IMG/VR virus record: IMGVR_UViG_2786546475_000019
Span: 974 to 64,973 of that record
Origin: a virus
Strand: one strand, 5' to 3'
Length of the DNA: 64,000 bases
Of this stretch, positions 1 to 64,000 are shown piece by piece. The translations under genes and the position numbers were made by a program. Positions within the stretch are counted from its first letter, which is position 1; each line of letters begins with the position of its first letter. The notes beneath the pieces are model-generated. The model had not been told where the DNA came from and ran no database searches. It saw only the letters and a program-made list of their open reading frames with translations.

Positions 1-100
1 AAGGACCATGGACCAAGGACAAAATGATAAATCTGGAACTGGACCCCGGACCCGGACAGGCCGACCAAGGACCGTGGACCGTGGACCATGTTGACAGCAC
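1..100. repeat. Tandem GGACC heptad arrays (ggaccat ggaccaa; ggacccc ggacccg; ggaccgt ggaccgt ggaccat)
   Basis: Direct reading shows GGACCNN repeated in three short arrays at 3-20, 41-57 and 69-90. Confidence 0.7.
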
Positions 101-219
101 CTAACATGTTCGCCATCTTTGGTCGGCCTGTCCGCCCCAGCAAAAAGCCGGTTGATGTTTTGCCGCCCCAGGTGAAGGCCGGTTGTTGGGAGGTCGATCC
201 AGGTTATCATGTGGGTGTT

Positions 220-257
220 CAATTTTGCAACACCGACAAAAAAGTGTTGCAAAATTG
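220..257. repeat. Perfect 14-bp inverted repeat (caattttgcaacac / gtgttgcaaaattg) with a 10-nt spacer
   Basis: Seen directly in the sequence. Confidence 0.8.
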
Positions 258-360
258 AACACCCCCCTGAAAGTGGGGTGTGCGGTATCGCACACCCCCT
301 GAAAGTGGGGTGTGCGATACCGCACGTGCGGAACCGCACAGTGAGCGGTATCGCTCAGCT
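258..360. repeat. Two tandem ~33-bp units (acacccc-ctgaaagt-ggggtgt-gcggtatcgc), each forming a hairpin, followed by two short palindromes (gtgcggaaccgcac, gagcggtatcgctc)
   Basis: Direct repeat with internal stems. GCGGTATCGC occurs three times, once inverted. Confidence 0.7.
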
Positions 361-387
361 CAACTGCCCTATATTAGATACTTCGGT

Positions 388-404
388 GTAGTCAATTTGA
401 CTAC
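388..404. repeat. 17-bp palindrome gtagtcaatttgactac
   Basis: Seen directly. Confidence 0.7.
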
Positions 405-739
405 ATGATAGATCGGCGATTTTGCCTAAATCCAAGGCATCGCTGCCCACGGTATAGGCACAAGGATATTAGACGGTAAAAACCGACATATTGTGAGCTT
501 TCCAGATCGCTTTCCCGAAAACTAAGTGTCCAGTAACTATTTCAAAGTATTTTCACGCGGGGAAAACCGATGAATGGGAGCCGCAGACAGCGTGCCTAAA
601 ATTCAGGCAGGTATAATTGGGGCGTTCCAAGCGAACACGGGCAAGCCAAGCCAAATTCGGCACGCTTGTCAAGTTCCACGGGACTCGCTACACTGTATGC
701 TGTAGCGTTTGATCTTTGACAATTTGGTTTCTAGTTGGC

Positions 740-792
740 GGTTAAACTCGCTACGCGGTCCAAATATCGCGGACCACGTAGCGAGTTTAACC
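740..792 (+). promoter_or_regulatory. Long hairpin with a 16-bp outer stem (ggttaaactcgctacg / cgtagcgagtttaacc) and an inner GGTCC/GGACC stem, in the 5' region of ORF 856
   Basis: Perfect 16-bp inverted repeat seen directly. Confidence 0.6.
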
Positions 793-793
793 G

Positions 794-826
794 GGCTTGA
801 ACGGTGACAGGTTCAAGCCTATTTCA
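794..826 (+). terminator. GC-rich stem-loop (ggcttgaac-ggtgacag-gttcaagcc) followed by tatttcatt. This is a terminator-like or attenuator-like structure 30 bp upstream of ORF 856
   Basis: 9-bp perfect stem with a T-rich tail. Confidence 0.45.
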
Positions 827-855
827 TTAAATCCTTATTTGGAAGGAATACCACT

Positions 856-2217
856 ATGTCACAAGAATCTAAACTTACCTCTGTTTTGTCGCTGCATTTC
901 GATTTTGACGCGAAGTCTTTACTTTGCGGCATGAATCCCGGTTCAGATCGATACTTGACGCCAAACCCGGTTCAATCGCTAGTAGATAGCTTATTTGCTG
1001 GTTGGAATAGCCAGGAAAGCTTGAAAGCCATCACTAATGGCAATCTCGCTAAAATCGATCCGCGATTCACTAAAGCGGACGACGTAGCTAGTTTCGCTGC
1101 TAAACAGCGTCAAACTTTCCGTTCTGAATTCAGACCGGGGACAGACTTGTGGGCAGCTCTTTGCGGCAAGTCTGACAAGTTCATCGCCATTGGACCAGCA
1201 CCTGCAAAGGGGCAGCCTGATGAACGTTTAAAGATTCCCGTTGAATCGATCTACGCGGTCCTTAATCTTTGGTGCGGTACCAAAGCGAATGGCATGACCG
1301 TATCGGGCAACAGGCGTATGCTTGCGCTACTGTTTGTTCTGGCCCTTGAATATGCGGAAGCATTCGCGGAAGCATTAGGGGCAGGGAAAACGAACGAAGA
1401 CGCGGAAGCTGTTGCTAAAAAGACAGTGAAAGCTCATCGGATTCCCGTAGTATTCAAATCGTGGGACACGTTCCAAGATTTGACTAGCGAGCAAATTGCG
1501 GACAATGAACGGGTTCACCAGTCCAACTATACGGAATTGGATCAGGTACGTTTGGCCGTTAAGATCAAACGCGAAGACTGGGGACTGTCCAAGCGGGATA
1601 TCGCTCGACAGATTCCGGGTTTGCGGACCGTAGCCAAAAAGACTGGCGAACTACGCATTAACCAGCGTAGGGCGTCCAATGCAACGGATCGTGCCGATCT
1701 TGTCATCTATGCCGATGACGGGCTGGATATGAACGTCATGGACCGGTTGACCACGGACAACGTAGAAAGCTACGTTGAAGGTGGACCGATTCCAGTGAAA
1801 CGGATCGCTTTCGAACACGTTCCCTTCCTCATCGACGCTACCAAAGAGTACAGCAGTACCCACGCTGCTATTCTTAAAGCGGTTTACCCTGATGCTGTTT
1901 TCAGTGAAGGGGAGGCTATTGGCATCGATGCCGATTCTAAAGCTTTGGAACGCTATTTTCGGTATATTATCGAACATAGCGGTTCAGCGAAACAAGCTTT
2001 GACGATCAAGCAATTACGCGATGCGATCACAAAAATTCCGTCGTCCAAAGACGTGGAAGTATCGCTACGCAAGCTGTACGAAGTGATTGCCGCTGGCGAT
2101 CCAAACGCACTAGCGTTACCAGCTTTGAAAGCTTCAGCGTGGGCCACAATTGTGGATCGCGAAGCGGAAGCGGAAGCGGAAGCGGAAGCGGAAGCGGAAG
2201 CGGAATCCGCCAACTAG
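856..2217 (+). CDS. Hypothetical protein, 453 aa, C-terminal (EA)7 repeat
   Basis: Long ORF with an RBS (aaggaatacc) 8 nt upstream. No recognisable motifs. It is isolated between repeat-rich non-coding regions. Confidence 0.55.
   Translation: MSQESKLTSVLSLHFDFDAKSLLCGMNPGSDRYLTPNPVQSLVDSLFAGWNSQESLKAITNGNLAKIDPRFTKADDVASFAAKQRQTFRSEFRPGTDLWAALCGKSDKFIAIGPAPAKGQPDERLKIPVESIYAVLNLWCGTKANGMTVSGNRRMLALLFVLALEYAEAFAEALGAGKTNEDAEAVAKKTVKAHRIPVVFKSWDTFQDLTSEQIADNERVHQSNYTELDQVRLAVKIKREDWGLSKRDIARQIPGLRTVAKKTGELRINQRRASNATDRADLVIYADDGLDMNVMDRLTTDNVESYVEGGPIPVKRIAFEHVPFLIDATKEYSSTHAAILKAVYPDAVFSEGEAIGIDADSKALERYFRYIIEHSGSAKQALTIKQLRDAITKIPSSKDVEVSLRKLYEVIAAGDPNALALPALKASAWATIVDREAEAEAEAEAEAEAESAN
2150..2198 (+). 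repeat. (GAAGCG)x7 hexanucleotide tandem repeat encoding (EA)n at the C-terminus of ORF 856..2217
   Basis: Seen directly. Confidence 0.9.
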
Positions 2218-2267
2218 AAACCCTTAGCCGCGGACCGGTCCAATTTGGACCGGTCTATTTTTATGCC

Positions 2268-2334
2268 CTTGGAATATCAACTAGCTGCACGCAATATCAA
2301 ATAGCTGCACGCAATATCAACTAGCTGCACGCAA
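2268..2334. repeat. About 3.3 tandem copies of a 20-bp unit, (c/a)tagctgcacgcaatatcaa, i.e. iteron-like
   Basis: Direct reading. Copies start at 2281, 2301 and 2321, with a partial copy before. Confidence 0.8.
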
Positions 2335-2436
2335 ACCCGGTAGGGGTTTATCACAAGTCGTTGCACCCAGGAACAATACCGGGGTCCGTCGCCCTTAACG
2401 CGACGACACAAGCATGATATTTTGTGCCACGGTCCC

Positions 2437-2521
2437 CGGACCTAGCTACTCGGACCTAGCTACTCGGACCATGCACCCTGATCCACGGACCATGATCCAC
2501 GGACCACGGACCAAGCTACTT
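2437..2521. repeat. GGACC-rich repeat block: ggacctagctactc x2 and tccacggacc(a) x3
   Basis: Direct reading. Confidence 0.75.
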
Positions 2522-2565
2522 AGGCCAAAACACAATGATACTGGGGTAGGGGTTCAGAATCCGCC

Positions 2566-2577
2566 GGTCCGTGGACC
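2566..2577. promoter_or_regulatory. GGTCCGTGGACC 12-mer, identical to 50177-50188. Candidate protein-binding site
   Basis: Exact 12-mer recurrence. Related ggaccgtggacc occurs twice at 69-86. Confidence 0.5.
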
Positions 2578-2687
2578 AAAGAACTTCATTAACGTTTCCT
2601 CTGAAAATTATTTTCTGAATTTTTTCAGAATTAGGGGCAATCCGTCCTGCCCTCATTCGTATCTATAGGGAAGTCCACCTACTGATA

Positions 2688-3257
2688 ATGATAATGACAA
2701 GAAAACTTTATCCAGCATTACCTGATCACCCTGAGTACCGTTGCAAGTCCACGGCTCAAAACAAACATTGTACGTTTCTATCATGTGACGGACTTCGCAA
2801 ACTGAATCTGTACGACGATCCAAGGCAATCTGATAAATGTCCCAAGCACGCCGGACGACCACCAAGTAAACAAACAGCTTTGGCAAAGTACATGGACACC
2901 CATCCTCATGAGGTGGGTTATCATTTGCCGGACCAAGCACCAAAGGTGCATTCCCAATCCCGAAGTGTCGCCGAAGAACTTCACATTCTCCGCACACTTC
3001 TTCAAAACACCCTGAACCAATGCAATACGTCGCTCGACTTACTCGCTAACACTGAGCGAATGACAGTCTTAAGTGATAAGATTGCTAACTTGATAAAAAC
3101 TGACGTATTCCTCGAAGAAAAAACAAAGAACTCCTTGACGCGGGACCAAATCATGGCCGTGCTCTCGGAGATACAACAAGTGATAACTCGGCATTGTTCG
3201 CCGGAGCAGGTCGCACTGATCCGTCAAGACTTCCAAGAACTAACCATTCCTGACTAA
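2688..3257 (+). CDS. Hypothetical Cys/His-rich protein, possibly zinc-binding. First gene of the long + strand operon
   Basis: ORF of 189 aa. N-terminal CxxxxxxxxCxxxxC...CPKH pattern. Confidence 0.4.
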   Translation: MIMTRKLYPALPDHPEYRCKSTAQNKHCTFLSCDGLRKLNLYDDPRQSDKCPKHAGRPPSKQTALAKYMDTHPHEVGYHLPDQAPKVHSQSRSVAEELHILRTLLQNTLNQCNTSLDLLANTERMTVLSDKIANLIKTDVFLEEKTKNSLTRDQIMAVLSEIQQVITRHCSPEQVALIRQDFQELTIPD

Positions 3258-3268
3258 CCTCAGTTACT

Positions 3269-3574
3269 ATGCCAAGTCACATAAATCCAAATCGCATCAA
3301 ATCAGAGACGATGTTCGCCGGAGCACAGAACATCAACATTATCACTACGGAATCCAGCGTCACGCTCCGTGCTCCAGATGATACAACTCAATCGCTCACG
3401 CCAACCGGAACCCATCCAAATAAAGTAATCTCAGCAACCCTCGATCAAGCAGGTTTCTACACCGTAGACGGTCACATTGGAAAAGTCCTTGTGCTTGTTT
3501 CCACTTATGATGAAACCTACGGAGCTGCTTACAGAGGAACGGGACTCACCCCAGTAGTAGGCCAAGACGCCTAA
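3269..3574 (+). CDS. Hypothetical protein
   Basis: ORF of 101 aa in the operon context. Confidence 0.35.
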   Translation: MPSHINPNRIKSETMFAGAQNINIITTESSVTLRAPDDTTQSLTPTGTHPNKVISATLDQAGFYTVDGHIGKVLVLVSTYDETYGAAYRGTGLTPVVGQDA

Positions 3575-3585
3575 CCAAACAAACC

Positions 3586-5217
3586 ATGTCATACGCAGAC
3601 GAAACAACAGCAAAAGCAGCCGTAGCAAATGCCATTGGCAACGCAACAAGCGTCGATCCAGTGAGCAATACGGAACATGCTGACGTTCTTGATAATTTGA
3701 TCGAGAACATCTTCGCCGCTGATGGTATCACTGTGTATTTCGCCGAACCTCTGTCGGGACTTGGCGATGACGGCGACGTCACAATCTACGAAAACAAAAT
3801 CTACTCGAAAGCTGCCGGAACATGGTCCGAGGAACTTGAATTAACAAGCTGGACTTTCAATACTGCTGATCCTCCCACGTCCACGTCTCACACTTATGCA
3901 ATCTCGACAACCGGCCAATTATACGTAAACGTCGCCGGAACATGGACCTTGCAGCAGTTATCATTAGGCAAATACAAAGGTGCTCACTCAACCACCACAA
4001 AGTATTACGCCAATGATATTATCCTCTACTCAGGGGAATTGCAGTACGCTAACAGCACGCACAATCCTAAGACATATGACGCCGCAGACTGGACTTCGCT
4101 ACCTACTGCGTCATCAACCCACGTACTCCACGATGATATCTCAACACTTCCTTCCTCCCCGGACGGTTACACGCTTGAACTATATGACGGGATCGGCGAG
4201 GGGATGCTCTTTGAGCGGGTATCAAGTGCGTGGGTTTACCGAACACAGACAACAACTCCAGTTGTTGACCTAACCTCTGGCAACGCTTCAACGATTGCAG
4301 CATATTTGTCCGCTGGTCAAATATATCGGTACAATTTAACGACAGGCGAACCATACTACGTTGATAACGCCGGAGCACGGACCTCGCTTCCTCCAATCCA
4401 AACCGCCGTAACAGCCCTACCGTCAATTGTAGACGGTCCCGATCTATTGGTTTGGACCACGGACCCTGACGGGCATCGAGCGTACTTTAAAGGAGCTTCC
4501 GCGTACCAGAAGCTCCCACTTGTCCCAAGTATCCAAGAGTCCGATCAATCACTTTCGGAGAATCGGGAACTAGCGTACAACGCCCGAACACTATCATTCG
4601 ACGGTGACGGCACATTCCGCTTCGGAGACTTAAGCGACAACACCGACGGATATTATGCGGCCTTCAACTCCGGTGCGTTACAGTGGGCCAATGCTACACC
4701 GGAAACGAACCTCACGTCCATCACCCCTACCATTGTCAATTCGCAAAACCTAGCTCTGGTAAACGACGGCACTAGCAACAGTTTCACGTTGAAATACGCA
4801 GGAAGCCAAGATCAAGACTTTACGTTTCCAGCAGATCTTCCAGCTTTAGGTAATATTCTGGAAGTCACGGGCCTTGCAACAAGTTCCATTGTAGTAGGCT
4901 GGCGTAAGCCCGTAAAAGACTGGTTCACGCTAACCTCAGCCACCCCAACTGTGACAGTTGACGGCAATGATAGCAAACGCTTTAAACTTGACCCTGGGCA
5001 CACTCCAATTACAATTGCTTTCACTAATTGTGAGCAACATGATTTTGTTCTCCTCAAGATACGAGGTCACGCTACAAACTCAGTGTCAATGCCTGCCGGA
5101 GCAGACGGTGACGTTTTCTCTCTTAGTACGGATGATACAAAAGCAACTTTAGTCACAGCTATCATTGATGGTTCCGCCATCCATCTTGGCGTAATGAGGG
5201 ACGTATCATGGGCTTAG
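3586..5217 (+). CDS. Putative tail fibre or structural protein (543 aa, Thr/Ser/Asn-rich)
   Basis: Large ORF. The composition is typical of fibre proteins. It lies adjacent to a beta-helix protein. Confidence 0.4.
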   Translation: MSYADETTAKAAVANAIGNATSVDPVSNTEHADVLDNLIENIFAADGITVYFAEPLSGLGDDGDVTIYENKIYSKAAGTWSEELELTSWTFNTADPPTSTSHTYAISTTGQLYVNVAGTWTLQQLSLGKYKGAHSTTTKYYANDIILYSGELQYANSTHNPKTYDAADWTSLPTASSTHVLHDDISTLPSSPDGYTLELYDGIGEGMLFERVSSAWVYRTQTTTPVVDLTSGNASTIAAYLSAGQIYRYNLTTGEPYYVDNAGARTSLPPIQTAVTALPSIVDGPDLLVWTTDPDGHRAYFKGASAYQKLPLVPSIQESDQSLSENRELAYNARTLSFDGDGTFRFGDLSDNTDGYYAAFNSGALQWANATPETNLTSITPTIVNSQNLALVNDGTSNSFTLKYAGSQDQDFTFPADLPALGNILEVTGLATSSIVVGWRKPVKDWFTLTSATPTVTVDGNDSKRFKLDPGHTPITIAFTNCEQHDFVLLKIRGHATNSVSMPAGADGDVFSLSTDDTKATLVTAIIDGSAIHLGVMRDVSWA

Positions 5218-7058
5218 GATTAGGATTAAACATGGGCTTGTTTCCTTTACCATCGGTTAAAGCAACATTGGACAACCGTCCTTTGTTCACGTCGCTTGCA
5301 TTTTTGCAATGGCGTCGCGATATAGTAACTGCAAAAGAACGCCCCACGTATTGGATCCCTCAAACAGAGTATTACGTCAGTGAATCGACCGGTAACGACG
5401 CTAACGCTGGAACAGAAGTCGCCCCTTGGCAAACACTTGAAAAAGCTCAACAAGTTCTTGACGCTTTGTCTGATGAATCGTATACCGTTATACGGCTCAA
5501 ACGTGGTGATACTTGGGAAGAAGAAGGAACTGTTTTAGCGGTAGACGGAAACTCGTGCTTACTGCGACTGACAAAGACGTTCAGCGGGATCAGTTCTTAC
5601 GGGTCCGGTGACCTGCCGTTTATCAATCAATTTGCTACCAAATACACGTCGGGTTGGACTGTTCACAGTGGGAACGTCTACGTCCGATCGGAAGCCAATG
5701 ATATTGTTAGCGTTCGGCTAACAACTGATCGCCTTGTACCTTTTTACGACGCCACAGACGCTACAGATTGTGCTACCGATATTGCTGACACAAACGGCTC
5801 ATATTTTTATGATGCGACTGGCAACAACTTATATGTCAACCTTGGCGGTACTGATCCGAATACAGTAACGATTGAAGCTGCAATTTCTAATGATGACACA
5901 GTTGAAGCGGTAGCACATGGTTGTTTCATCGAGAACATTCGGCTCGACGGCACGTTAAAAAGAACAACAAGGGACGAGCAGGCGGGTATCCGTTTAAATA
6001 TCAATGGCAGTGAAGTCGCAAGAATCGAGAACTGTGAAGCGTATTATGGTTCGTCTCACCTGATACACCAGAACGGTTTAACCGGGACTGGCGGCATCGG
6101 TATTATCAAGAATTGCAAAGCTGGCTATTCGCTCTGGAATACTGGCGGAAACACGATTTTCAATTCATACACATTAGGCGGCGATCAAGAGACTTATGTC
6201 CAAGACTGCGAGGTTCCTTATGGAACATTACCAGGTCACGAGTGGACGTCGACTAACTCAGCACACGATGCTTTAGATGGTTCAGCGTTTTATTGTCATG
6301 CTGGTGGCGGGGCAAACACTGGGTTTATCCTCGTCGATGGGATGAAGTGCGACCATGATAACGCTTGGGGTCCGCAAGAAGGGTCTTACAATGGTAGTGC
6401 TCCAGCAGCAGCAACAATCGAAGACGCCAAGGTAGTTGTCTTCGGAGAGGTCGTAGATAACAGCCGACTTGGGTTGCGATGTTTCCGATTATCACCTGCG
6501 AACGGAGTTGGAATTTGCAACACGTACACAGGAGGCTACGGCACCGATAGAAATTACCGAGCACTTTCAGCAACAAACCAAAGCGGCTTTATGTTTAATT
6601 GTCGCTTCGACGTTTCTCTCCCTGCTGGACTATTTAACGCTCACGGATTCTGGAACGGTTCTGGAACGTCAAATGTAAGCTGGTTCTTTAACCGTTTTAT
6701 CCAACGAGCTTCTCACGGATCGCATGATCTTGCGTTTAATTATGACTCCGTTTCTACATGGCCTGACAGCACGCTTTACAACAACGTTATCGCTCGCGTT
6801 GGAACCTATGATAACTCGGTCGCTATGTATAACGGCACTCCCGATTCCAACAACAATGCTCTGTATCAATTCAAAGGGGCGAACGCAGGAGCAAACTCAA
6901 TTGACATTACAACCGAGGCCGAAGCGGTTCAAGACACAGCAAATGTTGATACTTACGGTACATGGGAAGCTGCAAATACAGCAATCGGAGTTGTGCCTGA
7001 GTACGACAGGCTTCTGAACCCGCGAACAGCAACAACAAGCATTGGAGATTTGGCGTAA
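5208..7058 (+). CDS. Putative right-handed beta-helix (pectate-lyase-fold) tailspike/depolymerase-like protein
   Basis: 616 aa. The N-terminal ESTGNDANAGT...PWQTLEKA region, many G-x-N/D/T repeats and low-complexity Asn/Gly-rich segments suggest beta-helix. Confidence 0.45.
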   Translation: MGLGLGLNMGLFPLPSVKATLDNRPLFTSLAFLQWRRDIVTAKERPTYWIPQTEYYVSESTGNDANAGTEVAPWQTLEKAQQVLDALSDESYTVIRLKRGDTWEEEGTVLAVDGNSCLLRLTKTFSGISSYGSGDLPFINQFATKYTSGWTVHSGNVYVRSEANDIVSVRLTTDRLVPFYDATDATDCATDIADTNGSYFYDATGNNLYVNLGGTDPNTVTIEAAISNDDTVEAVAHGCFIENIRLDGTLKRTTRDEQAGIRLNINGSEVARIENCEAYYGSSHLIHQNGLTGTGGIGIIKNCKAGYSLWNTGGNTIFNSYTLGGDQETYVQDCEVPYGTLPGHEWTSTNSAHDALDGSAFYCHAGGGANTGFILVDGMKCDHDNAWGPQEGSYNGSAPAAATIEDAKVVVFGEVVDNSRLGLRCFRLSPANGVGICNTYTGGYGTDRNYRALSATNQSGFMFNCRFDVSLPAGLFNAHGFWNGSGTSNVSWFFNRFIQRASHGSHDLAFNYDSVSTWPDSTLYNNVIARVGTYDNSVAMYNGTPDSNNNALYQFKGANAGANSIDITTEAEAVQDTANVDTYGTWEAANTAIGVVPEYDRLLNPRTATTSIGDLA

Positions 7059-7309
7059 TGCTACTAAACATAACTGATAAACACGGTGTCACTGTGGGTG
7101 TTGTTGAAGCAGACACCTTGGAGAAAGCTTCCAAGCTCGCAAGAGATCACGTCACCAAGTTGGTAGATCCTCCTGCTCCTGACGGCACTCCAGGCATGAA
7201 GTACCCTAAGACTGAAAGCTCTGATTTGTTCATCGCATTCTTCCGAGAAGAAACTGATAAGCGACCAATATTGAAATTCAAATTCAAGCCACTTGATGTG
7301 ATCAAGTAG
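7058..7309 (+). CDS. Hypothetical protein
   Basis: ORF of 83 aa, start coupled to the upstream stop. Confidence 0.35.
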   Translation: MLLNITDKHGVTVGVVEADTLEKASKLARDHVTKLVDPPAPDGTPGMKYPKTESSDLFIAFFREETDKRPILKFKFKPLDVIK

Positions 7310-7320
7310 TTAATAGACCA

Positions 7321-8034
7321 ATGAAAGAAATTTTAGATTCACTATCACTAATCGGGCTGTTTGTGCTATCCATCGTAACGATCATGCATTTCGTACAGCT
7401 TGACAATCGAGGCGAGTGGATGCGACAAGTGCAAGAAAATTTTGACTACGGACAGCGATGCAGCTTGCACGATTTGAAGCAAACCATCAAAGCAAACAAT
7501 TTAATAGAGCCTGATTTTGCACCGCGTCCTCCAGTCCCTGAACCGTTTTGGCGAGAAACTACAACGTCTGCAAAATCAGACACCTGCCCACATTGTAATG
7601 TACCAATGAGATTTTTTGATTGTGTTGGAACCGTTCGGGCGTGGCGTATTATCATCGCACATTCTCTGATCAGTGCGATGTATCTGGGTATTGCGTTTTT
7701 CCGTTTTCTTCCGGCTGGAATGGAAGCACGAACGCAAACGGAACGAGTTGTTTGGTATTCGCTCGCGTTTATCTTCCCGTTTTGCTGGGCTGCGGGATAC
7801 GGGACGACGATACTCGCCGGCTGGTTTCCTGCTTTGGCGTACTTTTTGAAAGAATCAGCGTGCTACGTTGACGCTGCATTTTGTGTTACTTTTCTATGGT
7901 CGACGCGAAATCAAAATTTGGTTTCGGTTACTGTTGATAGTTTTCGAGACGAAATTGAAGACATTGTCAACAACGAAGACTCTGACTTATCTCACGGCGA
8001 CCGCATTCAGCAGATTCGAGACTCTTTGCAATGA
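7321..8034 (+). CDS. Multi-pass membrane protein with a CPHC...C zinc-ribbon-like loop
   Basis: 4-5 hydrophobic helices visible (LSLIGLFVLSIVTIM, IIIAHSLISAMYLGIAFF, VVWYSLAFIFPFCWAAGYGTTILAGWF, etc.). Confidence 0.5.
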   Translation: MKEILDSLSLIGLFVLSIVTIMHFVQLDNRGEWMRQVQENFDYGQRCSLHDLKQTIKANNLIEPDFAPRPPVPEPFWRETTTSAKSDTCPHCNVPMRFFDCVGTVRAWRIIIAHSLISAMYLGIAFFRFLPAGMEARTQTERVVWYSLAFIFPFCWAAGYGTTILAGWFPALAYFLKESACYVDAAFCVTFLWSTRNQNLVSVTVDSFRDEIEDIVNNEDSDLSHGDRIQQIRDSLQ

Positions 8035-8408
8035 ATATCTGGCTCTTGATGCAAGAATCGACAGCCCCTGGAATGCCTGCATGGGTGGGGTTCGTCACTG
8101 GTACGGGAGGTGGTCTAGTGATGGCAATTTTCGGACTGATTGCGTTGTGGAAGCGAATGATCTTCAAGGAAACACAGTACGAAAAACGGCTCGAAACGAA
8201 AGACAAAGAAGTCAATCAAATCGGGCGAGAGTTCGTTGAACTATCGATAAAGATGTTGGAACGGGACGAAAAAAACCGGGAAAACGATAAGGCAATCCGC
8301 GATGGTTTCGACAGACTAATTGAGCACGTTAAAACCGACTCACTTAAAATGGAGAATTGGCGGAAAGAGGTGGATCGAATATTGGCACAGCTGGTACCCC
8401 GTAAGTAA
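8031..8408 (+). CDS. N-terminally membrane-anchored coiled-coil protein (i-spanin-like architecture)
   Basis: TM segment WVGFVTGTGGGLVMAIFGLIALW, then a charged heptad-like region. Confidence 0.4.
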   Translation: MNIWLLMQESTAPGMPAWVGFVTGTGGGLVMAIFGLIALWKRMIFKETQYEKRLETKDKEVNQIGREFVELSIKMLERDEKNRENDKAIRDGFDRLIEHVKTDSLKMENWRKEVDRILAQLVPRK

Positions 8409-8430
8409 AACGCAAAACAAAAGAGAACAA

Positions 8431-9531
8431 ATGACGAATTTAAGAACCCTGCTGCTGCTTCTAACAATTGTTGTTTTTCCGTCCATTTGTATCGGACAAG
8501 AGGGTCCAGATATCACTCAATGGCTGAAAGACAAGATCGCGAACCACGAACCTATCAAGTTGGAGCGTGGCGATTACTTCATTACAGAAACGATCAAGCT
8601 TCCAGGCAAGTACGGATCTTCGATTGAGGGTGTCGGTGTGGCTGCTGCTCACTTGTCTTCTGCAAACCCATACAATTGGCAGTCGACACGCATCTTCTGG
8701 CGTGGTGAACCGAATGAAGCCATGTTTCGGGCAGATGGATCGAATCAAACATTTAAAAACCTCACTCTTGTCGGCAAGCCAAGCTACAACGGCTCGACAG
8801 TTGAGGGCGTCGTCGGCGTGAAAGTCTTAAAAGCTCGCGGGCTTGGAACAGGCAAGCATCGATTCGAAAGTGTTTGGTTCCAGAACTTACACTACGGAAC
8901 ACAATGGGGTGAGTCTGCTACAGGGGCAGGTGCAAATTGCGACGAATCGTATTTTGACTCTTGTACATTCATGCAATGCCATTCAGCGACACGGTACGAG
9001 CACAGCCAAGCACTCGGCTTTACGTACATGAATTGTGTCTATAAGCAAGTTGAACGGTGTCATGATATTCAAGCCGGTGGGCATATCACAGCGTACAAGT
9101 GTTTCGTATCACAACCACCAAGCGGCAAGAAAGTTAACTTCTTTCACTTCACCGATGAAGCACAACGACGATATCGTATTGGAACATCGGCTGGAATGAT
9201 CACAGCTTACAATCTTAAGGTGGATTATCAATCAAAAGAAAACTTCCGAGCAGTCTGGATGGACAGCGACGTGAACGGTGTAACGATCACGTTCCGAGAT
9301 TGCCAAGTATCATTCACGGACTACGGCAAGGAACTATTCATCAAGGCAGGTGGTCCTGCAAAGATCGTCATTGATAACTGTCGCTTTCCCGGATATACAA
9401 CCTCACGCTACCAATTGAATACAGATGATCGTGGATTGACGCCAACGATGCAACGACCAACGATGGAATATATTCCACGAGCGATCGATACGGACCCTGT
9501 TCCTTCACCTACACCTATCGGACAAGGCTAA
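8431..9531 (+). CDS. Secreted protein with a signal peptide and beta-helix-like repeats
   Basis: Start refined to MTNLRTLLLLLTIVVFPSICIG (the ORF-track start at 8320 lies inside the upstream gene). Shows a GDYFITETIKL pattern. Confidence 0.45.
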   Translation: MTNLRTLLLLLTIVVFPSICIGQEGPDITQWLKDKIANHEPIKLERGDYFITETIKLPGKYGSSIEGVGVAAAHLSSANPYNWQSTRIFWRGEPNEAMFRADGSNQTFKNLTLVGKPSYNGSTVEGVVGVKVLKARGLGTGKHRFESVWFQNLHYGTQWGESATGAGANCDESYFDSCTFMQCHSATRYEHSQALGFTYMNCVYKQVERCHDIQAGGHITAYKCFVSQPPSGKKVNFFHFTDEAQRRYRIGTSAGMITAYNLKVDYQSKENFRAVWMDSDVNGVTITFRDCQVSFTDYGKELFIKAGGPAKIVIDNCRFPGYTTSRYQLNTDDRGLTPTMQRPTMEYIPRAIDTDPVPSPTPIGQG

Positions 9532-10265
9532 TGGATTGGACTGTAGCTGTAACTGCTTTAATTGCTTCTTTGCTTGGTTCCGGGGCTACTGGTGGTGCGA
9601 TTGCTGCGTACTTCAAATTTCGTACAAACCAGCAAGCTGTAAAATATGAACAGCAAGAAGTGTTATTCAAACAGATAATGGAGAACGCGAACCGAGCAAC
9701 GGCAAGAGTTGATATCTTGCTCAACGAACTTGCGAAACGCGACGAAGCCATCACTGAACGCAACACTAAAATTGGACAGCTCCAAAACGAAGTTCACGCC
9801 CTATCCGAAAAGGTCGATCGGCTCCGCAAGCAGATTAAACAAATGGAGTCTAACCGAATAGCCTACGACACCATGCACGTAGTCGAAGGTATGATGGACA
9901 CGTTCCCGTTCCCAGCTTGGCTACACTCAGTTGGCGAGAATAAATGGTACGTCAACGACGCATATTGCAAAGCATTTGGAATACACCGCGACACGTTCTG
10001 GCAAGGGGTAAACATCTTGGCGATGTACCCCGCTGAAATTGCGGCAAAGTACGTTCAACATGATATGAAAGTGGTAGAGTCCAATATGGGTTCGCTGTTT
10101 ACCGAGCAAGTCAGCAAAAACGTGATGCAACACGATCCACAATCTGAATTTGAGTGTGACATTTACAAGATGCCAATTGTAGCAGGCGGGAAAAGATACA
10201 TTTTCGGGCTGGCAAAGCTTGGGCATGACGTATGGGGCAACAAACTAGCAACTATTTCAGACTAA
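9531..10265 (+). CDS. Membrane-anchored protein with a coiled coil plus a PAS-like C-terminal domain
   Basis: N-terminal TM (VAVTALIASLLGSGATGGAIAAYF), heptad region, then a C-terminal region with PAS-like features. Confidence 0.4.
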   Translation: MDWTVAVTALIASLLGSGATGGAIAAYFKFRTNQQAVKYEQQEVLFKQIMENANRATARVDILLNELAKRDEAITERNTKIGQLQNEVHALSEKVDRLRKQIKQMESNRIAYDTMHVVEGMMDTFPFPAWLHSVGENKWYVNDAYCKAFGIHRDTFWQGVNILAMYPAEIAAKYVQHDMKVVESNMGSLFTEQVSKNVMQHDPQSEFECDIYKMPIVAGGKRYIFGLAKLGHDVWGNKLATISD

Positions 10266-10274
10266 GGTGATAAA

Positions 10275-10526
10275 ATGAATACCGTTATTATGGGGGTAAC
10301 AGTTAGTTGGAAAACTACTGTTGCTGCAATTCTTTCCTCTCTGGCTGCTATTTTTATGGTGCTAGCTGCTTATTTTGATGGCGACCCAGCCACGATCCCT
10401 AATTGGGAAACTGCAGCAATTGCCGTGTTGGCAATCGGCCAAATGATTATTGGGGTTTTTACTAAGGACAATGATAAGTCCACTGAAGACCATAAACTTC
10501 CTCGTAAACGATTGAGGACAAAATAA
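10275..10526 (+). CDS. Holin-like small membrane protein (2 TM, charged C-terminus)
   Basis: 83 aa, two hydrophobic helices, KLPRKRLRTK tail. Confidence 0.4.
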   Translation: MNTVIMGVTVSWKTTVAAILSSLAAIFMVLAAYFDGDPATIPNWETAAIAVLAIGQMIIGVFTKDNDKSTEDHKLPRKRLRTK

Positions 10527-11554
10527 TGGCTACTACCAAAACATTACTTCAAGGCTTTGACGGGCGGGAAGACTTTCGTGATATGCTTCGCGAAATGCGA
10601 ACGGCTGCCCTTCGGTCTTGGGACATTACTCTTGCAATACGTATTCGCAAAGTTCTTCGAAACAATAAACTGTTTGAAAAAGTCTACGACCATGCAACTG
10701 TAACTTCGGCTCAAGCTCTACTTGATAGTCCACGGCTCTCGGAATTTGGCGATGGGGAGTTTGGCAAATGGTTCCTCGATTGGTTCAAGAACGGTGGGGC
10801 TCAAGCTATCATTGAGTTCATTCGAGCATTGCTCCCGTTGTTTGGAGCTTTTATGAGCGTTCTGTTACCGCTTCTTATCACTTTGTCTTTGTGTGCCACG
10901 GCCCAAGGTCAAAGTATCAAAGGAGCCGAAACTGCTAAACCGGGATCGCTCGTTGTCTTAACGCCGGTGGATGCTGACGATGTTCGAACAGTTTGGAACT
11001 TGAATTACCCCGAACAATTCGAGGAGTATGCAGAAGAAAACGGCAAGCTTTTCATTGCAATGCCGTCAAAAACAATTTCGTTTTCACTTCTGGTGATTCC
11101 AAACGATACAACACTCCCAATTCGTAACCTACGTCATACAGTTTCTCCGTCTGACGCTCCAGTGGTTCCGGGCCCCGGTCCTGATCCAGTAGTGCCGAAA
11201 CCTCCAGAGATTGACGTAACTCAATCTCCAATTTATCAATTTGTCAAGAACAGTTTTGAGAGTATCCCGGACCCTAATAAGCGAGAAAGGGCCGGTAAGC
11301 TTGCAAAATCCTTTGGCATCATTTGTGCTCAAATCAAGAATAAAGAAATTACAACAGTCAACGACCTCTTGACTGATATTCGAGAGGCTAACCTGAAAGA
11401 TTGGCCCGAAGACTCTAGGCAACTGTGGACCTCTTTCCGTAACGGTATGGCTCGCCAGTTTGATACTTTGGAAGACGCTGGGGAGTTGGAGACCGTTGAC
11501 GATTTCTACCTTCATTTGAAAGCAATTCAAGTCGCTCTTGAGGAGTCAGTTTAA
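10526..11554 (+). CDS. Hypothetical protein with a central TM segment and a Pro-rich linker
   Basis: ORF of 342 aa. LLPLFGAFMSVLLPLLITLSLCATAQG looks like an internal signal or anchor. Confidence 0.4.
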   Translation: MATTKTLLQGFDGREDFRDMLREMRTAALRSWDITLAIRIRKVLRNNKLFEKVYDHATVTSAQALLDSPRLSEFGDGEFGKWFLDWFKNGGAQAIIEFIRALLPLFGAFMSVLLPLLITLSLCATAQGQSIKGAETAKPGSLVVLTPVDADDVRTVWNLNYPEQFEEYAEENGKLFIAMPSKTISFSLLVIPNDTTLPIRNLRHTVSPSDAPVVPGPGPDPVVPKPPEIDVTQSPIYQFVKNSFESIPDPNKRERAGKLAKSFGIICAQIKNKEITTVNDLLTDIREANLKDWPEDSRQLWTSFRNGMARQFDTLEDAGELETVDDFYLHLKAIQVALEESV

Positions 11555-12492
11555 TGTACCCAATTCGTAGATTACCCGACGACCTTATCGTCAGTGAAGG
11601 GTTAACAGCTAAACAAATCAAAAGACAAGACGTTGGCTGGGATGAAATTGATCTCCAGCTTGATAAAGCTTTTGGCCGAGAAAATGAAAACCGATGCCCG
11701 ATTTTTATTGCAGACACCGGTCTTCCTGAACATCCAGATATTCCTAAAGCCCAAGAAGCTTGGAATTTTACCGACGACCCTTCTGTTGTGGATTTGAACT
11801 TCCACAGCACTTGGATCAATGGTAAGATGACGGCGTACAACAATGATATTGGGTACGAAGGTATTTGCCCTGAGGATACTCCAGTATTCATACTTAAAGT
11901 CTTGAACAATCAGGGTTCTGGTTGGCGTATGCTTCAAGCAATGCGTAAAGCGTTAGATTTCTGGGTCAACCATCCTAAACGTCGCTCAGGGGAGTGGGTT
12001 GCGGCAGTTTATAATATGAGTTACGGGGGTGGCGGCTATTCACAAGATGAACAAATTTTGTTTAAGGATATGATAAAAGAGAACATTCTTCCGTTTGCTG
12101 CCAGCGGCAATGAAGGACGTTCGGCTCCCTCATTCCCTGCGAAATATGAAGGAGTTCTATCAGTTGGAGCTTATGACCCTCAACGAGAGAAAGCAAGCTT
12201 TACTAATTACGGCCCGTGGACTGATTTTGTTGCTCCCGGCGTCAACGTCCCTTCCACAATCGGCAAAAACAAGTACGGCCCATATAGTGGGACGTCAATG
12301 GCTTGCCCAATTAAAGCAGCGTGTGCCGCTAATTTTATCAGCTCTCGCCCTAATGATAAATGGATGCATGATGTTCCAGGTTATCAAGAAGCTGTACAAC
12401 CGTATATGGAGAATCTGCCCGGCACTTGGGATGGAGACGGAGTATTCCTTCCCGCAAAAGGAACAGTTCGCAACAAATACTTTTTCTGGTAA
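11554..12492 (+). CDS. Subtilisin-like serine peptidase (S8 family), no signal peptide
   Basis: Motifs: IADTGL (Asp), HST...KVLNNQGSG (His region), ASGNEG (Asn oxyanion), GTSMACP (Ser). Confidence 0.65.
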   Translation: MYPIRRLPDDLIVSEGLTAKQIKRQDVGWDEIDLQLDKAFGRENENRCPIFIADTGLPEHPDIPKAQEAWNFTDDPSVVDLNFHSTWINGKMTAYNNDIGYEGICPEDTPVFILKVLNNQGSGWRMLQAMRKALDFWVNHPKRRSGEWVAAVYNMSYGGGGYSQDEQILFKDMIKENILPFAASGNEGRSAPSFPAKYEGVLSVGAYDPQREKASFTNYGPWTDFVAPGVNVPSTIGKNKYGPYSGTSMACPIKAACAANFISSRPNDKWMHDVPGYQEAVQPYMENLPGTWDGDGVFLPAKGTVRNKYFFW

Positions 12493-12503
12493 AGGAGATC
12501 CCA

Positions 12504-12961
12504 TGAGATCACTACTATTATCAATGCTGACTTTGTCACTTGTTTGTTTTATTTCGTCTATTGGAACAGCAAGCACTCCGCTTACGTTTCAAGACGCTTT
12601 CAACCCCTGCCCTAACGGAGTGTGTCCAACTCCAGTACAAGGCGTCACGGTTCGCAAACCTTTGCTTCGCCCACAAACCACGATCTATGAAGCTTGGGAC
12701 GCGACACAAGGAGTTGTTCAATATTCCCAACCAGTGATAATTTCACAAGGAGTTGTTGAACAATTCACCGCCCCAGTCCAAGAGGTTATGACTACGGAAG
12801 TCGTTTACGAGTACACAACTTTATCAAACGCCATGTACTCGCAATGTGCGACTGCCAATATGGCAGTCGATATTCAACGACGGCGACGTAACTTGGTAAC
12901 GGCGTGGCGACAAAGACCTGGACTATTTGGATGGCGTAAACGACGAGGGCTATGTCAATGA
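12504..12961 (+). CDS. Small secreted protein (signal peptide, basic C-terminus)
   Basis: Start refined to MRSLLLSMLTLSLVCFISSIGTAS. The ORF-track frame 12095.. overlaps the protease gene. Confidence 0.45.
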
Positions 12962-13218
12962 ATCCAGTAGCTCACACCCTTCGATTGATATCAGTGACAG
13001 CAACAGCCGAAACTCTTAAGAGCCAAAACGATTTGTTCCACGGAGCTTCGGAAATTCGAGTGACCCCTGCTGCTGATATTACAATGAAGGATTTGCAGAC
13101 GGGAGCTTCTGTTACATTAACTTCCGGCCAAACACATTCCCTACCTGCCGCTAACGTTGCGACAGAATTTCAATTCACCACAAGTGGAGCCGAAGTGTTC
13201 CAAGTTTACTCCGCATGA
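12952..13218 (+). CDS. Hypothetical protein immediately upstream of the terminase. Not an obvious small terminase subunit
   Basis: 88 aa, start/stop coupled (atga) with the next gene. Confidence 0.3.
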   Translation: MSMNPVAHTLRLISVTATAETLKSQNDLFHGASEIRVTPAADITMKDLQTGASVTLTSGQTHSLPAANVATEFQFTTSGAEVFQVYSA

Positions 13219-14894
13219 TAACTGAACTGTTTGACCATTTAGCCGAAAGCTTAACCCACAGCACAATCACAAATTGTGCTCAGTGGGCGTTAGAGCGTAG
13301 GGTTATGGGACGACCGTTCGAGGGCCCATGGAATTTTAAATTATTTCCGTGGTTATACACTCCGCACGTTTCCAACCATCCATTTCGGTTGGCATTGAAA
13401 GGTGCTCAATTAGGGTTTACAGAGTGGGCAATTAACGAAGCTTTTTACGCTATTGATCATAAGCGTTCAAATGTTTTATATTGTCTGCCTACAAAGGGCA
13501 ACGCGGGTGACTTTTCAACCACCCGCTTCAACCCTGCCCTAGCCCTTAGCCCCTATATCGCGAACTTGTTCTCTGGTGCAGATAATGTATCATTGAAGAC
13601 GGCAGGTTCTCGGTCACTGTATATTAGGGGTTCAAAGGCTAGAGCAGACTTGAAGTCTTTGCCAATTACTGTTTTGATACTTGACGAAATTGATGAAATG
13701 CCTAAAGAGTCAATCTCTCTAGCTCATCATCGTCTTGATGGACAAGCCGTAGGTTCAACTTCATTGCTTGAATTATCAACTCCTACTCTACCTGATATGG
13801 GGATTGACGCTGAGTACAAATTATCAAACCAGATGATTTACGTATTCCAGTGCCCAGGATGTAGCAAGTATATTGACTTGCAATACCCTAGGAATTTTAA
13901 GCTAACTGCTACGCGAATGAACGATCCTGACATTGAAAAGAGTTATTTCTTTTGTCACGAGTGTGATTACGTAATAGACCACGAAGCCAAACCAGAGATT
14001 TTTAAATGCAAGGAAATGGGCGGCACGGGTCACTACAGACCGCAAGTAAAATATGCTGACCGAGAAGGGTACTATGTAAATCAAATGTACTCCTCGGCCA
14101 AAGGCGGAACGCCAATTGAGTGGGCTAAAGCCGTAATACTTGCAGAAACAAATCCGTCAAAAGAACAAGAGCTTTGGAACTCTAAAGTTGGTAAAGGCCA
14201 TGCAACAGAGAACGCAAAGCTAGAAGAAGGAGTCTTAGAGCAGCATAAGCGAAACTACACTATTGCCGACTACGAACTCCATGATAATCGTATTAGAACA
14301 ATTGGGTGTGATGTTGGAGCAGTTTGCGATTTAGTGTGCTTAGAGTGGACGTGGGAGTCTGATCTTGGCCTGCCTAATGATAGATACCGTCCTCGACTGG
14401 TAGGTGAATTATCATTGCCCCGATCTTCGGAAGATGCCCGAGCCATTTTGGACTACTTCCGAAAGATGAACGCTCATATGTTTGTTATGGATTCCGAACC
14501 TGAAAGTCGTTTTGCTCGACAAGTCATCAATTTGCTAGGCGACTATGGGTTCATGTGTGATTATGGGAAAGGATACAAAGCAGGACAAGTTAATGTTAAA
14601 GAAGAAGATGGCTTTATCACTGTAAATCGAACTACATGGTTGGATATAACTATGTCTCGATTCACAGCTGCTAACAAAGACGGAACAGATTTACCTAGCG
14701 ACATAAGCGAACGATTCCTTCAACATATGACAGCCCCTGCTAGATATTACAAAGATGATGCAAATGGCGACCCCATAGCTATTTACAAAAATGAAAAAGC
14801 GGATCACTTGTTTCATGCGTGGACCTACGCTGAGATAGGATTGCCTCTTTACTTCCTAACAGCCGAAGGCGAAGATATCGATGTTATCTTTTAG
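13215..14894 (+). CDS. Terminase large subunit (GpA-like family)
   Basis: ALKGAQLGFTEW Walker-A-like, VLILDEIDEMP Walker B, CPGC...CHEC zinc motif. It sits before the portal gene. Confidence 0.6.
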   Translation: MITELFDHLAESLTHSTITNCAQWALERRVMGRPFEGPWNFKLFPWLYTPHVSNHPFRLALKGAQLGFTEWAINEAFYAIDHKRSNVLYCLPTKGNAGDFSTTRFNPALALSPYIANLFSGADNVSLKTAGSRSLYIRGSKARADLKSLPITVLILDEIDEMPKESISLAHHRLDGQAVGSTSLLELSTPTLPDMGIDAEYKLSNQMIYVFQCPGCSKYIDLQYPRNFKLTATRMNDPDIEKSYFFCHECDYVIDHEAKPEIFKCKEMGGTGHYRPQVKYADREGYYVNQMYSSAKGGTPIEWAKAVILAETNPSKEQELWNSKVGKGHATENAKLEEGVLEQHKRNYTIADYELHDNRIRTIGCDVGAVCDLVCLEWTWESDLGLPNDRYRPRLVGELSLPRSSEDARAILDYFRKMNAHMFVMDSEPESRFARQVINLLGDYGFMCDYGKGYKAGQVNVKEEDGFITVNRTTWLDITMSRFTAANKDGTDLPSDISERFLQHMTAPARYYKDDANGDPIAIYKNEKADHLFHAWTYAEIGLPLYFLTAEGEDIDVIF

Positions 14895-16407
14895 AAACAC
14901 TTCCGACTCGTTCAACTTTGATTTGAATATTACCAAATGGTATGAAGCTTATTATGGCGGGTATCAATTCATTGATAAATATCTGTACCAACAATCAAGC
15001 GAAAAGACAACTGAATTTGAGATACGTAAAAAGATTGCGTACAACCCTCCAGTATTGCAAAACGAGGTAGATCGTATTTTAAGAGCCGTCCAAGAACGTT
15101 TGCACTTGGTCAAACGGCGTAACGGCTCTCGAACCTATCAACAAATGGTAGCAGGAGAGAACGGCGGAGTAGATTATTTTGAGACCAACATGAATTTGTT
15201 TATGGCGGATCAAGTTCTACTTCACTTACTGATAGGCGGCGGGTGTGGAATCTTTATTGATAATTACGGCCCCGAAGATTTAACGTTTGAAGGGAACACT
15301 CACCCGTTCCTTCGAGTAGTTCCTCGTTACAAAATCACGCAAATGGAATACGGAGCTAATCGACAATTTGATAAAGTTTGTTTTGAAAATTTCAAATTTG
15401 AACGAGATTCAGACGGTCAACTTTGGTACACAGTTTACGACACGGACCCCGAAAAAGAGAAAGAGATCGATACACAAGGCCAATTGGAACTAAGCCGTAT
15501 TCCTTTTGTGTGGATTGAAATGCCACGACCCTTGTTGCGAGATGCAGCTGATATGCAAATTGCTTTGTTGAACCAACACTCAACTGAGCTTGAGTTCGCT
15601 ACCAAGTACAACTTTCCAATTTATTACGAGTACACGTCTCCTCGCGGTGGCGGAGACGTGCGTGATAAAAATCGAGAAATTGAACTTACCAAAACAAAAG
15701 GACGTAAAGTTAAACAAGGTTCTGGCCCTCCAGGTTATGTTACCCCGCCAACTGAAAATTTGGACGCGTCCATGCGTAAGAGTGAGCAGATCACTCAATT
15801 GATAAAAGACACTATCAATTCGAACATGGAAGAAAATAAAGAGGATGGTCAAAGCGGCTTGTCCTCATTGGGTCGCTTAATGGAGCGAGCGGAAAATGAA
15901 GTAGCCACGCTTCTAGAAGAATATATCAATGAAGGCGGACAAGCAAGAGTTTGTTACCCAAAAGTGTTCACCCTTCAAACGGTTGAAGAACGAACAGCTG
16001 AAGCTGAACTGTTTGAAAAAATGAGCAATTGCGTACCATCCAAAACGTTTCGAATGGTAACGCATAAGCAAAAAGCAGAAACGCTACTTGGCCCTGTTCT
16101 AACTACCGAAGAACTTGATGTTATATTCAAAGAGATCGAAGAAGCTCCGGCTTCGTGTGTAAACCCTGAAATGCTTTTAAAGCTTCTAGAAAAAGGAGCT
16201 TTGACTACTCATTTAGTTAATGAAATTCTTGGGTATCCTGCTGACGAAGCAGATAAAGCTTTGGAGCAACTTGCTGACCGAATGGCCGTCACTGTGGTAG
16301 CTCAAAGCAAAGCTAAAGAAGTTCAAAGTGATAGTTTACCAGACGACGCTCGACAAGCTCAACGCGGCGAGCAAGATGTTCCTAATGATATTGGAGAGCC
16401 TACCTAA
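14881..16407 (+). CDS. Portal protein
   Basis: 508 aa immediately after the terminase, acidic C-terminal region, canonical position. Confidence 0.55.
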   Translation: MLSFRNTSDSFNFDLNITKWYEAYYGGYQFIDKYLYQQSSEKTTEFEIRKKIAYNPPVLQNEVDRILRAVQERLHLVKRRNGSRTYQQMVAGENGGVDYFETNMNLFMADQVLLHLLIGGGCGIFIDNYGPEDLTFEGNTHPFLRVVPRYKITQMEYGANRQFDKVCFENFKFERDSDGQLWYTVYDTDPEKEKEIDTQGQLELSRIPFVWIEMPRPLLRDAADMQIALLNQHSTELEFATKYNFPIYYEYTSPRGGGDVRDKNREIELTKTKGRKVKQGSGPPGYVTPPTENLDASMRKSEQITQLIKDTINSNMEENKEDGQSGLSSLGRLMERAENEVATLLEEYINEGGQARVCYPKVFTLQTVEERTAEAELFEKMSNCVPSKTFRMVTHKQKAETLLGPVLTTEELDVIFKEIEEAPASCVNPEMLLKLLEKGALTTHLVNEILGYPADEADKALEQLADRMAVTVVAQSKAKEVQSDSLPDDARQAQRGEQDVPNDIGEPT

Positions 16408-16859
16408 TGTACGGAACAATTGCAGAAGCTGATATTTATTTCACAACAAAACAATTTGATAACTTGAACGTCTGGCGAGACGCTCTAGACACTGATAAAA
16501 CAATCGCGTTAACTCAAGCCGCTCTACAGATTGATGGTTTGAAATACGCAACGGATACTCCATCTGGCCAAGAACATAAGTTTCCCTTGACGGGCCAAGA
16601 TGCAGTACCTACTAACGTAAAATATGCAGCGTATGAGATTGCTCGTGCGTTGCTATTTGGTGCGGACCCCAATCAAGATGATGAACTTCTTGACGCATCG
16701 GGAATTACTTTAGGAGAAATGCAAGTTTCCAAAGACCTAAAGTATATCTCAAGGGCGAAAGACAATGGAATTTCTTCTGCTGTCGCTTTTAAGTTTTTAT
16801 TACCGTACCTTATCAGTGACGATTACATTGATATTGTACGAGACCAACCCTCTGTTTAG
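16407..16859 (+). CDS. Hypothetical head-morphogenesis protein
   Basis: ORF of 150 aa between portal and scaffold. Confidence 0.35.
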   Translation: MYGTIAEADIYFTTKQFDNLNVWRDALDTDKTIALTQAALQIDGLKYATDTPSGQEHKFPLTGQDAVPTNVKYAAYEIARALLFGADPNQDDELLDASGITLGEMQVSKDLKYISRAKDNGISSAVAFKFLLPYLISDDYIDIVRDQPSV

Positions 16860-16871
16860 AAAGAGAGATTT

Positions 16872-17738
16872 ATGTTTGTTCCATTTTATCAACGCTTTCA
16901 ACTACCATTTTTGAATGTTGACGACGGTGCTGGCGGTTCTGGTGGCAGCAGCGAAGGTGATACTGGAGAAGGTGATACTGGAGAAGGAGGCTCTTTTGAA
17001 CCTATCACTTCTCAAGATCAACTAAACCGTGTCATCGGTTCGCGAATTGCTAAAGTCAAAACGCAAGCTGAGAAGCTACAGAGTCAACTGGAAGCTGTAA
17101 AGCAAGAGAAGCGTGCAACTCTTGAACACTTGAAAGAGCTTGAACAAAATCATTCGTTAAGTGAAGAACAACGAGAGAAGAATCGGTCAAAAATCCAAGA
17201 ACTCGAAAACTCTCTAATGACAGAGAAAGAACGAGCTGAAAAAAGGGCCAAAGAACTCTCTACAAAACATCAAAAAGAGTTGAAAGCTCTGGAAGATGAA
17301 AAAGACACTTGGCGGTCTCGTTATGAAAATTCAAGCATTGAACGTGCTATCAAAGACGCGGCTCTTGAACATGGAGCTAAAGTTCCAAACCAGATTTTTA
17401 GTATGCTTCGCGGCAACACGAAACTGGAAGAAATTGTTGAAGATGGGCAAGCAACTGGCAGGTTCCAATCTGTGACTACTATCATGGGTTACGGAGAAGA
17501 TGGAGAAAATGTTACAGATTTCACTTTGCCAACCGCAGAAGCAATTGCTAAGATGCGGGAAGATGGCTTGAATGATAATCTGTTCGACTCCAAACAAAAA
17601 GCTGGAACTGGTCGAGGCGGACGAACCGGGACTCAACGATACACCGCAGATCGTCCACCTGTTCCTGCCGATTTCGGCGGAGATATGGACGCTTTCAAAG
17701 ACGCTTACGACGACTGGCGTAAGAAATTTTTAACTTAA
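16872..17738 (+). CDS. Scaffolding protein (coiled-coil, charged), with an EGDTG x2 tandem repeat near the N-terminus
   Basis: Heptad-rich EK-rich sequence directly upstream of the capsid gene. 15-bp tandem repeat at 16957-16986. Confidence 0.5.
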   Translation: MFVPFYQRFQLPFLNVDDGAGGSGGSSEGDTGEGDTGEGGSFEPITSQDQLNRVIGSRIAKVKTQAEKLQSQLEAVKQEKRATLEHLKELEQNHSLSEEQREKNRSKIQELENSLMTEKERAEKRAKELSTKHQKELKALEDEKDTWRSRYENSSIERAIKDAALEHGAKVPNQIFSMLRGNTKLEEIVEDGQATGRFQSVTTIMGYGEDGENVTDFTLPTAEAIAKMREDGLNDNLFDSKQKAGTGRGGRTGTQRYTADRPPVPADFGGDMDAFKDAYDDWRKKFLT

Positions 17739-17757
17739 ACACTACAGGAGATGAAGT

Positions 17758-19122
17758 ATGGCTTCGCCTAACGATGCGTTGATTCCTGAGCTATGGGCCC
17801 AGGAAGCTATTAACTTGATGTGGGAAAATTTCCTTTTCGGGCAATTGTTCCACACCGAATTCAAAAACCAAATTGCTGTTGCTGGCGACGTGGTTAACAC
17901 CTCTCGACCTGTTCGGATGCGTGCTCACCGTAAGAACAGCGACATTCAAACTATCAATGACCAAACCGCACGTTCAACTAATATCAAAGTTGAACTGAAC
18001 CAGCAAATTTACGTTTCGTTCTTGCTGGGTTCACGGGACCGGTCTTTGAGTTTTGTTGACTTGACAAGCAAGTATCTTGTCGAAGCGATGCAAGCTCAAA
18101 TCCGAATGATCGATCGCTCGATTGCTGGACACATTGCATTGTTCTTGGCCAACGCAGTTGGTACTTCAGGAACTATCAGTGCGTCTAACGCTTACAACCA
18201 ACTCACGTTGGCTCGTAAGAAACTGAACGATTACAATGTTCCTGAGCCAAACCGTCGGTTTGTCTTTGGCAATCGTTCGGATATCGCGTTCTTGCAAGAT
18301 GATCGCTTTATCAATAGCGATTACAACGGCATGGGCGGTACAGCGGTTCGCGAAGCGTATCTTGGTCGAACTCTCGGCTTTGATATGTTCCGTTCGCCAA
18401 ACTTGCCTATGGCTGAGAACTGCCCTCAACAGTCGCCAACGACTGTTGACGGAGCGGCAGCAGCAGGAGCTACGACTATTGACGTAGCAACTGGTACAGC
18501 CCCAGCTGTGAACTCGTACATCGAGATCGCAGGGGAAGGTTCTCCAAACTTGGTCACGGGAGTTTCAACTGATACTCTCACCTTGAAGCGTCCTCTGCGT
18601 AACGCCGTTGCTGACGGTGCCGCAGTCAAGATTTTCTCTCAAGGTGCTGTGAATAACGCAGCAGGCCACGATGCTGGTGATAACTTTGACGCCAAGGCAA
18701 ACGGTTACGCTGCTAACTGGGCCGAGGACATTGCTGTTGACGGTAACGTCCCAGCAGTTGGTCAAATTATCTCGTTTGCTTCGCATGACGCCGAGTACGT
18801 TGTTGTGAATCTCGAAGGTAGCAACATTCTTTTGGATCGCCCATTGGAAGCTGCAATCGATGACAATGACACTGTTGCTTTGGCTGGTGACTTCGAATTG
18901 AACTTCGCGTTTAACCCGAAAGCTATCGGTATCATTTCCCGTCCATTGGCTGTGGAGATGGAAGGAACTGGCGTCCGTTCAGCAATCGCCGAAGGTTATG
19001 GCTTTGGTGTTCGCGTGGATATCGGTTTTGACGGGACCAAGCAAGCACAACGTGTGACCATCAGCTCGTTGCTCGGTCTCAAGCAGTTGGATGAAGAACG
19101 CGGAGTACCTCTCCTTGCGTAA
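17758..19122 (+). CDS. Major capsid protein (with a probable insertion domain)
   Basis: 454 aa, strong RBS (ggagatgaagt ATG), position after the scaffold, Ala/Gly-rich insertion. Confidence 0.55.
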   Translation: MASPNDALIPELWAQEAINLMWENFLFGQLFHTEFKNQIAVAGDVVNTSRPVRMRAHRKNSDIQTINDQTARSTNIKVELNQQIYVSFLLGSRDRSLSFVDLTSKYLVEAMQAQIRMIDRSIAGHIALFLANAVGTSGTISASNAYNQLTLARKKLNDYNVPEPNRRFVFGNRSDIAFLQDDRFINSDYNGMGGTAVREAYLGRTLGFDMFRSPNLPMAENCPQQSPTTVDGAAAAGATTIDVATGTAPAVNSYIEIAGEGSPNLVTGVSTDTLTLKRPLRNAVADGAAVKIFSQGAVNNAAGHDAGDNFDAKANGYAANWAEDIAVDGNVPAVGQIISFASHDAEYVVVNLEGSNILLDRPLEAAIDDNDTVALAGDFELNFAFNPKAIGIISRPLAVEMEGTGVRSAIAEGYGFGVRVDIGFDGTKQAQRVTISSLLGLKQLDEERGVPLLA

Positions 19123-19546
19123 TCAACGGCAAAGAATTGATAGGCTGCTGTATGCTCTGCAAAGGGCGTACAGTCAGCCCTGTCATTACGTGACAGTTAC
19201 TGGGGTGTCAACTGATTATGATACTGGAGCTATCTCCACTTCACAATCTGTGACACTTCATCCGCAGACTATCACGTTCCGTTCTAAATACGCACAGGAG
19301 CGACTTGCTAGCATTGGCCAATTATCATCTGGAGTTGAAGTCGCAGAACGAATGTTCGTTTTTCGAGGAAGCTCTTGGGAAGTAAACGAAAATGACTTTA
19401 TTGTGTATAACGGTAAAGCATTTGAGATTATTTCACATGATAACTTGGACGGAGCTGGCATGAGCTTTGCAACTAAATCCACTCAAAATGCGACTTTTAG
19501 CTTGTCTAAAACACACAGAGTGAGTGTTTATGTCTACGCAACTTAA
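19091..19546 (+). CDS. Head-tail connector/completion protein (putative)
   Basis: Position and size. Confidence 0.3.
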   Translation: MKNAEYLSLRNQRQRIDRLLYALQRAYSQPCHYVTVTGVSTDYDTGAISTSQSVTLHPQTITFRSKYAQERLASIGQLSSGVEVAERMFVFRGSSWEVNENDFIVYNGKAFEIISHDNLDGAGMSFATKSTQNATFSLSKTHRVSVYVYAT

Positions 19547-19976
19547 CGAAGTCTGGACCAAAGCTATCAAGCGGCGAGTCAATTTAGTTTGGCAGCCGAA
19601 ATTGGTAAATGTTTTAGTCCCAGAAGAACAACGACACTCCAAGGACTATAGTTCTTGGTTTGAAGTTAGAGTAGTCAATTTGCGATTTCGTGAACTCACT
19701 CACGGTTGTTGGAGAGCGAGTTTTGAAATCAGCATTTTAGTTATCTCTCCTGAGAGTGATAACATTTACACCCACGACGAAAGATCAGGTAAGGCAGCTT
19801 CCACAATGGTGGGCTGTTTTACCTTTTCGTCGGCGGGACTCGTACACTTTCAAAGAGTGCGAGAAGACGACGTGCAGATTCGAAACTTAGCTCGAAGGAG
19901 CCAAGGGTCGATTATTTTTGATTACGAAGTGATAGCCAAATACCAAGGAGATTTTGAGCATGGCCAGATCACCTAA
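19524..19976 (+). CDS. Head-tail joining protein (putative)
   Basis: Position and size. Confidence 0.3.
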   Translation: MFMSTQLNEVWTKAIKRRVNLVWQPKLVNVLVPEEQRHSKDYSSWFEVRVVNLRFRELTHGCWRASFEISILVISPESDNIYTHDERSGKAASTMVGCFTFSSAGLVHFQRVREDDVQIRNLARRSQGSIIFDYEVIAKYQGDFEHGQIT

Positions 19977-20463
19977 GATCGATTTGAAAAATGCTACCAT
20001 CAAGTTTCTTGACGGTACTGCTGTGACTCCACAAGAGTTGGAGTTGAAAGTTGATGATGGAAACATTACGTTCCAAAGTCAACGTGAAATTGAATACGTC
20101 CTTAATCGAGGCAAACTTGATTCAACGCGAGAAGGGGACGAAGTCCCAATGTCCGTAAGTATCAACTTGCGATGGGACGAAATTCGAGCCTCAACCGCTG
20201 ATTCTCATATGTCACCATATGAGTTTATCACTGGAGAGAATAAAGGATCAGCTGTTGTTTCAACAGGAGCTGATTGTGAACCGCTTGCCATTGATATCCA
20301 AGTTGTCTTGGGCCTCGACGCTTGTAGCGGTTCAAATGTTGAAGACGAAACAATCGTCTTTACTCAATTCCGTTACGAGTCTATTGACGGCGATGCATCT
20401 AACGGCACGTTGTCCGTGCAAGGACGATGCAATGCTAAACACCCAACTTCAACACGAGGGTAA
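19954..20463 (+). CDS. Putative major tail protein
   Basis: 169 aa, beta-rich, position three genes upstream of the TMP. Confidence 0.3.
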   Translation: MSMARSPKIDLKNATIKFLDGTAVTPQELELKVDDGNITFQSQREIEYVLNRGKLDSTREGDEVPMSVSINLRWDEIRASTADSHMSPYEFITGENKGSAVVSTGADCEPLAIDIQVVLGLDACSGSNVEDETIVFTQFRYESIDGDASNGTLSVQGRCNAKHPTSTRG

Positions 20464-21054
20464 TTGATGAAAATCAAGGGAACCAAACTTGGACCAGTGG
20501 GACGTCACCCTATCACTTTGTTTTTTACGGATAAAAAACTTGTGGTATGGGTGAAGCCCATTTCTGATGAAAGTGAACTACACGCAGTCTATCCAGCTCC
20601 TCAACCTCCAACTGTTACAAAACGAGGGCAGGAGCCAGTTCAGGATTTCAAAGATCCACGCTACTTGGAAGCTGCGAAAAAATATAATGAAATTCATACT
20701 ACTTGGATGCTTTGGCATTCTTTGGTAAATGCCACTTTGGACGAAGCCGGAGAGCAGCCAGCAGGTATTGAATTTGAAACTATCAAGTTGGAAGAACCTG
20801 AAACTCTTCTCAACATTGATAAAGAATTGCACGAAGTAATGACTAGCTTGACGGTCATGAAAGTGTTCAATGATATTATGCGAGCTAATGCACCTTCTGA
20901 AAAGACTTTTGATGAATCTCTTGAAGCTTTTCAACTAGCTCGTCAAGCGGGCGGACAGTCTTCATTCCTGAAGGACGAACCGGAGACTACGGAGCTTGGC
21001 GAGCGTGCGAGCGAGCGGGAATCGGATTCCCCGGAATTGGCGGAAAGTCAGTAA
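20464..21054 (+). CDS. Tail assembly chaperone-like protein (acidic C-terminus)
   Basis: Position before the TMP. C-terminus is Glu/Ser-rich. Confidence 0.35.
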   Translation: MMKIKGTKLGPVGRHPITLFFTDKKLVVWVKPISDESELHAVYPAPQPPTVTKRGQEPVQDFKDPRYLEAAKKYNEIHTTWMLWHSLVNATLDEAGEQPAGIEFETIKLEEPETLLNIDKELHEVMTSLTVMKVFNDIMRANAPSEKTFDESLEAFQLARQAGGQSSFLKDEPETTELGERASERESDSPELAESQ

Positions 21055-21135
21055 ATTGGGACGATCTTACTTGCTGGGAGCAGGAAAGATTATTAGCTTA
21101 CGATTTAGTCCGAGCAAAAGACGAGCAATTGAAAG

Positions 21136-21633
21136 ATGCTGAATTTCTCAAAAAACTTGCCCAGCTTACGATTAGATCGAAGTTTAGCTAATAAGACTTT
21201 TCGACGAGTTGCCGCCCAAGTTTGGAGAGAGTCTGCACGGGAATGGTTAAGGAGTATCATTGAAAACGTTCCAGTGGAGACTGGAATGGCCCGTGCGACT
21301 CTCATCCCTTTGGGTGAGTATTTGAATAATGTTGGAGGATTATCATTTTCAGCTACGCGACGACCTTACTACTCTAAACTAGAAGGTGGCGTTCAAAGCA
21401 TTGACTTAGGTATTGACTACACTGAATTTGAAATAGATGATGACGCATTAGACGGAACATTAAAGTTAATTTGGAACCCTCACACAATTCACTATTGGGT
21501 CGCGGGCTACTACAAAGGTAACGCAACTCCAGGTCCAGAGCTTCTTGATAACGCTGAATCTGTTTTCGAAGAAGCGTTTCAGACAAGAATGGACAAACGA
21601 CTTCCTGCTGCTCTTGACGAACTCATTAAGTAA
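21136..21633 (+). CDS. Tail assembly protein (putative)
   Basis: Directly upstream of the TMP. Confidence 0.3.
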   Translation: MLNFSKNLPSLRLDRSLANKTFRRVAAQVWRESAREWLRSIIENVPVETGMARATLIPLGEYLNNVGGLSFSATRRPYYSKLEGGVQSIDLGIDYTEFEIDDDALDGTLKLIWNPHTIHYWVAGYYKGNATPGPELLDNAESVFEEAFQTRMDKRLPAALDELIK

Positions 21634-21641
21634 GGATTGCA

Positions 21642-24600
21642 ATGGCCAAGCAATACGATATTGATACCCAACCTGCGATTAAAAGTCTCGCTGATTTAAC
21701 ATCAATGGTAGGGAAGCTGACTAAAAAGTCAGAAACTTATAATGATAGGCAACGTACCGCGAACCGAGCACTTAAAACTGCTGGGGATCGCCTTGTTACG
21801 TTTAAAGATAATGTCAAGCACGCTGCTTCCGGTGTTCGATCTTTGAACACGGCTCTTGACAAAATGGACACAACCAATGATAATTTCAACAAATTAAATA
21901 CGGCTGCTGGTGTTTTAGGCCGAAGACTAGATAGCTTAGAGACTAAAGCCGGAACTACTATCATTCGGTTGGGGGAATTACGCACAGCCGCAGGTCGAGC
22001 AGCAGGGGCTTTGGAGCGTGAAAAGAAAATCATTGGAGAGTTAAACAGCTCTCTAAGTCAAATGAACCAACGCTTCAAGCGTATGGTTCAAATCTTTGAT
22101 GATAAGAACCAAAAGTTGAATCTGCAACAAAGGGCAATGCTGGCAGACGCTAGAGCCATGGGCCAAGGTACTAAGTCTGCTAACCTGCTCTCTCGTACTT
22201 TGCGACGATTGAGAGATATTGTCGGAACGTTCGCAGGATATGGAGCTTTGTTCCTTATCACTAACGAGCTACGTCAATCCATTGGTTCCGCAAAAGAATA
22301 CGCTAAAGCCATTTCCGAGATTAGAACAATCTCGGACCGAGCTGCAGTCTCCAGTCAAGAGTGGACCAATAAGCTTTTAGAACAGTCTAATGCGTATGGC
22401 TTTACGTTTCTGGATCAAGCCGAAGCTGCGTATCAATCTCTTTCGAATCAGGTCACCAACGCTGGTGATACTTTTGCTTTCTTGCGGTCAGAAGCTGCTT
22501 TGTCTATGGTAGCAGTTTCTTCGTTGGAAGCTGCAACTAACTCAACAACTGCTACATTGAACGCGTTTGGAGACTCGGCAGGAGCTGCTAGTCGCGTGAA
22601 CGCAATTCTGTTTAAGACGGTTGAAGAAGGTCGTATCCGCTTGGAAGACATGGCGAATACAATTGGTCGTGTTTCGATTCTATCATCCCAACTTAACATT
22701 AGCTTTACGGAACAACAAGCTGCTTTGACTCAACTAACAAAGCTTGGTGTACGGACCGAAGAAGCTATGACATTGTTGCGTAACGTCGAACTTAAATTGT
22801 TGAAGCCGTCGGAACGAATGTCTGAGCTGTTCAAAGAGTGGGGCTTTACCTCAGGTCAAGCAGCAGTTGAGACGTTAGGATTGGCTGGCGTCATGGAGAA
22901 GTTTGTCGAAACTGCTAAACAAAATGGCGACGTAGCCGCAGAGCTGGGTGATATTTTCAATCGCTTGAGGGCTATTGTCGGTGTCGCTGGTTTGACTCAA
23001 GCCTCATTAACTGAGGAAATGGAGAAGTTTGAGAACGCGTCGGAAAGTGCTTTAGGTGCTTTCTTGGAGCGAATTAACTCAATTGATACTAGAGCTAATC
23101 GCCAAATTCAACAGTTTAAGAATACGTTTGTTTCGGAGTTTGGGGCTCCTATTCTTAAAGTTCTTGTTGAGACCGCCGAAGGTATGGGCGGCATGGAAGC
23201 TGCAACAATTCAATTGATTCGCAACTTGAAACAGCTAGTGACAATTGGCGGAACTGTAGCCACGGCCCTTGGCGTCTTGGCCACAGGTCGTGGAGTTTAC
23301 GCCCAAGTTACGTACTGGACTAACCAGTACCGGATTGCCACTCTAGCAAATACAGCGGCTTTGTCGGCGGAACAAGTGGCATTAGTTCAAGCGTCAAGGG
23401 CTCGGATTGCCTACGCTTTGACTTCGCTAGGTGTGGCGGGGGGCGTAGCGTTAATTGCATATCAAATATATCAAGCCACTCAAGCTCACGAAGACTACGC
23501 GTCAAGTGTAAGACAAGCTGCTGCTGAGTTCCGTAACAACTTTGGACCGGACGGGCTTAAAGCTTATGAAACGCTTAATGTCGAAATCAACAACACTACC
23601 GAAGCAGCTCTAAAGCAAACACGAGCAATGCGTAGGGCCTTTGGAGAAAGTGCCGCCGCTATTACTCGCAACTTGAACGCGTTAGAAGCGGCAAATGATA
23701 GTACCATTAACGCACTAGACGAATCTATCTCCGCCTACGTTGATAAGATGGAGTCTAAGTTCCAGAAGATTCTTCGGGAAAGTGCCAAGATTTCAGCCAA
23801 GCTAGCTAATAATATTGCTCAAGGTACAGCGGCCACACAACAAGTTGATCTTAGCTTACGTGTGCGTCGACAAGTATCTAATATCAACCAAGGTGCTGAC
23901 CCTTTAATGGGGTACAAAAAGCTGTTCAAGCAGCTTGAGGCTGAGGCTTTTGCAGCTCTTGATAAAGGAGATAAACAACGAGCAGATAATCTGTTTGCAG
24001 AAGTTGACAAGCTAGTTTCTGAGTATCGCAAACGATACACTAATATTAAAGCTCCGACGCTCCCTATTCCAACTATTCCTGCGAACGCTACGCCGATGAT
24101 GCGTAGGCGATATCGAGGATACATTGAAAACATCAAAAAGCAAAATGCTGAGATTAAGAAAGCAACTGCTGATGATAAAGCGGAACTTAACCGAAAATTT
24201 GAAGAAGGTCAAATTAAGTTTTATCAACGACGTAATGATAAAATCAAAGAATACATTGAACTTCTTAAGAAACAAAAAGCTGCCGAGGATAAAGCTCGTG
24301 AAGTAATGACTCAAAAGTTTAAAACTTTTGAAAATATTTTCGAACAAGTTGATGAAGCTAAGACGGGAGACGAAGTTCGATCTCTTACTAATAAATTCAA
24401 AACAGCTTCCGCTGGTGTTCTGGACCCAACGGAACGTCTTAAGTTTATTCGGGACTTGAACCAGAAAGCCCTCGCTTTAGACGAGAAAGCAGAGATTGAG
24501 CGTAAACGAGTTCTGGTTGCACGGGCCAAAGAAACCCAAGAGGCGTACTTAAAGACTCGCGACGAATTGATAAAACGTCAAGAAGAAGCTCGACGTAAGC

Positions 24601-25241
24601 TCAATGAGTCCTTGACTATTAACTTAACAGACGGGGAGTTTGCAGATCGGTTTGCTAATAAAGATAAAGCGTTACAAACCATAATTAAAGACGCCCAAAA
24701 ACAAATTAGGCGATCCAAAGCTAGGTTAACTCCGGGTTGGCTTGTAAAGGAAGACAGCATTAGAGCGGAGAAGTTGACTCTGCGAGAAGCTGAACAGACT
24801 TTAAAAAGGGCTATGGCTCAACAAAAAACTCTTAAAGATCTTTATCGCCAAGTTAAGGACTTTAACCTCAAGCCTACTGATAAAAAAGCCGAAGCTTTGA
24901 TGGATACTTTAGGTAACCTTCCAGGTTTCGAAAAGTTTACTAATAAGATTGGGCAAGCAGCTGATGAAGTGAACCGGTTACGTAACCTTTCGCTCCAACC
25001 ATTTGATTTGAAAATTGACGCTGACGCCAGTTTGGAAACAATTCGAAAATTGCAGAAAAATATAGACATGTTGCGAGAAGGGTTGGAGTTGACACCAATT
25101 AATTTTGCTCCGCTTCAACAACCTACTACTCAAAACAACATTACGTTCAACGTATCTCCGGGCCAAGGACCAGATGCTTTGGTGGCGGACGTTACTGATA
25201 AAATTTACGATGCCTTTAGACGAGGATTGATAAACGTATGA
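21642..25241 (+). CDS. Tail tape measure protein (1199 aa)
   Basis: Very long, alpha-helical/coiled-coil, Ala/Leu/Lys/Glu-rich. Has a central hydrophobic stretch. Canonical position. Confidence 0.75.
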   Translation: MAKQYDIDTQPAIKSLADLTSMVGKLTKKSETYNDRQRTANRALKTAGDRLVTFKDNVKHAASGVRSLNTALDKMDTTNDNFNKLNTAAGVLGRRLDSLETKAGTTIIRLGELRTAAGRAAGALEREKKIIGELNSSLSQMNQRFKRMVQIFDDKNQKLNLQQRAMLADARAMGQGTKSANLLSRTLRRLRDIVGTFAGYGALFLITNELRQSIGSAKEYAKAISEIRTISDRAAVSSQEWTNKLLEQSNAYGFTFLDQAEAAYQSLSNQVTNAGDTFAFLRSEAALSMVAVSSLEAATNSTTATLNAFGDSAGAASRVNAILFKTVEEGRIRLEDMANTIGRVSILSSQLNISFTEQQAALTQLTKLGVRTEEAMTLLRNVELKLLKPSERMSELFKEWGFTSGQAAVETLGLAGVMEKFVETAKQNGDVAAELGDIFNRLRAIVGVAGLTQASLTEEMEKFENASESALGAFLERINSIDTRANRQIQQFKNTFVSEFGAPILKVLVETAEGMGGMEAATIQLIRNLKQLVTIGGTVATALGVLATGRGVYAQVTYWTNQYRIATLANTAALSAEQVALVQASRARIAYALTSLGVAGGVALIAYQIYQATQAHEDYASSVRQAAAEFRNNFGPDGLKAYETLNVEINNTTEAALKQTRAMRRAFGESAAAITRNLNALEAANDSTINALDESISAYVDKMESKFQKILRESAKISAKLANNIAQGTAATQQVDLSLRVRRQVSNINQGADPLMGYKKLFKQLEAEAFAALDKGDKQRADNLFAEVDKLVSEYRKRYTNIKAPTLPIPTIPANATPMMRRRYRGYIENIKKQNAEIKKATADDKAELNRKFEEGQIKFYQRRNDKIKEYIELLKKQKAAEDKAREVMTQKFKTFENIFEQVDEAKTGDEVRSLTNKFKTASAGVLDPTERLKFIRDLNQKALALDEKAEIERKRVLVARAKETQEAYLKTRDELIKRQEEARRKLNESLTINLTDGEFADRFANKDKALQTIIKDAQKQIRRSKARLTPGWLVKEDSIRAEKLTLREAEQTLKRAMAQQKTLKDLYRQVKDFNLKPTDKKAEALMDTLGNLPGFEKFTNKIGQAADEVNRLRNLSLQPFDLKIDADASLETIRKLQKNIDMLREGLELTPINFAPLQQPTTQNNITFNVSPGQGPDALVADVTDKIYDAFRRGLINV

Positions 25242-25564
25242 TATTTGCCTTGGAAACTATCACGGATCTTTATGGTCACTTGTTGTCCGCCCCAATGTTG
25301 TGCGGATTGATTACAGAGGAATTACCGACCTCATCAGATTCATGGGCCCTGAAGCCTTGGACTGCATCACAAGAGAAATCAATAGACGGTTCAGTCGTAG
25401 ACGATAAAATTATTTTTGATGATGTGTCGTTTACCTTGGAGTCTAACATCAAGGGCTTCTATATTCGTCATGCGTCTCGTTTGATATTTACAGACACTTT
25501 GGACCTTGGTTCAGAAACTGAATTTACCGTGTCGCCCCAATTCTCAATTATCAACGTGAGCTAA
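25238..25564 (+). CDS. Minor tail protein (M-like position)
   Basis: Position after the TMP. Confidence 0.35.
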   Translation: MIFALETITDLYGHLLSAPMLCGLITEELPTSSDSWALKPWTASQEKSIDGSVVDDKIIFDDVSFTLESNIKGFYIRHASRLIFTDTLDLGSETEFTVSPQFSIINVS

Positions 25565-25567
25565 CTC

Positions 25568-25921
25568 ATGTCTTGCCTAACTGAACGAGCAAACGATGTA
25601 TTGTTTGGAGCAACATCTGTTCGCAAACCTGAGTTTAATAATCAAAATCAATATGATAAAATGGTGGACGAGTACCGTACTCCAAACGGTCCCACCATTT
25701 TTATTGACCAAGATTGTTTAGAAGATAAACACGATCTTAGATTCCACCAACAAGATTGGACCACGATCTTTGAATTTTGGCTAGCAAACAAAGGCATCAT
25801 TTTTACGTACACTGACCATCACGATATTGAACACAATGCTTTGTTTCGGCGAGGTCCCCGTATCGTAGAGAAGCACGACGATTGTACGTACAACGTTCAA
25901 GTGGAGTTGCAGTATGTTTAG
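25568..25921 (+). CDS. Minor tail protein (L-like position)
   Basis: Position. Confidence 0.35.
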   Translation: MSCLTERANDVLFGATSVRKPEFNNQNQYDKMVDEYRTPNGPTIFIDQDCLEDKHDLRFHQQDWTTIFEFWLANKGIIFTYTDHHDIEHNALFRRGPRIVEKHDDCTYNVQVELQYV

Positions 25922-26231
25922 TATTGATGGAATTGACGTTCCGATGCCAAAACGAGGGAACTCGTTTGAAGATACAACGCAAATTATCATCCAGCAAACT
26001 GAGGATGATAGTGTCCACACGCAAATCAAAGATGGTGAAATTATTCGCCAGATGCAGTGTGAAGTTCCAAATGATGTTTACGACCAAATAAAAACTAAGA
26101 GAGGCACAGAAGTAGCTTTAATCTTTGACGACTATTCGGAAAATGTCACAATGATGTTTGACGCATCCCCTAACTTCCAACGCACTCTTTGGAATGTGAG
26201 TTTTACTTTCTATGAGAAATATAGCAGTTAA
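25914..26231 (+). CDS. Minor tail protein
   Basis: Position. Confidence 0.35.
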   Translation: MFSIDGIDVPMPKRGNSFEDTTQIIIQQTEDDSVHTQIKDGEIIRQMQCEVPNDVYDQIKTKRGTEVALIFDDYSENVTMMFDASPNFQRTLWNVSFTFYEKYSS

Positions 26232-28899
26232 CCAATACGGCCATTCTTCAAAGATTGAAATTGATTTGAATGGCATGTTATACGAACCTCTTAAAATTGG
26301 TACACTGTCTCAAACCAGTGTAAACGCCACCCGTGATGTTGCAACTATTGAAGTTGTACTTCACGGTACTATTGATATTGCTTTTGAAGCTCCGTGTGCT
26401 GTAAAGTATAACGGAGAAATTTTATTTAAGGGCATTGTTGATACTCCGATTCGGCAAGAACGAGGCGTAACCAAATTCCGAGTTATTCAACAAGTGGAAG
26501 CAGAGGAAGTTGGCTTTGCTCCAGAAGAAAGTGAACTTGACTTGATAAATGAGTTCACTCCGTGGCCTATGGGTTTCGGAAGTCCGGTATACGCTAAGAC
26601 CGTCAAGGTCCGTAAACAACCTACAACCAGCACTGAGACTAACATCTGTTTGATAAATCTTGAGCTAGTTGAACGACGCGACCAGCTTCTAGACGCAATA
26701 AATCGTGGGTTATTTATCATTAACTATTGGCGAACTGCTGCGGATAAGCAAGTCAATCCTAATGCTGAAACAACATTAAACCAATACATTGCAGTTCTCA
26801 CTACAGGAGAAGCTCAAAATATCCTCTGGGCTGAAGCTCGTAATTTGCTTCAACAACGTCAAGATGATCTGAACAAACATCCAAACGACATTGATACGCT
26901 AACTGAATTTTACAATCAGCAAGATGAAGTAGCTTCTTTAAGTGATACTATTAACGCTTTGCTTCAAAGCAAAGTAACGCTAGAGGACCATATACAGTTC
27001 CTACGCTTCATGGCTCGTATGAAGCGATATGCAGTTGATAACATGCTTAAGATTTGGAAGCAGCTTCGCATATGGACTTACGAGTATTTTGAGCTTGCGT
27101 TACAAATCTGTGAACAAGAACGGTGTGCTCAACCTGTTCATTACGTTGAAGACTCTAGGGACTTTCCTCAGAACACTGATGTTGATGTTCGGATCAATGA
27201 CTTCATTTTTACTGTCCAGTTCGACGGTAAAAAGATGACAGGTATCAGTGGCCCGAACCCTGAACAAGAGAACCTAACAGTTAGCCCACATCGAGAGGAC
27301 GATGCTCCGTGTTCCGAGTACGAGTTTTTCAACGGTGTCAACGTATTTTACACTCCCGCTATCGGCCTAGAAAATACTTGGTGTTTGGTCAAAGACACCA
27401 GCGACAATTATCACGTTATCTACGTCGAGAAGCAAGAAGATGATAAGTGCACGTTTCGAGTTGTTCCATGGTCCGGGGAGCGTTTTAAACAAGCACAGTC
27501 TCAATCTCTTGAAGCGGCAACTTTACAGTTAGCCGACGCTCCAATTTATGATATTTTAAGAGACGGAGTAAACTCGTCTCTTTACCAAAGTCAAGCGTTT
27601 AATCCTAATACATGGCTTGACCGTAAATCAGCTGACTACATTCAAGCTATCGCTCCGTTGTCAAATCCCGGACCAGACGTTCGTCGAAACATTGCTATGC
27701 TGGTCCACTTAAAGAAGTTTGATAACCTTAACGGTTTAGTGATTCCGGACCCTCAGCCTAGGGACATTTACACTATCATTGGGGAAGATATTGCTAGCAT
27801 TGAGCAAGTAGCCTCCCGTCCGTTACCTTCTTGGTATGACTATAATTTGATACCAGAAGAACTTCCTGAATTAGAAAACTGGGAAGCTCCTCCCGGCACC
27901 GAAGTCACAATGGACACTTGTGAAATTTACGCCATTAACACAATTCAATCTCAAGTTCATGGAGTTTATGCTTATTTCACGGATCGAGATAAGAAAAGTT
28001 TACGGGCCCTTCCTGAAAGTTATTATGAGATTGAGACAGAGGACTTAGGCACGTTACGTCCAACTCTTTTAAAGCTTCGGCGACCTTTGCCAAGTAATTG
28101 GGATAAAGAGATTTACGCCACCTACACGTCCAAAGTTGGACCAAACGTGGCAGATATCTTACGATACATTATCAATAAGTACACTGATAAAACACCAAAT
28201 TCGTCTTTTGATACTGTCAAAGAGTACCTCGTAAACTACCCTGCTAACTTTGTAGTGTATGATCGTCCTGACGCTCTTTCGCTGATAAATCGTATTTGTC
28301 GCGAAGCTCGCTGTGCGGTCACGTTAAGAGACGACCAGTTCCACTTGACTTACCTTTCCCGAGTTCCAGGCTCTGACGGCATTGGATTCACTTCTAGCAC
28401 TGTGTTGAAGAAATCACGCTCAGTAAGAGTTTCTAAAGTTGAAGATATTATCACTCGGTACAATGTTACGTGGACGCCGAACGGACTGCCCATTGAACCT
28501 GAGAAGCTTGTCTTGCGACATAATGTTGGCAAGTACGGGTTAAAAGATAATGACTACGATTTCCTGATTTATGACCAGTATGACTTGGTGCATAAAACAA
28601 TTAACTTCTGGTTGATTCGCAACTCAGAAATTTATCAATTTTGGAAAGGCAATTTAACAATTGGTGGCATCAACTATCAATTGCTTGATGAGCTGTCTAA
28701 TGGCGTTGGAACGGGTAGAGTACAGTCTTGGGAATACGCTCATGATACTCGGACCGTTACTGTTGAAGTAAACACTGGAATTCCTTACAACGAAGACGCG
28801 GTAAATCAATATTACTGGCCGTCTCAAATTGATGCTGAACTTATCTGGCCAAATGAAGCTGACACCACTGGAGTAACAGGAACAATCGAATGCCCGTAG
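26212..28899 (+). CDS. Tail tip / host-specificity (J-like) protein, 895 aa
   Basis: Large ORF after the small tail genes. Confidence 0.5.
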   Translation: MRNIAVNQYGHSSKIEIDLNGMLYEPLKIGTLSQTSVNATRDVATIEVVLHGTIDIAFEAPCAVKYNGEILFKGIVDTPIRQERGVTKFRVIQQVEAEEVGFAPEESELDLINEFTPWPMGFGSPVYAKTVKVRKQPTTSTETNICLINLELVERRDQLLDAINRGLFIINYWRTAADKQVNPNAETTLNQYIAVLTTGEAQNILWAEARNLLQQRQDDLNKHPNDIDTLTEFYNQQDEVASLSDTINALLQSKVTLEDHIQFLRFMARMKRYAVDNMLKIWKQLRIWTYEYFELALQICEQERCAQPVHYVEDSRDFPQNTDVDVRINDFIFTVQFDGKKMTGISGPNPEQENLTVSPHREDDAPCSEYEFFNGVNVFYTPAIGLENTWCLVKDTSDNYHVIYVEKQEDDKCTFRVVPWSGERFKQAQSQSLEAATLQLADAPIYDILRDGVNSSLYQSQAFNPNTWLDRKSADYIQAIAPLSNPGPDVRRNIAMLVHLKKFDNLNGLVIPDPQPRDIYTIIGEDIASIEQVASRPLPSWYDYNLIPEELPELENWEAPPGTEVTMDTCEIYAINTIQSQVHGVYAYFTDRDKKSLRALPESYYEIETEDLGTLRPTLLKLRRPLPSNWDKEIYATYTSKVGPNVADILRYIINKYTDKTPNSSFDTVKEYLVNYPANFVVYDRPDALSLINRICREARCAVTLRDDQFHLTYLSRVPGSDGIGFTSSTVLKKSRSVRVSKVEDIITRYNVTWTPNGLPIEPEKLVLRHNVGKYGLKDNDYDFLIYDQYDLVHKTINFWLIRNSEIYQFWKGNLTIGGINYQLLDELSNGVGTGRVQSWEYAHDTRTVTVEVNTGIPYNEDAVNQYYWPSQIDAELIWPNEADTTGVTGTIECP

Positions 28900-29705
28900 A
28901 AGACCGTAAACCTAGTGACCTGTCTGATGAATTTCCTGAACGAATTTTTCCAAATTTAAAACCGCCTGGAACTATTCGAACTGAACGAATAGGTCTCCCA
29001 AAACAAGACGCGTTCTACAACGACACTACCGAAGATCCGTACACAGATGATAGGTTGTTGTCGGAAGTTGGGGTCGTTGTTAAAAAGAACAGTAATGCCG
29101 TTTACGTAGTCCATACTCAAAATGGCGTTCAACGTACTTCGTTAGCTTTGGACCCAAATCGAGAATATCAAATTGGACGGGAAGTAGTTTTACAGCCGCC
29201 CCGATTAGAAGGGGATGACTGGCTTATCATTGGTGAGACTCGTCAACGAGAGAGTGAGTATGTAATTTGGAAAGCTCGCCATAATGGAACGTCCTATGCT
29301 TTCCAAGCTGACCCAATGAAAGAATCCCATTTGGAGCTAGACGGAGCTGACTGGAAACGATTTGCTACGGTCCTTGGCTCAACAATGACGCTACCTCCAG
29401 GTTGGTATGATATTTCAATCAACGTTAAGAGCCTAGGCAGCTCTCTGCTAGTTGTTGATATGACGCAAGTTGGTGGAGATCAAGGAAGCGACTCAGCCCC
29501 AGCTTCATGGACATATGACGTGGAACACAATGGCACGGAGCTTGCTACAGATTACGACCCTGTGAGCGGTAACATTTATAAACGTCCATCTATTGGCCAA
29601 CTAAGTGTAGCAACCAAGGGTATCTGGGCAGCAGGAGCTATTGTTTGGTGTAACGAAGCTTTGGTTGGTGGCGACTGTGACGATCTTGTAGGATGGGAAG
29701 GGTAA
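28890..29705 (+). CDS. Tail-associated hypothetical protein
   Basis: 271 aa, coupled to the J-like gene. Confidence 0.35.
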   Translation: MPVEDRKPSDLSDEFPERIFPNLKPPGTIRTERIGLPKQDAFYNDTTEDPYTDDRLLSEVGVVVKKNSNAVYVVHTQNGVQRTSLALDPNREYQIGREVVLQPPRLEGDDWLIIGETRQRESEYVIWKARHNGTSYAFQADPMKESHLELDGADWKRFATVLGSTMTLPPGWYDISINVKSLGSSLLVVDMTQVGGDQGSDSAPASWTYDVEHNGTELATDYDPVSGNIYKRPSIGQLSVATKGIWAAGAIVWCNEALVGGDCDDLVGWEG

Positions 29706-30379
29706 TGAAGAAGTCAATCGTATTGGTAGCAGTTGGCCCCATGTTCCAATTCTATCAACAGTATACTAAACGCCGCTTTGAAGCTTACGCTGATAAAATA
29801 GGAGCTGAGTTAATAGTCCTAACTGGCATCACTCAAAAGTGGTGGGGTTTAGAGAAATACCGAGTGTCTAAACTTGAACTAACTGGCCCAACAGTTTACA
29901 TTGATGTAGACGTTTTGATTCAAAGTTGGGCTAGAGACATTTTTGAACTTTATCAACCGGGGAAAGTTGGGATTTATGACGACTACCCCGAAGCTAGAGA
30001 AGCTCAACCGGGAAACGACTGGGCTCCCCGTGAATGGTCGGAAATGATGCAGTACCAACACATCGATGACCCTTTTAGGGAGCGACTTTTAAATAGCGGG
30101 GTAGTGCTTTTTGATAAAGAGACCCAACATATTTGGAACCCGCCGCCTTTTCGATTTAAGCCTAGGCATTGTGCGGAACAGTTCTGGATTGATTATCAAG
30201 TCGGTGACAACTGGTTCCCGTTGCCTAGGGAATTCAACCATCAACATTGGACTAAAAGCTTTGCTACCTCGTTTCATAAAAGCGATTTTGTGCACTTGTC
30301 CGCCTGCAAGAATCGAGAATATTGGATCGCTAAATACGAGCACCTTTTAGATAGGAGCCAACCTTATGACAACAATTGA
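29693..30379 (+). CDS. Putative nucleotide-sugar glycosyltransferase (GT-A fold, DXD motif)
   Basis: IVLVAVGPMFQ ... TVYIDVDVLI (DXD) pattern. Confidence 0.4.
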   Translation: MGRVMKKSIVLVAVGPMFQFYQQYTKRRFEAYADKIGAELIVLTGITQKWWGLEKYRVSKLELTGPTVYIDVDVLIQSWARDIFELYQPGKVGIYDDYPEAREAQPGNDWAPREWSEMMQYQHIDDPFRERLLNSGVVLFDKETQHIWNPPPFRFKPRHCAEQFWIDYQVGDNWFPLPREFNHQHWTKSFATSFHKSDFVHLSACKNREYWIAKYEHLLDRSQPYDNN

Positions 30380-30528
30380 TATTTCAGATATGACGTTTGA
30401 AATTAACTCGGATGGAAGCATCTCAATTCGATTCTTTAGCTCTACGACGTTTTCTATCAATTTGCTTGATGGAGTAGACGGCGATGAAGCAGTTGTATCT
30501 GTCACTCGAAAGAAACAAATGGATTAGA
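30366..30528 (+). CDS. Small ORF (54 aa), unlisted in the ORF track
   Basis: ATG at 30366 fills the gap between the GT and the next gene. Weak support. Confidence 0.2.
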
Positions 30529-30530
30529 AA

Positions 30531-31748
30531 ATGCCTAAATTTACGCTTCTTGATTTTGCGGAAACAGAGACTCAAAGAAAATACGTAAAAGAGTATTTAG
30601 CTGTAAGGTCAATGCAAAAAGTAGCTGATACTTTTTCAGTCAGTAGGCCCGCAGTTTCCAAGTGTTTGAAAAGAGTTCGAGCGTTAGCTATTGTTCAAGG
30701 ATGGGACCCGGACCGTGGGTTTGATAAACCTGTAGCTACTAATCAAATAGCTCACGGAATTAGTAGCTATTACAATTCCGAAGGAGTTAAAACTCAAGAA
30801 TGGGTCAAGTCTTCTCTGAATCTTGATAAACTCAAAGATTTGATGAACGCCCTAGTGGGAGAGTTTAAGAAAGATATTAAACCGATTCGTCCTACAAAGA
30901 TCCTGAAACGAGCTAAATTTTCAGAAGACGCTATTACGTTTTATTTAAAAGGAGATGCTCACTTAGGACTACTTTCCTCCAAAGAGCTTACAGGAGTAGA
31001 AAACCACACTCTGGATTTAGGGATTCAGGTTAATAAAGCAGCTACCGCCAATTTGATAGATCGAGCAGCTCCAACTAAAATTGGAGTTTTAGTGAATTTA
31101 GGAGACGTCCTACACGCTAATGATAGCTCTGGCTTGACTCCTCGGAACCGCCATAAGCTGGACACTCATCTTAATTTTACAGAAGTTGCTCGCGGTCTTA
31201 GAAAATTGCTCTTGTGGGAAGTGGCTCAAGCTTTAAGTAAACACAAAGAAGTTTGGGTAGTTAACGTGAAAGGCAATCATGACCCGGACCCTGCAATCTG
31301 GATCAACGAAATTCTTGAAACAAAATATGAGAATGAACCAAGAGTTAAAATTATTCCCAACGCTCAACCTATCATTCCTTTAGCTTTTGGGGACTCTGCT
31401 GTTTTCTTAAGGCACGGAGACAAAGCCCCTCACTCTAGGGCGTATGAAGTTATTACGTCACATGAGGAGTATTCAGAAGTTTTCTGTAACGCTCGCCCTG
31501 CAAACACCTACGTGTGGTCCGGACATATACATCATGAAACCAAGAAAGAAATTGGTAAAACTAAGATTGAAACGTTCCCAAGCTTAGCTCCAATTGATTT
31601 ACACCACGCTCAATCGTTGTACGGAGCTTCCCGTTCAATGGTAAGTATTGAGATACATGAAGAATACGGAGAGATTGCTAGACGAACTTGTAACCATCGT
31701 ATGGCTAAAGAGTTAATTCGAACTTACGCAATTACTTCGGGTATTTAA
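30531..31748 (+). CDS. HTH domain fused to a calcineurin-like metallophosphoesterase with Mre11/SbcD-like motifs
   Basis: N-terminal HTH-like (SRPAVSKCLKRVRA). GDAHLG (motif I), GDVLHAND (II), KGNHDPD (III), GHIHHE (V). Confidence 0.6.
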   Translation: MPKFTLLDFAETETQRKYVKEYLAVRSMQKVADTFSVSRPAVSKCLKRVRALAIVQGWDPDRGFDKPVATNQIAHGISSYYNSEGVKTQEWVKSSLNLDKLKDLMNALVGEFKKDIKPIRPTKILKRAKFSEDAITFYLKGDAHLGLLSSKELTGVENHTLDLGIQVNKAATANLIDRAAPTKIGVLVNLGDVLHANDSSGLTPRNRHKLDTHLNFTEVARGLRKLLLWEVAQALSKHKEVWVVNVKGNHDPDPAIWINEILETKYENEPRVKIIPNAQPIIPLAFGDSAVFLRHGDKAPHSRAYEVITSHEEYSEVFCNARPANTYVWSGHIHHETKKEIGKTKIETFPSLAPIDLHHAQSLYGASRSMVSIEIHEEYGEIARRTCNHRMAKELIRTYAITSGI

Positions 31749-32255
31749 ATGATACTTCAATGGCTTTCTGATCTGCTTCAAATGTTCACGGACCTCGTTC
31801 CTCGGCCTTTGATTGTGCGGGCTGACGAGGAGCTAGTATCATTTGTCTTTGGTAAATACACTAGGAAGCTTGGGCCAGGTTGGTACATTTCTTGGCCAGC
31901 TTTTGAAGAATTAGAAGTAGTTCAAGTCAAAAGAGATTTTGTTTCTCGCCAACAGAAATTTTGTAAAAACGGCATCACTTATGCTTATTCTTGGCAAGTG
32001 CCTTACGAAATTACTGATGCCTTAAAGATGGTAGTTAACACGTACGACTACCAAGAGACAATTGCTGATTTTGTAGAAGTGTCTTTAGCGGAGTGTTGGC
32101 AAAACTTTGGACCTGCCGAAATTTGTAACCTTGAAACACAAGATAAAGTGTTTGATAAAGTTCGCGGTATTTTGGAAGAGTACGGGGTTGAAATTAAAGC
32201 GTTTCGTATCACCTCGCACTCCGAAGTAATTGCTTTATCCATTTGGGAGAAATAA
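31749..32255 (+). CDS. SPFH/band-7-like domain protein (short, no obvious TM)
   Basis: VRADEELVSFVFGKYTRKLGPGWYISWPAFEELEVVQVK matches the SPFH N-terminal core pattern (V.RFGK...L.PGLHF.IPF...V). Confidence 0.45.
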   Translation: MILQWLSDLLQMFTDLVPRPLIVRADEELVSFVFGKYTRKLGPGWYISWPAFEELEVVQVKRDFVSRQQKFCKNGITYAYSWQVPYEITDALKMVVNTYDYQETIADFVEVSLAECWQNFGPAEICNLETQDKVFDKVRGILEEYGVEIKAFRITSHSEVIALSIWEK

Positions 32256-33403
32256 TGCCTTTTCTATTTCGTAACGGCCGCTTAGTTTATCAAGACGGCA
32301 AAGCAGTAGTTAGCGACGATACTACAGAGTGCGTCTGTTGTGATCAAATTGGAGAAGATCCTTGTACGTGTGCCGGGCTCCCTGATGCTATTTACGTCTA
32401 CGCTTACGACCGTTGGGCTTTGCAATATGATAGCTTTAGACCCATGTGGACGTGGGATGAATTCTTGTTTGAGAGGCAAACTGATACAACGTGGGAGAGC
32501 GTGGAGCTTGAAACTCTTAGGTGTGACGGAAGTAACTACTTAACGTGGGACGGCGTTGGATTGTTGCAAGGCCCGGGAAATAGTAATCTTGTTTGTGGGT
32601 GTGATCTTTTTGCAAGTCGTCAACCTTATTATGGGTATTATCGAATAGAGGAGTGCCACCCTGATTTCCAATCTTTTAACGCAACAAATCCTACTAGACC
32701 AATTCCTTGTCCTATTGAGAATCAAAATGATTTCGGGTATTCTATCAGTCGCACACTTAGCGGCTTATTCTTGGGATTTGAAGAATCGTATCTAGGGGGA
32801 GGGACTGGATACGATGGCGGCGAGAGCGGAGCCGGTAAACAATACGGCTACGGTCCATGGCAACGAACCTTGGGAAATGTTCAACGACCTGCGTTCCGGG
32901 ACCCATGTTTAGATTATCCTCCGTGGTTAGGAGCTACAGCTTACGGACCTTCGGCCTATGGAGCAGGGAGCATTGATTTTGACGAGTGTTACTCTCTTGA
33001 GTATTTAGAAGGTCCTTCTGAGACGTACCCTCAAGATTGGCAATATACTTGGGCTTTTGGTTGGAGTCAAGCGGAAGCTCCTAACATTGCCAAGTTTCTA
33101 AATTTGATAATTAAAGGCGATGGTACGCTATCTGTTATCTTCCACCGAGGCGTGCCTAATACAACTCACGCGTACGGCAAACCAATTATGTCGCCCCTGA
33201 ATCCTTTAGAAATTTGGGGAGGTACTGCTACAGGATACGACTTCAATGATAGCTCTCCACAAACTTTTGATATTGAAGTAAAGCGACATGGAATATATGT
33301 CACGCCTTTACCGATGACATACACTTTTACGATTCTTCAACAGAATCCGACAATTGATACTCCAGGCCCAACATCGATTTACACAGGGAGTTTTGAAGCA
33401 TGA
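32255..33403 (+). CDS. Hypothetical protein (Gly/Tyr/Trp-rich). ATG start at 32255 preferred over the TTG at 32243
   Basis: gggaga RBS upstream of the ATG. Confidence 0.4.
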   Translation: MPFLFRNGRLVYQDGKAVVSDDTTECVCCDQIGEDPCTCAGLPDAIYVYAYDRWALQYDSFRPMWTWDEFLFERQTDTTWESVELETLRCDGSNYLTWDGVGLLQGPGNSNLVCGCDLFASRQPYYGYYRIEECHPDFQSFNATNPTRPIPCPIENQNDFGYSISRTLSGLFLGFEESYLGGGTGYDGGESGAGKQYGYGPWQRTLGNVQRPAFRDPCLDYPPWLGATAYGPSAYGAGSIDFDECYSLEYLEGPSETYPQDWQYTWAFGWSQAEAPNIAKFLNLIIKGDGTLSVIFHRGVPNTTHAYGKPIMSPLNPLEIWGGTATGYDFNDSSPQTFDIEVKRHGIYVTPLPMTYTFTILQQNPTIDTPGPTSIYTGSFEA

Positions 33404-33612
33404 GCCAAAGCCAACTTGAAGCTTACGCCAGACAACGTAAGTTTAGGCCCAAGATGGAAAATGTTCAAATTTGTGAACAGTGCGACCACTTAATACGTGA
33501 TCGCTACTGTTCCAAATTTGGCAAGTGTCCTGACGCTCAAAAAGATTTCTTTAAAGCCCTTGAACGAAGTAAATGTCCTTTAGAGAAATTTCCGTCGCAG
33601 CTCAGCGAATAG
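33400..33612 (+). CDS. Small Cys-rich protein (CEQCDH...CSKFGKCPD)
   Basis: ORF of 70 aa, last gene of the + strand block. Confidence 0.3.
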   Translation: MSQSQLEAYARQRKFRPKMENVQICEQCDHLIRDRYCSKFGKCPDAQKDFFKALERSKCPLEKFPSQLSE

Positions 33613-33996
33613 AATTCTAACTTGCTTAGGAGTTAACTCTAACAAACGCCCGATTTCCGAATACGTATAGTATTGAAGTCGTAAACTTACAGCCCATCGC
33701 TCCTCGACAGTTAGCCTATCTAGGTCAAACTGATCGAGGAATTCTTCTGCACTTCTTGATAATTCTTCAATATCGCCTAACGCTTCGGTATCATTGTTTG
33801 TTTGCATTTTCTTTCGACGACGGTAAGCGTCAATACCTCTCGACCGTAGTAAGGTTCTTAAGTGTGAGATGAATTTCTTTTCCTCAACTAGCTCATGATA
33901 ATTCTCCCACGCTTGTAAAAATTCCAAAGATAGCGAGCAGTCAAATTTAGTTTCAAACTCTCGCAACAAGTAAACATAATCGTCGATCCTTCGCAT
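33580..33996 (-). CDS. Sigma-factor region-4-like HTH protein (possible ECF-type sigma or anti-sigma-related)
   Basis: C-terminal YSEIGRLLELTPKQVRILFAELRRKF resembles a sigma-70 region 4 HTH. Confidence 0.35.
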   Translation of the reverse strand: MRRIDDYVYLLREFETKFDCSLSLEFLQAWENYHELVEEKKFISHLRTLLRSRGIDAYRRRKKMQTNNDTEALGDIEELSRSAEEFLDQFDLDRLTVEERWAVSLRLQYYTYSEIGRLLELTPKQVRILFAELRRKFL

Positions 33997-34005
33997 GATA
34001 GTCTC

Positions 34006-34593
34006 CTACACTGCTGTTAAGTCTAGCCAACACAATTTTTTGTAAATTTTAGCAGTCAACAACGTATCATAAAGAGCGTCATGCAAACTAGCTTGATCGT
34101 AAGGAATGTCCAAAGCTTTGGCTAATGAGCTAAGCTTCACATCTGGGAACAATGGCTTATGGCCCCGAAGCTCACATCTATCATTGATAAAGTGAGCATA
34201 ATCCATGGTGTCTCTACAGAACCCGTGGAAGTGGAGTCCATAAGTTGCCGACCCATATAGTTTCTCCAACATAGGCCTATCAAAATCTTTGTAGTTGTGT
34301 CCAACTGGCAAGATTCTAGACCATTCCGCTGAGAAGTTTAACCGTTCAACCCAGTCTTCAAACGCATCCATTGCTTGGTCCTGAGTCAATCCATGGATGC
34401 TGGCTTTAGCTGCGTAGGGCGAAGTGATATTTACTTCTGGTTTTATCAACCACTGAACCGCTAGATGTTCAACAGGATCAAGATTATCATTAAGAGGAAT
34501 CATAGCAACTTGCCAGACCTCATCTAGCTCTACATCCGTTCCTGTCGTCTCAGTATCAATGCAGACTAACAAACTTCCTTTATGGTTTAACAT
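34006..34593 (-). CDS. DEDD-family 3'-5' exonuclease (DnaQ-like)
   Basis: Exo I motif LLVCIDTETTG. YDTL in the C-terminal region is consistent with Exo III. Confidence 0.6.
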   Translation of the reverse strand: MLNHKGSLLVCIDTETTGTDVELDEVWQVAMIPLNDNLDPVEHLAVQWLIKPEVNITSPYAAKASIHGLTQDQAMDAFEDWVERLNFSAEWSRILPVGHNYKDFDRPMLEKLYGSATYGLHFHGFCRDTMDYAHFINDRCELRGHKPLFPDVKLSSLAKALDIPYDQASLHDALYDTLLTAKIYKKLCWLDLTAV

Positions 34594-35230
34594 TTTCTAG
34601 GCCCCCAGAATTAAGACCTTTGATAGACTTAGCCAGTTTTAGGGTCTTCGCAATCAAATCCTGAATGCTTCCATCATTTTCCAAAATGAAAGTTGCACGC
34701 TCCTTGAACCGTCCAACATCTTCGGAGACGTGCTCAGGTTTAGGAGGAATCTTGCCCGGACGTTCAAGATAAATTGTAACATCGAACAAATCAAACTCGT
34801 TATCAAACCTAACGTCGTCAGCCAAGAATGAATTTGACCCCATGAAATTTAAAACGCCTCGGACGTGAGCGTCCTTATTAAGCGTTCGAACAATCCCCGT
34901 CCCAAAATATTGCATCAACATTCGAGGAGTCTGCATGATAGGATGGTCCCAATGAGCCACTCGTTCAATTCCTCGAAGCGAAACTCCGCTACGTGTTTGG
35001 AAATGGAGACAAAACTTACGAATAACTCTGGGCCCGATTACTCGTTCATTGATGCGAATGCCTTTGAAGAAACTTTCAAGCCAGAAACATCGCTCCAAAC
35101 CAAAAGTCAAAGACAACGCACTTTTCAAATGTTTAGCCAACGGATGATAGTAAAGCTCTAGCTCTTGGGTAAGAACTTGAGCCACGAGACTTTTTCCACT
35201 TCCTTTGTAGCCAATGATACCTACTCTCAT
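34580..35230 (-). CDS. P-loop nucleotide/nucleoside-monophosphate kinase
   Basis: Walker A GIIGYKGSGKS at the N-terminus. Confidence 0.5.
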   Translation of the reverse strand: MRVGIIGYKGSGKSLVAQVLTQELELYYHPLAKHLKSALSLTFGLERCFWLESFFKGIRINERVIGPRVIRKFCLHFQTRSGVSLRGIERVAHWDHPIMQTPRMLMQYFGTGIVRTLNKDAHVRGVLNFMGSNSFLADDVRFDNEFDLFDVTIYLERPGKIPPKPEHVSEDVGRFKERATFILENDGSIQDLIAKTLKLAKSIKGLNSGGLENVKP

Positions 35231-35655
35231 TCTTTTTCTCCTTTTTCTGGATTACCGAAACAGTTGTAACAAATACCTTCTACTAAGCAATAAGCTTCAC
35301 AATCCCCGCAATGTTCGCCAAGGTCTGTAGGAATACCATGATATTCGATAGGCTTATTGTGCTCTGTTGCGTAGTCCAACTCAGCTTGAACGCCGATTGA
35401 TTGTCTCCAACCCCACTGAGTTAGAACTATCAAAGATTCACAAAAGCTCAAATACTCTAAGTCAATCTTTTCCCAAAAGTCCCAAGTGGTGGCCACGTTG
35501 GACATATGTTTCTGAAGCTCATGACTGTGAGTAATAGGGCTGTAAACGTTGGTCCCATTCTGAACCAAACGGGCCGCGTACCTTGTGACTACTCCAAACC
35601 GATGGTCTATCATTCGAGAATCAGAGTGAGTGTAAGGGGTAGCTAAATATATCAT
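35227..35655 (-). CDS. Nucleoside 2-deoxyribosyltransferase-like fold protein with a C-terminal Cys cluster
   Basis: IYLATPYTH ... VYSPITHSH ... pattern, then CGDCEAYC...CYNC. Confidence 0.35.
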   Translation of the reverse strand: MIYLATPYTHSDSRMIDHRFGVVTRYAARLVQNGTNVYSPITHSHELQKHMSNVATTWDFWEKIDLEYLSFCESLIVLTQWGWRQSIGVQAELDYATEHNKPIEYHGIPTDLGEHCGDCEAYCLVEGICYNCFGNPEKGEKE

Positions 35656-36347
35656 TTGCTTCTCCGGTTAGCTTGATAATTTGCGATTGAAAACCCACGA
35701 GGAGTCATACTACGAATCTCTTTTACGTTAGGGTGTGATCCTCCAATTTTACCATATTGCCGGGAGTATCCATCTTCTGGTATCACTTTCTTTTTAGGCG
35801 GCATCTTAAACCCGCCACCTGTCCACAGGTATGTTTCCTTCGGGTACGCGTCCCGTGGAGCAATATATTGTGGCCAAGTAGGGTGTTCATCATCTTCTGG
35901 TAAGTACCCACCGTATTCGTACGGGTGAAACTTGTAATCTGGTTTACGCCACAAAGATGATAGTCTCGATTTAGGATTCTCAATGAACCACGGACATTGC
36001 AACTCTGTGAAAACGCGACGACACCAGATAGCGTAACGTGCAGCTTTGTATTGGAAGTCTGGATCGTGGCCTTCTTTCGAGGGCCAGTGAATAATTCCAG
36101 AGACTGCCAAGTCGGTACAAACAGGGAACGCCGCCCCAAATACCACTTCCTTTCCTTGAAAAGTATCAATGATACGCCTAACTTGTTCCAGGTCGTGAAG
36201 GTCAGCCTTGTGGAAATGAATCACGTTGTCCCCGATCCGTTGTCGATGATCTACGTGCTTTATATCGTAAGCATGACATTCGTAACCTGCTCTGGCCCAA
36301 GGATGAAGTAACACCCCGGAGTGATCGTACAAGCTTAAAACTATCAT
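35652..36347 (-). CDS. Short cytosine-C5-methyltransferase-like protein (divergent, 231 aa)
   Basis: LSLYDHSGVLLHPWARAGYECHAYDI (motif I-like), FPVC (PC-motif-like), FIENP (ENV-like). Too short for a canonical DNA C5-MTase. Confidence 0.3.
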   Translation of the reverse strand: MIVLSLYDHSGVLLHPWARAGYECHAYDIKHVDHRQRIGDNVIHFHKADLHDLEQVRRIIDTFQGKEVVFGAAFPVCTDLAVSGIIHWPSKEGHDPDFQYKAARYAIWCRRVFTELQCPWFIENPKSRLSSLWRKPDYKFHPYEYGGYLPEDDEHPTWPQYIAPRDAYPKETYLWTGGGFKMPPKKKVIPEDGYSRQYGKIGGSHPNVKEIRSMTPRGFSIANYQANRRSK

Positions 36348-37168
36348 ACGGCCACGTCACCTTTGATAGCCGGATGGGGATTGTAACCTTCAAGAATAAT
36401 ATCTTCCCACCGAAGTGATAAAATATTCTCCAAAGGAGATAACACCGGATCAGCTTGCCTTGCAAAACGAAGCTTTGGAGCTTCTTTAGCTGGGCGTCTC
36501 AACTGTAGGTTGACTTGATCTACGTGGTTGTTGTAGATATGAGCGTCGCCAAACGTATGGTAATACGTCTTGGGTTTAAGGTCCGTGGCCCACGCCAAAA
36601 TGTACATAAGCAACACGTAGGATGCAATGTTAAACGGAACGCCAAGAAACATATCAGCAGAGCGTTGATACATTTTCAAGGACAGTTCTCCATTTGATAC
36701 GTAGCATTGGAAAAACATATGGCACGGCGGTAAGGCCGCATCTCCACCTGGAAGGTGATGTTTTGGGTGCCAAGCAGAGCAAATAACTCGTCGGCTGTTT
36801 GGAGACTCAGTTAGGCAATCAAGCACGTACTGAATCTGATCTACGCCGTTGAAGTCTCTCCACATCTTCCCATACACCGGACCAAGCTCTCCGGCAGCGT
36901 CTGCCCATTCGTCCCAGATATGAACATTCAGGTCTTGTAACGATTTGATATTTGTCTCTCCTCGAAGAAACCACATCAGTTCCTCAAATACCAACCGCAA
37001 AGGTACAAACTTTGTAGTGAGCAATGGGAAGTGACTACTGATTGTTCCGTAAATTTGAGGGCCGAATAGACGAATTGTTCCGGTCCCTGTTCTATCATCA
37101 TGTGTTTCTCCGTGGAGCAAAACACTTTTAAGTAATGACAGATACTGTTGTTCTAACGCTGAATACAT
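36344..37168 (-). CDS. thyA: Thymidylate synthase (ThyA family)
   Basis: DRTGTGT, ALPPCHMFFQCYV catalytic Cys motif, FLGVPFNIASY (Asn for dUMP), DAHIY. Aligns along its length with E. coli ThyA by eye. Confidence 0.85.
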   Translation of the reverse strand: MYSALEQQYLSLLKSVLLHGETHDDRTGTGTIRLFGPQIYGTISSHFPLLTTKFVPLRLVFEELMWFLRGETNIKSLQDLNVHIWDEWADAAGELGPVYGKMWRDFNGVDQIQYVLDCLTESPNSRRVICSAWHPKHHLPGGDAALPPCHMFFQCYVSNGELSLKMYQRSADMFLGVPFNIASYVLLMYILAWATDLKPKTYYHTFGDAHIYNNHVDQVNLQLRRPAKEAPKLRFARQADPVLSPLENILSLRWEDIILEGYNPHPAIKGDVAV

Positions 37169-37294
37169 TAAGTGCTCCTTTGTTTTAGGTACGTGTCTAA
37201 GGTAATTACTGCTGCTTCAATAGTAGACTTCTCCTGTTCAAATTCTTTCAATAGGATCTCCTGATGATCTTTGGAAAGAATTATCAATGAATTT

Positions 37295-37573
37295 CTAGTT
37301 CTGATTTTTTTTTTTTTGACCTATTTTAACTGCCAGTATTAAATCTTCAACGTTCCAGGCGTCAGTTTCAATACCAGTAAATGATAGTTTTCGATTCTCA
37401 GGACCGGTATAAATTACTCCGCCCAAGTCATAGATCATATTAGATCTGAATGTTGCACTGTCTGGTGTAACATTGTAGACTCGCTCGCAATGAAGAATCC
37501 GTTCACAAGCCGTAGCCCAATCCGAACACCATTGGTTAACAACTACTTCATCTTGGAAATTGATAAATACCAT
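37295..37573 (-). CDS. Hypothetical protein ending in KKKNQN encoded by an A13 tract
   Basis: ORF of 92 aa. T13 on the + strand at 37305-37317. Confidence 0.35.
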   Translation of the reverse strand: MVFINFQDEVVVNQWCSDWATACERILHCERVYNVTPDSATFRSNMIYDLGGVIYTGPENRKLSFTGIETDAWNVEDLILAVKIGQKKKNQN

Positions 37574-37585
37574 AAACAGCCTTTC

Positions 37586-38236
37586 TTAAACCATATTCAA
37601 AGTAATTGGAGGTTTGTCGCTTTTTAAAAGTTTAGCTAGCTTTTCTAACGCTCGCTTTTCAAGTTGACGAACTCTTTCTCGCGAGATATTAAGAGTTTCC
37701 CCAATAGTCTTAAGAGGAATCCCTTGGGCTCGTAGCCTCAAAACTAAAGCATCTCGACTATTTAACTCAAGAAAAGCTTTTTCTAGAGCAATAAGCTCCT
37801 CTTGCCATTCTATCAAATCCCTATCAAGACATTCTAAAGGTGTAACAGGGTTATTAAATAGCCCGTGTAAGGTTTGAAACATTGGAGCACGAGCTATAGC
37901 AGCTTTAGCTCTGTCAAGATGAGCTGGATTTGGAGATACTTTAATTAACTCCACCTTGGTTTTCATGTAAGTTATCATTCGTTGTTTCACCCACGGAGTG
38001 GCGTAAGTTGAAAACTGATAACCTTTACTAGGGTCAAATTTTTTGACCGCCTGACATAACCCACTCATTCCTTCTTGAATTAAATCGTCTAAATCAAGCT
38101 TAGAATTTTTCTTGGCAAAAGACACCGCTATCTTGATAACCAATCCTTGATTATCTAACACTAACCGATTGAGTGCTTCATCAGCTTCCTTTCTAGCAGA
38201 ATGATATTTTTGTAATAACTCGTCATTAGTATCCAC
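37586..38236 (-). CDS. Sigma-70 family RNA polymerase sigma factor (group 3/4-like, SigF/FliA-sized)
   Basis: Region 2: DLIQEGMSGLCQAVKKFDPSKGYQFSTYATPWVKQRM. Region 4: TIGETLNISRERVRQLEKRALEKL. Confidence 0.65.
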   Translation of the reverse strand: MDTNDELLQKYHSARKEADEALNRLVLDNQGLVIKIAVSFAKKNSKLDLDDLIQEGMSGLCQAVKKFDPSKGYQFSTYATPWVKQRMITYMKTKVELIKVSPNPAHLDRAKAAIARAPMFQTLHGLFNNPVTPLECLDRDLIEWQEELIALEKAFLELNSRDALVLRLRAQGIPLKTIGETLNISRERVRQLEKRALEKLAKLLKSDKPPITLNMV

Positions 38237-38239
38237 AGT

Positions 38240-38425
38240 TCACTCACAATCTAAAGGGAATTGTTCATGTATTTCCAAACTCACAACCAACTTCCCACAC
38301 TTAGGACAACGAACCGACTGTTTTCTTTTCTTGAGCCGATGCTCAAGCTCCTGTTTTGTTGACCGTTGTTCAGCGGGAAAAGTTGTTTTGACTACCACAG
38401 GCTCCGGGGTTTCATTTACGTCCAT
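38240..38425 (-). CDS. Small zinc-ribbon protein (CPKCGK)
   Basis: ORF of 61 aa. Confidence 0.3.
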   Translation of the reverse strand: MDVNETPEPVVVKTTFPAEQRSTKQELEHRLKKRKQSVRCPKCGKLVVSLEIHEQFPLDCE

Positions 38426-38805
38426 AAGTCAACCAAATGTTCAGGAACAGGTTGTAGCTCTCCGTTACGTTCAATCAAAACGCTTCCAGGGCAAACTGTG
38501 TAAACTCTATCACCATAGTCAAGTATAGCATGTTCACTAACGGAACAGTGACAAACCGGACAGAGCCACTCGCCATCAATGTTAGGGTGACGAAAATGTC
38601 TCAACGAGCTGTCGTCCTTCAACGTGTTAAAATGTTTCACGAACCCGCCAAGCTTGATCTCTGCTACGGCTTTCGGGTAATTGAGTTCGAGTAGCTCATC
38701 TTGTGTCAGTGTCACGACCTGACCACGTTTAAATGGTCCACGGTCCGCGAAGCGACCATTGAAATAATGAGCACCTGCCGCTGATAGTTTTACTTTGAAA
38801 TTCAT
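38416..38805 (-). CDS. Hypothetical protein (CPVCHC...C cluster)
   Basis: ORF of 129 aa. Confidence 0.35.
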   Translation of the reverse strand: MNFKVKLSAAGAHYFNGRFADRGPFKRGQVVTLTQDELLELNYPKAVAEIKLGGFVKHFNTLKDDSSLRHFRHPNIDGEWLCPVCHCSVSEHAILDYGDRVYTVCPGSVLIERNGELQPVPEHLVDLWT

Positions 38806-39149
38806 TTCAAAACCTCGTTACACCACTCTTCCAAATCATTCACCCAACGTCCAGCTAAGTTGAACACAAACCATAAATGATACCACTTATGGTCTTTACC
38901 TAACTGCGTTTCGAAAGCTTCCTTCCACCACTCACTTGGTATCTGAAAATTACCCCATCGAGGCGTTTCGTCTCTTGCCCAGCGTTCAAGAACTGTTTGC
39001 ACGGTCCGTGCTACTTGCTTCAAGGAGTCTTCTTCGAATCCTTTCACACTTGCGACAAGTAAATCACGAAGTGATAATCCGTTGTCTTTTGCAAGCTCCT
39101 GAATCTTTTTGCGAGCTACTTCAGACATTTCAATTTTTAATGTTGGCAT
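38802..39149 (-). CDS. Hypothetical protein
   Basis: ORF of 115 aa. Confidence 0.35.
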   Translation of the reverse strand: MPTLKIEMSEVARKKIQELAKDNGLSLRDLLVASVKGFEEDSLKQVARTVQTVLERWARDETPRWGNFQIPSEWWKEAFETQLGKDHKWYHLWFVFNLAGRWVNDLEEWCNEVLK

Positions 39150-39327
39150 TCATTTTCTCCGATACGAAAATATAGATTGTACGAAACGTTAGACTAACAG
39201 TCACAAACCAAAGCACAATGAACGTAGGAAATGAGTGCCAAGCTTTCATATCACAGTGATGTAAGAAATATGCCAACAAATACCCCGAAGCAATTGTTAA
39301 TAGGCTAAATAATATCACTTTTACCAT
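39130..39327 (-). CDS. Small membrane protein
   Basis: 65 aa, two hydrophobic stretches. Confidence 0.3.
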   Translation of the reverse strand: MVKVILFSLLTIASGYLLAYFLHHCDMKAWHSFPTFIVLWFVTVSLTFRTIYIFVSEKMNANIKN

Positions 39328-39682
39328 CCGGTTTCTCCGTATTTGATAACAATATTGCAGTCCGCGTAACGCCGCCTATGGTCCACGTATTAGGGAGTAG
39401 CTCAATAAGCTCCTCTGCAATCTCTTGCATCTCCTCTTTATCAATGCTATTTGAAGTTACAAGAATATCAACGCCATGGTCGTAGACCATGTTTCGCCCG
39501 CAGAATGAACAGTTTTCGGCCATATAAGCGTAGACTATTTGGAAAGGAGAAAGATCTTCAACAGTGATATAAACGTTGTAGGTGTCAATACTGATACTCA
39601 AAGATTGAGCATCTTCAATATCAGACAATGCTTCACGTAACTTGCCTGCCGTTAAAGTCTTATCTTCTAGTTTCATCTTCAT
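39305..39682 (-). CDS. Hypothetical protein
   Basis: ORF of 125 aa. Confidence 0.35.
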   Translation of the reverse strand: MKMKLEDKTLTAGKLREALSDIEDAQSLSISIDTYNVYITVEDLSPFQIVYAYMAENCSFCGRNMVYDHGVDILVTSNSIDKEEMQEIAEELIELLPNTWTIGGVTRTAILLSNTEKPDGKSDII

Positions 39683-40206
39683 AGGTCCCCGTCCTTTCGG
39701 TTGTTTGATTCTTCGACGGTAAAACCTTTCTTGTACCGTCCTTCAAGTTTGTTTCGATTCATTTGTAGCACTTCTTCAAGTGTTGAGCCAATTGTTTGAG
39801 CGGCTTCCCGTATGTAGCCTATTAAAAGGCCATGACACCGTTTCACAAGTTCTCGGTCAAAAGGCAGACCTTGATAAAAGACTTTCTTTTTATGTTCTGC
39901 CAATGTTTCGAGGGTTTCTAAAATGCTGTCCCCACTATCTACCCATATCTCGAACGGCTCAATATCAATTGACGCCGCAAGCAGCAAAACGTAGAACAAC
40001 ATATCGCCAAGCTCAAGTTTAATATGTCGAGCGTCGTCCGTGTTCCTCGTTTCAAAGAACTCAGCCACGATCCCATCAACAGCAGTCGCGAATCGCGGAA
40101 CGTCGACCTCTTTATGAAGGTTCCTTTGAGCTTCAAAATACTCGTGAAGATCGCTTGATTGAGGTGATAATTTTTCGTTAATAAAGTTAAGATGTTCTTT
40201 AAACAT
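39679..40206 (-). CDS. MazG-like nucleoside triphosphate pyrophosphohydrolase
   Basis: IKLELGDMLFYVLLLAASIDIEP matches the EExx(E/D) MazG helix. Confidence 0.55.
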   Translation of the reverse strand: MFKEHLNFINEKLSPQSSDLHEYFEAQRNLHKEVDVPRFATAVDGIVAEFFETRNTDDARHIKLELGDMLFYVLLLAASIDIEPFEIWVDSGDSILETLETLAEHKKKVFYQGLPFDRELVKRCHGLLIGYIREAAQTIGSTLEEVLQMNRNKLEGRYKKGFTVEESNNRKDGDL

Positions 40207-40216
40207 TGTTTCTCCT

Positions 40217-40426
40217 TTAGGCAGAACCTAAACCTTTCCCACAAATGGCACACTCAATAGTATCATACAACCAGCCCGGAATGATAATTACAAGCCGTTT
40301 CTTGTACTTAGGGCCGCAGCATTCCTTTCTTGATTTAATTTGTTTAACTTCCTTGTTGGTAGCCTCTCGAACTTTCGATGATAGGACGTGTCCTGCGAAA
40401 CGTTCCGTAACTATTTCGACTTTCAT
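40217..40426 (-). CDS. Small Zn-finger protein (CAICGKG)
   Basis: ORF of 69 aa. Confidence 0.3.
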   Translation of the reverse strand: MKVEIVTERFAGHVLSSKVREATNKEVKQIKSRKECCGPKYKKRLVIIIPGWLYDTIECAICGKGLGSA

Positions 40427-40710
40427 TCTTGCTCCCCGAGTGCGAAGCCAAGCTCTTGGTACCGGCTAACACGTTCTTCTGCGGATCCACCACTGAAAAC
40501 TACTCTATTTTCTGTCTTGAAAATACTGCCGGTCCAAGTAAGATTTTCAATCTTAACTGTTACTTCTTCGTCTAACTCAAGCAACAAACCTTCAAAAGGT
40601 TGAAACGGTAGCTCATACAGCAAACTTAAACTCCCATGATACTTACTCACATACCTTCCGTTAAGGTCCTTATTCTCTTGTAAGTGAACTTTAATTAGAA
40701 TATGATACAT
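40423..40710 (-). CDS. Hypothetical protein
   Basis: ORF of 95 aa. Confidence 0.3.
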   Translation of the reverse strand: MYHILIKVHLQENKDLNGRYVSKYHGSLSLLYELPFQPFEGLLLELDEEVTVKIENLTWTGSIFKTENRVVFSGGSAEERVSRYQELGFALGEQE

Positions 40711-41024
40711 TACTTCTGCTCCTCGAAATGCTTAGATGGAAAACGATGCCAGCCAAATAATAACCGCTCCATGTTCCGTGGTTCGTCGATCTCAGCAACC
40801 GGACGAGCACCACCGACCGTGGTGAACTGGACGTACATACACTTCTTACGCTTATACCCAATACACAGATGGCCTTTCAACCGTTTGATAGGTCCACGGT
40901 ACATGTAGTATTTGGTGCGACTGAGCCGCCGGAACCGTTTCGTTAACCTTTCCATGACTGTTCCCAAGCGTGCAACGCTTTGAGCAAGTTCCTCAGTTGA
41001 ACAACTTAAAAGGTTATTTATCAT
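40710..41024 (-). CDS. Hypothetical protein
   Basis: ORF of 104 aa. Confidence 0.3.
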   Translation of the reverse strand: MINNLLSCSTEELAQSVARLGTVMERLTKRFRRLSRTKYYMYRGPIKRLKGHLCIGYKRKKCMYVQFTTVGGARPVAEIDEPRNMERLLFGWHRFPSKHFEEQK

Positions 41025-41377
41025 TTGTTAAACTCCTCAATATATTTTATCAACTCAGGTGTCGGTTCTGCAACAATAATCGGTAACATTAGTCCGATCT
41101 CACTGATACTTCGAGCCAACGTTTCAACATAATCTTGAGGTGCGACCCGTATAGGGTTTGGTGTTAGCTCGATATCTTCAATTTTCAAAACTTTTTGAGT
41201 CCGATTATCCGGCCCACGAACCACGTAACATTTGATAGAGTCGTACCCTACCAACTTACACGCTTCCAATCTTGCGTTGCCGCCAAGGACCACGTACTTT
41301 TTCTTAAGTTTGAAGCCTGGAGTCGAAAGCACACAAGCCGCAGCTCCGAGGGCCGCCATAAATTCTCTACGTTCCAT
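41021..41377 (-). CDS. ParB/Srx-like N-terminal domain protein (short)
   Basis: VLGGNARLEACKLVGYDSIKCYVV resembles the ParB GxxRxxA box. Confidence 0.4.
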   Translation of the reverse strand: MERREFMAALGAAACVLSTPGFKLKKKYVVLGGNARLEACKLVGYDSIKCYVVRGPDNRTQKVLKIEDIELTPNPIRVAPQDYVETLARSISEIGLMLPIIVAEPTPELIKYIEEFNK

Positions 41378-41567
41378 TTTTCTTCCAAATAAATACTGTA
41401 TATTTGTCCGGGTCCGTCACGTACGAAGCGAACCCTTTCTCAATCGCCTCTTTCTCTCGCTTTTTCTTCCCAGCATACTCGCCGAAAGCGTAACAAATGA
41501 ATCCGACTGCGGAAACAAGGCAAACGGCTGACGCAATCAACGGTGGAATAATCCTAGGGTCTATCAT
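41367..41567 (-). CDS. Small membrane protein
   Basis: 66 aa, one TM. Confidence 0.3.
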   Translation of the reverse strand: MIDPRIIPPLIASAVCLVSAVGFICYAFGEYAGKKKREKEAIEKGFASYVTDPDKYTVFIWKKNGT

Positions 41568-42001
41568 TTGTTAACCTCACAAGTGAACCGGATACCGTTT
41601 GGAGCACAAAGATCTCGCAACTCAGCGAGGGTTGTATCCTCCCTAATAGATAATCCATTCCCACCCGCATCGTGAACCGCCTTCGTGAGCGAGTCCATGA
41701 ACTCTCGCTCGGGGTCCGGCTTGACTCGGAGGATGTAGAAATCCTCTGGTGAAAAAGGAGCACGCGAAATCATATCGCTCCAGTTTCGCCAACCATGTGG
41801 TTTGATTTTGACTTCAAGATTACCTTGAAGGTACGCTGCCCACAACTCTTTTTGTTCAGGCGGTATCACTCGGTAACGATTTGCTGACCAATCAGGGGGA
41901 CAAACGAGGGTCCAATCTTGCCCATCGAGTGATGACCATACCTTAACATCTTGATGGTCGGCCCACATCTTTATGTAGTCAGCGTGTCTGTGTCTAGCCA
42001 T
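41564..42001 (-). CDS. Hypothetical protein, paralog of 45794..46369 (shared N-terminal M.KH.HAD.I..WA ... PE.KE.W..YL.G.LE)
   Basis: Similarity between the two translated ORFs judged by eye. Confidence 0.4.
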   Translation of the reverse strand: MARHRHADYIKMWADHQDVKVWSSLDGQDWTLVCPPDWSANRYRVIPPEQKELWAAYLQGNLEVKIKPHGWRNWSDMISRAPFSPEDFYILRVKPDPEREFMDSLTKAVHDAGGNGLSIREDTTLAELRDLCAPNGIRFTCEVNK

Positions 42002-42082
42002 TTTTCCAATTCTCCCACTCTTGATAACATTTGGTCATGAACGGTTGGAACTGTTCCAACGCTCTTTGTTCTTCAATGGATA

Positions 42083-42991
42083 TCATAACATCAACTCCCG
42101 CTCGAAACCAGCTGCATTTTCGTGCCCGCCACCATTGTAGAACTCGGCCACGGTTCTTGCTTTAATGTAACACTCTGCCGTAGACCGGATGCTGTACCGG
42201 TATTTCTTGGCAACGCCATCGTAGAACCAAGACATTGCTGGTTTACCAGTAAGGTTGCAAATCTCATGAAGCAAGTCACTGATAATATCTCCGTGAGTGT
42301 TGTTAAGACACGGAAGGAATCCAAATGGAGTCACGACTCCTGTGAGAATAGCCCCGTCCTCACCTACTGTTCTTTTTAGAATCCCTTTGATTTTATGGGC
42401 CAAATACTCATTGATAACTTTACCTTTATCGATAAGCTCAGAAATATCAAGCTCGGCCCATACTCCAAAATTCCAGTCCGTGGCCCGAAGGGCACGGTCC
42501 ACGTTAATGGTTGCGGGGTATTTCCAATTCCAAAGATCACGATCTTCGGTATATTGAACGAGAGCTTCAACATTCCCGCTCCCCATGGAACAGTTCATAA
42601 ACTCCCAAGTAAGTCTAGCCCCGGACTTCTCCATATTCAACTTGATAAACAACTTATGTTTCTGGATGATAGTTTCTTGCCCACTCTCTTGGATATCGTA
42701 ACCTGTCGCTTCTTTAGCTTGAGTTATCAATTTCTCAACCGCAGATTTATGGTGATCTAAGACCACAACCTGATCAAAATTCCGAGCGTATTGTTCCAGC
42801 ACTTCCAAGTCATAGCTGAAATCAACAATATACAGCTGGTTGCCTTGTGCTTCTGGAGCAGGTTGCCCGTAATGCACTGGAAGGTATTCAGTGAAATCTT
42901 CCCCATGTTTCATCCAAAGAACATAGGCTGAGCAGAATCCATCCAAACAACTGGCATGGTAAATGATAGTTACGTCTTGAGTGTTAGGCAT
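42083..42991 (-). CDS. DHH-DHHA1 family phosphoesterase (NrnA/RecJ-like)
   Basis: VVVLDHHKS (DHH motif), C-terminal GGGHENAAG (DHHA1). Confidence 0.65.
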   Translation of the reverse strand: MPNTQDVTIIYHASCLDGFCSAYVLWMKHGEDFTEYLPVHYGQPAPEAQGNQLYIVDFSYDLEVLEQYARNFDQVVVLDHHKSAVEKLITQAKEATGYDIQESGQETIIQKHKLFIKLNMEKSGARLTWEFMNCSMGSGNVEALVQYTEDRDLWNWKYPATINVDRALRATDWNFGVWAELDISELIDKGKVINEYLAHKIKGILKRTVGEDGAILTGVVTPFGFLPCLNNTHGDIISDLLHEICNLTGKPAMSWFYDGVAKKYRYSIRSTAECYIKARTVAEFYNGGGHENAAGFERELML

Positions 42992-43442
42992 TTGTTACTA
43001 CTTTCACGTTAGGTTTAAGAATATTTCTCCAAGCTTCGGGAACACGTCCCGCGTGCCAAACATTGTTACAAATGTAACAAATATCATCTCCTTCGAAACG
43101 AAGGACTCGGCCTCCGAAACCAAGAAAGTGGTCCGTGCCCCACTCCATTGGTACATAGTAAGCGTGATAATTTTGATCGACTATCACTTGGGCCATTCGG
43201 TCGTACCAAAAGTTACAACTGAAACAGAGCTTACGGGTCCTCATATCATCTTTGCAACTGTACGTCAAAGAGATGCACTTGCCGCACTTACAACAAGGCT
43301 CTTCTAAGATATTTTGGTTCCCCCGAAGCTTTTCCTCAGTATCAAAGCCGCCAACTCGTGAACTTTGGAAAGAGGGCGGCTCAATGGATTCAACAATTTT
43401 ACCGTCGACTAGCCAGAATGTAGCCACTTTAAGAGAGTTCAT
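42984..43442 (-). CDS. Cys-rich hypothetical protein
   Basis: ORF of 152 aa with CCKCGKC...CFSC. Confidence 0.35.
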   Translation of the reverse strand: MNSLKVATFWLVDGKIVESIEPPSFQSSRVGGFDTEEKLRGNQNILEEPCCKCGKCISLTYSCKDDMRTRKLCFSCNFWYDRMAQVIVDQNYHAYYVPMEWGTDHFLGFGGRVLRFEGDDICYICNNVWHAGRVPEAWRNILKPNVKVVTNA

Positions 43443-43693
43443 CGCTTTTTCTTTCTTTTTGGAGGTTTAGTAGCTTTCTTTGCTTCCGTTACTAAAACGA
43501 AAGCATAAATTTGCACCACTTCATCTGGAGTATGGGGACCTGTAGTGCTTTTATCAGGGTGACGTAACCTGTAATCTGGAAGCAGTTTGTACTTCCGCTT
43601 ACGCAACCCTTTCAAAGCTTTGTGCAACGGTGAATTTTTGATAGTTCCGGTTACTTTTCCAGGGTCTCCGACGTAGTTTACTTTAACTTTCAT
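43439..43693 (-). CDS. Small basic protein (C-terminal KKATKPPKRKKKR)
   Basis: ORF of 84 aa. Confidence 0.3.
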   Translation of the reverse strand: MKVKVNYVGDPGKVTGTIKNSPLHKALKGLRKRKYKLLPDYRLRHPDKSTTGPHTPDEVVQIYAFVLVTEAKKATKPPKRKKKR

Positions 43694-43911
43694 CGTATTT
43701 CAATCTCTCCCATCATAAGAAGTTCTTCTAGCCCAAACACTTCATCTTCCCCACAACTGGTACAGTGATAGTTTCGAGCGTCTGGCTCACAATAATCATC
43801 CGCAGGCTCCTCGCACTTGCGACAGAAACCGTGTCCGCCTTCCATAGACATCTCAGTGTATTCAGTTTCAGTTAATTCAATCATAGCTTTCCTTTCAAAT
43901 GAAGTAGCCAT
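43690..43911 (-). CDS. Small Zn-ribbon protein (CRKCEEP...CTSCGED)
   Basis: ORF of 73 aa. Confidence 0.3.
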   Translation of the reverse strand: MATSFERKAMIELTETEYTEMSMEGGHGFCRKCEEPADDYCEPDARNYHCTSCGEDEVFGLEELLMMGEIEIR

Positions 43912-44387
43912 TCCGGCTCAGTAGTTCCAACGTATCCCATACCTTTGCCAAGAATCTTGTCTTGATAATAATACCATCGGTATGAGAAGATACAGTCTTC
44001 GAAATCTCCGGCCAAGCCTTTATAATATCCAGGCATAGCCAAGTTTGGAGGAGTAAGAGGGCCACGTCGTATGTAACACGGAGATTGATAAAGATACCCA
44101 ACCCGGTTCCATACTTCATGTAAAGCTAACCCTCTCTTATCCCGCTCCTTCAACAACGCTATCATATGCTTCAAAGTCCATTGATAATTTGAATCAGTGG
44201 AACGAACCCATTGAGTTGACGGGTGATTTGCGAAGCATGGTTTACACATTCCTTGACGCCAAAGTCCAACTTCGTCATGTGCCGTTGATAACATTTGGGC
44301 ACACTCAATCGGCATTTTTGTTAAATGGTCCGTGGCCATGTAGCTAGCTGCAAGGACCGGGTCCATATCAAGGAAGAAAACATTCAC
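43881..44387 (-). CDS. Conserved phage protein of unknown function (N-terminal FFLDMDPVLAASYMATDHLTKMPIECAQMLSTAH)
   Basis: ORF of 168 aa. The N-terminal motif looks familiar from phage/viral proteins but I cannot assign a family. Confidence 0.35.
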   Translation of the reverse strand: MNVFFLDMDPVLAASYMATDHLTKMPIECAQMLSTAHDEVGLWRQGMCKPCFANHPSTQWVRSTDSNYQWTLKHMIALLKERDKRGLALHEVWNRVGYLYQSPCYIRRGPLTPPNLAMPGYYKGLAGDFEDCIFSYRWYYYQDKILGKGMGYVGTTEPEWLLHLKGKL

Positions 44388-44770
44388 GCCCCAAGTCCAA
44401 GCGATTTGATGGAAGCCCTTTTGAGTGCTGTCAAGGTAACAACACGTCCAAGTAGCTTGGAAAGTGTTTCTTCGAAGTTATCAAGTTGCTCCGATAATTT
44501 GTATTCGAAGCCGTTCAAAAGTATCACTTCTTCCAAGTTCTCAGAAACCCAAGAATTTAAGTCTTGGTCTTTCACAAGATACTTACCGTCTTGAATCGTT
44601 AACTTGCCATTGATAGTTGGGCCTTTCAATTCGTCTCGCCAAATTTTCACGTTTTCAGGAGCGGTTATGTTAATTGAAGCAGCTCCTGATCCTGCATCAA
44701 AGATTGTTACCCGAACGTCGTTCCCAATTGTAAATGATTGCGACGCCCAGCGTTTAAGAGTTAACGCCAT
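44384..44770 (-). CDS. Hypothetical protein
   Basis: ORF of 128 aa. Confidence 0.35.
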   Translation of the reverse strand: MALTLKRWASQSFTIGNDVRVTIFDAGSGAASINITAPENVKIWRDELKGPTINGKLTIQDGKYLVKDQDLNSWVSENLEEVILLNGFEYKLSEQLDNFEETLSKLLGRVVTLTALKRASIKSLGLGA

Positions 44771-44790
44771 GATAAGCTCCTAGTATTTCC

Positions 44791-45816
44791 TTAAAGTGTG
44801 ACTGTGAATGTTTCCGAAGCCCGTGTGACTGCCGTATATCGCCAACGGACCGGGCTCCAAAGGTCGCATTGTTCATCTACAATATGAACGTGCTCCCACT
44901 CAGAACCTTGTGATTTGTGTGTTGTAATAGCGTAAGCGTGATCAATTGCAAGCAGCCCTTTTGGAAAGGCATCATACAAATCACGCTGGTTCATGGACCG
45001 TCCAATCGAATCCAAGCCTACGTCGCTAATTGTATCATCTTCAAAAGTGACGTTAGCTACCATATCGTCATGCCATTTGTTCACTTTTCGAATGACCTTA
45101 ACCATTCCGTTGTAGAATGGTGGGTCATTTTTCAAAATGATAATTGGCCGCCCTGGAATCAAAGGGTTTGAAGGGTTGTCGTGGAGTTCCCGATTCAAAG
45201 AGTGACGAGTTTTATTAAACCCGCACAAAATGATCTTATCACCGGGCGTGGACCTGTACCATGATACAGGGTCCGTGTCCGCTACGAAACGATCTGAATA
45301 TTTGCCCGACGCTCGAACATACATGGACTCCTGAATGATAGGGTTGTCTGCTGCTTGCCGATGAATCGTGGACAACTCTACATCAAGGTCAAGCATCAAA
45401 TTTGGATTCTTACCGACTGGCTCCAACTGTCCATGATCTCCGGTGAGTATCACTTTCATGTTGTAACTCAGAAGGTCTTCCCAAAGCCGTTGATTCACGG
45501 TGCTTGCTTCGTCAATGTAGAAGTAAGTCCCAAGAATATCTTTCTTTGGCTTCTTGAAGAATCTCATACTCTTTCTATCAAATCGATAGATTGTGCTATG
45601 AATTGTTTGAGCTTTCTTTACTCCTTTCTTACGCAACTGCTCAACGGCCTTACCCATAAAAGCACAAGGGACTCCTCCGGGTTTACGTCGCAATATCTCT
45701 TGGGCAATCGTAGTCTTCCCAGTACCGGCGTACCCGCCAATACGGAAGACTTGCTGACTGGAACTAAGAGCTGTGTTGATTACAGACTCTTGTTCAGGCG
45801 TTAGAATTATCATCAT
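44791..45816 (-). CDS. SF1B helicase, Dda/RecD-like
   Basis: Walker A GYAGTGKTT, Walker B YFYIDEAS, ILTGDHGQLEPV, AITTHKSQGSEW. Confidence 0.65.
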   Translation of the reverse strand: MMIILTPEQESVINTALSSSQQVFRIGGYAGTGKTTIAQEILRRKPGGVPCAFMGKAVEQLRKKGVKKAQTIHSTIYRFDRKSMRFFKKPKKDILGTYFYIDEASTVNQRLWEDLLSYNMKVILTGDHGQLEPVGKNPNLMLDLDVELSTIHRQAADNPIIQESMYVRASGKYSDRFVADTDPVSWYRSTPGDKIILCGFNKTRHSLNRELHDNPSNPLIPGRPIIILKNDPPFYNGMVKVIRKVNKWHDDMVANVTFEDDTISDVGLDSIGRSMNQRDLYDAFPKGLLAIDHAYAITTHKSQGSEWEHVHIVDEQCDLWSPVRWRYTAVTRASETFTVTL

Positions 45817-46369
45817 TGAACCTTTCTAGAAACTCAGGGGCACAGACCGTGGGTCGTGTGTCTTCGAAATCCGTAACACTCAGTGGGAGGCCGAAACCAA
45901 TTGCCCCGTCGAAAGGGTAGTATGCTGCAATGTAACTTTTAAGATAGCCGAACGTCTGTATCGGCTCCGACTTTCCCGCGTATCGATACCCATGTTTCAC
46001 GAAGCAATTGATAACATCAATGGCTTCTTGCGACGTGTTGCACTCGACTTGGAATCCTGACAACCAAACGTTCGCCTTACGTGCACGTCGGAAGTGTTCA
46101 GGTTTAGTCACTGAAAAGATCGGCGGCTCTTTGTCCGTCCACGGCCTCCACTGGTTGTCCAAGATTGAATAATACTCAAGCTCGCCGTCGAGGTACACCG
46201 ACCACGCCTCTTTATACTCAGGTAAGATGGTGCGGTATTCTTGGTCGAGAGCCCAGTTCGGGTTAACAGGAATAAAAGCCCAAGGGCTAGTAGACGTCCT
46301 AGTCCAAACTTCTGCTTCTTGGTTCAGGGCCCATTTGATAATTTCGTCTGCATGTTTGTGTTTCATCAC
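45794..46369 (-). CDS. Hypothetical protein, paralog of 41564..42001
   Basis: Shared N-terminal domain. Confidence 0.4.
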   Translation of the reverse strand: MMKHKHADEIIKWALNQEAEVWTRTSTSPWAFIPVNPNWALDQEYRTILPEYKEAWSVYLDGELEYYSILDNQWRPWTDKEPPIFSVTKPEHFRRARKANVWLSGFQVECNTSQEAIDVINCFVKHGYRYAGKSEPIQTFGYLKSYIAAYYPFDGAIGFGLPLSVTDFEDTRPTVCAPEFLERFNDDNSNA

Positions 46370-46998
46370 TCAACTCCTCCAAATAAATTGTCTTGACACG
46401 TTTGACACAAGCCACTGATTTGATATTCGCGGATACTGGCTTCGTCTTCGAAATTGTCAGCAATGTTCCCACACCCAATGGGGCTTGGCACACATTGAGC
46501 TTGTTTGATACAACGCCTACGGTCCTTGCCCAACTGTTTAGTTAAAGCTGCTTCAATTGCTTCGTCTTTAACGGTAGGCGTATACCGTTTGATAAACTTT
46601 TCGACTTTCTCCAAGTTATCACGCCATTCAAAATTTCCTAAATACCAAAACGTATTTTTAGGGCAATCTTCTGTCCCGTAAAATGCCCACAATCCTTCTA
46701 GTCGCCCGGAACGACATTGATCAATAGCGTTTTCAAAAGCGTTCAAATCATCAAAGTCAAAGTCCAAGAACTTAGCCCTTGACTCACAGTCCCAAATTAC
46801 GGAAGTGGTTAACCGCTTCTCCGCTATTTTTTGGATAGTACAGGTCGCGGCACAGCCTATACAAATGCCTTCTCGTTGAGCACCCCAAGACCCCATATAC
46901 ACTTCAAAGTCCGGGGCTTTATCAAATTCTTTTAGCGAGTCAACCATGACTTGCAACGCGTCGATTGGAGTGGGGACTATTTCTTTGATACTTTTCAT
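46366..46998 (-). CDS. Cys-rich hypothetical protein
   Basis: ORF of 210 aa. Confidence 0.35.
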   Translation of the reverse strand: MKSIKEIVPTPIDALQVMVDSLKEFDKAPDFEVYMGSWGAQREGICIGCAATCTIQKIAEKRLTTSVIWDCESRAKFLDFDFDDLNAFENAIDQCRSGRLEGLWAFYGTEDCPKNTFWYLGNFEWRDNLEKVEKFIKRYTPTVKDEAIEAALTKQLGKDRRRCIKQAQCVPSPIGCGNIADNFEDEASIREYQISGLCQTCQDNLFGGVE

Positions 46999-47606
46999 AA
47001 TGATAATGCCTTAATGATAAGGGACGCTCGGATAGTTTCTGCTTCAATTTGAGCTTTTTTAAGCTCTTTCTCGTAGGTTCGCTTGGTCCGGGACCCTAGC
47101 CCCTGTTCCAAGTCCCAATAACGAGGGGTTACGTACTCCATTACAGACGTGGCAAATTGGCTTTCAGCTTCACACTCTAAAGCAATTTGTGCTTGGTCGC
47201 CTTGAGCCGAGTAGCCTAAGTATAAAAAGTCTTCTTTAGCCGCCCGGAAAGCAGCGACTCGTATGCACATTTTCATCGCATTGATAATATGAGACTGTTC
47301 CATATCCTCAATGTTAATGCTTTTGCCTCCTTTCATAATCCAGGTCGGTTTACGTAAATACTTGGAAGCGTGAGCACTTTTCACTGTGGAGCGTACTCGA
47401 CTGTTCCAAATCTCTAAATACGTCTTTTGAAGGTAACCCGCTTTTCGAAGTTTTTCCTCAAGCTGGCGAAGCTTTTTATCAATGTGACGATGTTTTGTAG
47501 CTCGTCTGGAGTCATCACTATGTTCGTAAGTTACGTCAAAAGTGTTGAGTAACTCTTTGTACTCCTCTAAACTCATGATATCTCCTTTTGGTTGTACCTG
47601 GCCCAT
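46995..47606 (-). CDS. Hypothetical protein
   Basis: ORF of 203 aa. Confidence 0.35.
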   Translation of the reverse strand: MGQVQPKGDIMSLEEYKELLNTFDVTYEHSDDSRRATKHRHIDKKLRQLEEKLRKAGYLQKTYLEIWNSRVRSTVKSAHASKYLRKPTWIMKGGKSINIEDMEQSHIINAMKMCIRVAAFRAAKEDFLYLGYSAQGDQAQIALECEAESQFATSVMEYVTPRYWDLEQGLGSRTKRTYEKELKKAQIEAETIRASLIIKALSL

Positions 47607-47848
47607 ATTTTTTTCATTTTATCAACTGGAACATCTCCAATGAAAAGAAAACGAATGCTGAGAGATAATTGAATCATGTCCCACGAAACTTTCTCTCCAT
47701 CGTCGAACTCAATCATAGGCTCTAAAGACCCATGATCGTTAAGAAAAATACCGACATATGTGGCCCTCGTAACTTTATCAATGTCTCCATATTGATTGAA
47801 CCATGTGAACTTTTTATCACGTACCGCATCCACTTGGTGCGTGGCCAA
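47573..47848 (-). CDS. Hypothetical protein
   Basis: ORF of 91 aa. Confidence 0.3.
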   Translation of the reverse strand: MATHQVDAVRDKKFTWFNQYGDIDKVTRATYVGIFLNDHGSLEPMIEFDDGEKVSWDMIQLSLSIRFLFIGDVPVDKMKKIWARYNQKEIS

Positions 47849-47992
47849 GAACTCGACTTCGGGTACTGTTTTAAGGTTCTTGAAAGGTACACCTGCGTGA
47901 CAAAGGGCTTTCTTCCCGTCAACAATGATAAAATCTCCTGTAAATGGAAGGTTACGAAAAATCCGTGATTTCAGTTATTGCGTATTTTTTCA

Positions 47993-48277
47993 TTACGAGT
48001 CTCCTAAAAAGAATTTATGGCTTATTTTATCATCAAGAATGTTTTCGACTTCTTCCCAAGTTGTAATTCCTTGGTATCCTCGTCCGTCGTACTCAAGAAC
48101 AACGTCTCCAAAGGTTAAGTCCCACGTGAACTCAAGCACGGCCCACACTCCATCTGCGTACTGGCACAGAAAAGAGCCTTGTTGCAAAGGACATTTTCCA
48201 TCAAGGAAAGAAGCGGCTTGCTCTGTAAAATCGGAGTCTTGGTTTTTAACAAAGTCAAGTAATGTATCAAAGTTCAT
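47993..48277 (-). CDS. Hypothetical protein
   Basis: ORF of 94 aa. Confidence 0.3.
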   Translation of the reverse strand: MNFDTLLDFVKNQDSDFTEQAASFLDGKCPLQQGSFLCQYADGVWAVLEFTWDLTFGDVVLEYDGRGYQGITTWEEVENILDDKISHKFFLGDS

Positions 48278-48281
48278 TTTT

Positions 48282-48650
48282 TTATCCTTGTGGAAAATAA
48301 TGATTTAAAAAAGGTTCCAAGGCCCGGGCACAACGAGCACATGAGTGTTCCCAGTCCCCGTTATCACTTAACTCCCCGTGGCCTACTTGATACGTGCCGT
48401 TAGTATGGAGCGTCACTTGGCAACGTCCGCCACACTCAATACCGATACTCTTGTTGTGAGATTTGATAATCTCATCAGCGATCTCGTAACACGGAGCTTC
48501 AACAACAATGTACGTATCAGGGGCGTTGACCATTACTACTACTACTGCGTAAGATTTACGCCCCATTCCCCGCTCATTAACACCTAGCCGCCACTCCAGA
48601 GAGCAGGCTTTTTCTTGAAGAAAACGTAATCGTTTCAAAGCTCCATTCAT
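48282..48650 (-). CDS. Hypothetical protein
   Basis: ORF of 122 aa. Confidence 0.3.
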   Translation of the reverse strand: MNGALKRLRFLQEKACSLEWRLGVNERGMGRKSYAVVVVMVNAPDTYIVVEAPCYEIADEIIKSHNKSIGIECGGRCQVTLHTNGTYQVGHGELSDNGDWEHSCARCARALEPFLNHYFPQG

Positions 48651-48850
48651 ACCACGCTCCTTGTTGCTTTAGTTTCATCTCCAAGGCCCACGACAGGAAC
48701 TATCAATTCCCCGTTTGGGACAGGGACCGTGACTTCTTCTGGCAATTCAAACCAGTAGTTATAGTGTCGTCCACAAGGGAATTCCACTTTGATAGCTACC
48801 TTAGCTACTGAATCCCTTGTACTTTCTTTGATTCCTTCTTGGGTAATCAT
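48647..48850 (-). CDS. Hypothetical protein
   Basis: ORF of 67 aa. Confidence 0.3.
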   Translation of the reverse strand: MITQEGIKESTRDSVAKVAIKVEFPCGRHYNYWFELPEEVTVPVPNGELIVPVVGLGDETKATRSVV

Positions 48851-48910
48851 TGTTAAACTTTCTGTAAAGTGAGTATAGTCCGTAAATAAACACTAATAAG
48901 TAAAGCATCC

Positions 48911-48940
48911 TGCTCCCCTTTGCTCCCCTTTGCTCCCCTT
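48911..48940. repeat. tgctcccctt x3 tandem 10-bp repeat (minus strand aaggggagca x3), intergenic
   Basis: Seen directly. Confidence 0.85.
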
Positions 48941-48951
48941 TGCTTCATTCG

Positions 48952-49341
48952 CTAGTTAAGACCTGGAAATGTACCCATGATACTTCCAAAGTGTTCCAAA
49001 CCCCCTAGCCCCAAGTAGTACCGCTCCACATCGATATCTAATAAATGATAGTGTGCGTTGTACAGCTCTAAATAATCTAAATATCGTTTGATAATTTCAG
49101 CTTGTGTCTCTCCTTTACAAAGAGACTCACGACTTATTGCATATACGTAACGATATATTCCCTTATTCTTAGGGACTGGGTTCTCCCATAAATGTTGTTG
49201 CACGTAATCTACGCCTAGAAGCACTAGGCTGTCAACGTACGTGCAAGTATCAGCGTCCATCTTATGTCCAATGATACTGAGATGTAGCTTTAGGTCCATC
49301 TCCAAAGCCCATGGACCTACTTGCTTTTGCCATTCGGTCAT
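48952..49341 (-). CDS. Hypothetical protein
   Basis: ORF of 129 aa. Confidence 0.35.
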   Translation of the reverse strand: MTEWQKQVGPWALEMDLKLHLSIIGHKMDADTCTYVDSLVLLGVDYVQQHLWENPVPKNKGIYRYVYAISRESLCKGETQAEIIKRYLDYLELYNAHYHLLDIDVERYYLGLGGLEHFGSIMGTFPGLN

Positions 49342-49508
49342 TTGTCTCTCCGTACAGGTAGATGGTAATATTGGCCGTGTTCTTCAAACAAACATCTGAT
49401 AAAAATGTTCACTTTTGACATTTCTGTCCACGGCCCTTTAGAGGCCATCCAAATTACAAAAAGTCCGGCCCCCAATATTAAAGCCATTGATAAAGCTTTG
49501 TGTTTCAT
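49338..49508 (-). CDS. Small membrane protein (start refined to MKHKALSMALILG...)
   Basis: Conserved RBS gaaaggaatatcATG. The ORF-track start at 49550 lies inside the upstream element. Confidence 0.35.
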   Translation of the reverse strand: MKHKALSMALILGAGLFVIWMASKGPWTEMSKVNIFIRCLFEEHGQYYHLPVRRDK

Positions 49509-49520
49509 GATATTCCTTTC

Positions 49521-49578
49521 TAAACAAGTAAACAACGGTCCACGCTCCATGATACTTGGAGCGTGGTACGTTGGCTAC
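49521..49578 (-). promoter_or_regulatory. Conserved palindromic element copy A: GTAGCCAACGTACC-hairpin-GGACCGTTGTTTAC (minus-strand sense), immediately 5' of the RBS
   Basis: Four copies share conserved 14-bp arms with variable, self-complementary inner stems. Confidence 0.6.
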
Positions 49579-49586
49579 TCTTACCG

Positions 49587-50147
49587 TTAGGTAGACTCAA
49601 ACGTTACGATATCCGGGTCTTGTAGCCCTCCGCCTAAGTCGGAAGCTTTCAACTCAAATTCGTAATTAACTCCACGGAACCCCGTGAAGTTATCACCGAC
49701 CCAGCCGTCGAAAGTGAACTCAACCCGCACCGTGACAGTAGGAGCGGGAATAGCTACTTCCTCAATGAATACGTCGGTCCAGCCTTGACCGCCAGAACCT
49801 CCATTAAGCGGGTTAGTGTTGTTTCCCCAATTCATAGGAAATTTTATAGTTTCCGTCACGCTCACGGGACCATTTGGGCCTTCTACCACGACAGTGTGGT
49901 CAACCATTTGATAAGTTCTCACGTGAACTGCAAGCCACTCCAAACGATTGTCAACCCACCAAGTTGCAGTTAAGTTAACTTTTGTAACGTCCCCGGCTGA
50001 GACTTCCGTGACTCCCATTGAGGCGGAGCTGTAGTAGTCTCCGGAAGTGCCGTGCACCGGGTTGTTGCCGCCTCCGCCTACTTGACCGTAAGCAGTTGTT
50101 GCTACGAGCAACAGAATAGTAAACAACACAAGTGATAAAATACGCAT
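49587..50147 (-). CDS. Secreted protein (signal peptide MRILSLVLFTILLLVATTAYGQ)
   Basis: ORF of 186 aa. Confidence 0.45.
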   Translation of the reverse strand: MRILSLVLFTILLLVATTAYGQVGGGGNNPVHGTSGDYYSSASMGVTEVSAGDVTKVNLTATWWVDNRLEWLAVHVRTYQMVDHTVVVEGPNGPVSVTETIKFPMNWGNNTNPLNGGSGGQGWTDVFIEEVAIPAPTVTVRVEFTFDGWVGDNFTGFRGVNYEFELKASDLGGGLQDPDIVTFEST

Positions 50148-50176
50148 AGTCTCTCCTTAAAAGAGTAAAGATTTGT

Positions 50177-50188
50177 GGTCCGTGGACC
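50177..50188. promoter_or_regulatory. GGTCCGTGGACC 12-mer (second exact copy), intergenic
   Basis: Exact match to 2566-2577. Confidence 0.5.
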
Positions 50189-50189
50189 A

Positions 50190-51014
50190 TCATTTAGTAG
50201 GACGACACAATGCTCGTGTCTTCCAGTAGTTGAAGCTACGTTCCAACTCTTTGACGAACGCTTCCGCATCCATCTGAGTATCAGTGCCGCCGTCGCTGCC
50301 GAAGTGGTTGTGCAGCAACGTTTCAGGTTTCATCGGAGCATTCAGGTCTTCTAAGTCCACCCCAGCGTTGACTGAGATGATATTCCACCGCCCGTAGGCT
50401 TGTTCTCCGCTCTCATAGAGCACGTCTCGATGATAAAGGACGACTTCGACGTGGCAGGCGGCGGCCTTATTTACGCCGTCCAAGTATTCATGCCGACGTG
50501 GCGACTCGCCGTCACGTCGTGGCTTATACTCCACGATCAAAGTATCATTGTTCCGAAGCTTACGAATAGGGCAATAAACCCCGTTCGCGTCAATCGGAAC
50601 GATGATAACTCCGTCTCTATAGCCGGGACGCTGCTCGTGAAATCGGGCTTGTACCTGTTCAACGAGCACTTCGTCTGAGAACTTCCAGTGGGAGAACTCA
50701 CTATTGGCTGTCTGCCGACTAACGAAGTCGTGGACCGCTACGTCTGGAGCTGGGTTGCTCCAGTTCTGTTGCGTAACCTGCAACACGGTGGGTTCTCCAT
50801 TAGGGTGGATCGCCGCTTTGTCCCTTGGCTCGTAGTCATAAATGAAGGTATCTCCGTCCGAGGATTGAAGGGCATTACGCCCCGATCCATCTTCTTCTGC
50901 GTCGCCGTAGGGGACGTAGCCGTTTTTAAGAAGTATGATAAATTCGTCGTTACTTAACATTTGTTGGTTGTCAGTTTTCATCTCGCTCTCCTGTTTATTT
51001 AACAAGCTTTCCAT
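50190..51014 (-). CDS. Hypothetical protein
   Basis: ORF of 274 aa. Confidence 0.4.
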   Translation of the reverse strand: MESLLNKQESEMKTDNQQMLSNDEFIILLKNGYVPYGDAEEDGSGRNALQSSDGDTFIYDYEPRDKAAIHPNGEPTVLQVTQQNWSNPAPDVAVHDFVSRQTANSEFSHWKFSDEVLVEQVQARFHEQRPGYRDGVIIVPIDANGVYCPIRKLRNNDTLIVEYKPRRDGESPRRHEYLDGVNKAAACHVEVVLYHRDVLYESGEQAYGRWNIISVNAGVDLEDLNAPMKPETLLHNHFGSDGGTDTQMDAEAFVKELERSFNYWKTRALCRPTK

Positions 51015-51283
51015 TCAGCAATAAGTTTAGCAGCTTCGGGTGAGACTTTCACCCACTGTTTCACTGAAATGTCCTCATGGGTTTCAACAGCTGCCGTGAT
51101 ACGTGTGTTGGTCTTCGGACCATTAGCCGCTAAGCCAAAGAGTCCACCGCACTCAGAACTCCAGTAAAGGACCATTCGAGCGTTTCGCAATTTGATAGGC
51201 TTTCCAGCTTCGGGGTCTTTGTCCGCCATACCGATTATAACGGCTCGTCCGTTTTCCCCGCAACAAACTAGATACATCGACAT
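50999..51283 (-). CDS. Hypothetical protein
   Basis: ORF of 94 aa. Confidence 0.35.
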   Translation of the reverse strand: MSMYLVCCGENGRAVIIGMADKDPEAGKPIKLRNARMVLYWSSECGGLFGLAANGPKTNTRITAAVETHEDISVKQWVKVSPEAAKLIAEWKAC

Positions 51284-51284
51284 T

Positions 51285-51629
51285 TCAGTCTCCTCTTATC
51301 AATTGATAAATTTCTTTGTAAGTATGTACTGGCATATTATACTTGTCCGCTATATCCTGCCAGTTCTCTTCCCACCAGCTAAAAGAATGACACTGACCCC
51401 CAACTTTCAACACTCCAAAGTCTTGGTTGACTTCTACTTTGCGGCCGTGTAAAATTCCGAGTGTTATCAGTTTGCCGTAGCCGTAGCCGTAGCCGTAGCC
51501 GTAGCCGTCGCCGTCGCCGTAGCCGTCGCCGTAGCCGTAGCCGTAGCCGTAGCCGTCGCCGTAGCCGTAGCCGGTCCCGTAGCCGGTCCCGTAGCCGGTC
51601 CCGTAGCCGTCGCCGTGGTTACTTAACAT
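51285..51629 (-). CDS. Gly-Tyr repeat protein: N-terminal (GYG/DGYG)n low-complexity region (~50 aa) plus a ~60-aa C-terminal domain
   Basis: RBS taaggaactatcaATG. Encoded by a (GCCGTA/GCCGTC)n hexanucleotide array at ~51470-51610. Confidence 0.45.
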   Translation of the reverse strand: MLSNHGDGYGTGYGTGYGTGYGYGDGYGYGYGYGDGYGDGDGYGYGYGYGYGKLITLGILHGRKVEVNQDFGVLKVGGQCHSFSWWEENWQDIADKYNMPVHTYKEIYQLIRGD

Positions 51630-51726
51630 TTGATAGTTCCTTATAAATGATCAACTTTGGTCTTTGCTTCACGCGGACCGATGTACGGTTCCAACGTAAA
51701 TAAGTCATTGATATTTTCACATAGTT

Positions 51727-51933
51727 TCATCTTGCTCTCCTGTTTGCTCGCTTAGCGAGTCGTTGAGTTTCAGGATCGTCCGGAAGTATCACTAGCGATC
51801 CTGCGGTCTTATGGCCGTACACCATGTACCCTGTAGCACGCTCCGTGGTGCTACAGGTTGCACACGTCATTGTGTGCGGAAGTACCTCTAAGCGTTCACT
51901 ATCAATTTGTGTTTTGCAGTTTATGCAGTTCAC
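51727..51933 (-). CDS. TraR/DksA-like C4 zinc-finger protein
   Basis: CINC...15 aa...CATC in a 68-aa protein, typical of the phage TraR-like family. Confidence 0.4.
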   Translation of the reverse strand: MNCINCKTQIDSERLEVLPHTMTCATCSTTERATGYMVYGHKTAGSLVILPDDPETQRLAKRANRRAR

Positions 51934-52178
51934 TCTTGCTCCTTCCAGAACTTGATATTTTTGACAACCCCTTCGGCGAGGTCAGCGATAGAATCTATCA
52001 CTTCTCGCTCACAACCGGGAATGGTGTAGAAGTAATTAAACTCCCCACCCTCGGTGAAGGTAACAAGTTGCGTGAAGCGACCCTTGTTTATCTTGGACAA
52101 GTGCCAGTAGACTTCGCGAACGCCTTCGTTAAGAAAAATGTAACAGGGAGTTTCGCCAATGACTTTAGTTTCGTACAT
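51930..52178 (-). CDS. Hypothetical protein (start refined to MYETKVIGE...)
   Basis: The internal ATG is preceded by the conserved tgaaaggattatcATG start context. Confidence 0.35.
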   Translation of the reverse strand: MYETKVIGETPCYIFLNEGVREVYWHLSKINKGRFTQLVTFTEGGEFNYFYTIPGCEREVIDSIADLAEGVVKNIKFWKEQE

Positions 52179-52188
52179 GATAATCCTT

Positions 52189-52518
52189 TCAGATTGAGTA
52201 AGTGCGAGATTGAAGTGCTTGTTTCGGTTCACGGCCCTTGTACTTAGTTCCAGGCTGCTCGAACCACGTTCCACGTGAGATGTGAATATCCAAGTCAAGA
52301 TATTCATACTTCGGGACGTTATAATAGTCTGCTAAGTCGTAAACGTCCAGATTATCAAGATCTGGAATTGGTCGCAACGTAATATGCGACAGTACGTAAG
52401 CCGCCACATTACGTTGCTTACGCTTGAGCGTTGGGTTAGCCGCTTGGACCGTGGCCCACAGCCGCTCAAAAGACTCTAGAGTTGGACACAACTCAATGAT
52501 AGATACTCTCTTAGACAT
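52189..52518 (-). CDS. Hypothetical protein (start refined to MSKRVSIIEL...)
   Basis: Avoids the 185-bp overlap with the upstream gene. gggag RBS. Confidence 0.3.
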   Translation of the reverse strand: MSKRVSIIELCPTLESFERLWATVQAANPTLKRKQRNVAAYVLSHITLRPIPDLDNLDVYDLADYYNVPKYEYLDLDIHISRGTWFEQPGTKYKGREPKQALQSRTYSI

Positions 52519-53062
52519 TGGCCACGGCTCCCATCTTAAGAACCTTGGCACACATTGCCAACAATTTGGCGTGGTGTCGGGGAGCTTCAACATGGTTCTC
52601 GAACCATGAATCATCCGCCCCACATGGTAGCTTGACTCCCCCGGCTCGGAAGTATTGATAATTGTGCCGTGCGACACGGGCATTGTCCCGTGCATTGAGC
52701 AAGCACTCCCGTCTCGTGGCCCGTGGCGGACGAAGATGGTCGAATTTCATCAAAAGAACGCTATCAATGGAAGATTTCCCGCATCCTGCGTCTCGCAGCG
52801 TGCGAATATCATCCGCTGCGGCTTTGCGAGCGGTTCGAACCCACTCAATATGGGCCAGAGCTTCCCGATAAAGGTCGATCTGTTCGCTGATCCAGTAGCC
52901 AAGGGTGGCCTCAAAATCATGGAGAGTTACTTGATAGTCCAGAGTTCCGACCCAACGTAGCGGGGTGCCTGGAATGTAAGCTTTGTAGTCGTGGCCGGAA
53001 GCCTCGACCTCGACAGGCAAATCGTTGACGTAGAACATTCCAAGAGGTTGCATAGCTTTCAT
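52511..53062 (-). CDS. Hypothetical protein (start refined to MKAMQPL...)
   Basis: Conserved start context. The ORF-track extension to 53152 runs through element copy B. Confidence 0.4.
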   Translation of the reverse strand: MKAMQPLGMFYVNDLPVEVEASGHDYKAYIPGTPLRWVGTLDYQVTLHDFEATLGYWISEQIDLYREALAHIEWVRTARKAAADDIRTLRDAGCGKSSIDSVLLMKFDHLRPPRATRRECLLNARDNARVARHNYQYFRAGGVKLPCGADDSWFENHVEAPRHHAKLLAMCAKVLKMGAVANV

Positions 53063-53087
53063 GATAATCCTTTCAAGTGAGAAAAAA

Positions 53088-53134
53088 GTAAACAACGGTC
53101 CCTGCACCTCACGAGTGCATGGTACGTTGGCTAC
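53088..53134 (-). promoter_or_regulatory. Conserved palindromic element copy B
   Basis: gtaaacaacggtcc ... ggtacgttggctac on the + strand. Confidence 0.6.
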
Positions 53135-53144
53135 TGGCTTGCTA

Positions 53145-53570
53145 CTAAACAATTGCCCTCTGATTCAGTTCAGGAACAACAGTGTGAGCTATCAATATCC
53201 CAAGCTTGACGCCCCAGTTGACGAGTCTTTGATAAGCTTCGTCCAGCTCCGCCAACGTCTTATATTTAAGGGTCAGCCCGCTGATTAGCAAAGGCTCACC
53301 GTCGCGAGTCGCTCGCAACACGCATTTCCCGTCCCCGGTTGTGATAGAAAAGCTGCATTTATCAGCTAGTCGTAGCTGCGGTATGCCAACCATGTTCAAT
53401 TTTCGTCGAACGTATTGGCGAGCCGCCTGGGAGTCCGTAGCATACGTGACCTTGAGGTGCTCAATAATTTGTTGAGTGTCGGACGTGCCATACAGCTCCT
53501 GAAGTCGCTGATCGGTCTCAAACATCAGAAGTTGCTCGATGAAATTCCAAGTCGTGTGATTGTTAATCAT
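53145..53570 (-). CDS. Hypothetical protein
   Basis: ORF of 141 aa with the conserved start context. Confidence 0.4.
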   Translation of the reverse strand: MINNHTTWNFIEQLLMFETDQRLQELYGTSDTQQIIEHLKVTYATDSQAARQYVRRKLNMVGIPQLRLADKCSFSITTGDGKCVLRATRDGEPLLISGLTLKYKTLAELDEAYQRLVNWGVKLGILIAHTVVPELNQRAIV

Positions 53571-53591
53571 GATAATCCTTTCAAGAAATTA

Positions 53592-53638
53592 GTAAACAAC
53601 GGTCCATGCACCTCATGGGTGCACGGTACGTCAGCTAC
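53592..53638 (-). promoter_or_regulatory. Conserved palindromic element copy C
   Basis: gtaaacaacggtcc ... ggtacgtcagctac. Confidence 0.6.
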
Positions 53639-53645
53639 CAACTAC

Positions 53646-54014
53646 TTATACTTCAGTCCGCCACTTAAGCCAGAATTCCAACATAGCGTTAAAGTTGTGG
53701 TAAGTCCCGTCGTCTTCGACGTTATGATAATCTTCAAGGTCCAACGGGGCGAACTCCTCAAGTGTCTCACGCAACGGTCTGACGGTGTGTGAACCATTCG
53801 TTGAGTAAGAATATGAAACTTCCGTTAACGCCTCACATCGCACAATAAAGGTTTCGAAAGTTTTCTCAAGCCGAGATTGGAGCCTGCGATCTTTGATTTC
53901 TCGAACTATCAGTACCGGGGTTCCTGGTCCTTTGACCAATAACCCTTTCTTGATTTCGATTCGGTTCTCTTTGACTTCTCGACAGATTTTGAACAACATA
54001 GACTTAGCTTTCAT
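53646..54014 (-). CDS. Hypothetical protein
   Basis: ORF of 122 aa with the conserved start context. Confidence 0.4.
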   Translation of the reverse strand: MKAKSMLFKICREVKENRIEIKKGLLVKGPGTPVLIVREIKDRRLQSRLEKTFETFIVRCEALTEVSYSYSTNGSHTVRPLRETLEEFAPLDLEDYHNVEDDGTYHNFNAMLEFWLKWRTEV

Positions 54015-54038
54015 GATAATCCTTTCAAGTGAGAAACA

Positions 54039-54086
54039 GTAAACAACGGTCCGGGCTACCCGTGGGCAGCACGGTACGTTGGCTAT
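54039..54086 (-). promoter_or_regulatory. Conserved palindromic element copy D
   Basis: gtaaacaacggtcc ... ggtacgttggctat. Confidence 0.6.
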
Positions 54087-54142
54087 TGATAGACCTAGGC
54101 CCGAAGGCCCAGGATTAAATCCAGATTGTCAAAGATCAAAAT

Positions 54143-54285
54143 TATCATTTGTGTCCCGCCACTGGCGGAAATGATATGATAGCTTACAGACCTACGGTCA
54201 ATCTATTCTATACTTAATATCGGCAATTGGGAAGTAAGAAAATAGATTATTTTTGAAAATAATCAAAACTTTATCATATCATTTT
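54143..54285. promoter_or_regulatory. Operator-like region. It has the palindrome TATCATTT-gtgtcccgccactggcgg-AAATGATA. It also has the inverted pair AAATGATATGATA (54169-81) and TATCATATCATTT (54273-85)
   Basis: Seen directly. The same architecture recurs at 59145-59359. Confidence 0.55.
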
Positions 54286-54627
54286 TTACACTGTTTCCTT
54301 CTCAATGATAATCCCATTGATTTCGAATTGGTTCGTGACCATATGCCAATGCATATCATTATACAGGAACCGATAGCAAGTTCTCCGATACCTGAACTCG
54401 TGACTAGGCCCATGGGCCGTGTACTCGGGTGTAGGCCATTTATCAATGTACCCTGTTAGAGACACGGACCTTTCATCTGGAAAAAAGAATTCAGGCTCTT
54501 GGACCTTGATCAATTCATCGTTGGACAAGTTACGGAGCCAAAGCCTATCTTCATCAAGATGATAATTTGCCTGCCACTCAAACCAAGCTTCAAACTCAGT
54601 CATGAAACAGTATGGGTTTCTGTTCAT
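54286..54627 (-). CDS. Hypothetical protein (start refined to MNRNPYCF...)
   Basis: gggagttaacATG RBS. Avoids the 175-bp overlap with the Dam gene. Confidence 0.35.
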   Translation of the reverse strand: MNRNPYCFMTEFEAWFEWQANYHLDEDRLWLRNLSNDELIKVQEPEFFFPDERSVSLTGYIDKWPTPEYTAHGPSHEFRYRRTCYRFLYNDMHWHMVTNQFEINGIIIEKETV

Positions 54628-54628
54628 G

Positions 54629-55396
54629 TTAACTCCCAAGAATATAAAGTGCTTCAACCACGGAAGATCGAATCTCGCCAGCAGATTGATAGATTCGATA
54701 CTCGTACTTTTCAGTCCATTCCTGAGCTTCCAAGTATGTGTTCTTGTAGTGATTGATAACAACAGTGCCTTGTCGGTCCTTGGCCCACGAAACAATTTCC
54801 TCAAGCGAGATCAGATCGAACCCTTGTGTCTCATCGTAAGGCGGGTCCAAGTAGAATAACGCATCGACACTATCATATGAAGCTAGCTTCTTCCAGTCCC
54901 AATTCTCGATTTGCCACTTGCTAATACGAGCACGAAGCAGGGGCCAGATTCTCATTTTACTGGCTACATTCGGCTGCTTCTGTGAGAAGTTGCGAGCGTA
55001 GTTAAGCCTCCGCCCCAAGTAAGACATAACCGCTGTCACGTACCACTTTGCTGCACGCTTCACGGGGTTACTTGATAGCTGCCAAGTCTTTTTGCAATGC
55101 AACCATTCTTCTTCGGAAGAAGGATGATACTTTTTAAGTTCTTCGACAAGCTCCTCGTAGTGGTTACGGAACGCTCGATAGAAGTCAATGATCCCGGAGT
55201 CTTTATCATTAAACACCATGTACGGGAACTGAGCCACGTTCAATGATACCATTCCTGTCCCGCCAAACACGTCAATAAATTTCTTGTGCGTGTCTCGCAT
55301 GTGGTTCAGAATAGGAAGAATATGTTGCAAGGCCCGTGCCTTAGACCCTATCATTCGAAACGGAGCTTCACGTTTCTTGAAGTCTTTATCAGTCAT
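54629..55396 (-). CDS. DNA N6-adenine methyltransferase, Dam family
   Basis: DVFGGTGMVSLNV (motif I, FxGxG) and YLDPPY (motif IV DPPY). Confidence 0.7.
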   Translation of the reverse strand: MTDKDFKKREAPFRMIGSKARALQHILPILNHMRDTHKKFIDVFGGTGMVSLNVAQFPYMVFNDKDSGIIDFYRAFRNHYEELVEELKKYHPSSEEEWLHCKKTWQLSSNPVKRAAKWYVTAVMSYLGRRLNYARNFSQKQPNVASKMRIWPLLRARISKWQIENWDWKKLASYDSVDALFYLDPPYDETQGFDLISLEEIVSWAKDRQGTVVINHYKNTYLEAQEWTEKYEYRIYQSAGEIRSSVVEALYILGS

Positions 55397-55581
55397 CCTA
55401 GTATCTCCAAGAGAACATTTAATTGGTCAGCACACGTCCGATACCCTTGTCGCTCGGCTTCGCGACGGTTTTCAAACTCCTGACCTTCTGGAGACCCATC
55501 AACTATTTCAGGTCGAGCCCCTTTCTCTCGCCACTTCTCAATCAACGCTTCTAAAACTTCTCGCTTGATACTTTTAGTCAT
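55393..55581 (-). CDS. Small hypothetical protein (ATG start at 55581 with a gggagg RBS; the ORF track uses GTG at 55641)
   Basis: RBS spacing. Confidence 0.3.
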   Translation of the reverse strand: MTKSIKREVLEALIEKWREKGARPEIVDGSPEGQEFENRREAERQGYRTCADQLNVLLEILG

Positions 55582-55976
55582 ACGACTTTCCTCCCGTGTG
55601 TTAATGTAATTGTTTCGCCAGTTTGGGTAGTCTCTGTCCACGTCTTAGACCACGGACCTCGAATTGATAGCATCCACCCTTTGCCCTCGACCTTATGGTT
55701 CAGCTCGTGAGGTGTGTACTTTACTCGGAACTTTTTATACTCCCGTGGCCAGCCGTAAATACAGTCAAAGTCGTCCGGTTTCCGAACAAACTCCGTGGCC
55801 CATCCCATTAGGAGCATGGTCCATGCATTGAACGCATGGGTGTGGAAGTTCCGTTCAGCAGCACCGCCCTTCACTCGAAGCAGAACGATTGAGAACAAAC
55901 ATTTGATTTCAATGATAAAGAACCCTGTTACGTTGGACTTTGGTCCACCATCTTTACGCCATGATAATAACCTCAT
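55578..55976 (-). CDS. Hypothetical protein
   Basis: ORF of 132 aa, atga-coupled to the downstream gene. Confidence 0.35.
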   Translation of the reverse strand: MRLLSWRKDGGPKSNVTGFFIIEIKCLFSIVLLRVKGGAAERNFHTHAFNAWTMLLMGWATEFVRKPDDFDCIYGWPREYKKFRVKYTPHELNHKVEGKGWMLSIRGPWSKTWTETTQTGETITLTHGRKVV

Positions 55977-55979
55977 AGT

Positions 55980-58586
55980 TTAAGTTGCCCTTTCTCCCTT
56001 AATCGTTTCCCTTTTAACACCGTCTGGAGTTTCAACAAAACGAAACCCGTTGTCTTTCGGAGCTTCATACGAGAAGCGAACATTGTAGATACATGTCTTT
56101 TGCATCTCGTCAATAGCTATCAAATACATTTCCGCTAGGTTCTGTTCGAACTTCTTACGATTTGCTCGCCCCCCGTCGTCCATGTAGTTCTTATACAGAA
56201 GTTGAAGCTCCACTTTTGATCCAGGCTGTTCTTGGAGCACGGACCGTGCAAAGAGTTCAACGTCGGTTCGGTTCAAGTCCGCAGCTTGCTCTTTATCAAC
56301 CGTATCCACAACAGGAACATTCAAACGCCCCTGAGTTGGCGGTATTTGATACGCTAACAAGGCATACAGAAACGCGGGAGCTTGAGCTTCCAGTTGTTCC
56401 AAAAGAAGTTTCTTTGGAATAACTTTATCTGGCTTCTTGGGTACATTGATAACCGTGATTCGGGTGTCTCCGGGAAGTATCGGACAGAACTCACGATTGT
56501 TCGCGGTGTGAATCCAATGCGACGTATTAGGTATCATGTAAGCGGGCTTGCCTTTTGTGTTGACTGAGATTACTTTGGACGTAACATAGTCTTTAACTTT
56601 TTGATAAACAGTGGAGTCCGAGTTCAAGTTAATCTCCTCAAGAACGCAAAGCACCGCCCCAGCAAGTTCACTGTTGAACGAGCTGACTAACGCGTTCTCC
56701 GCTCGAACGACACCGGGACTAAACAACAATGATAATGCTTCATGCAAAATCGACTTCCCGGTGTCTTGCTCCGTGGAATACAAAAACAGAAACGGCAAAG
56801 GTTCAAACGGTTGTTGTATCAATGACGCGACCCACGCAAACAGATAGTCGTGTCCTTTGCAAATACCGTTCTCCGTGAACCAATTATCCTTACGAACGTA
56901 TTGATCTAGAGAGTGTCCGATATGGTCCAGAATCTTCATCCAAAGATCAAAGTTTCCTTCTTCTGGAGTGTGTCGCAGTTGAGCAGCTCCCCGATTCCAT
57001 AAACGATTACCCGGATATTCAGACTCAAAGGGTCGTGAAACAATGTTCCAGGGCTTCATGATAGCTTCACCCTGCATCTGCTGAATCTCTTTAGTGTTCA
57101 TTCCTTGGCTTTTGAGACCGAGCGTCAGGTTGGCGATCGGTTCTTCGATCCAACCGTTATCATGCGTCTCAATAGCCCAACCGGCGTCCACGCTACCCAT
57201 AATCATGTGACGAATCTGCGTATTCGTGTCCACGTCATACGGGCTACCAGTACGAGACTCTTTTATCACTTTCAACCAACGTGTTCCTTTTGCGATCCAA
57301 CCTTCAATGCCGCCTGGGTCGCCTTTGATTTTCGGAATCTCAATTTTAAGCTTGTTTTCCTTTAGCTGAGTGACAGTTGCTTGACGAGCTATCAATACTT
57401 CGTCAATGGCTTGCATTTCATGTTGCTGGAAAAGCTTAGTCAATTTATGAGCAGGAAGCACCATTCCTTTTTTATCATCTTCTAACGCTCCTGAATCTTT
57501 CACCAAGGTCCAAAGCGGTGGAACATAATTCAAATACGTGCGAGTCCATCCGTTCTTCGTGGTCCACGATTCATGTTCCTTGGCTTCGTTGCCATATCGG
57601 TACACGGCCCATGCTCCGTGTGGAAGCGGATACGCGAAGCAGTTCTGTTTGTGGAGATCAGTTCCGTCACTGATAGTCTGGAAATCGCCTTTAAACCCGA
57701 GTTCTTTGGAAGCTTGCTCCAATAGTTTAGTGTGCGTGATAAACATCTTTCCTTCCGCGTTCCAGTAACCAAACGCGGAGTTGTTATTCATCCACTCAAG
57801 CAAACGCTCATGTTCTTCTTCAAGCGTCACGGACTGTTTGTGCTTGATAATTTCTTCCATACGGTCATCAGCATAAGAGTGTTTCTTCTTACCGCTCACG
57901 ACGCCAATATGATCTCGCCATCCCAGCGGCTCTTTGATATGGGCCTCAGCTTCCTTAATAATTTGAAAGCCGTTCTCTCCCGTTTTCCGTGACCATACCC
58001 ACATATTACAACCGAAAACATCAACTGCAAGGTCAAAGTCGAAACCAGTCTCAAGACATAGTTGACTCAGAACGCCGCGAGCAAGAGCAGCGTGTTCTGC
58101 CCGACTTGTCGTAGTGATAAGGTCTTCAAAGAAAACATATAAGTGGTAGCCAGCTCCACTTTTAGATCGTTGTACTCGCACCCAAGGTACGTTACACGCT
58201 CGTTGTTGAATATCAAGTAGATCAGTCTGCGTTAGCTTGTGCTTGTGCCGAGCTGAGTGGCCCACGATACCGTCAAAGTCGAAAGCAACATATCGCGAGA
58301 TGCATTGCCCAAAGTCCCACCCCGATAAACCAACCATTGAGGCGTGATCTTCCAGGCTGAACTTGATATTTCCTTCATCGTATTTGCCATCAATTCGAAA
58401 ATTCTTCCAGACTTGAACACCGTCAGTCCACTCCCGGTAGGTCCGACCTTTGTATTCCTTATCAACAGGCTCGCCGCCATCAGCGGCTACGTTTACTTGA
58501 ACTTCCATTGTAGGCGAGTATAACGCCGCCATGTGGGGTTCTGCGTTATCACGCAAGAATCGTTCTAAAGCTTCACTTTTACGCAT
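55980..58586 (-). CDS. Bifunctional primase-helicase: AEP/PrimPol-type primase N-terminal domain plus a D5/P4-alpha-like SF3 helicase C-terminal domain
   Basis: VAFDFDG ... SGAGYHLYVFF (AEP motifs). LYSTEQDTGKS Walker A. ATG at 58586 with a gagg RBS preferred over the TTG at 58592. Confidence 0.75.
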   Translation of the reverse strand: MRKSEALERFLRDNAEPHMAALYSPTMEVQVNVAADGGEPVDKEYKGRTYREWTDGVQVWKNFRIDGKYDEGNIKFSLEDHASMVGLSGWDFGQCISRYVAFDFDGIVGHSARHKHKLTQTDLLDIQQRACNVPWVRVQRSKSGAGYHLYVFFEDLITTTSRAEHAALARGVLSQLCLETGFDFDLAVDVFGCNMWVWSRKTGENGFQIIKEAEAHIKEPLGWRDHIGVVSGKKKHSYADDRMEEIIKHKQSVTLEEEHERLLEWMNNNSAFGYWNAEGKMFITHTKLLEQASKELGFKGDFQTISDGTDLHKQNCFAYPLPHGAWAVYRYGNEAKEHESWTTKNGWTRTYLNYVPPLWTLVKDSGALEDDKKGMVLPAHKLTKLFQQHEMQAIDEVLIARQATVTQLKENKLKIEIPKIKGDPGGIEGWIAKGTRWLKVIKESRTGSPYDVDTNTQIRHMIMGSVDAGWAIETHDNGWIEEPIANLTLGLKSQGMNTKEIQQMQGEAIMKPWNIVSRPFESEYPGNRLWNRGAAQLRHTPEEGNFDLWMKILDHIGHSLDQYVRKDNWFTENGICKGHDYLFAWVASLIQQPFEPLPFLFLYSTEQDTGKSILHEALSLLFSPGVVRAENALVSSFNSELAGAVLCVLEEINLNSDSTVYQKVKDYVTSKVISVNTKGKPAYMIPNTSHWIHTANNREFCPILPGDTRITVINVPKKPDKVIPKKLLLEQLEAQAPAFLYALLAYQIPPTQGRLNVPVVDTVDKEQAADLNRTDVELFARSVLQEQPGSKVELQLLYKNYMDDGGRANRKKFEQNLAEMYLIAIDEMQKTCIYNVRFSYEAPKDNGFRFVETPDGVKRETIKGERAT

Positions 58587-59017
58587 TAACAAACCTCATT
58601 AACAAATTGATATCATTTTCGATAACAGATTCGAGAAAGCCCGAAACAACCAGACTTCACCCTATAGCTACGAGTGGCGGGATATCGGATTGCCCCACAA
58701 AATGAAAATAAATCGAGTTAATGGAAATTGATACGAAACTTTAATGACGTTTCCAGTGCAGCGTTATCATTATTCTCTCACGTACGCGAAGCCATTAACG
58801 TTTTTGATACTCAAACCTTTAATTTAAGCTTCTACTTCTTATGGGTACGAGGTGAAAGTAAAATATAGTAGTAGTGTAAATATTATAAGGATTTCAGCCG
58901 CTCAGGCGAGCTTCTGATAAGAAAACGTTAATGAGCCAAATTTTACGTTAAATTGGTATGTTTCGACGGGAATTGATACCGTCTCACTGCTCTCCTCCCG
59001 AACCTTGCATCTTGGCT

Positions 59018-59059
59018 CACGCTACACGTATCACGCTACACGTATCACGCTACACGTAC
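59018..59059. repeat. cacgctacacgtat x3 tandem 14-bp repeats (iteron-like), followed by the ACGT-rich palindrome tacgcgta
   Basis: Seen directly. Confidence 0.85.
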
Positions 59060-59144
59060 GCGTAGCACGTGGGTACGTGCCAGGGCCAAAGACCTTGAGT
59101 TCTCTTTTAAGTCTCGGAACTGACGTGTAAATTAGTAAGCGGTT

Positions 59145-59359
59145 ATCATTTTGCGTGAGCAAATGATAATTCTCGCGTGCTCCCGCGTGTCCCGCACGTG
59201 CGACTATTTAAATACGCGACGTGCGTAAATGATATGATACATGGTTTTCAAAATACTTGAAAATATTTTCAAAATACGGGGCAATCCTGCCCGGTTTTAT
59301 TCGTAGCTATAGGGGGAAAGTAGACTGTTTTACTTTCCAAAACGACTATCATATCATTT
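59145..59359. promoter_or_regulatory. Operator-like region. It has the palindrome TTATCATTTtgcgtgagcAAATGATAA (59144-69). It also has the inverted pair AAATGATATGATA (59227-39) and TATCATATCATTT (59347-59). Inside it are the 16-bp palindrome ttgaaaatattttcaa and two copies of ttttcaaaatac
   Basis: Seen directly. Same architecture as 54143-54285. Confidence 0.55.
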
Positions 59360-60403
59360 GTGGAGAAGTCCAACATGGCAGAAGAAACTCAAGCTACCGA
59401 AACTATCATTTCAGAAGGATTGACTCAAGAGCAGTTCGAATCCGTGGGTAGCGACATTCAGGCGATTTCTATCAATGAGATCACCGTCCCTGAAGTTAAG
59501 CTTCGTGGCGTGAACACCGAAGGGGAAGAATACTTGGAACTCAAGGATTCTATCAAATCGCAAGGACTGTTGCAGAACATTACTGTACGTCCCGTCGAAA
59601 TCGCTGGCAAGCAAGGCTACGAACTTATCACTGGGCTCCAGCGATATACTGCTTGCAAGGAACTCGGACATGAGACTATCGACGCTCGTGTGAAAGAAAT
59701 GTCCGAGCAAGAAGCTTGGTTGTGGATGATCCACGAAAACACTCAACGTGTTACGCAAAAAGCGTCAGATATCACCAAGCTCTTGAAGCGTCTGATCGCC
59801 AAAGATCCAACGATGTCTATTCCACGACTCGCGAAGCTTTTGTCGAAGTCCGTGCCCCAAGTACAGAACTATCTGGCACTTGATAAACTGACCGACGAGG
59901 CAAAGGAATTGGTCGATGATGAAACCATCGGTTTGACCAACGCAGTTGCTCTCGCCAAGCTCCCACCTGAGGAGCAGGAAGACTTGCTTGCTGACGCGTC
60001 AACAATGACCGTTGCTGAATTTGTTCCACTTGTAAACGAACGAAAAGAAAAGGTTGATCAAGCCAATCGTGAAGCTCGTGAACAGGAAAAGAACACGTTT
60101 TCTCCGAAACCAAAAGCTCGCAAGAAAGACGATCTCGTCACCGAGCTTGGAATTATCATGGGCACGGAGACTGGCACTTCGCTTCTTATGGAGTGCTTGA
60201 ACGGTCAGGATGTTGATACTTCCAACCAGAATGTCAAGGCAGTTATCACTCAGACAATGGAGTGGGTCCTGAACCTTGATCCAGCGTCCGTCGACGCTCA
60301 ACGAGCGAAATGGGAAGACGCCAAAAAGAAGCGGGAAGAACGAGAAAAAGCGAAAGCTGCCGCTCGTGCCGAACGTGAAAAGGCGAAAGCCCTGGAAATC
60401 TAA
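59360..60403 (+). CDS. ParB-like N-terminal domain protein with a highly charged KE-rich C-terminal tail
   Basis: YELITGLQRYTACKELG matches the ParB GxxRxxA box. RBS ggagaag. Confidence 0.55.
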   Translation: MEKSNMAEETQATETIISEGLTQEQFESVGSDIQAISINEITVPEVKLRGVNTEGEEYLELKDSIKSQGLLQNITVRPVEIAGKQGYELITGLQRYTACKELGHETIDARVKEMSEQEAWLWMIHENTQRVTQKASDITKLLKRLIAKDPTMSIPRLAKLLSKSVPQVQNYLALDKLTDEAKELVDDETIGLTNAVALAKLPPEEQEDLLADASTMTVAEFVPLVNERKEKVDQANREAREQEKNTFSPKPKARKKDDLVTELGIIMGTETGTSLLMECLNGQDVDTSNQNVKAVITQTMEWVLNLDPASVDAQRAKWEDAKKKREEREKAKAAARAEREKAKALEI

Positions 60404-60487
60404 ATTGATAGTTTCAATTTAGTTTCAATTTAGATTCCATCTGATACTTCAATTTTAAACTTCAACTTCAATTTAAAAGGACATTTT

Positions 60488-61156
60488 ATGTCTCAACTTG
60501 CACAGCTCAAGAAAAAAGTTTCCAACAAACCTGATCCTCAAGAACGTAACTTGATAACATCCGGCTCTAACATGCCGTACGTCAAGTTGTGTGGCTCAAG
60601 CACCACGCTTGTGAAGCAGGGTATCATTCCAATGGGGCATCACTCCCTAACGGAAGGTCAGAATCACATTGACCTTGGAAACGAGTTTCTTGCTGCGTTT
60701 ATTTCAAATCGTCCAAAAGCCGTTCACTACGGCGAAGATTTGACTATCAGTTATGATCCGACGAAACCTGAGTTTCAGGAGATTATGAAGAAAGCTGATT
60801 TGGGTGGACAAGCCGCTCGTGGGTATTCCTACGGTTACGAGTTTCTTCTATACTTGCCAGAGCAAAACAAAATGGCAACGTATCATTTTGGAAATCCCAC
60901 GGCTCGCCAGTCAACTGATGCGATCCTTGCATTGTTTGACGACCACAACTTCTTCATGGCGACGGTCAGCTCCACACTGATCGAGCGGAAAGGCAATTCA
61001 TGGCACGGTCCTGTAGTCAAATACTACGAGAACCCTGTTGAAATGCCAAAGTTTGATGCTGAAACTGTTCAAGCTTCCATTGAGAAGTTTGATAATCCTG
61101 TCCCATTGATCGGTACCGAAGTGGCTACTGACGAAGTGGCAAACGATCTTGAGTAA
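60488..61156 (+). CDS. Hypothetical protein
   Basis: ORF of 222 aa. AT-rich direct repeats upstream. Confidence 0.4.
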   Translation: MSQLAQLKKKVSNKPDPQERNLITSGSNMPYVKLCGSSTTLVKQGIIPMGHHSLTEGQNHIDLGNEFLAAFISNRPKAVHYGEDLTISYDPTKPEFQEIMKKADLGGQAARGYSYGYEFLLYLPEQNKMATYHFGNPTARQSTDAILALFDDHNFFMATVSSTLIERKGNSWHGPVVKYYENPVEMPKFDAETVQASIEKFDNPVPLIGTEVATDEVANDLE

Positions 61157-61442
61157 GCGACCAAAGTGGGAGTTCTTTGAACCTCAAAAATTCAAAAAGC
61201 TTCTATACGAAGCAGACCAGACTGATTTGTCTGGTCTGCATTCGCTTACTGATATTTCACAACATTACGGCGAGCGTAATAGACACCACTATTACGCTCT
61301 CGTTTTCGTTTGTGACATTGAGGAAATAACTCGTATTGCCCCACACGTCAACGTAACAATCTGTACGGTCGTTGATAAAAAGTATTATTGTTTGGCCTCA
61401 GGAAGTAAAGAATCATGGATCAAGCTCGGTTACATGAAATAA
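61149..61442 (+). CDS. Hypothetical protein
   Basis: ORF of 97 aa. Confidence 0.3.
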   Translation: MSKRPKWEFFEPQKFKKLLYEADQTDLSGLHSLTDISQHYGERNRHHYYALVFVCDIEEITRIAPHVNVTICTVVDKKYYCLASGSKESWIKLGYMK

Positions 61443-63412
61443 GAAATTCACACAAAGGGATAAACGTCATCCGCCCCAGCTTAATGAGTAAGCTGGCAGA
61501 AGGTCCAGTACGTCTAAAGCTCACGTACCAAGGCCGACGTTATCCTATGACGTTCAACATCAACAGCGATGCCACTGAAATATCAATTAAGTTCCCCTTC
61601 TCAAGAAAAGGGCTTGAGCTGGTCAAGACTCGCTTCGGGGGACGTAAATGGGACAAAACCAATGAGCGTTGGACCATGCCGCTCACAATGCGTAACTTGT
61701 TCCTAATGGACCTACTCTCAGGAGGCAAACCTCATTTAAATTGGCGTCGTGAGGAAGACTACACCGACTTTATCAAAGAGTTCTGGGCTCAACGAGATAA
61801 ACCTTTCGAGTGTGAATTGTTTCAACATCAGATTGAAATGATAAATCTTGCTCTCAACTCTCGACACGTAATCCTGGCCGCAGATATGGGCCTTGGCAAA
61901 ACGTTAACGGCAATCGTTGTTATGGAGATTCTAGGAATTCCCAAGTGTACTTGGGTGGCTCCTAATGCTCCGTTAGCTCAAGCAAAGAACGAGTTTCGAG
62001 ATTGGCGAACACTGACTCAGGCTCGGTGGCTCACGTATCGTGGAGCCGTAAAATGGCAAAACGAATACACTGGTAAAGCTCCGAAAGCTTTTATCATTGA
62101 CGAATCTGCCTACATTAAAAACAAATCACAACGAACAGATGCTTGTTTGTACATTGCCGACTGCGTACGAGAGGAGCATGGCCTGGACTCATTAATCCTG
62201 CTCCTGTCGGGTAAACCAGCTCCTAAGTCCCCACCTGATTGGTTTAACCAAGTGGAAGCAATTTGTCCCGGAGCTATCAACGAGAATTCAAAATATACTC
62301 TTGAACGTCGCTTAGGTCTTTGGAAACAATCTGAATACGGCGAGTTCCAAGAACTTGTTACTTGGTATGATAACGAAGATAAGTGTGCCCATTGCGGGGA
62401 GATTAAACTTCACCCTAACCATCAAGAGCTTGACTTCGAAGAATTTATTCGTCACGGCTCTACTGGCGAACTAGCCACGTATGAGCGTCACGAATTCCAA
62501 CCGTCGGTAAACGAAGTTATCAAGTTCGGTCAACGGCTTAATGGCTTTTGTGGTGTGTGGCAAAAAGAAGATTGCACTGACTTGCCGCCAAAGCAATTCC
62601 ACGTGGAACAACTCGTTGTTACTCCTGAAATGTTGAACTTAGCTAAGTCTTACATGGCGAAAGCAACATCAGGTTCCGAGTCTTTGATATTTTTACGAAC
62701 ATTATCTGATGGTTTTGTTTACCAGAAGATACCAACCGATCAACTTGCTGTATGCCAAGGGTGTCATGGCGAAAAGCAAGTCGAAATGATAGACCCTGAC
62801 ACTAACGAAACGTTTTGGGCTGATTGTCACACGTGCCACGGTGAAGGATCAGTGCCGCTTATTGAACGAGTCTATCAAACGTACCCAACACCTAAGTTGG
62901 ATTACTTACACAAGTTACTTGAACTTCATAAGGAGACTGGACGATTTGTGACATTTGCAGCTTTCCAAGCATCAGTAGACATCATTACCAACTTTGCATT
63001 GCAAAAGAATTGGCAAGTGATACAAGCTGATGGGCGAGGCTGGATGTTCCACAAAGGTATTGATAACGTTGCTAAGATGAAGAAAGGGGAAATGCTAGAT
63101 TACTTCCAGAAAGGCCCGGACGACCGCGTATTATTCGTAGGTCAACCCGGAGCTGCTGGTAGTGGATTGACATTGCATCGCTCACCCGGAGTCTTCTTTT
63201 ACTCCAATGATAACGTACCGAATAACCGGTTTCAAGCTATTGATCGAGTTCATCGTATTGGTATGCGTGACGATGGTGGTCACGTCTACGATTGTTTGTG
63301 TTTACCGTCGGATAAACGTATTTTGTCCACGTTAAATAATTCAGAACGATTATCATCTATTACTCTTGACCAGTTGAAGAAGGATTATGAGCACTACCAC
63401 CCCACAAATTGA
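61415..63412 (+). CDS. SNF2-family helicase with an inserted CxxC...CxxC zinc finger
   Basis: ILAADMGLGKT (motif I), IIDESAYIKN (II), LFVGQPGAAGSGLTLH, QAIDRVHRIGM (VI). Confidence 0.7.
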   Translation: MDQARLHEIRNSHKGINVIRPSLMSKLAEGPVRLKLTYQGRRYPMTFNINSDATEISIKFPFSRKGLELVKTRFGGRKWDKTNERWTMPLTMRNLFLMDLLSGGKPHLNWRREEDYTDFIKEFWAQRDKPFECELFQHQIEMINLALNSRHVILAADMGLGKTLTAIVVMEILGIPKCTWVAPNAPLAQAKNEFRDWRTLTQARWLTYRGAVKWQNEYTGKAPKAFIIDESAYIKNKSQRTDACLYIADCVREEHGLDSLILLLSGKPAPKSPPDWFNQVEAICPGAINENSKYTLERRLGLWKQSEYGEFQELVTWYDNEDKCAHCGEIKLHPNHQELDFEEFIRHGSTGELATYERHEFQPSVNEVIKFGQRLNGFCGVWQKEDCTDLPPKQFHVEQLVVTPEMLNLAKSYMAKATSGSESLIFLRTLSDGFVYQKIPTDQLAVCQGCHGEKQVEMIDPDTNETFWADCHTCHGEGSVPLIERVYQTYPTPKLDYLHKLLELHKETGRFVTFAAFQASVDIITNFALQKNWQVIQADGRGWMFHKGIDNVAKMKKGEMLDYFQKGPDDRVLFVGQPGAAGSGLTLHRSPGVFFYSNDNVPNNRFQAIDRVHRIGMRDDGGHVYDCLCLPSDKRILSTLNNSERLSSITLDQLKKDYEHYHPTN

Positions 63413-64000
63413 AATGATTCCGTTAAGCGACATCTATTCAGATGATTCGTTTAACTGTCGTCAAAAATTTAAAGATCGCGAAGTCAGAGGACTTTCCCGA
63501 AGTATCAAAGCTAAGGGATTGTTTACTCCGATTATCGTTCGACCAAAGCCCGGACCTAATGGTGAGAAATACACTATTGTCGCGGGACACCGTCGTAAAC
63601 GAGCCACGGAGCTTGCAGGCCAAACCCATATTCAAGCTATCGTTAAGAACCTTACGGACGACGAAGCTCGAAATATCAATTTGAAAGAGAACTTGGAACG
63701 CCAAGATTTGACACTTTGGCAAGAAGTGAAAGCTCTTGAGTGGTATCGAGATCAACAACTGAACGTCTTTCAAATTATGGACCGTATCAATCAAACAGAA
63801 GCGTGGATTGAGAACCGGCTTCTCGTTCTTCGGATGCCTGCGGGGGTTCAAGAAATGGTTGAAATGGGTCACTTAACTTTAGGCCATATTCGAAGCTTGA
63901 AAAAGTTTATGAATCGTCCTGACTTGCTTGGAAAGTATGCAGCCAAGCTATCAGAGCGGTACGCTTTGGGCAACAAAAACGTCACTCTTGCCCACATTCT
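63387..64000 (+). CDS. ParB-like N-terminal domain protein (3' partial at the window end)
   Basis: TIVAGHRRKRATELAG ParB box. The ORF runs off the window. Confidence 0.5.
   Translation, partial: MSTTTPQIEMIPLSDIYSDDSFNCRQKFKDREVRGLSRSIKAKGLFTPIIVRPKPGPNGEKYTIVAGHRRKRATELAGQTHIQAIVKNLTDDEARNINLKENLERQDLTLWQEVKALEWYRDQQLNVFQIMDRINQTEAWIENRLLVLRMPAGVQEMVEMGHLTLGHIRSLKKFMNRPDLLGKYAAKLSERYALGNKNVTLAHI

Follow-up and report, generated by a model that had tools for sequence, protein, structure and literature searches.

A metallophosphoesterase–SPFH gene pair among variable late-operon cargo of an uncultured marine phage

Proteins of the SPFH family are membrane scaffolds of ancient origin, and what they do in bacteria is still debated. 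Canonical members, such as stomatin and HflK/C, combine the SPFH domain with a membrane anchor and a C-terminal coiled coil, and the genes of stomatin, QmcA, PH1511 and HflK/C (the latter with FtsH) are often paired with a hydrolase gene, encoding a ClpP-type or AAA protease. In phages, SPFH genes have been mentioned in the literature without explanation, as stand-alone morons of unknown role, and our search for a link between SPFH proteins and phosphoesterases in phages returned nothing relevant. Among nucleases, Mre11/SbcD proteins are accompanied by a Rad50/SbcC-like ATPase. Phages encode metallophosphoesterases (MPEs) annotated as 'DNA repair exonuclease' and belonging to phrog_704 and phrog_284, for example LIMEzero gp27-like proteins (Autographiviridae), an Ackermannviridae 'oxidoreductase' and Casjensviridae RcIroh gp50. 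Neither a relevant report nor a tested function was found in the literature for phrog_704.

The window analysed here (64,000 nucleotides) derives from a ~72-kb Tara Oceans contig of an uncultured, siphovirus-like marine phage. An earlier note on this DNA had proposed that a glycosyltransferase, an MPE, an SPFH protein and their small neighbours, encoded behind the tail genes, might represent a single uncharacterised system. All the ORFs of this island, from the glycosyltransferase gene through that of the 70-aa peptide, were recovered on the + strand at the stated coordinates, and public gene calls on the source contig agree, placing ATG starts at 29705 and 32255. The region is organized as follows:

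21642-25241: tape measure gene, preceding three small genes and the 895-aa gene
26212..28899, + strand: 895-aa J-like tail-tip/central-fibre protein (context anchor, outside the finding)
28890..29705, + strand: 271-aa ORFan, with a 10-nt overlap with the stop of the 895-aa gene
29705..30379, + strand: GT8-like GT-A (DXD) glycosyltransferase, 224 aa (228 aa from the other start at 29693)
30366..30527, + strand: 53-aa acidic predicted ORF, called as a gene on public contigs
30531..31748, + strand: helix-turn-helix (HTH) plus nuclease-type MPE, 405 aa, phrog_704 ('MPE-a')
31749..32255, + strand: mini-SPFH protein, 168 aa (Band_7)
32255..33403, + strand: 382-aa Gly/Tyr/Pro/Cys-rich acidic ORFan (386 aa from an alternative TTG start at 32243)
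33400..33612, + strand: 70-aa basic zinc-ribbon-like peptide, the final gene of the operon
33580-33996, - strand: 138-aa sigma-like gene, convergent, with a 33-nt overlap with the 3' end of the 70-aa gene
34006..34593, - strand: DnaQ-like 3'-5' exonuclease (phrog_192, E = 3e-28; Pfam RNase_T; context anchor)

The variable end of the late operon

Downstream of the tape measure gene come three small genes and the gene of the 895-aa J-like protein; this confirms that the island lies after the tail genes, where the late operon ends. Its genes abut, overlap or are separated by gaps of at most 3 nt. On the opposite side, the DnaQ-like exonuclease gene is the second from the end of a convergent replication operon. 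The whole block was identical on six independently assembled contigs, all of the same phage. No transmembrane (TM) segment was predicted in any island protein, no DNA similarity to isolate phages was detected for the island, and neither tRNAs nor paralogues of island genes were found in the window. A promoter/terminator scan gave a result indistinguishable from that for shuffled sequence. None of the seven island proteins matched a family of PADLOC-DB 2.0 at E <= 0.01, a database that covers models of defence proteins without anti-defence families, and membership of a known defence family is thus not supported.

Homologues of the 895-aa protein were detected in ~20 mini-SPFH loci (~30% identity, E down to 1e-47), mostly encoded just upstream of the SPFH gene. 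Members of this family match weakly the PHROGs for central tail fiber J, tail protein and tail fiber protein; a PDB profile search with the family gave no match, and a scan of IMG/VR for close relatives of the window protein found none. Homologues of the DnaQ-like exonuclease, convergent to SPFH, were present in 14 SPFH loci. When ~20 contigs sharing the tail protein and the convergent exonuclease were compared, the intervening operon-end genes differed from contig to contig, as would be expected of the variable cargo which the stretch had been taken for. In ~20 related contigs the mini-SPFH gene follows the same tail protein; it is a lineage-conserved gene, a point absent from the earlier note.

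The remaining small proteins gave few matches. The 895-aa homologues extend ~230-300 aa past the end of the window protein, and since the 271-aa gene overlaps the stop of the 895-aa gene where these homologues run on, the 271-aa ORFan may be a distal (receptor-binding) module that has become detached from the tail-tip protein. It had no Pfam, PHROG or PADLOC match, and a single-sequence PDB search gave chance-level matches only. The 382-aa protein (10.7% Gly, 7.1% Tyr and 2.9% Trp in this form) fits its earlier description as Gly/Tyr/Trp-rich in the 386-aa form; it matched nothing in Pfam, PHROGs, PADLOC or isolate phages (tblastn, E <= 1), and only chance-level PDB matches were returned for its single sequence (E 0.34 or higher). 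The 53-aa ORF had no family match in Pfam or PHROGs. The translation of the final gene contains the four-Cys pattern C25-x2-C28-x8-C37-x5-C43 within 70 residues, in keeping with its designation as a Cys-rich peptide. Homologues (E <= 0.01) of the 271-, 53-, 382- and 70-aa proteins were absent from all 64 SPFH loci, and the same was true for the glycosyltransferase.

As for the glycosyltransferase, its own sequence yielded a weak PHROG match (E = 0.006) and no Pfam match at E <= 0.1, PF01501 (GT8) included; neither a PDB profile search nor tblastn against isolate phages gave a match. Six homologues were found, one of which (P0273, 44% identical) carries PF01501 in precomputed data, and D67-x-D69, N130-S-G-V133, H155 and H197 are invariant among them. 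The AF2 model (pLDDT 82.7) matches GT-A enzymes of families GT8, GT24 and GT34. The best Foldseek match in the PDB was the PBCV-1 capsid glycosyltransferase A64R (E = 3e-8), followed by UGGT, XXYLT1, WbbM, GlyE, glycogenin and LgtC (E = 3e-8 to 1e-5 for A64R, XXYLT1, the GT8 protein 3tzt, GlyE, glycogenin and LgtC). With GT8/GT24/GT34 enzymes, i.e. A64R, glycogenin, LgtC and phage GT8-like proteins, the window enzyme shares the GT-A Rossmann-like fold, the DXD and NSG motifs and the C-terminal His, and its assignment as a DXD-type GT-A glycosyltransferase was correct. Glycosylation of DNA, which had also been suggested, is not favoured because the enzymes nearest in fold, headed by A64R, are GT-A enzymes that act on proteins or glycans; judging from these neighbours, the target is most likely a protein or a surface glycan rather than DNA. 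Comparable GT8/GT34-like enzymes occur in uncultured Caudovirales and cyanophages, and one homologue is located among structural genes of another marine phage. An additional Cys-rich or Erv1-like region at the N-terminus of the closest homologues is missing from the window protein.

The metallophosphoesterase and the mini-SPFH protein

The MPE matches phrog_704 over almost the entire profile (E = 6.4e-60; residues 18-391 on positions 12-388 of 390). It possesses the four-layer alpha/beta sandwich fold and all five motifs of the calcineurin-like superfamily (DxH, GD, GNH[DE], H, GHxH), namely D142xH144, G191D192, G248N249H250(D251), H295 and G331H332xH334H335, which are invariant in 48 homologues. 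The N-terminus forms three helices in the model and scores 23.4 bits against Pfam UPF0122 (cut-off 22.7). Structurally, the MPE is closest to the DNA nucleases PolD DP1, Mre11 and SbcD, and when solved structures were searched with a profile, the only matches were SbcD/Mre11 nucleases and HTH regulators. The earlier identification of an HTH joined to an Mre11/SbcD-like phosphoesterase is therefore sound. At the sequence level, similarity to Mre11/SbcD and DP1 is marginal (E = 1e-3, motifs I-II only), and the N-terminal HTH is foreign to both families. Moreover, whereas Mre11/SbcD is accompanied by its ATPase, the Pfam-annotated genes of the 10 kb to either side included no SMC or AAA_23-type candidate for a Rad50/SbcC partner. 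We regard the MPE as a predicted Mn/Fe-dependent DNA nuclease, structurally of the DP1/Mre11/SbcD type, with motifs, fold and HTH in place and DNA as the probable substrate.

The HTH-phosphoesterase had been thought to lack a known phage counterpart, but phrog_704 matched 1,961 isolate phage records (~4% of isolate records), and the window protein matches the phrog_704/phrog_284 proteins named above over its full length, sharing with them the HTH-MPE architecture and every catalytic motif. No isolate-phage member is more than ~29% identical to the window MPE, and identity to its nearest metagenomic homologue is 39%; no close relative was found in a scan of IMG/VR. Isolate phages usually carry the gene in a DNA-metabolism module: its neighbours are DNA polymerase, exonuclease and endonuclease VII in J8-65, and primase in VP-1. 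In RcIroh, a Rhodobacter phage, it sits at the end of the late operon, as in the window, but no SPFH accompanies it. None of four isolate-phage loci examined contained a mini-SPFH partner, in contrast to the window. Besides the HTH subfamily of the window (MPE-a), a second subfamily (MPE-b) has a zinc ribbon in place of the HTH; their catalytic domains are homologous throughout (hhalign probability 97%, E = 8e-11).

The SPFH/band-7 domain noted earlier was verified by Pfam Band_7 (PF01145, 54 bits against a cut-off of 23.6). The protein belongs to a family of 332 cluster representatives (E <= 1e-3), nearly all 145-230 aa long and matching end to end; in the window protein, the family-profile match ends about ten residues short of the C-terminus. 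The family profile aligns with the SPFH domains of stomatin, QmcA and PH1511 (E = 5e-13 to 8e-12; stomatin residues ~49-191 at E = 5e-13) and stops where their coiled coil starts. The protein had been described as soluble, and indeed its highest 19-residue Kyte-Doolittle mean, 0.87, is below TM level. Its N-terminal 17 residues form a conserved amphipathic helix, which suggests that the window SPFH may bind membranes. Unlike stomatin/HflKC, the mini-SPFH (~170 aa) has neither a hydrophobic hairpin or TM segment nor a C-terminal coiled coil, and therefore it cannot assemble the canonical 16-24-mer cage in the usual manner.

No mini-SPFH was detected in 50,697 isolate phage genomes by tblastn with the window protein and a second mini-SPFH as queries. 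A scan of IMG/VR revealed no close relatives of the window SPFH, and a word-index homologue search returned only the query itself. In a genome-collection scan, only two MAGs matched, thus giving no clue to the host. Like canonical SPFHs, mini-SPFHs are found beside hydrolase genes, yet the partners differ, being a nuclease-type MPE or a trypsin-like protease instead of a ClpP-type or AAA protease. In 9 SPFH loci, a Trypsin_2 protease with hydrophobic segments is encoded 1-3 genes from SPFH; in other clades, the genes flanking SPFH encode the portal and a Mu F-like protein. An NfeD-type partner was rejected, the recurrent protease being trypsin-like: NfeD had no Pfam match among the neighbours of the window SPFH and is not among the 25 commonest of the 33 Pfam families matched by 131 mini-SPFH neighbours.

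Recurrence and possible meaning of the gene pair

In the window, the SPFH start codon immediately follows the MPE stop codon, a layout compatible with translational coupling. A same-strand MPE (377-482 aa) was found within 1.4 kb, in either gene order, in 14 of 64 mini-SPFH loci (22%), and the two genes abut or overlap in four of these 14. MPE-linked SPFHs fall into at least five parts of the SPFH tree, where the window SPFH groups with an MPE-linked SPFH and not with the clade defined by tail synteny. This enrichment corresponds to P <= 1e-11, unless most phages had such an MPE (~4% of isolate records do), but binomial P values overstate its significance, as the loci are phylogenetically non-independent. 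The tail-synteny clade (~19 loci) carries SPFH alone, and altogether no MPE lies within 6 kb of SPFH in 78% of the SPFH loci; conversely, no SPFH was present within 5 kb of the MPE in the 160 best MPE loci (those closest to the window MPE). From this, it follows that neither protein requires the other. In four loci an endolysin gene lies between or beside the pair, so that co-location may reflect a shared 'moron' hot spot at the late/lysis end rather than a complex. A general lysis role was not adopted, as no holin-like neighbour was consistent and lysozyme occurred in 2 of 131 neighbours. On sequence grounds, MPE and SPFH by themselves look like a recurrent, apparently undescribed module of unrelated uncultured phages, which the earlier note had missed.

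The reading we prefer, tentatively and with slightly less than even confidence, is that the variable late-operon end combines unrelated cargo with one MPE–SPFH cassette, whose SPFH may tether or regulate the nuclease. The lineage-specific cargo would comprise the 271-, 53-, 382- and 70-aa proteins and the GT8-like glycosyltransferase, for which no relatives were detected in related contigs, and the cassette would consist of the HTH-MPE followed by the mini-SPFH, i.e. a stomatin-like SPFH domain preceded by an amphipathic helix and lacking the cage-building coiled coil. By analogy with HflK/C-FtsH and stomatin-protease pairs, the mini-SPFH would reside on the inner face of the cytoplasmic membrane and scaffold or regulate a client hydrolase, which would be a nuclease here and a membrane-anchored trypsin-like protease in another clade. 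In the late phase of infection, this could restrict nuclease activity to the membrane, where it might, for example, act on incoming DNA or on DNA left unpackaged. A bolder version, in which the pair is an undescribed phage two-component system with a cage-less SPFH docking the MPE nuclease at the cytoplasmic membrane late in infection, and mini-SPFHs in general are phage-specific adaptors for client hydrolases (nuclease or protease), is speculative and rather unlikely to hold in full.

The MPE could instead be an ordinary replication, recombination, repair or host-DNA-degrading nuclease unlinked to SPFH, both being mobile genes that gather at operon ends, with SPFH acting alone on the host membrane, e.g. 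by excluding superinfecting phages, stabilising the membrane or modulating a host SPFH-protease complex. The DNA-metabolism context of the MPE in J8-65 and VP-1, its SPFH-free position in RcIroh, the tail-synteny loci without MPE and the treatment of phage SPFH genes as stand-alone morons in the literature all agree with this. However, chance is not an easy explanation for same-strand adjacency that recurs across several SPFH clades and both MPE subfamilies, with four pairs abutting or overlapping, and we consider this alternative somewhat unlikely. Another explanation, which we judge improbable, is that much of the island is virion-related, the 271- and 382-aa proteins being distal tail or fibre parts, the glycosyltransferase acting on virion proteins and SPFH serving as an assembly or structural factor. 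The position of the island directly behind the J-like protein, the overlap of the 271-aa gene, the capsid-glycosylating enzyme as top fold match, the glycosyltransferase homologue among structural genes and the SPFHs between portal and Mu F-like protein all suit it, and in some mycobacteriophages the virions are glycosylated by the phage's own glycosyltransferases, encoded behind the structural genes. On the other hand, the 271- and 382-aa proteins resemble no tail or fibre family, an HTH-nuclease would be unexpected as a virion part, and we know of no SPFH domain that is a virion component.

The two immunity-related alternatives fared worse. Destruction of cyclic-nucleotide immune signals (CBASS, Pycsar, type III CRISPR) by the MPE, with SPFH countering membrane effectors, appears very unlikely: the N-terminal HTH, or the zinc ribbon of MPE-b, suggests a nucleic-acid substrate, the structural neighbours and solved-structure matches are of the nuclease type, and Acb1 and Apyc1, the known signal-degrading enzymes of phages, are folded differently. 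The second-messenger phosphodiesterase proposed earlier is accordingly disfavoured. Least credible of all is the view that glycosyltransferase, MPE, SPFH, 382-aa protein and Cys peptide form one defence or counter-defence system. Tight packing in a single operon, a typical cargo position and the identity of the block on six contigs of the same phage would fit it; against this stand the absence of the glycosyltransferase and the 271-, 53-, 382- and 70-aa proteins from the 64 SPFH loci, of SPFH from the 160 best MPE loci and of any PADLOC match, as well as the occurrence of glycosyltransferase homologues in other contexts. The four-gene set did not co-occur in any of these SPFH or MPE loci, and the block is not conserved as a unit, an outcome that the earlier note had itself named beforehand as speaking against its proposal.

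For the window itself, the message is narrower, namely mixed cargo and no new multi-gene system. More generally, the analysis points to a compact, coiled-coil-less SPFH family apparently confined to uncultured phages, and its repeated link to an MPE or a membrane protease offers a small testable handle on the idea of an SPFH scaffold plus client enzyme. If the docking model were true, the docked nuclease might destroy superinfecting phage or plasmid DNA, or process membrane-attached DNA. For phrog_704, a family present in nearly 2,000 sequenced isolate phages, the pairing with SPFH is a first contextual clue.

Genome context and gene content of the island

The window comes from a metagenomic contig of about 72 kb of marine origin (Tara Oceans), which was assembled independently from several samples. 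In NCBI, proteins of the contig (CL489_06175 to CL489_06185) are filed under 'MAG: Acidobacteria bacterium'; as the contig carries the genes expected of a complete or near-complete phage, this bin assignment is probably no indication of the host. The phage is siphovirus-like. Its + strand encodes the large terminase, portal, scaffold, major capsid protein and a 1,199-aa tape measure, followed by three small genes, an 895-aa J-like tail protein, a 271-aa protein and then the island genes flagged in the earlier note. A minus-strand replication and nucleotide-metabolism operon is convergent to the island, with products including a sigma-like protein, a DnaQ-like exonuclease, dNMP kinase, a DUF1937 deoxyribosyltransferase-like protein, DNA methyltransferase, ThyA and a sigma-70 factor. 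The relevant features are as follows.

856-12492 (+): ten consecutive large ORFs (189-616 aa) upstream of the terminase, nearly all without PHROG or Pfam match
9531-10265 (+): exception among these ORFs, weak coiled-coil match
11554-12492 (+): exception among these ORFs, subtilisin-like Peptidase_S8
26212-28899 (+): 895-aa tail protein
28890-33612 (+): island, encoding the 271-aa protein, glycosyltransferase, 53-aa protein, MPE, SPFH, 382-aa and 70-aa proteins
30531-31748 (+): MPE, a 405-aa HTH-metallophosphoesterase
31749-32255 (+): 168-aa Band_7 (SPFH) protein
33580-33996 (-): 138-aa partial sigma-like protein; its gene overlaps the 3' end of the 70-aa gene by 33 nt
34580-37168 (-) and 39679-40206 (-): nucleotide-metabolism/DNA-modification cluster (dNMP kinase, DUF1937 nucleoside 2-deoxyribosyltransferase-like, phrog_757 DNA methyltransferase, ThyA, MazG-like)
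37586-38236 (-): full sigma-70 factor (r2/r4)

The nucleotide-metabolism/DNA-modification cluster facing the island could point to modified phage DNA. Among the window proteins scanned, none was recognised as an endolysin or holin. No isolate phage is close to this phage at the DNA level, and the capsid protein reaches at most about 30% identity to that of any isolate. Most proteins genome-wide have no PHROG match, so the 'unknown' genes of the island are typical of this genome rather than special.

All six ORFs of the stretch flagged in the earlier note are present, and its calls of glycosyltransferase, HTH-metallophosphoesterase and SPFH domains were borne out. Neighbouring island genes abut, overlap or lie no more than 3 nt apart, no promoter or terminator signal in the island exceeded shuffled controls, and no transmembrane segment was predicted in any island protein. 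The SPFH protein matches Pfam Band_7 with 54 bits, and the 70-aa peptide carries a zinc-ribbon pattern (CxxC-x8-C-x5-C).

The MPE has a nuclease-type fold and an intact active site. It matches phrog_704 'DNA repair exonuclease' over its full length (E = 6e-60) and phrog_284 more weakly. In an alignment of 48 homologues, all catalytic motifs (D142xH144, GD191-192, GNH248-250, H295 and GHxHH331-335) are invariant. Its N-terminal 55 residues form a three-helix HTH, for which the Pfam UPF0122 match is barely above the cut-off; homologues carry varied HTH Pfam labels, and GerE/LuxR-type matches in profile searches are weak.

The glycosyltransferase has a weak PHROG match and six metagenomic homologues, one of them labelled GT8; invariant positions are D67xD69, an NSGV motif and two histidines. 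In another phage, a homologue is encoded amid structural genes that precede the terminase. Its AF2 model (pLDDT 82.7) matches retaining GT-A enzymes, with the PBCV-1 capsid glycosyltransferase A64R as the best match, followed by UGGT, XXYLT1, GlyE, glycogenin and LgtC. GT8/GT34-like proteins of comparable kind are common in uncultured Caudovirales and cyanophages, and the enzyme is ordinary for aquatic phages. The closest homologues (P0274-P0277; L240 8001-9143) are longer (313-380 aa) and have an N-terminal Cys-rich region, weakly labelled Erv1/ALR sulfhydryl oxidase by Pfam, that is missing from the window protein.

The mini-SPFH family and its surroundings

An exhaustive HMMER search (E <= 1e-3) placed the window SPFH in a family of 332 cluster representatives, which we call mini-SPFHs. 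Nearly all are 145-230 aa long, the alignment spans approximately residue 3 to the end, and the N-terminus carries a conserved motif (WLSxLLQxxxDLIPRPxIV). With the family profile, stomatin, QmcA and PH1511 are matched over their SPFH domains (E about 1e-12). In these proteins a cage-forming coiled coil follows the SPFH domain; mini-SPFHs end where that coiled coil starts. The N-terminal helix is amphipathic; its hydrophobicity is transmembrane-like in 14 of 148 members, the window protein not being one of them. Carriers comprise 62 IMG/VR contigs. No mini-SPFH was found in isolate phages, and 185,579 reference genomes yielded next to none (2 MAG matches).

To survey the context, neighbour genes of 64 mini-SPFH loci were clustered. 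A homologue of the window's 895-aa protein, whose family members weakly match the central tail fibre J, occurs in 20 of these loci (E down to 1e-47), and a convergent DnaQ-like exonuclease in 14. In the usual layout, a tail protein of about 1,000 aa is followed by zero to two variable small genes, the SPFH and the operon end, which faces DnaQ, a dATP/dGTP diphosphohydrolase-like gene and a primase-helicase. The late operon of the tail lineage thus ends in a conserved gene, the SPFH, whose surroundings vary. A Cys-rich protein of 142-181 aa adjoins the SPFH, mostly just upstream, in seven loci of this lineage (L201, L207, L214, L221, L225, L227 and L232). Other zinc ribbons near the module are the window's 70-aa peptide, a double-zinc-ribbon protein after an MPE of the HTH type (L009 9377-9838) and the N-terminus of a second MPE type, described below; what recurs is the Cys pattern.

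Elsewhere the setting differs. In one clade (L195, L200, L209 and L217), the mini-SPFH lies inside a head-morphogenesis module, between a DUF4055 portal and a Mu F-like minor head protein. In nine loci (L175, L176, L178, L179, L181, L183, L204, L210 and L215), a Trypsin_2 (chymotrypsin-fold) serine protease is encoded one to three genes away; these proteases are 197-271 aa long, most with one or two hydrophobic segments, and the pairing differs from the classical NfeD/ClpP type.

Recurrent adjacency of MPE and SPFH

The two genes are adjacent repeatedly. In one example, the second-closest homologue of the MPE (37% identity) shares its contig with a Mu-type portal and a 2,405-aa protein, and its gene overlaps by 4 nt that of a 180-aa Band_7 protein immediately downstream; this protein has no pairwise similarity to the window SPFH. 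Likewise, the closest IMG/VR homologue of the SPFH (44% identity) has a 384-aa phrog_284 MPE downstream of it. Using an HMM spanning both MPE types, we found an MPE of 377-482 aa in 14 of the 64 SPFH loci. In each case it shares the strand of the SPFH and is no more than 1.4 kb away, in either gene order, with four pairs abutting or overlapping. The phrog_704 type (MPE-a) and the zinc-ribbon type (MPE-b) are homologous across the entire catalytic domain (hhalign probability 97%, E = 8e-11) and differ at the N-terminus, where a CxxC...CxxC zinc ribbon with coiled coil replaces the HTH in MPE-b (L173, L196, L210, L213, L215 and L229). In locus L192, a tyrosine integrase gene (7228-8379, -) lies two genes downstream of an abutting pair, and thus at least this carrier may be a temperate or integrative element. 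In four loci, an endolysin gene separates the two members of the pair or adjoins them; as lysozymes are otherwise rare among the 131 SPFH neighbours, a lysis role was not adopted.

In the SPFH tree, clades track context, MPE-linked members appear in at least five places, and both MPE types are mixed in one clade. The window SPFH stands beside an MPE-linked one and outside the tail-synteny clade, despite the window having that synteny. In the MPE tree, basal lineages are SPFH-linked, and the window MPE forms with that of L007 a small subclade inside a crown group otherwise without SPFH.

A variable operon end with one recurrent cassette

The earlier note had proposed that the island may represent one uncharacterised system, but as a unit the four-gene block is not conserved. 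Relatives of the glycosyltransferase and of the 271-, 53-, 382- and 70-aa proteins occur in none of the 64 SPFH loci, tblastn with a threshold as loose as E <= 1 finds neither the glycosyltransferase nor the 382-aa protein in 50,697 isolate phage records, no mini-SPFH lies within 5 kb in the best-matching 160 MPE loci (IMG/VR and JGI metagenomes), and PADLOC defence models match none of the island proteins. A single multi-gene system is thus extremely unlikely; the island forms the variable terminus of a late operon, where unrelated cargo lies together with one recurrent cassette, MPE-SPFH.

SPFH proteins elsewhere corral or regulate membrane-associated enzymes, as in HflK/C-FtsH and stomatin-protease pairs. 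By analogy, the SPFH, stomatin-like but cage-less and equipped with an amphipathic anchor, would sit at the membrane and there hold or regulate the MPE as a DNA-binding nuclease, late in infection. Such a scaffold, borrowed from other SPFH systems, would be the most economical mechanism for the cassette, and a fitting parallel comes from another clade, in which the SPFH is paired with a membrane-anchored trypsin-like protease. The data show the domain identities, the intact active site and nuclease-type fold of the MPE, and the recurrent adjacency; membrane binding, physical interaction of the two proteins, DNA as the MPE substrate and the biological purpose of the cassette are what we infer here.

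It is possible, if rather unlikely, that MPE and SPFH have independent functions and are merely co-located. In isolate phages, the MPE sits in DNA-metabolism modules, after DNA polymerase, exonuclease and endonuclease VII in J8-65 and next to the primase in VP-1, or ahead of packaging genes. In Rhodobacter phage RcIroh, it occupies the same position as in the window, at the extreme end of the late operon, past the genes for tail and lysis, where it faces a DNA methylase and ThyX. Among the 50,697 isolate records, 1,961 match type a and 61 type b; against these frequencies, chance would not account for the adjacency seen in 14 of the 64 loci (P <= 1e-11, unless an MPE were present in almost all phages), though the P value treats as independent loci that are not. 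That the island genes are largely virion-related, lying as they do behind the tail genes, seems improbable. Use of the MPE as a second-messenger phosphodiesterase, as the earlier note had suggested besides action on DNA ends, is highly improbable.

Each domain family of the island is already known, and the HTH-MPE is a common, uncharacterised phage family. The searchable literature yielded neither the mini-SPFH as a phage-restricted group nor its link to the MPE. Both this group and its recurring link to the MPE are new.

Follow-up and report, generated by a model that had tools for sequence, protein, structure and literature searches.

A helix-turn-helix-fused metallophosphoesterase of a tailed phage, a divergent member of PHROG 704 that may process DNA without Rad50/SbcC

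The gene at positions 30531-31748 of the 64,000-nt stretch of viral DNA analysed here (the window; part of IMG/VR record IMGVR_UViG_2786546475_000019) encodes a helix-turn-helix (HTH) domain followed by a metallophosphoesterase domain, which raises the question of which branch of the calcineurin-like superfamily such a protein belongs to and whether it could act as a nuclease in the absence of a Rad50/SbcC partner. The first-pass annotation had placed this open reading frame exactly (ATG start, 405 aa plus stop). The window is a tailed-phage genome in which the gene comes after the tail genes, and a replication/nucleotide-metabolism module occupies the minus strand from ~33996. The main landmarks are as follows:

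13215-14894, gpA-type large terminase
14881-16407, portal
17758-19122, P22-like coat protein
21642-25241, tape measure protein
30531..31748, + strand, HTH-fused metallophosphoesterase, PHROG 704 member, complete gene, 405 aa
31749..32255, + strand, SPFH/Band_7 gene, 168 aa

The 150-nt gap upstream of the phosphoesterase gene is largely taken up by a 53-aa ORF, so that the gene may be no more than an extension of the late operon. Promoter- and terminator-like signals near the gene were equal to shuffled expectation, and a search for repeats or an HTH operator in its vicinity returned only short imperfect two-copy repeats. On the other side, the phosphoesterase stop codon is followed without a spacer by the SPFH/Band_7 gene (Pfam E 2.8e-14). 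In a relative with 37% identity (P0003), the next gene (L005, 7209-7751) is also Band_7-like, with an overlap of 4 nt, and no SPFH gene lies downstream in another with 39% identity (P0002). The SPFH neighbour was found only in the window and in L005, and the two SPFH proteins have no similarity detectable by BLASTP. The phosphoesterase and SPFH genes may be co-translated in this phage, membership of the SPFH gene in the unit being uncertain, and the two genes may represent a lineage-specific association between a membrane-scaffold protein and a nuclease-like enzyme.

Several other features of the window were recorded. The SPFH gene is followed by a 386-aa Cys/Trp/Tyr-rich ORF with no Pfam or PHROG match (32243-33403) and a 70-aa Cys-rich ORF (33400-33612). 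The minus-strand module ends with a gene for a 138-aa sigma-factor-like protein (33580-33996, - strand; Sigma70_r4_2 E 6e-4; phrog_1740 'RNA polymerase sigma factor' E 5e-6), which converges with the phosphoesterase operon. The minus-strand nucleotide-metabolism genes include a DnaQ-like exonuclease (34006-34593), a dNMP kinase (34580-35230), a thymidylate synthase (36344-37168), and a DHH phosphoesterase (42083-42991), a block that could serve dNTP-pool remodelling or synthesis of a modified base. The right end carries a DUF5906 primase-helicase-like protein of 870 aa (55980-58592, - strand), a ParB-like protein (ParB_N plus HTH_ParB; 59360-60403, + strand), and an SNF2-family helicase (61415-63412, + strand). 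Large ORFs without Pfam or PHROG match are located at the left end (856-2217, 3586-5217, and 5208-7058; 453, 543, and 616 aa), at 8320-9531, at 26212-28899 (895 aa, after the tape measure gene), and at 28890-29705 and 29693-30379. An identical copy of the phosphoesterase is filed at NCBI under a marine Tara MAG labelled 'Acidobacteria bacterium' (locus CL489_06180; contig up to 72 kb), which represents either a mis-binned phage contig or an unrecognised prophage.

With regard to family membership, the protein matches the profile of PHROG 704 ('DNA repair exonuclease') over its full length (E 6.4e-60, 204 bits; aa 18-391 against positions 12-388 of 390). The only Pfam signals, both weak, were a YlxM-type HTH of borderline score at aa 12-52 and a Metallophos_2 match below threshold, the query missing the Metallophos/Metallophos_2 gathering threshold (18.5 bits versus a cut-off of 27). 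Among 85 homologues sharing 25-39% identity with the query, Metallophos_2 was detected in 23 and Metallophos in 18 at E <= 0.01. However, all five motifs of the calcineurin-like superfamily (DxH, GD, GNH[DE], H, and GHxH) are present and invariant or nearly so in these homologues, and the model of the catalytic domain confirms the beta-alpha-beta-alpha-beta sandwich fold of the superfamily. Fold and motifs thus settle membership in the calcineurin-like metallophosphoesterase superfamily, the family being too divergent for the Pfam models, which miss it.

When 1.84 billion cluster representatives were searched exhaustively with a HMMER profile, 7,451 matched at E <= 1e-3 (3,800 at E <= 1e-30), and nearly all of the best 150 of these 7,451 are full-length proteins of 375-410 aa. 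The HTH-phosphoesterase architecture is thus both fixed and common. A DNA-level search of deposited phages with the gene gave no match, the relatives existing at the protein level only; tblastn against 50,697 deposited phage genomes detected them in 1,961 records, every one below 60% identity. Thus, the view that such a fusion is unusual, expressed in the first-pass annotation, has to be abandoned. Carriers include T1-like Drexlerviridae, Jerseyvirus, Dhillonvirus, Jedunavirus, Vibrio Ackermannviridae, and phages of Campylobacter, Rhizobium, and Rhodobacter. The annotations of the relatives conflict with one another ('DNA repair exonuclease', 'phosphoesterase', 'oxidoreductase', 'DNA polymerase II small subunit', 'winged HTH protein', and 'hypothetical'), and our literature search found no functional or experimental study of PHROG 704. 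The protein is a divergent new member of this catalogued but experimentally uncharacterised family.

A confident AlphaFold2 model (pLDDT 92.4, pTM 0.77) resolves five parts, which are given below together with the active-site motifs:

30531..30701, + strand, basic three/four-helix HTH of sigma-70 region 4 / LuxR-GerE type (aa 1-57)
30702..30821, + strand, beta-hairpin module with strands 72-81 and 87-96 (aa 58-97)
30822..30920, + strand, long helix (98-115) and lower-confidence linker to the catalytic domain (aa 98-130)
30921..31694, + strand, calcineurin-like metallophosphoesterase catalytic domain (aa 131-388)
30951..30968, + strand, motif I GDAHLG, metal ligands D142 and H144
31101..31124, + strand, motif II GDVLHAND, bridging ligand D192 and invariant H195
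31272..31283, + strand, motif III GNHD, ligand N249 and catalytic His H250
31410..31421, + strand, motif IV RHGD, ligand H295
31521..31538, + strand, motif V GHIHHE, ligands H332 and H334, with H335 nearly invariant
31695..31745, + strand, poorly conserved C-terminal helix (aa 389-405)

The N-terminal extension of ~130 aa proposed earlier is borne out by this model, in which a three-helix HTH with a recognition helix, fitting the sigma-70 region 4 / LuxR type, is followed by the hairpin, the helix, and the linker. The four motifs on which the proposal was based are all present (GDAHLG at aa 141-146, GDVLHAND at 191-198, GNHD at 248-251, and GHIHHE at 331-336), and motif IV (RHGD, aa 294-297) can be added to them. 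In the alignment of 85 homologues, W91, D142, H144, G191, D192, H195, T203, G248, N249, H250, R271, H295, G331, and H334 are invariant, a set that includes every ligand of the two-metal centre together with the motif II His and the catalytic motif III His. Members from cultured phages are likewise invariant at these positions. The intact active site is under strong selection. Conservation is highest in the hairpin at aa 58-97, which contains the invariant W91 and the near-invariant P60, S78, G85, and K93, and no structural match to this hairpin was found in the PDB.

Which branch of the superfamily the catalytic domain belongs to was examined by structure and sequence comparison. The structural-neighbour scores were 16.0 for the PolD small subunit DP1, 15.2 for Thermotoga maritima Mre11, 14.7 for Staphylococcus aureus SbcD, 14.0 for MJ0936, 13.9 for Pyrococcus furiosus Mre11, 13.5 for LpxH, 12.9 for YfcE, 12.4 for GpdQ, 12.2 for Rv0805, and 8.2-8.8 for PPP protein phosphatases, and Foldseek likewise ranked PolD DP1 first with Mre11 in the top tier. 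When the PDB sequences as a whole were searched with a profile, T. maritima Mre11/SbcD was retrieved through the DxHLG...GDxxHxxN region (E 0.0018), the only other metallophosphoesterase being the Pseudomonas putida 'Nuclease MPE' (E 0.33); the HMM alignment pairs the T. maritima stretch 'sDwHLG...GDLLHsrN' with the motif I-II stretch of the family. Motifs of the Mre11/SbcD nuclease type are present, namely GDVLH with the motif II His H195 (GDLLH in T. maritima Mre11) and GNHD. The lean towards the nuclease branch is real, but its margin is small. No curated SbcD/Mre11 model in Pfam or NCBIfam matched, NCBIfam giving only a weak YlxM HTH and PdeM at E 0.042. The chain extends for only ~70 residues beyond motif V and so lacks a capping or Rad50-binding domain, and the C-terminal helix (aa 389-405) is neither.

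The absence of a Rad50/SbcC partner, which had also been proposed, withstood a wider search: no ABC, SMC, or AAA_23 match was obtained for any large ORF of the window (~8 kb of the source contig lies outside it), no long Walker-A coiled-coil ORF was detected in the window, and no Rad50/SbcC neighbour was observed at the related loci examined. The assignment to the Mre11/SbcD subfamily, in contrast, stands only in part: the nuclease-type motifs and the position of Mre11/SbcD among the top fold neighbours support it, but the capping domain, the partner, and a curated-model match are missing, and Mre11/SbcD proper is not the right label for the protein. Nor did we find a DP2-like polymerase partner among the large ORFs scanned in the window, or a polymerase in the examined regions of carriers, the T1-like tonnikala among them. 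The protein did not group with lambda NinI and the PPP enzymes, the outcome that the first-pass annotation had named as speaking against its proposal. GDxxDRG and GNHE motifs are lacking, PPP enzymes are not the closest fold neighbours, and lambda NinI, whose profile gave a probability of 0.6% in direct comparison, was rejected as a homologue.

Genomic contexts of relatives were surveyed by a profile search built on a 12-sequence alignment, and 80 IMG/VR loci were examined. The most common annotated neighbour families are NinG/Rap and NinB/Orf (12 dereplicated loci). A NinG/Rap junction endonuclease gene is located 250-750 nt upstream on the same strand in 44 of the 80 loci (phmmer E down to 1e-36), in the recurrent order NinG/Rap, ~80-aa ORF, HTH-phosphoesterase, and DUF3310-like ORF (L009-L087; for example, L062, 4209-6382). 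The order NinG, small ORF, phosphoesterase mirrors NinG-NinH-NinI-Q of lambda, the enzyme being of nuclease type rather than PPP type. No homologues of NinB, NinG, or DUF3310 were found in the window. The ORF immediately downstream is DUF3310-like (73-85 aa) in most IMG/VR loci and elsewhere a holin gene, TerS, or none; since it varies across loci, there is no universal partner, and a conserved partner gene was rejected. In tonnikala, the gene ends a helicase / VRR-NUC / Dam operon directly before holin and endolysin; in one further locus (L093), it comes after a block encoding a RecE-like PDDEXK protein, a helicase, and a methylase. It closes the primase operon of JD001, near TerS and before the terminase genes, adjoins a primase gene in VP-1, lies between the lysis genes and TerS/TerL in Gluttony, and belongs to a small opposite-strand island within the tail module in Jerseyvirus.

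Taken together, we consider that the protein is, with a probability of about 0.5, an HTH-tethered, Rad50-independent two-metal phosphodiesterase of the nuclease branch that processes DNA. This reading is proposed because the intact active site is strongly selected, the closest neighbours in structure and sequence are of nuclease type, and an HTH is present on essentially every member. The enzyme would be catalytically competent, with a binuclear centre probably occupied by Mn2+, and would work without a Rad50/SbcC ATPase, the sigma-region-4-like HTH, and possibly also the conserved beta-hairpin, tethering it to DNA. Its exo- and/or endonucleolytic activity might be directed at phage replication/recombination intermediates or at host DNA, and a role in replication or recombination is proposed because of the association with Rap, Orf, helicases, and primases.

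Hydrolysis of a small molecule, such as cyclic mono-, di-, or oligonucleotide immune signals, Ap4A, or alarmones, with an anti-defence or metabolic purpose and an HTH used for autoregulation or localisation, is in our view unlikely, although it comes first among the alternatives. A DNA-binding-type HTH fixed across >7,000 clusters is hard to square with a soluble nucleotide hydrolase; moreover, the best neighbours by sequence and structure are nucleases, PADLOC and anti-defence models gave no match, and recombination genes are the most frequent neighbours. It is also conceivable, if more doubtful, that the protein is a transcription factor for the early-to-late switch, whose sigma4-like HTH acts on a promoter or RNA polymerase and whose phosphoesterase domain is a sensor or accessory. 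In line with this, the HTH resembles sigma region 4, a module that contacts the -35 element as well as the beta-flap of RNA polymerase, and the gene takes the NinI/Q-equivalent slot after NinG and is frequently located directly upstream of late genes (holin/endolysin in tonnikala, TerS/TerL in Gluttony, and near TerS in JD001). However, catalytic residues invariant across the family point to a selected enzymatic activity, neither promoter-like signals nor repeated operators near the gene exceed chance, and in the window the gene comes after, not before, the late (tail) genes. A protein Ser/Thr/Tyr phosphatase analogous to lambda NinI would share the superfamily and, in many relatives, the position downstream of NinG, but the low fold scores of PPP enzymes and the profile comparison described above make it very improbable.

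The preferred reading of a DNA-processing nuclease also has a bolder form, which falls between the small-molecule and transcription-factor explanations in our estimate and is correspondingly speculative: a self-sufficient Mre11/DP1-like nuclease would be directed by the sigma4-like HTH and the W-containing hairpin to specific DNA sites or to RNA polymerase, as a widespread unrecognised mechanism of host takeover or recombination initiation. In one version it would be a single-chain equivalent of the T5 A1/A2 pair that destroys the host chromosome, and in another it would be coupled to the early-to-late switch through the NinI/Q slot. If this were true, the mechanism would span T1-like, Jersey-like, and many marine siphophages.

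This copy of the gene is ordinary, and its value lies in the family, in which the fusion of an HTH to a nuclease-type enzyme is fixed and which ~4% of sequenced phages carry, among them T1-like, Jersey-like, and Klebsiella phages of therapeutic use. If the enzyme were demonstrated to be a nuclease that is guided by its HTH and independent of Rad50, thousands of annotations would be corrected, and an unknown host-DNA-degradation or end-processing activity of the carrier phages could be identified. The matter is timely, as certain bacterial defence systems detect the degradation of the genome by phages (10.1101/2025.11.05.686725).

Comparison with known systems places the protein closest to the other members of PHROG 704, such as Klebsiella phage JD001 gp38 (YP_007392859.1), Escherichia phage Gluttony gp33 (YP_009291450.1), Escherichia phage tonnikala gp8 (QHR71279.1, 'putative phosphoesterase'), and Vibrio phage VP-1 AWY10117.1 ('oxidoreductase'). 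They share the succession of HTH, W-containing hairpin, helix, and metallophosphoesterase with identical invariant residues, but identity to the cultured-phage members is only 23-30%, and the query gene lies after tail genes and before an SPFH gene, whereas the others end replication/recombination operons or adjoin lysis/terminase genes. With Mre11/SbcD (3qg5, T. maritima; 7dog, S. aureus; 3dsd, P. furiosus), just ~190 core residues align, and these proteins lack the N-terminal HTH. The archaeal PolD small subunit DP1, a proofreading 3'-5' exonuclease (5ihe, 8ppt), shares 11-13% identity, and in comparison with it the N-terminal part of the query model has only the two-stranded hairpin. Lambda NinI, the lambda protein phosphatase of the PPP family, represents another branch of this superfamily.

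Among stand-alone phage phosphoesterases, the metallophosphoesterase gp48 of the Cluster A mycobacteriophage A10ZJ24 has been reported to damage host genomic DNA (PMC12287305). This protein and Bxb1 gp47 have all five motifs and are encoded in a replication module, but they comprise 255 aa without the N-terminal HTH or hairpin, and they were rejected as homologues because the similarity does not go beyond the superfamily (hhalign probability 1.9%). The 46-aa gp46 of Bxb1 bears, in the RefSeq record (L095, 5876-6788), the product name 'site-specific recombination directionality factor RDF'; we take the published Bxb1 RDF to be the adjacent metallophosphoesterase gp47, and the label on gp46 is possibly an annotation slip. 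T5 A1 (PHROG 1745, not 704; 556 aa) is a stand-alone metallophosphoesterase described as similar to double-strand-break-repair and proofreading nucleases; it is the product of a pre-early gene mostly restricted to Demerecviridae and was rejected as a homologue as well (hhalign probability 1.3%, over 28 columns around GNHD only). Since the relatedness of T5 A1 and A10ZJ24 gp48 to PHROG 704 is superfamily-level at most, both are analogues rather than evidence of orthology, and as such they provide a precedent for the proposed nuclease role. Host DNA degradation by T5 genetically requires A1, which acts together with the DNA-binding HTH protein A2, and by this analogy the A1/A2 pair is a possible functional counterpart of the HTH-phosphoesterase fusion.

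Follow-up and report, generated by a model that had tools for sequence, protein, structure and literature searches.

Two sigma-70-family proteins and three identical promoter-like elements suggest redirection of host RNA polymerase in an uncultured marine siphovirus

Judged from its genome, this uncultured marine tailed phage appears to carry a clear sigma factor together with a sigma-like protein that is very small and highly divergent. We propose that these two sigma-70-family proteins may redirect the core RNA polymerase (RNAP) of the host and that three identical promoter-like elements would be among their targets; as a whole, the scheme seems to us about equally likely to be right or wrong. 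The window, the stretch of 64,000 nucleotides that was analysed, represents most of a circularly permuted marine siphovirus genome of ~72 kb (full length 72,099 bp), which the database labels as an "Acidobacteria" MAG. The virion genes, including those of TerL, portal, major head protein and tape measure, form a plus-strand block of ~31 kb, and both sigma genes, which an initial annotation had assigned to a presumed early block, are situated at the far end of a 25-kb minus-strand block for replication and nucleotide metabolism. No recognisable RNAP gene of the phage's own was found in the whole 72-kb genome. The initial annotation had proposed that phage sigma factors redirect the host RNAP, and with two sigma-family genes and no recognisable phage RNAP this is still the natural reading; other phages are already known to redirect the host RNAP in such a way. 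Both open reading frames lie exactly at the coordinates first reported and have the lengths given there:

37586 to 38236, minus strand: 216-aa sigma-70-family factor, Pfam r2 and r4 and TIGR02937 above cutoff
33580 to 33996, minus strand: 138-aa orphan, candidate ECF-like mini-sigma, with sub-threshold matches to TIGR02937, r4_2, r2 and phrog_1740

The larger protein is almost certainly a sigma factor, and its earlier description as a sigma-70-family member with clear regions 2 and 4 was borne out. It scored 65.2 bits against PF04542 (Sigma70_r2, cutoff 24; residues 25-93) and 47.9 bits against PF04545 (Sigma70_r4, cutoff 24.1; residues 157-201) in Pfam, 112.3 bits against TIGR02937 in NCBIfam (cutoff 42.9), and matched phrog_351 'RNA polymerase sigma factor' with an E value of 1.9e-43. 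The closest solved structures in PDB alignments were RpoS, SigA and RpoD (E ~1e-18), with both sigma2 and sigma4 closest to RpoS/SigA (E ~1e-18). In the alignment with RpoS and Taq SigA, region 2.3/2.4 is FSTYATPWVKQ and region 4.2 is SRERVRQLEKRAL; the DNA-reading residues are nearly identical to those of RpoD/RpoS (groups 1-2), with the aromatic -10 cluster FSTYAT.W and the -35 helix RERxRQ kept. Unlike RpoD/RpoS and the compact group-3 sigmas, the protein has only 216 aa, carries Pro at the position equivalent to W433 and retains only a remnant of region 3.0. Apart from this remnant, its compact build consists of regions 2.1-2.4 and 4.1-4.2; region 1.1 and most of domain 3 are absent, and there were zero matches to PF04539 (Pfam region 3) or to the region 1.1/1.2 Pfam models. 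All subfamily models (RpoD, RpoS, RpoH, FliA, SigB/F/G and ECF equivalogs) remained far below cutoff, for example TIGR02997 (101 vs 384) and FliA_WhiG (79 vs 190). The only similarly short relative was P0007 (214 aa, 40% identity). The gene starts with GTG 3 nt past the stop codon of an upstream 61-aa ORF.

The smaller protein is very probably a sigma-family homologue, while the odds that it is a working sigma appear evenly balanced. It had been described as an HTH protein with region 4 only, which was wrong: both halves match the ECF-sigma profile in register. TIGR02937 aligned with residues 26-136 over profile positions 36-160 of 165 (E 5.6e-8, 32.6 bits), and phrog_1740 (sigma factor) matched the same residues (E 4.6e-6). 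When the halves were split and compared with the ECF profile by hhalign, residues 24-66 fell on sigma2 regions 2.2-2.4 (84%, E 7.7e-6) and residues 91-134 on sigma4 (94.5%, E 8.3e-8). The protein is thus collinear with sigma2 and then sigma4, without sigma1 and sigma3, like the bacterial ECF sigmas (group 4), for example sigmaW/sigmaV of B. subtilis and the ~161-aa Bacteroidota type, the latter being nearest; the identity is about 23-30% across both domains. Unlike ECFs, it is ~20-25 residues shorter; what it lacks appears to be the first helix of sigma2, which leaves three predicted helices in the truncated domain; residues 1-23 align to nothing, and the ECF core-binding motif of region 2.2, DxxQE, is not kept. 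Also unlike ECFs, it is below every curated cutoff, with 19.9 vs 25.7 for PF08281 (r4_2), 13.7 vs 24 for PF04542 (r2) and 32.6 vs 42.9 for TIGR02937. The sigma4 half of the AF2 model (pLDDT 78-91) superposes on sigma domain 4 at 1.1-1.9 A, and a fold search backed a sigma4/LuxR-type HTH; the pLDDT of the sigma2 half is low (61-69), and the fold matches cover the HTH half only.

The gene of the 138-aa protein closes the minus-strand block and has a Shine-Dalgarno GGAG 7 nt 5' of its ATG. A longer N-terminus is ruled out by an in-frame TAG four codons 5' of this ATG. The gene lies next to that of a DnaQ-like exonuclease and, on the other side, overlaps a convergent 70-aa ORF on the plus strand by 33 nt; no adjoining anti-sigma was recognised. 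An exhaustive search of ~15 billion proteins returned no orthologue and only three relatives, all true ECF sigmas (E ~1e-4), and tblastn against 50,697 phage genomes gave zero matches. Because the protein is without an orthologue, conservation is unusable as evidence for it. An identical copy of it is present in 17 contigs from many Tara samples; because the phage population is clonal, it carries no selection signal.

A bipartite element, GGGGCAATCC-N14-CGTAnCTATAGGG, occurs exactly three times genome-wide with 0 mismatches over its 23 specified positions, compared with a chance expectation of 0.00 copies, and the closest other site in the full 72,099 bp differs at 6 positions. The copies and a hairpin near the first of them are as follows:

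2634 to 2670, plus strand: element copy 1, GGGGCAATCC-N14-CGTATCTATAGGG, 17 nt 5' of the ATG of gene 2688, heading the ~31-kb virion block
58660 to 58696, minus strand: element copy 2, ~67-70 nt 5' of the primase start (58592/58589), heading the leftward block
59278 to 59314, plus strand: element copy 3, 60 nt 5' of the ParB-like ATG at 59375 (GGAG Shine-Dalgarno), heading the rightward ParB-helicase-PolA-ligase block
2232 to 2256, plus strand: terminator-like hairpin, 11-bp stem with 7 GC pairs, followed by ATTTTTAT (MFE -20.2 kcal/mol, z -2.3)

Each copy points in the same direction as the gene that opens a large block and stands 17-70 nt upstream of it, and it is highly probable that the three copies are promoters. 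Their number, position, orientation and invariance are shown by the sequence analysis, as are the domain homologies of the two proteins and the hairpin upstream, which lies directly 3' of gene 856-2217 and parts that gene from the copy-1 unit. The initial annotation had named the late plus-strand operon as a possible target, pointing to a short palindrome (2600-2618) before its first gene. A promoter-like element does stand at the head of this operon, just past the palindrome; the palindrome itself is not the conserved unit. The conserved unit is copy 1, which directly follows an A/T-rich palindromic stretch (2600-2633) and recurs at 58696-58660 (minus) and 59278-59314 (plus).

It might be argued that the elements are sites for a replication, partition or packaging protein and that the 138-aa ORF is a decaying, functionless sigma remnant. 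Copies 2 and 3 bracket a 580-bp region, adjacent to ParB-like genes, that is rich in iteron-like repeats (59017-59058, 3 x 14 nt), and the 138-aa protein is an orphan. However, the orientation of all three copies with the downstream gene at promoter-like distances, the two conserved boxes with a spacer fixed in length but unconserved in sequence, and the terminator before copy 1 all fit a promoter; the 138-aa ORF is intact and preceded by a strong Shine-Dalgarno, and its sequence is the same across many samples. We therefore consider this explanation very improbable and continue to treat the elements as likely promoters.

The 3' box of the elements ends in CTATAGGG(a/g)(g/a), which recalls the initiation region of T7/K11 RNAP promoters, TATAGGGAGA. 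A T7-type single-subunit RNAP promoter is a contiguous conserved block of ~20-23 bp that goes with a cognate RNAP gene. The elements were rejected as such promoters: they are bipartite, only 2 of the 14 spacer positions are invariant, and no RNAP gene was recognised in the full genome.

All three copies contain GGCAAT-N16-CGTA, that is, CGT at -10 and a spacer within the 14-17 bp of ECF-type promoters. These promoters are characterised by AAC at -35, CGT at -10, 14-17-bp spacers and close adherence to the consensus; the sigmaW-selective -10 is CGTA and the sigmaV promoter is GCAAAC/CGTC (PMC5758882), and a preference for C-14 G-13 is common to many ECF sigmas (PMC6372665). The elements resemble them in the CGTA at -10, the 16-nt spacer, the GCAAx -35 box and one tight consensus (PMC5758882). 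They differ in the -35 box, where the canonical AAC is absent and GCAAT, i.e. AAT, is found in all three copies. From these motifs we read the elements as putative ECF-type promoters, GGCAAT-N16-CGTA, and infer which sigma reads them. They probably depend on a phage sigma; that the 138-aa protein specifically reads them is possible, with chances somewhat below even. No copy is located directly upstream of either sigma gene, nor within 20 kb upstream of the 138-aa gene, so that ECF-style autoregulation is absent; an adjacent anti-sigma and an autoregulatory promoter are the typical context of ECFs, common but not obligatory, and neither was found at the 138-aa gene.

The elements equally allow a second parse, GCAATC-N17-TA(T/G)CTA, and a group-1/3-like sigma could perhaps read it. 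The 216-aa protein would then be the single middle/late sigma, comparable to those of phiEco32 and 7-11, and the 138-aa protein an accessory one. This parse offers T-12, A-11 and a 17-nt spacer, only the 216-aa protein clears curated thresholds, and the fold evidence for the 138-aa protein is limited to its HTH half. Operator-like 10-mers, AATGATATGA, form inverted pairs at 54170/54274 and 59228/59349 that bracket two promoters; an accessory 138-aa protein might be a sigma4/LuxR-type DNA-binding regulator or co-factor, perhaps acting at these pairs. However, the 216-aa protein has kept the R-E-R-x-R-Q helix of region 4.2, which reads TTGACA in primary sigmas (sigma70 and Taq SigA structures), and GCAATC matches TTGACA at only 1/6 positions. 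The -10 of this parse ends in A rather than in the T-7 needed by primary-type sigmas, and an N-terminal half in register with sigma2 is unexpected for a plain HTH regulator. We consider it unlikely, on these grounds, that the 216-aa protein reads the elements.

Another explanation, and an improbable one, is that one sigma gene, or both, have an auxiliary role directed at the host and not at phage promoters, and that the elements are read by another factor, for example an alternative sigma of the host or a phage protein that escaped recognition. The housekeeping-like 216-aa sigma could in that case reprogramme or sustain host transcription, as do the sporulation-type sigmas of Bacillus phages. 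Its reading heads are host-like, phage sigma homologues dispensable for lytic growth have been documented (PMC9429907), and large phage proteins of 453, 543, 616, 403 and 895 aa are without any family match. The elements, however, are unlike any primary-sigma consensus, and nearly all replication and virion genes stand behind them; leaving such genes to a conditional host sigma would not be normal for a phage. No RNAP-like domain, including a single-subunit RNAP gene, was detected in the 72-kb genome, and the two-box layout with its free spacer resembles a sigma-type promoter, unlike the contiguous one of a single-subunit RNAP.

The use of a phage sigma by the phage itself, which we prefer, has precedents. 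The gp36 of phiEco32 and gp47 of Salmonella phage 7-11 are distantly ECF-like phage sigmas that form a holoenzyme with the host core (PMC4331800, PMC8948821), and the late promoters of 7-11, bipartite GTAAtg-N16-aCTA upstream of the late genes, are read by the phage sigma (PMC8948821). As in these lytic tailed phages, there is a divergent candidate sigma and no recognisable RNAP of the phage's own; the genome is split into plus-strand structural and minus-strand functional clusters; and the putative phage-specific promoters are few and near-identical (theirs were found by intergenic alignment). The 16-nt spacer of a bipartite promoter is shared with 7-11. Unlike in phiEco32 and 7-11, there are two sigma-family genes instead of one, the boxes are GGGGCAATCC and CGTAnCTATAGGG, the element heads two replication units in addition to late genes, and the 138-aa protein has no detectable similarity to theirs by tblastn in the 50,697 phage genomes. 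In the sigma cascade of Bacillus phage SPO1 (gp28, then gp33/gp34), more than one phage sigma-family protein per genome works with the host core RNAP, as is proposed here, with proteins unrelated in sequence to those described here. Such phages are rare: two sigma homologues occur in 1.1% of RefSeq phages, and three in 0.7% (PMC9429907). A two-step cascade like that of SPO1 is not evident, because only one class of phage-specific promoter was found. With this single class for both replication and virion genes, one of the two sigmas is left without an identified target.

In the proposed scheme, the host holoenzyme would start at sigma-70-like promoters of the small-gene region, such as the following candidate, and read leftward:

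54205 to 54233, minus strand: candidate host-type (sigma-70-like) promoter, TTCCCA-17-TAGAAT, low confidence, from a consensus scan only

The minus block has a single sizeable regulatory gap (54018-54288); this candidate lies within it, 5' of the small-gene region, which continues to both sigma genes. The sigma genes would be reached only after 16-20 kb, so their expression would be delayed. The 138-aa mini-sigma would then bind the host core RNAP and recognise the three high-information promoters, turning on the primase/methylase, ParB-helicase-PolA-ligase and 31-kb virion units. The 216-aa sigma would most likely serve TTGACA/TATAAT-like promoters as a phage-owned stand-in for the host primary sigma, in view of its primary/RpoS-type -10/-35 reading residues and its loss of region 1.1 and most of domain 3. 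Core binding, the pairing of sigma and promoter, and timing are what we infer in this scheme. It is rather doubtful that the 138-aa orphan is a fully functional, unusually small sigma that alone drives replication and virion genes, with the 216-aa sigma taking the -35/-10-type promoters. If true, three identical GGCAAT-N16-CGTA promoters would be served by a sigma that lacks the first sigma2 helix and the canonical region-2.2 motif, and an abundant uncultured marine siphovirus would possess a two-sigma takeover kit.

The stretch 46500-59500 is enriched in sigma-70-like matches (36 vs 17.7 +/- 4.7), an excess to which TATCATG start contexts contribute in part. The conserved palindromes in front of the early genes, which had also been put forward as sigma targets, proved to be the arms of stem-loops:

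54037 to 54088 (minus strand), 49526 to 49580, 53086 to 53136 and 53590 to 53640: four conserved stem-loops, 20 predicted pairs, 4 with compensatory changes

They were rejected as sigma targets, since the flanks conserved in them correspond to both arms of a ~20-bp stem; the compensatory changes in four pairs and the variable loop length indicate stem-loops without a fixed -35/-10 geometry.

In a Tara Oceans contig of 72,328 bp, entered at NCBI under the title 'MAG: Acidobacteria bacterium' with locus tags CL489_06195 and CL489_06230, the window spans positions 1026-65025. A second, differently permuted assembly of 71 kb extends beyond the end of the window and re-enters its start, and because the two ends are joined in this way, the genome is a circle of about 72.1 kb or is circularly permuted. 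The contig filed as an Acidobacteria MAG is a complete siphovirus genome of about 72 kb, and the public record is corrected here. Its genes are organized as follows.

2688-33612 (+): virion block, with the siphovirus genes for TerL, portal, major head protein (MCP) and tape measure
58592-33580 (-): minus block, with primase, Dam-like and Dcm-like methylases, Dda-like helicase, DHH phosphoesterase, MazG-like protein, ThyA, nucleoside deoxyribosyltransferase-like protein, dNMP kinase and DnaQ-like exonuclease
from 59375 (+): second plus block, with ParB-like proteins, helicase, PolA and ligase

Five large proteins of the phage were without any match in the family searches. Three apparent gaps, 8035-8319 and 12738-12951 in the late block and 47849-48281, proved to be coding.

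The minus block carries two sigma-family genes. The initial annotation had placed a sigma-70-family protein of 216 aa at 37586-38236 (-), and this was confirmed with exact coordinates and scores above the curated Pfam and NCBIfam cutoffs: Sigma70_r2 matched residues 25-93 (65.2 bits, cutoff 24), Sigma70_r4 residues 157-201 (47.9 bits, cutoff 24.1) and TIGR02937 scored 112 bits (cutoff 42.9), while no NCBIfam subfamily model came near its cutoff. The protein also matched phrog_351, 'RNA polymerase sigma factor' (E 1.9e-43), and its nearest solved structures were RpoS, SigA and RpoD (E ~1e-18). In sigma70 and Taq SigA promoter complexes, an aromatic cluster reads the TATAAT-like -10 and an R-E-R-x-R-Q helix the TTGACA-like -35. 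In our alignments, region 2.3/2.4 of the phage protein was FSTYATPWVKQ, compared to FSTYATWWIRQ in RpoS/SigA, and region 4.2 was SRERVRQLEKRAL, compared to TRERIRQIENKAL in Taq SigA. Because the aromatic cluster and the helix are conserved, the protein is a stripped-down housekeeping-like sigma. Part of the region 3.0 helix remains and could be aligned, regions 3 and 1 were unmatched in Pfam, and the gap between sigma2 and sigma4 was just 63 residues. The residue equivalent to W433 is Pro, which departs from the housekeeping-like pattern. The only similarly short relative was P0007, a 214-aa protein (40% identity) on a 2-kb contig. A 61-aa ORF with a weak zinc-ribbon signature (CPKCG) at 38240-38425 (-) ends 3 nt ahead of the GTG with which the sigma gene begins, so that translational coupling of the two genes is probable; its product might be a modulator of sigma or of RNAP.

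The second gene had been annotated as a region-4-only protein at 33580-33996 (-). The ORF and its length of 138 aa were exact, and the domain reading was not, since both sigma2 and sigma4 were matched, the sigma2-half profile matches being in register. In Pfam the matches were sub-threshold only, with r4_2 at 19.9 bits (residues 92-130) and r2 at 13.7 bits (residues 26-63). TIGR02937 aligned its positions 36-160 of 165 to residues 26-136 (E 5.6e-8; 32.6 bits, cutoff 42.9), and phrog_1740 (sigma factor) spanned the same residues (E 4.6e-6). The runner-up NCBIfam models were all ECF: the Bacteroidetes type, SigY, SigM, SigZ and SigV. When each half was compared with an ECF profile made without the query, residues 24-66 alone matched sigma2 regions 2.2-2.4 (probability 84%, E 7.7e-6) and residues 91-134 alone matched sigma4 (94.5%, E 8.3e-8).

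Among 5.8 billion clusters, a word-indexed search found no match other than the 138-aa protein itself, and no homologue was found in INPHARED. With phmmer, run exhaustively against 1.84 billion representatives, the only relatives were three weak ones (E 2e-4 to 7e-4; 160-172 aa), all of them true ECF sigmas with r2 and r4_2. In the alignment with these, the three N-terminal helices correspond to sigma2 and the C-terminal half to sigma4; the protein is about 10-13 residues short at its N-terminus and keeps little of the ECF 'DxxQE' stretch. Nothing significant was found among PDB sequences. The single-sequence structure model was unusable (pLDDT 57); a model from a 66-sequence alignment reached a mean pLDDT of 66.6 (sigma4 half 78-91, sigma2 half 61-69) and resolved sigma4 alone. 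The gene looks real, with GGAG 7 nt before its ATG and an identical protein encoded on 17 contigs, which come from many Tara samples, and an in-frame TAG four codons upstream of the ATG means that the N-terminus cannot be longer.

The DnaQ-like exonuclease gene (34006-34593) shares its frame with this ORF, TAG and three codons apart (33994-34008). Read-through there would fuse the two proteins; no suppressor tRNA was found, and the shared frame is probably a 1-in-3 match by chance. On its other side the gene converges on the last plus-strand ORF (70 aa, Cys-rich) with an overlap of 33 nt (33580-33612). No terminator was detected between them, and late transcription of the plus strand would thus continue into the small sigma gene in the antisense direction.

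As targets of the phage sigmas, the initial annotation had proposed the palindromic elements before the early genes or the late plus-strand operon that follows a palindrome at 2600-2618. The latter came close: directly after this palindrome lies a bipartite promoter-like element, GGGGCAATCC-N14-CGTATCTATAGGG, which occurs three times.

2634-2670 (+): copy 1, 17 nt upstream of the first gene of the virion block
58696-58660 (-): copy 2, about 68 nt upstream of the first gene of the primase unit
59278-59314 (+): copy 3, 60 nt upstream of the first gene of the ParB-helicase-PolA unit

Copies 2 and 3 had 0 mismatches at all 23 specified positions, and each copy is co-oriented with the first gene of the large block downstream. 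A search allowing up to 3 mismatches gave no further sites (0.00 expected by chance), and the next-best site in the whole 72,099-bp genome had 6 mismatches. The spacer varies between copies at all but 2 of its 14 positions. An A/T-rich TTTTCAnnAT stretch lies ahead of every -35 box, and a strong terminator-like hairpin (2232-2256) precedes copy 1. The motif was absent from IMG/VR and the JGI metagenomes.

Read as GGCAAT-N16-CGTA, the element has ECF hallmarks as in B. subtilis, with AAT rather than AAC in its -35. The ECF promoters of that species have CGT at -10 (CGTA being sigmaW-selective), a spacer of 14-17 bp and close adherence to the consensus, and the -35 of sigmaV is GCAAAC (PMC5758882); C-G just upstream of the -10 is common to many ECFs (PMC6372665). 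A second possible parse is GCAATC-N17-TA(T/G)CTA. The 3' part of the element, CTATAGGG, is like T7-type initiation regions. A T7-like promoter served by a phage RNAP was rejected, because the element is bipartite and no RNA polymerase gene was recognised in the window or the 8 kb of genome outside it.

Which of the two proteins would read the element? The 216-aa sigma retains the TTGACA-reading helix, and GCAATC agrees with TTGACA at one of six positions; the ECF-like 138-aa protein therefore appears, from these sequence comparisons, to be the better candidate for reading the three elements. More probably, the 216-aa sigma replaces the primary sigma with one of the phage's own at promoters of the -35/-10 type. 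Sigma-70-like matches were enriched at 46.5-59.5 kb (36, compared to 17.7 +/- 4.7) and not at 33-46.5 kb (26, compared to 23.1). A low-confidence candidate from a consensus scan, TTCCCA-17-TAGAAT at 54233-54205 (-), lies in the sole sizeable regulatory gap of the minus block. It is plausible that the host holoenzyme would read the leftward small-gene unit, that the sigma genes at its far end would be reached late, and that a phage sigma would then fire the three elements. Weak points of this mechanism are that only one phage-specific promoter class was found for two sigmas, that neither sigma gene has the element ahead of it, that no relatives were found with which covariation could be analysed, and that the population is clonal. 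Exact 5+5-mer enumeration and a repeat search gave no second bipartite promoter class, which is a weak negative. The sigma genes lie 16 and 20 kb into the minus block among nucleotide-metabolism genes, and given these positions their 'early' label is unproven.

The palindromic elements before the early genes turned out to be four structured hairpins on the minus strand and not -35/-10 promoters.

49526-49580 (-): stem-loop
53086-53136 (-): stem-loop
53590-53640 (-): stem-loop
54037-54088 (-): stem-loop

When the four are aligned in minus orientation, the conserved boxes GTAGCCAACGTACC and GGACCGTTGTTTAC form opposite arms of a stem of about 20 bp. We rejected them as sigma targets because the boxes pair together, with four compensatory pairs, and the loop varies by 4 nt. 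Each is followed by a GUUGUUUACU(U-rich) tail and a ribosome-binding site, and all lie in the small-gene region, 15-25 nt ahead of a start codon. No Rfam family matched them; termination between cistrons, attenuation and RNase processing are possible roles.

Several other repeats were seen. TTTGATCTTTGACAAT, with a perfect TTGACA, occurs at 708-730 (+) and 54118-54140 (-); both copies are intergenic and co-oriented with the downstream gene, a strong hairpin lies within about 10-17 nt after them, and no recognisable -10 follows. The 10-mer AATGATATGA(TA) has five copies in the 72-kb genome, with inverted pairs 104-121 bp apart.

54170-54183 and 54270-54283: pair flanking the sigma-70-like promoter candidate
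59228-59241 and 59346-59359: pair flanking element copy 3
about 160 nt before window position 1: fifth copy

These sites look like operators, as candidate regulator sites, possibly with DNA looping. Iteron-like tandem arrays lie upstream of elements 1 and 3 at 2273-2334 (3 x 20 nt, AATATCAACTAGCTGCACGC) and 59017-59058 (3 x 14 nt, TCACGCTACACGTA), and a third at 48911-48944 (3.4 x 10 nt). Since the 59-kb array lies between divergent promoters and beside ParB-like genes, it may be an origin or partition site.

That phage sigmas reprogram the host RNA polymerase is already well known in principle. Sigma factors are common in phages, 13.4% of RefSeq phage genomes having at least one, and it is rare for a genome to have two (1.1%) and rarer still to have three (0.7%) (PMC9429907). 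Divergent ECF-like sigmas of phages are known to fall outside ECF classification (PMC7826278). In function, gp36 of phiEco32 and gp47 of 7-11 come closest; these phages share with this one a layout of plus and minus clusters and a few near-identical phage promoters; in 7-11 the late promoters are bipartite (GTAAtg-N16-aCTA) and the early ones sigma-70-dependent (PMC4331800, PMC8948821). The unusual features here are that the 138-aa protein is extremely reduced and an orphan, and that the regulon, with its three promoters, is very clean; together these make the sigma-promoter assignment directly testable. Two candidate sigmas are paired with exactly three identical, high-information candidate promoters ahead of nearly all replication and virion genes. 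Should the 138-aa protein prove to be a working sigma, it would aid in defining the minimal sigma2 for core binding and DNA melting, and synthetic biology would gain a sigma/promoter pair that is both compact and orthogonal.

No close relatives of the phage were found in INPHARED, IMG/VR or the JGI metagenomes. INPHARED held no similar DNA and only distant matches (<35% identity) to TerL, MCP and sigma; IMG/VR queries with the sigma, mini-sigma or MCP gave no relatives, and a protein-level metagenome scan gave generic sigmas only (28-37% identity). The tRNA and Rfam searches found nothing. The Bacteroidota host to which the nearest ECFs point is doubtful because Shine-Dalgarno motifs lie upstream of 50 of the 90 genes, compared to a background of 13%. 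The phage was nearly clonal across many Tara Oceans samples, and the 136 variant positions in 45 kb included none in either sigma gene or any promoter-like element. Window positions 1-1336 diverge by 5-7% between assemblies and the remainder by less than 0.4%.

GGACC/GGTCC is enriched in the window (170 copies, about 99 expected from base composition), with tandem arrays of the CCACGGACC type at 1-100 and 2437-2513, in regulatory regions, the first close to the start of the window and the second preceding the late promoter. Genes for a Dcm-like and a Dam-like methyltransferase are present in the phage. A 114-aa ORF at 51285-51629 (-), with no family match, has an N-terminal half made of a (D/T)GYG / YG dipeptide repeat, which is encoded by 24 copies of GCCGTA.
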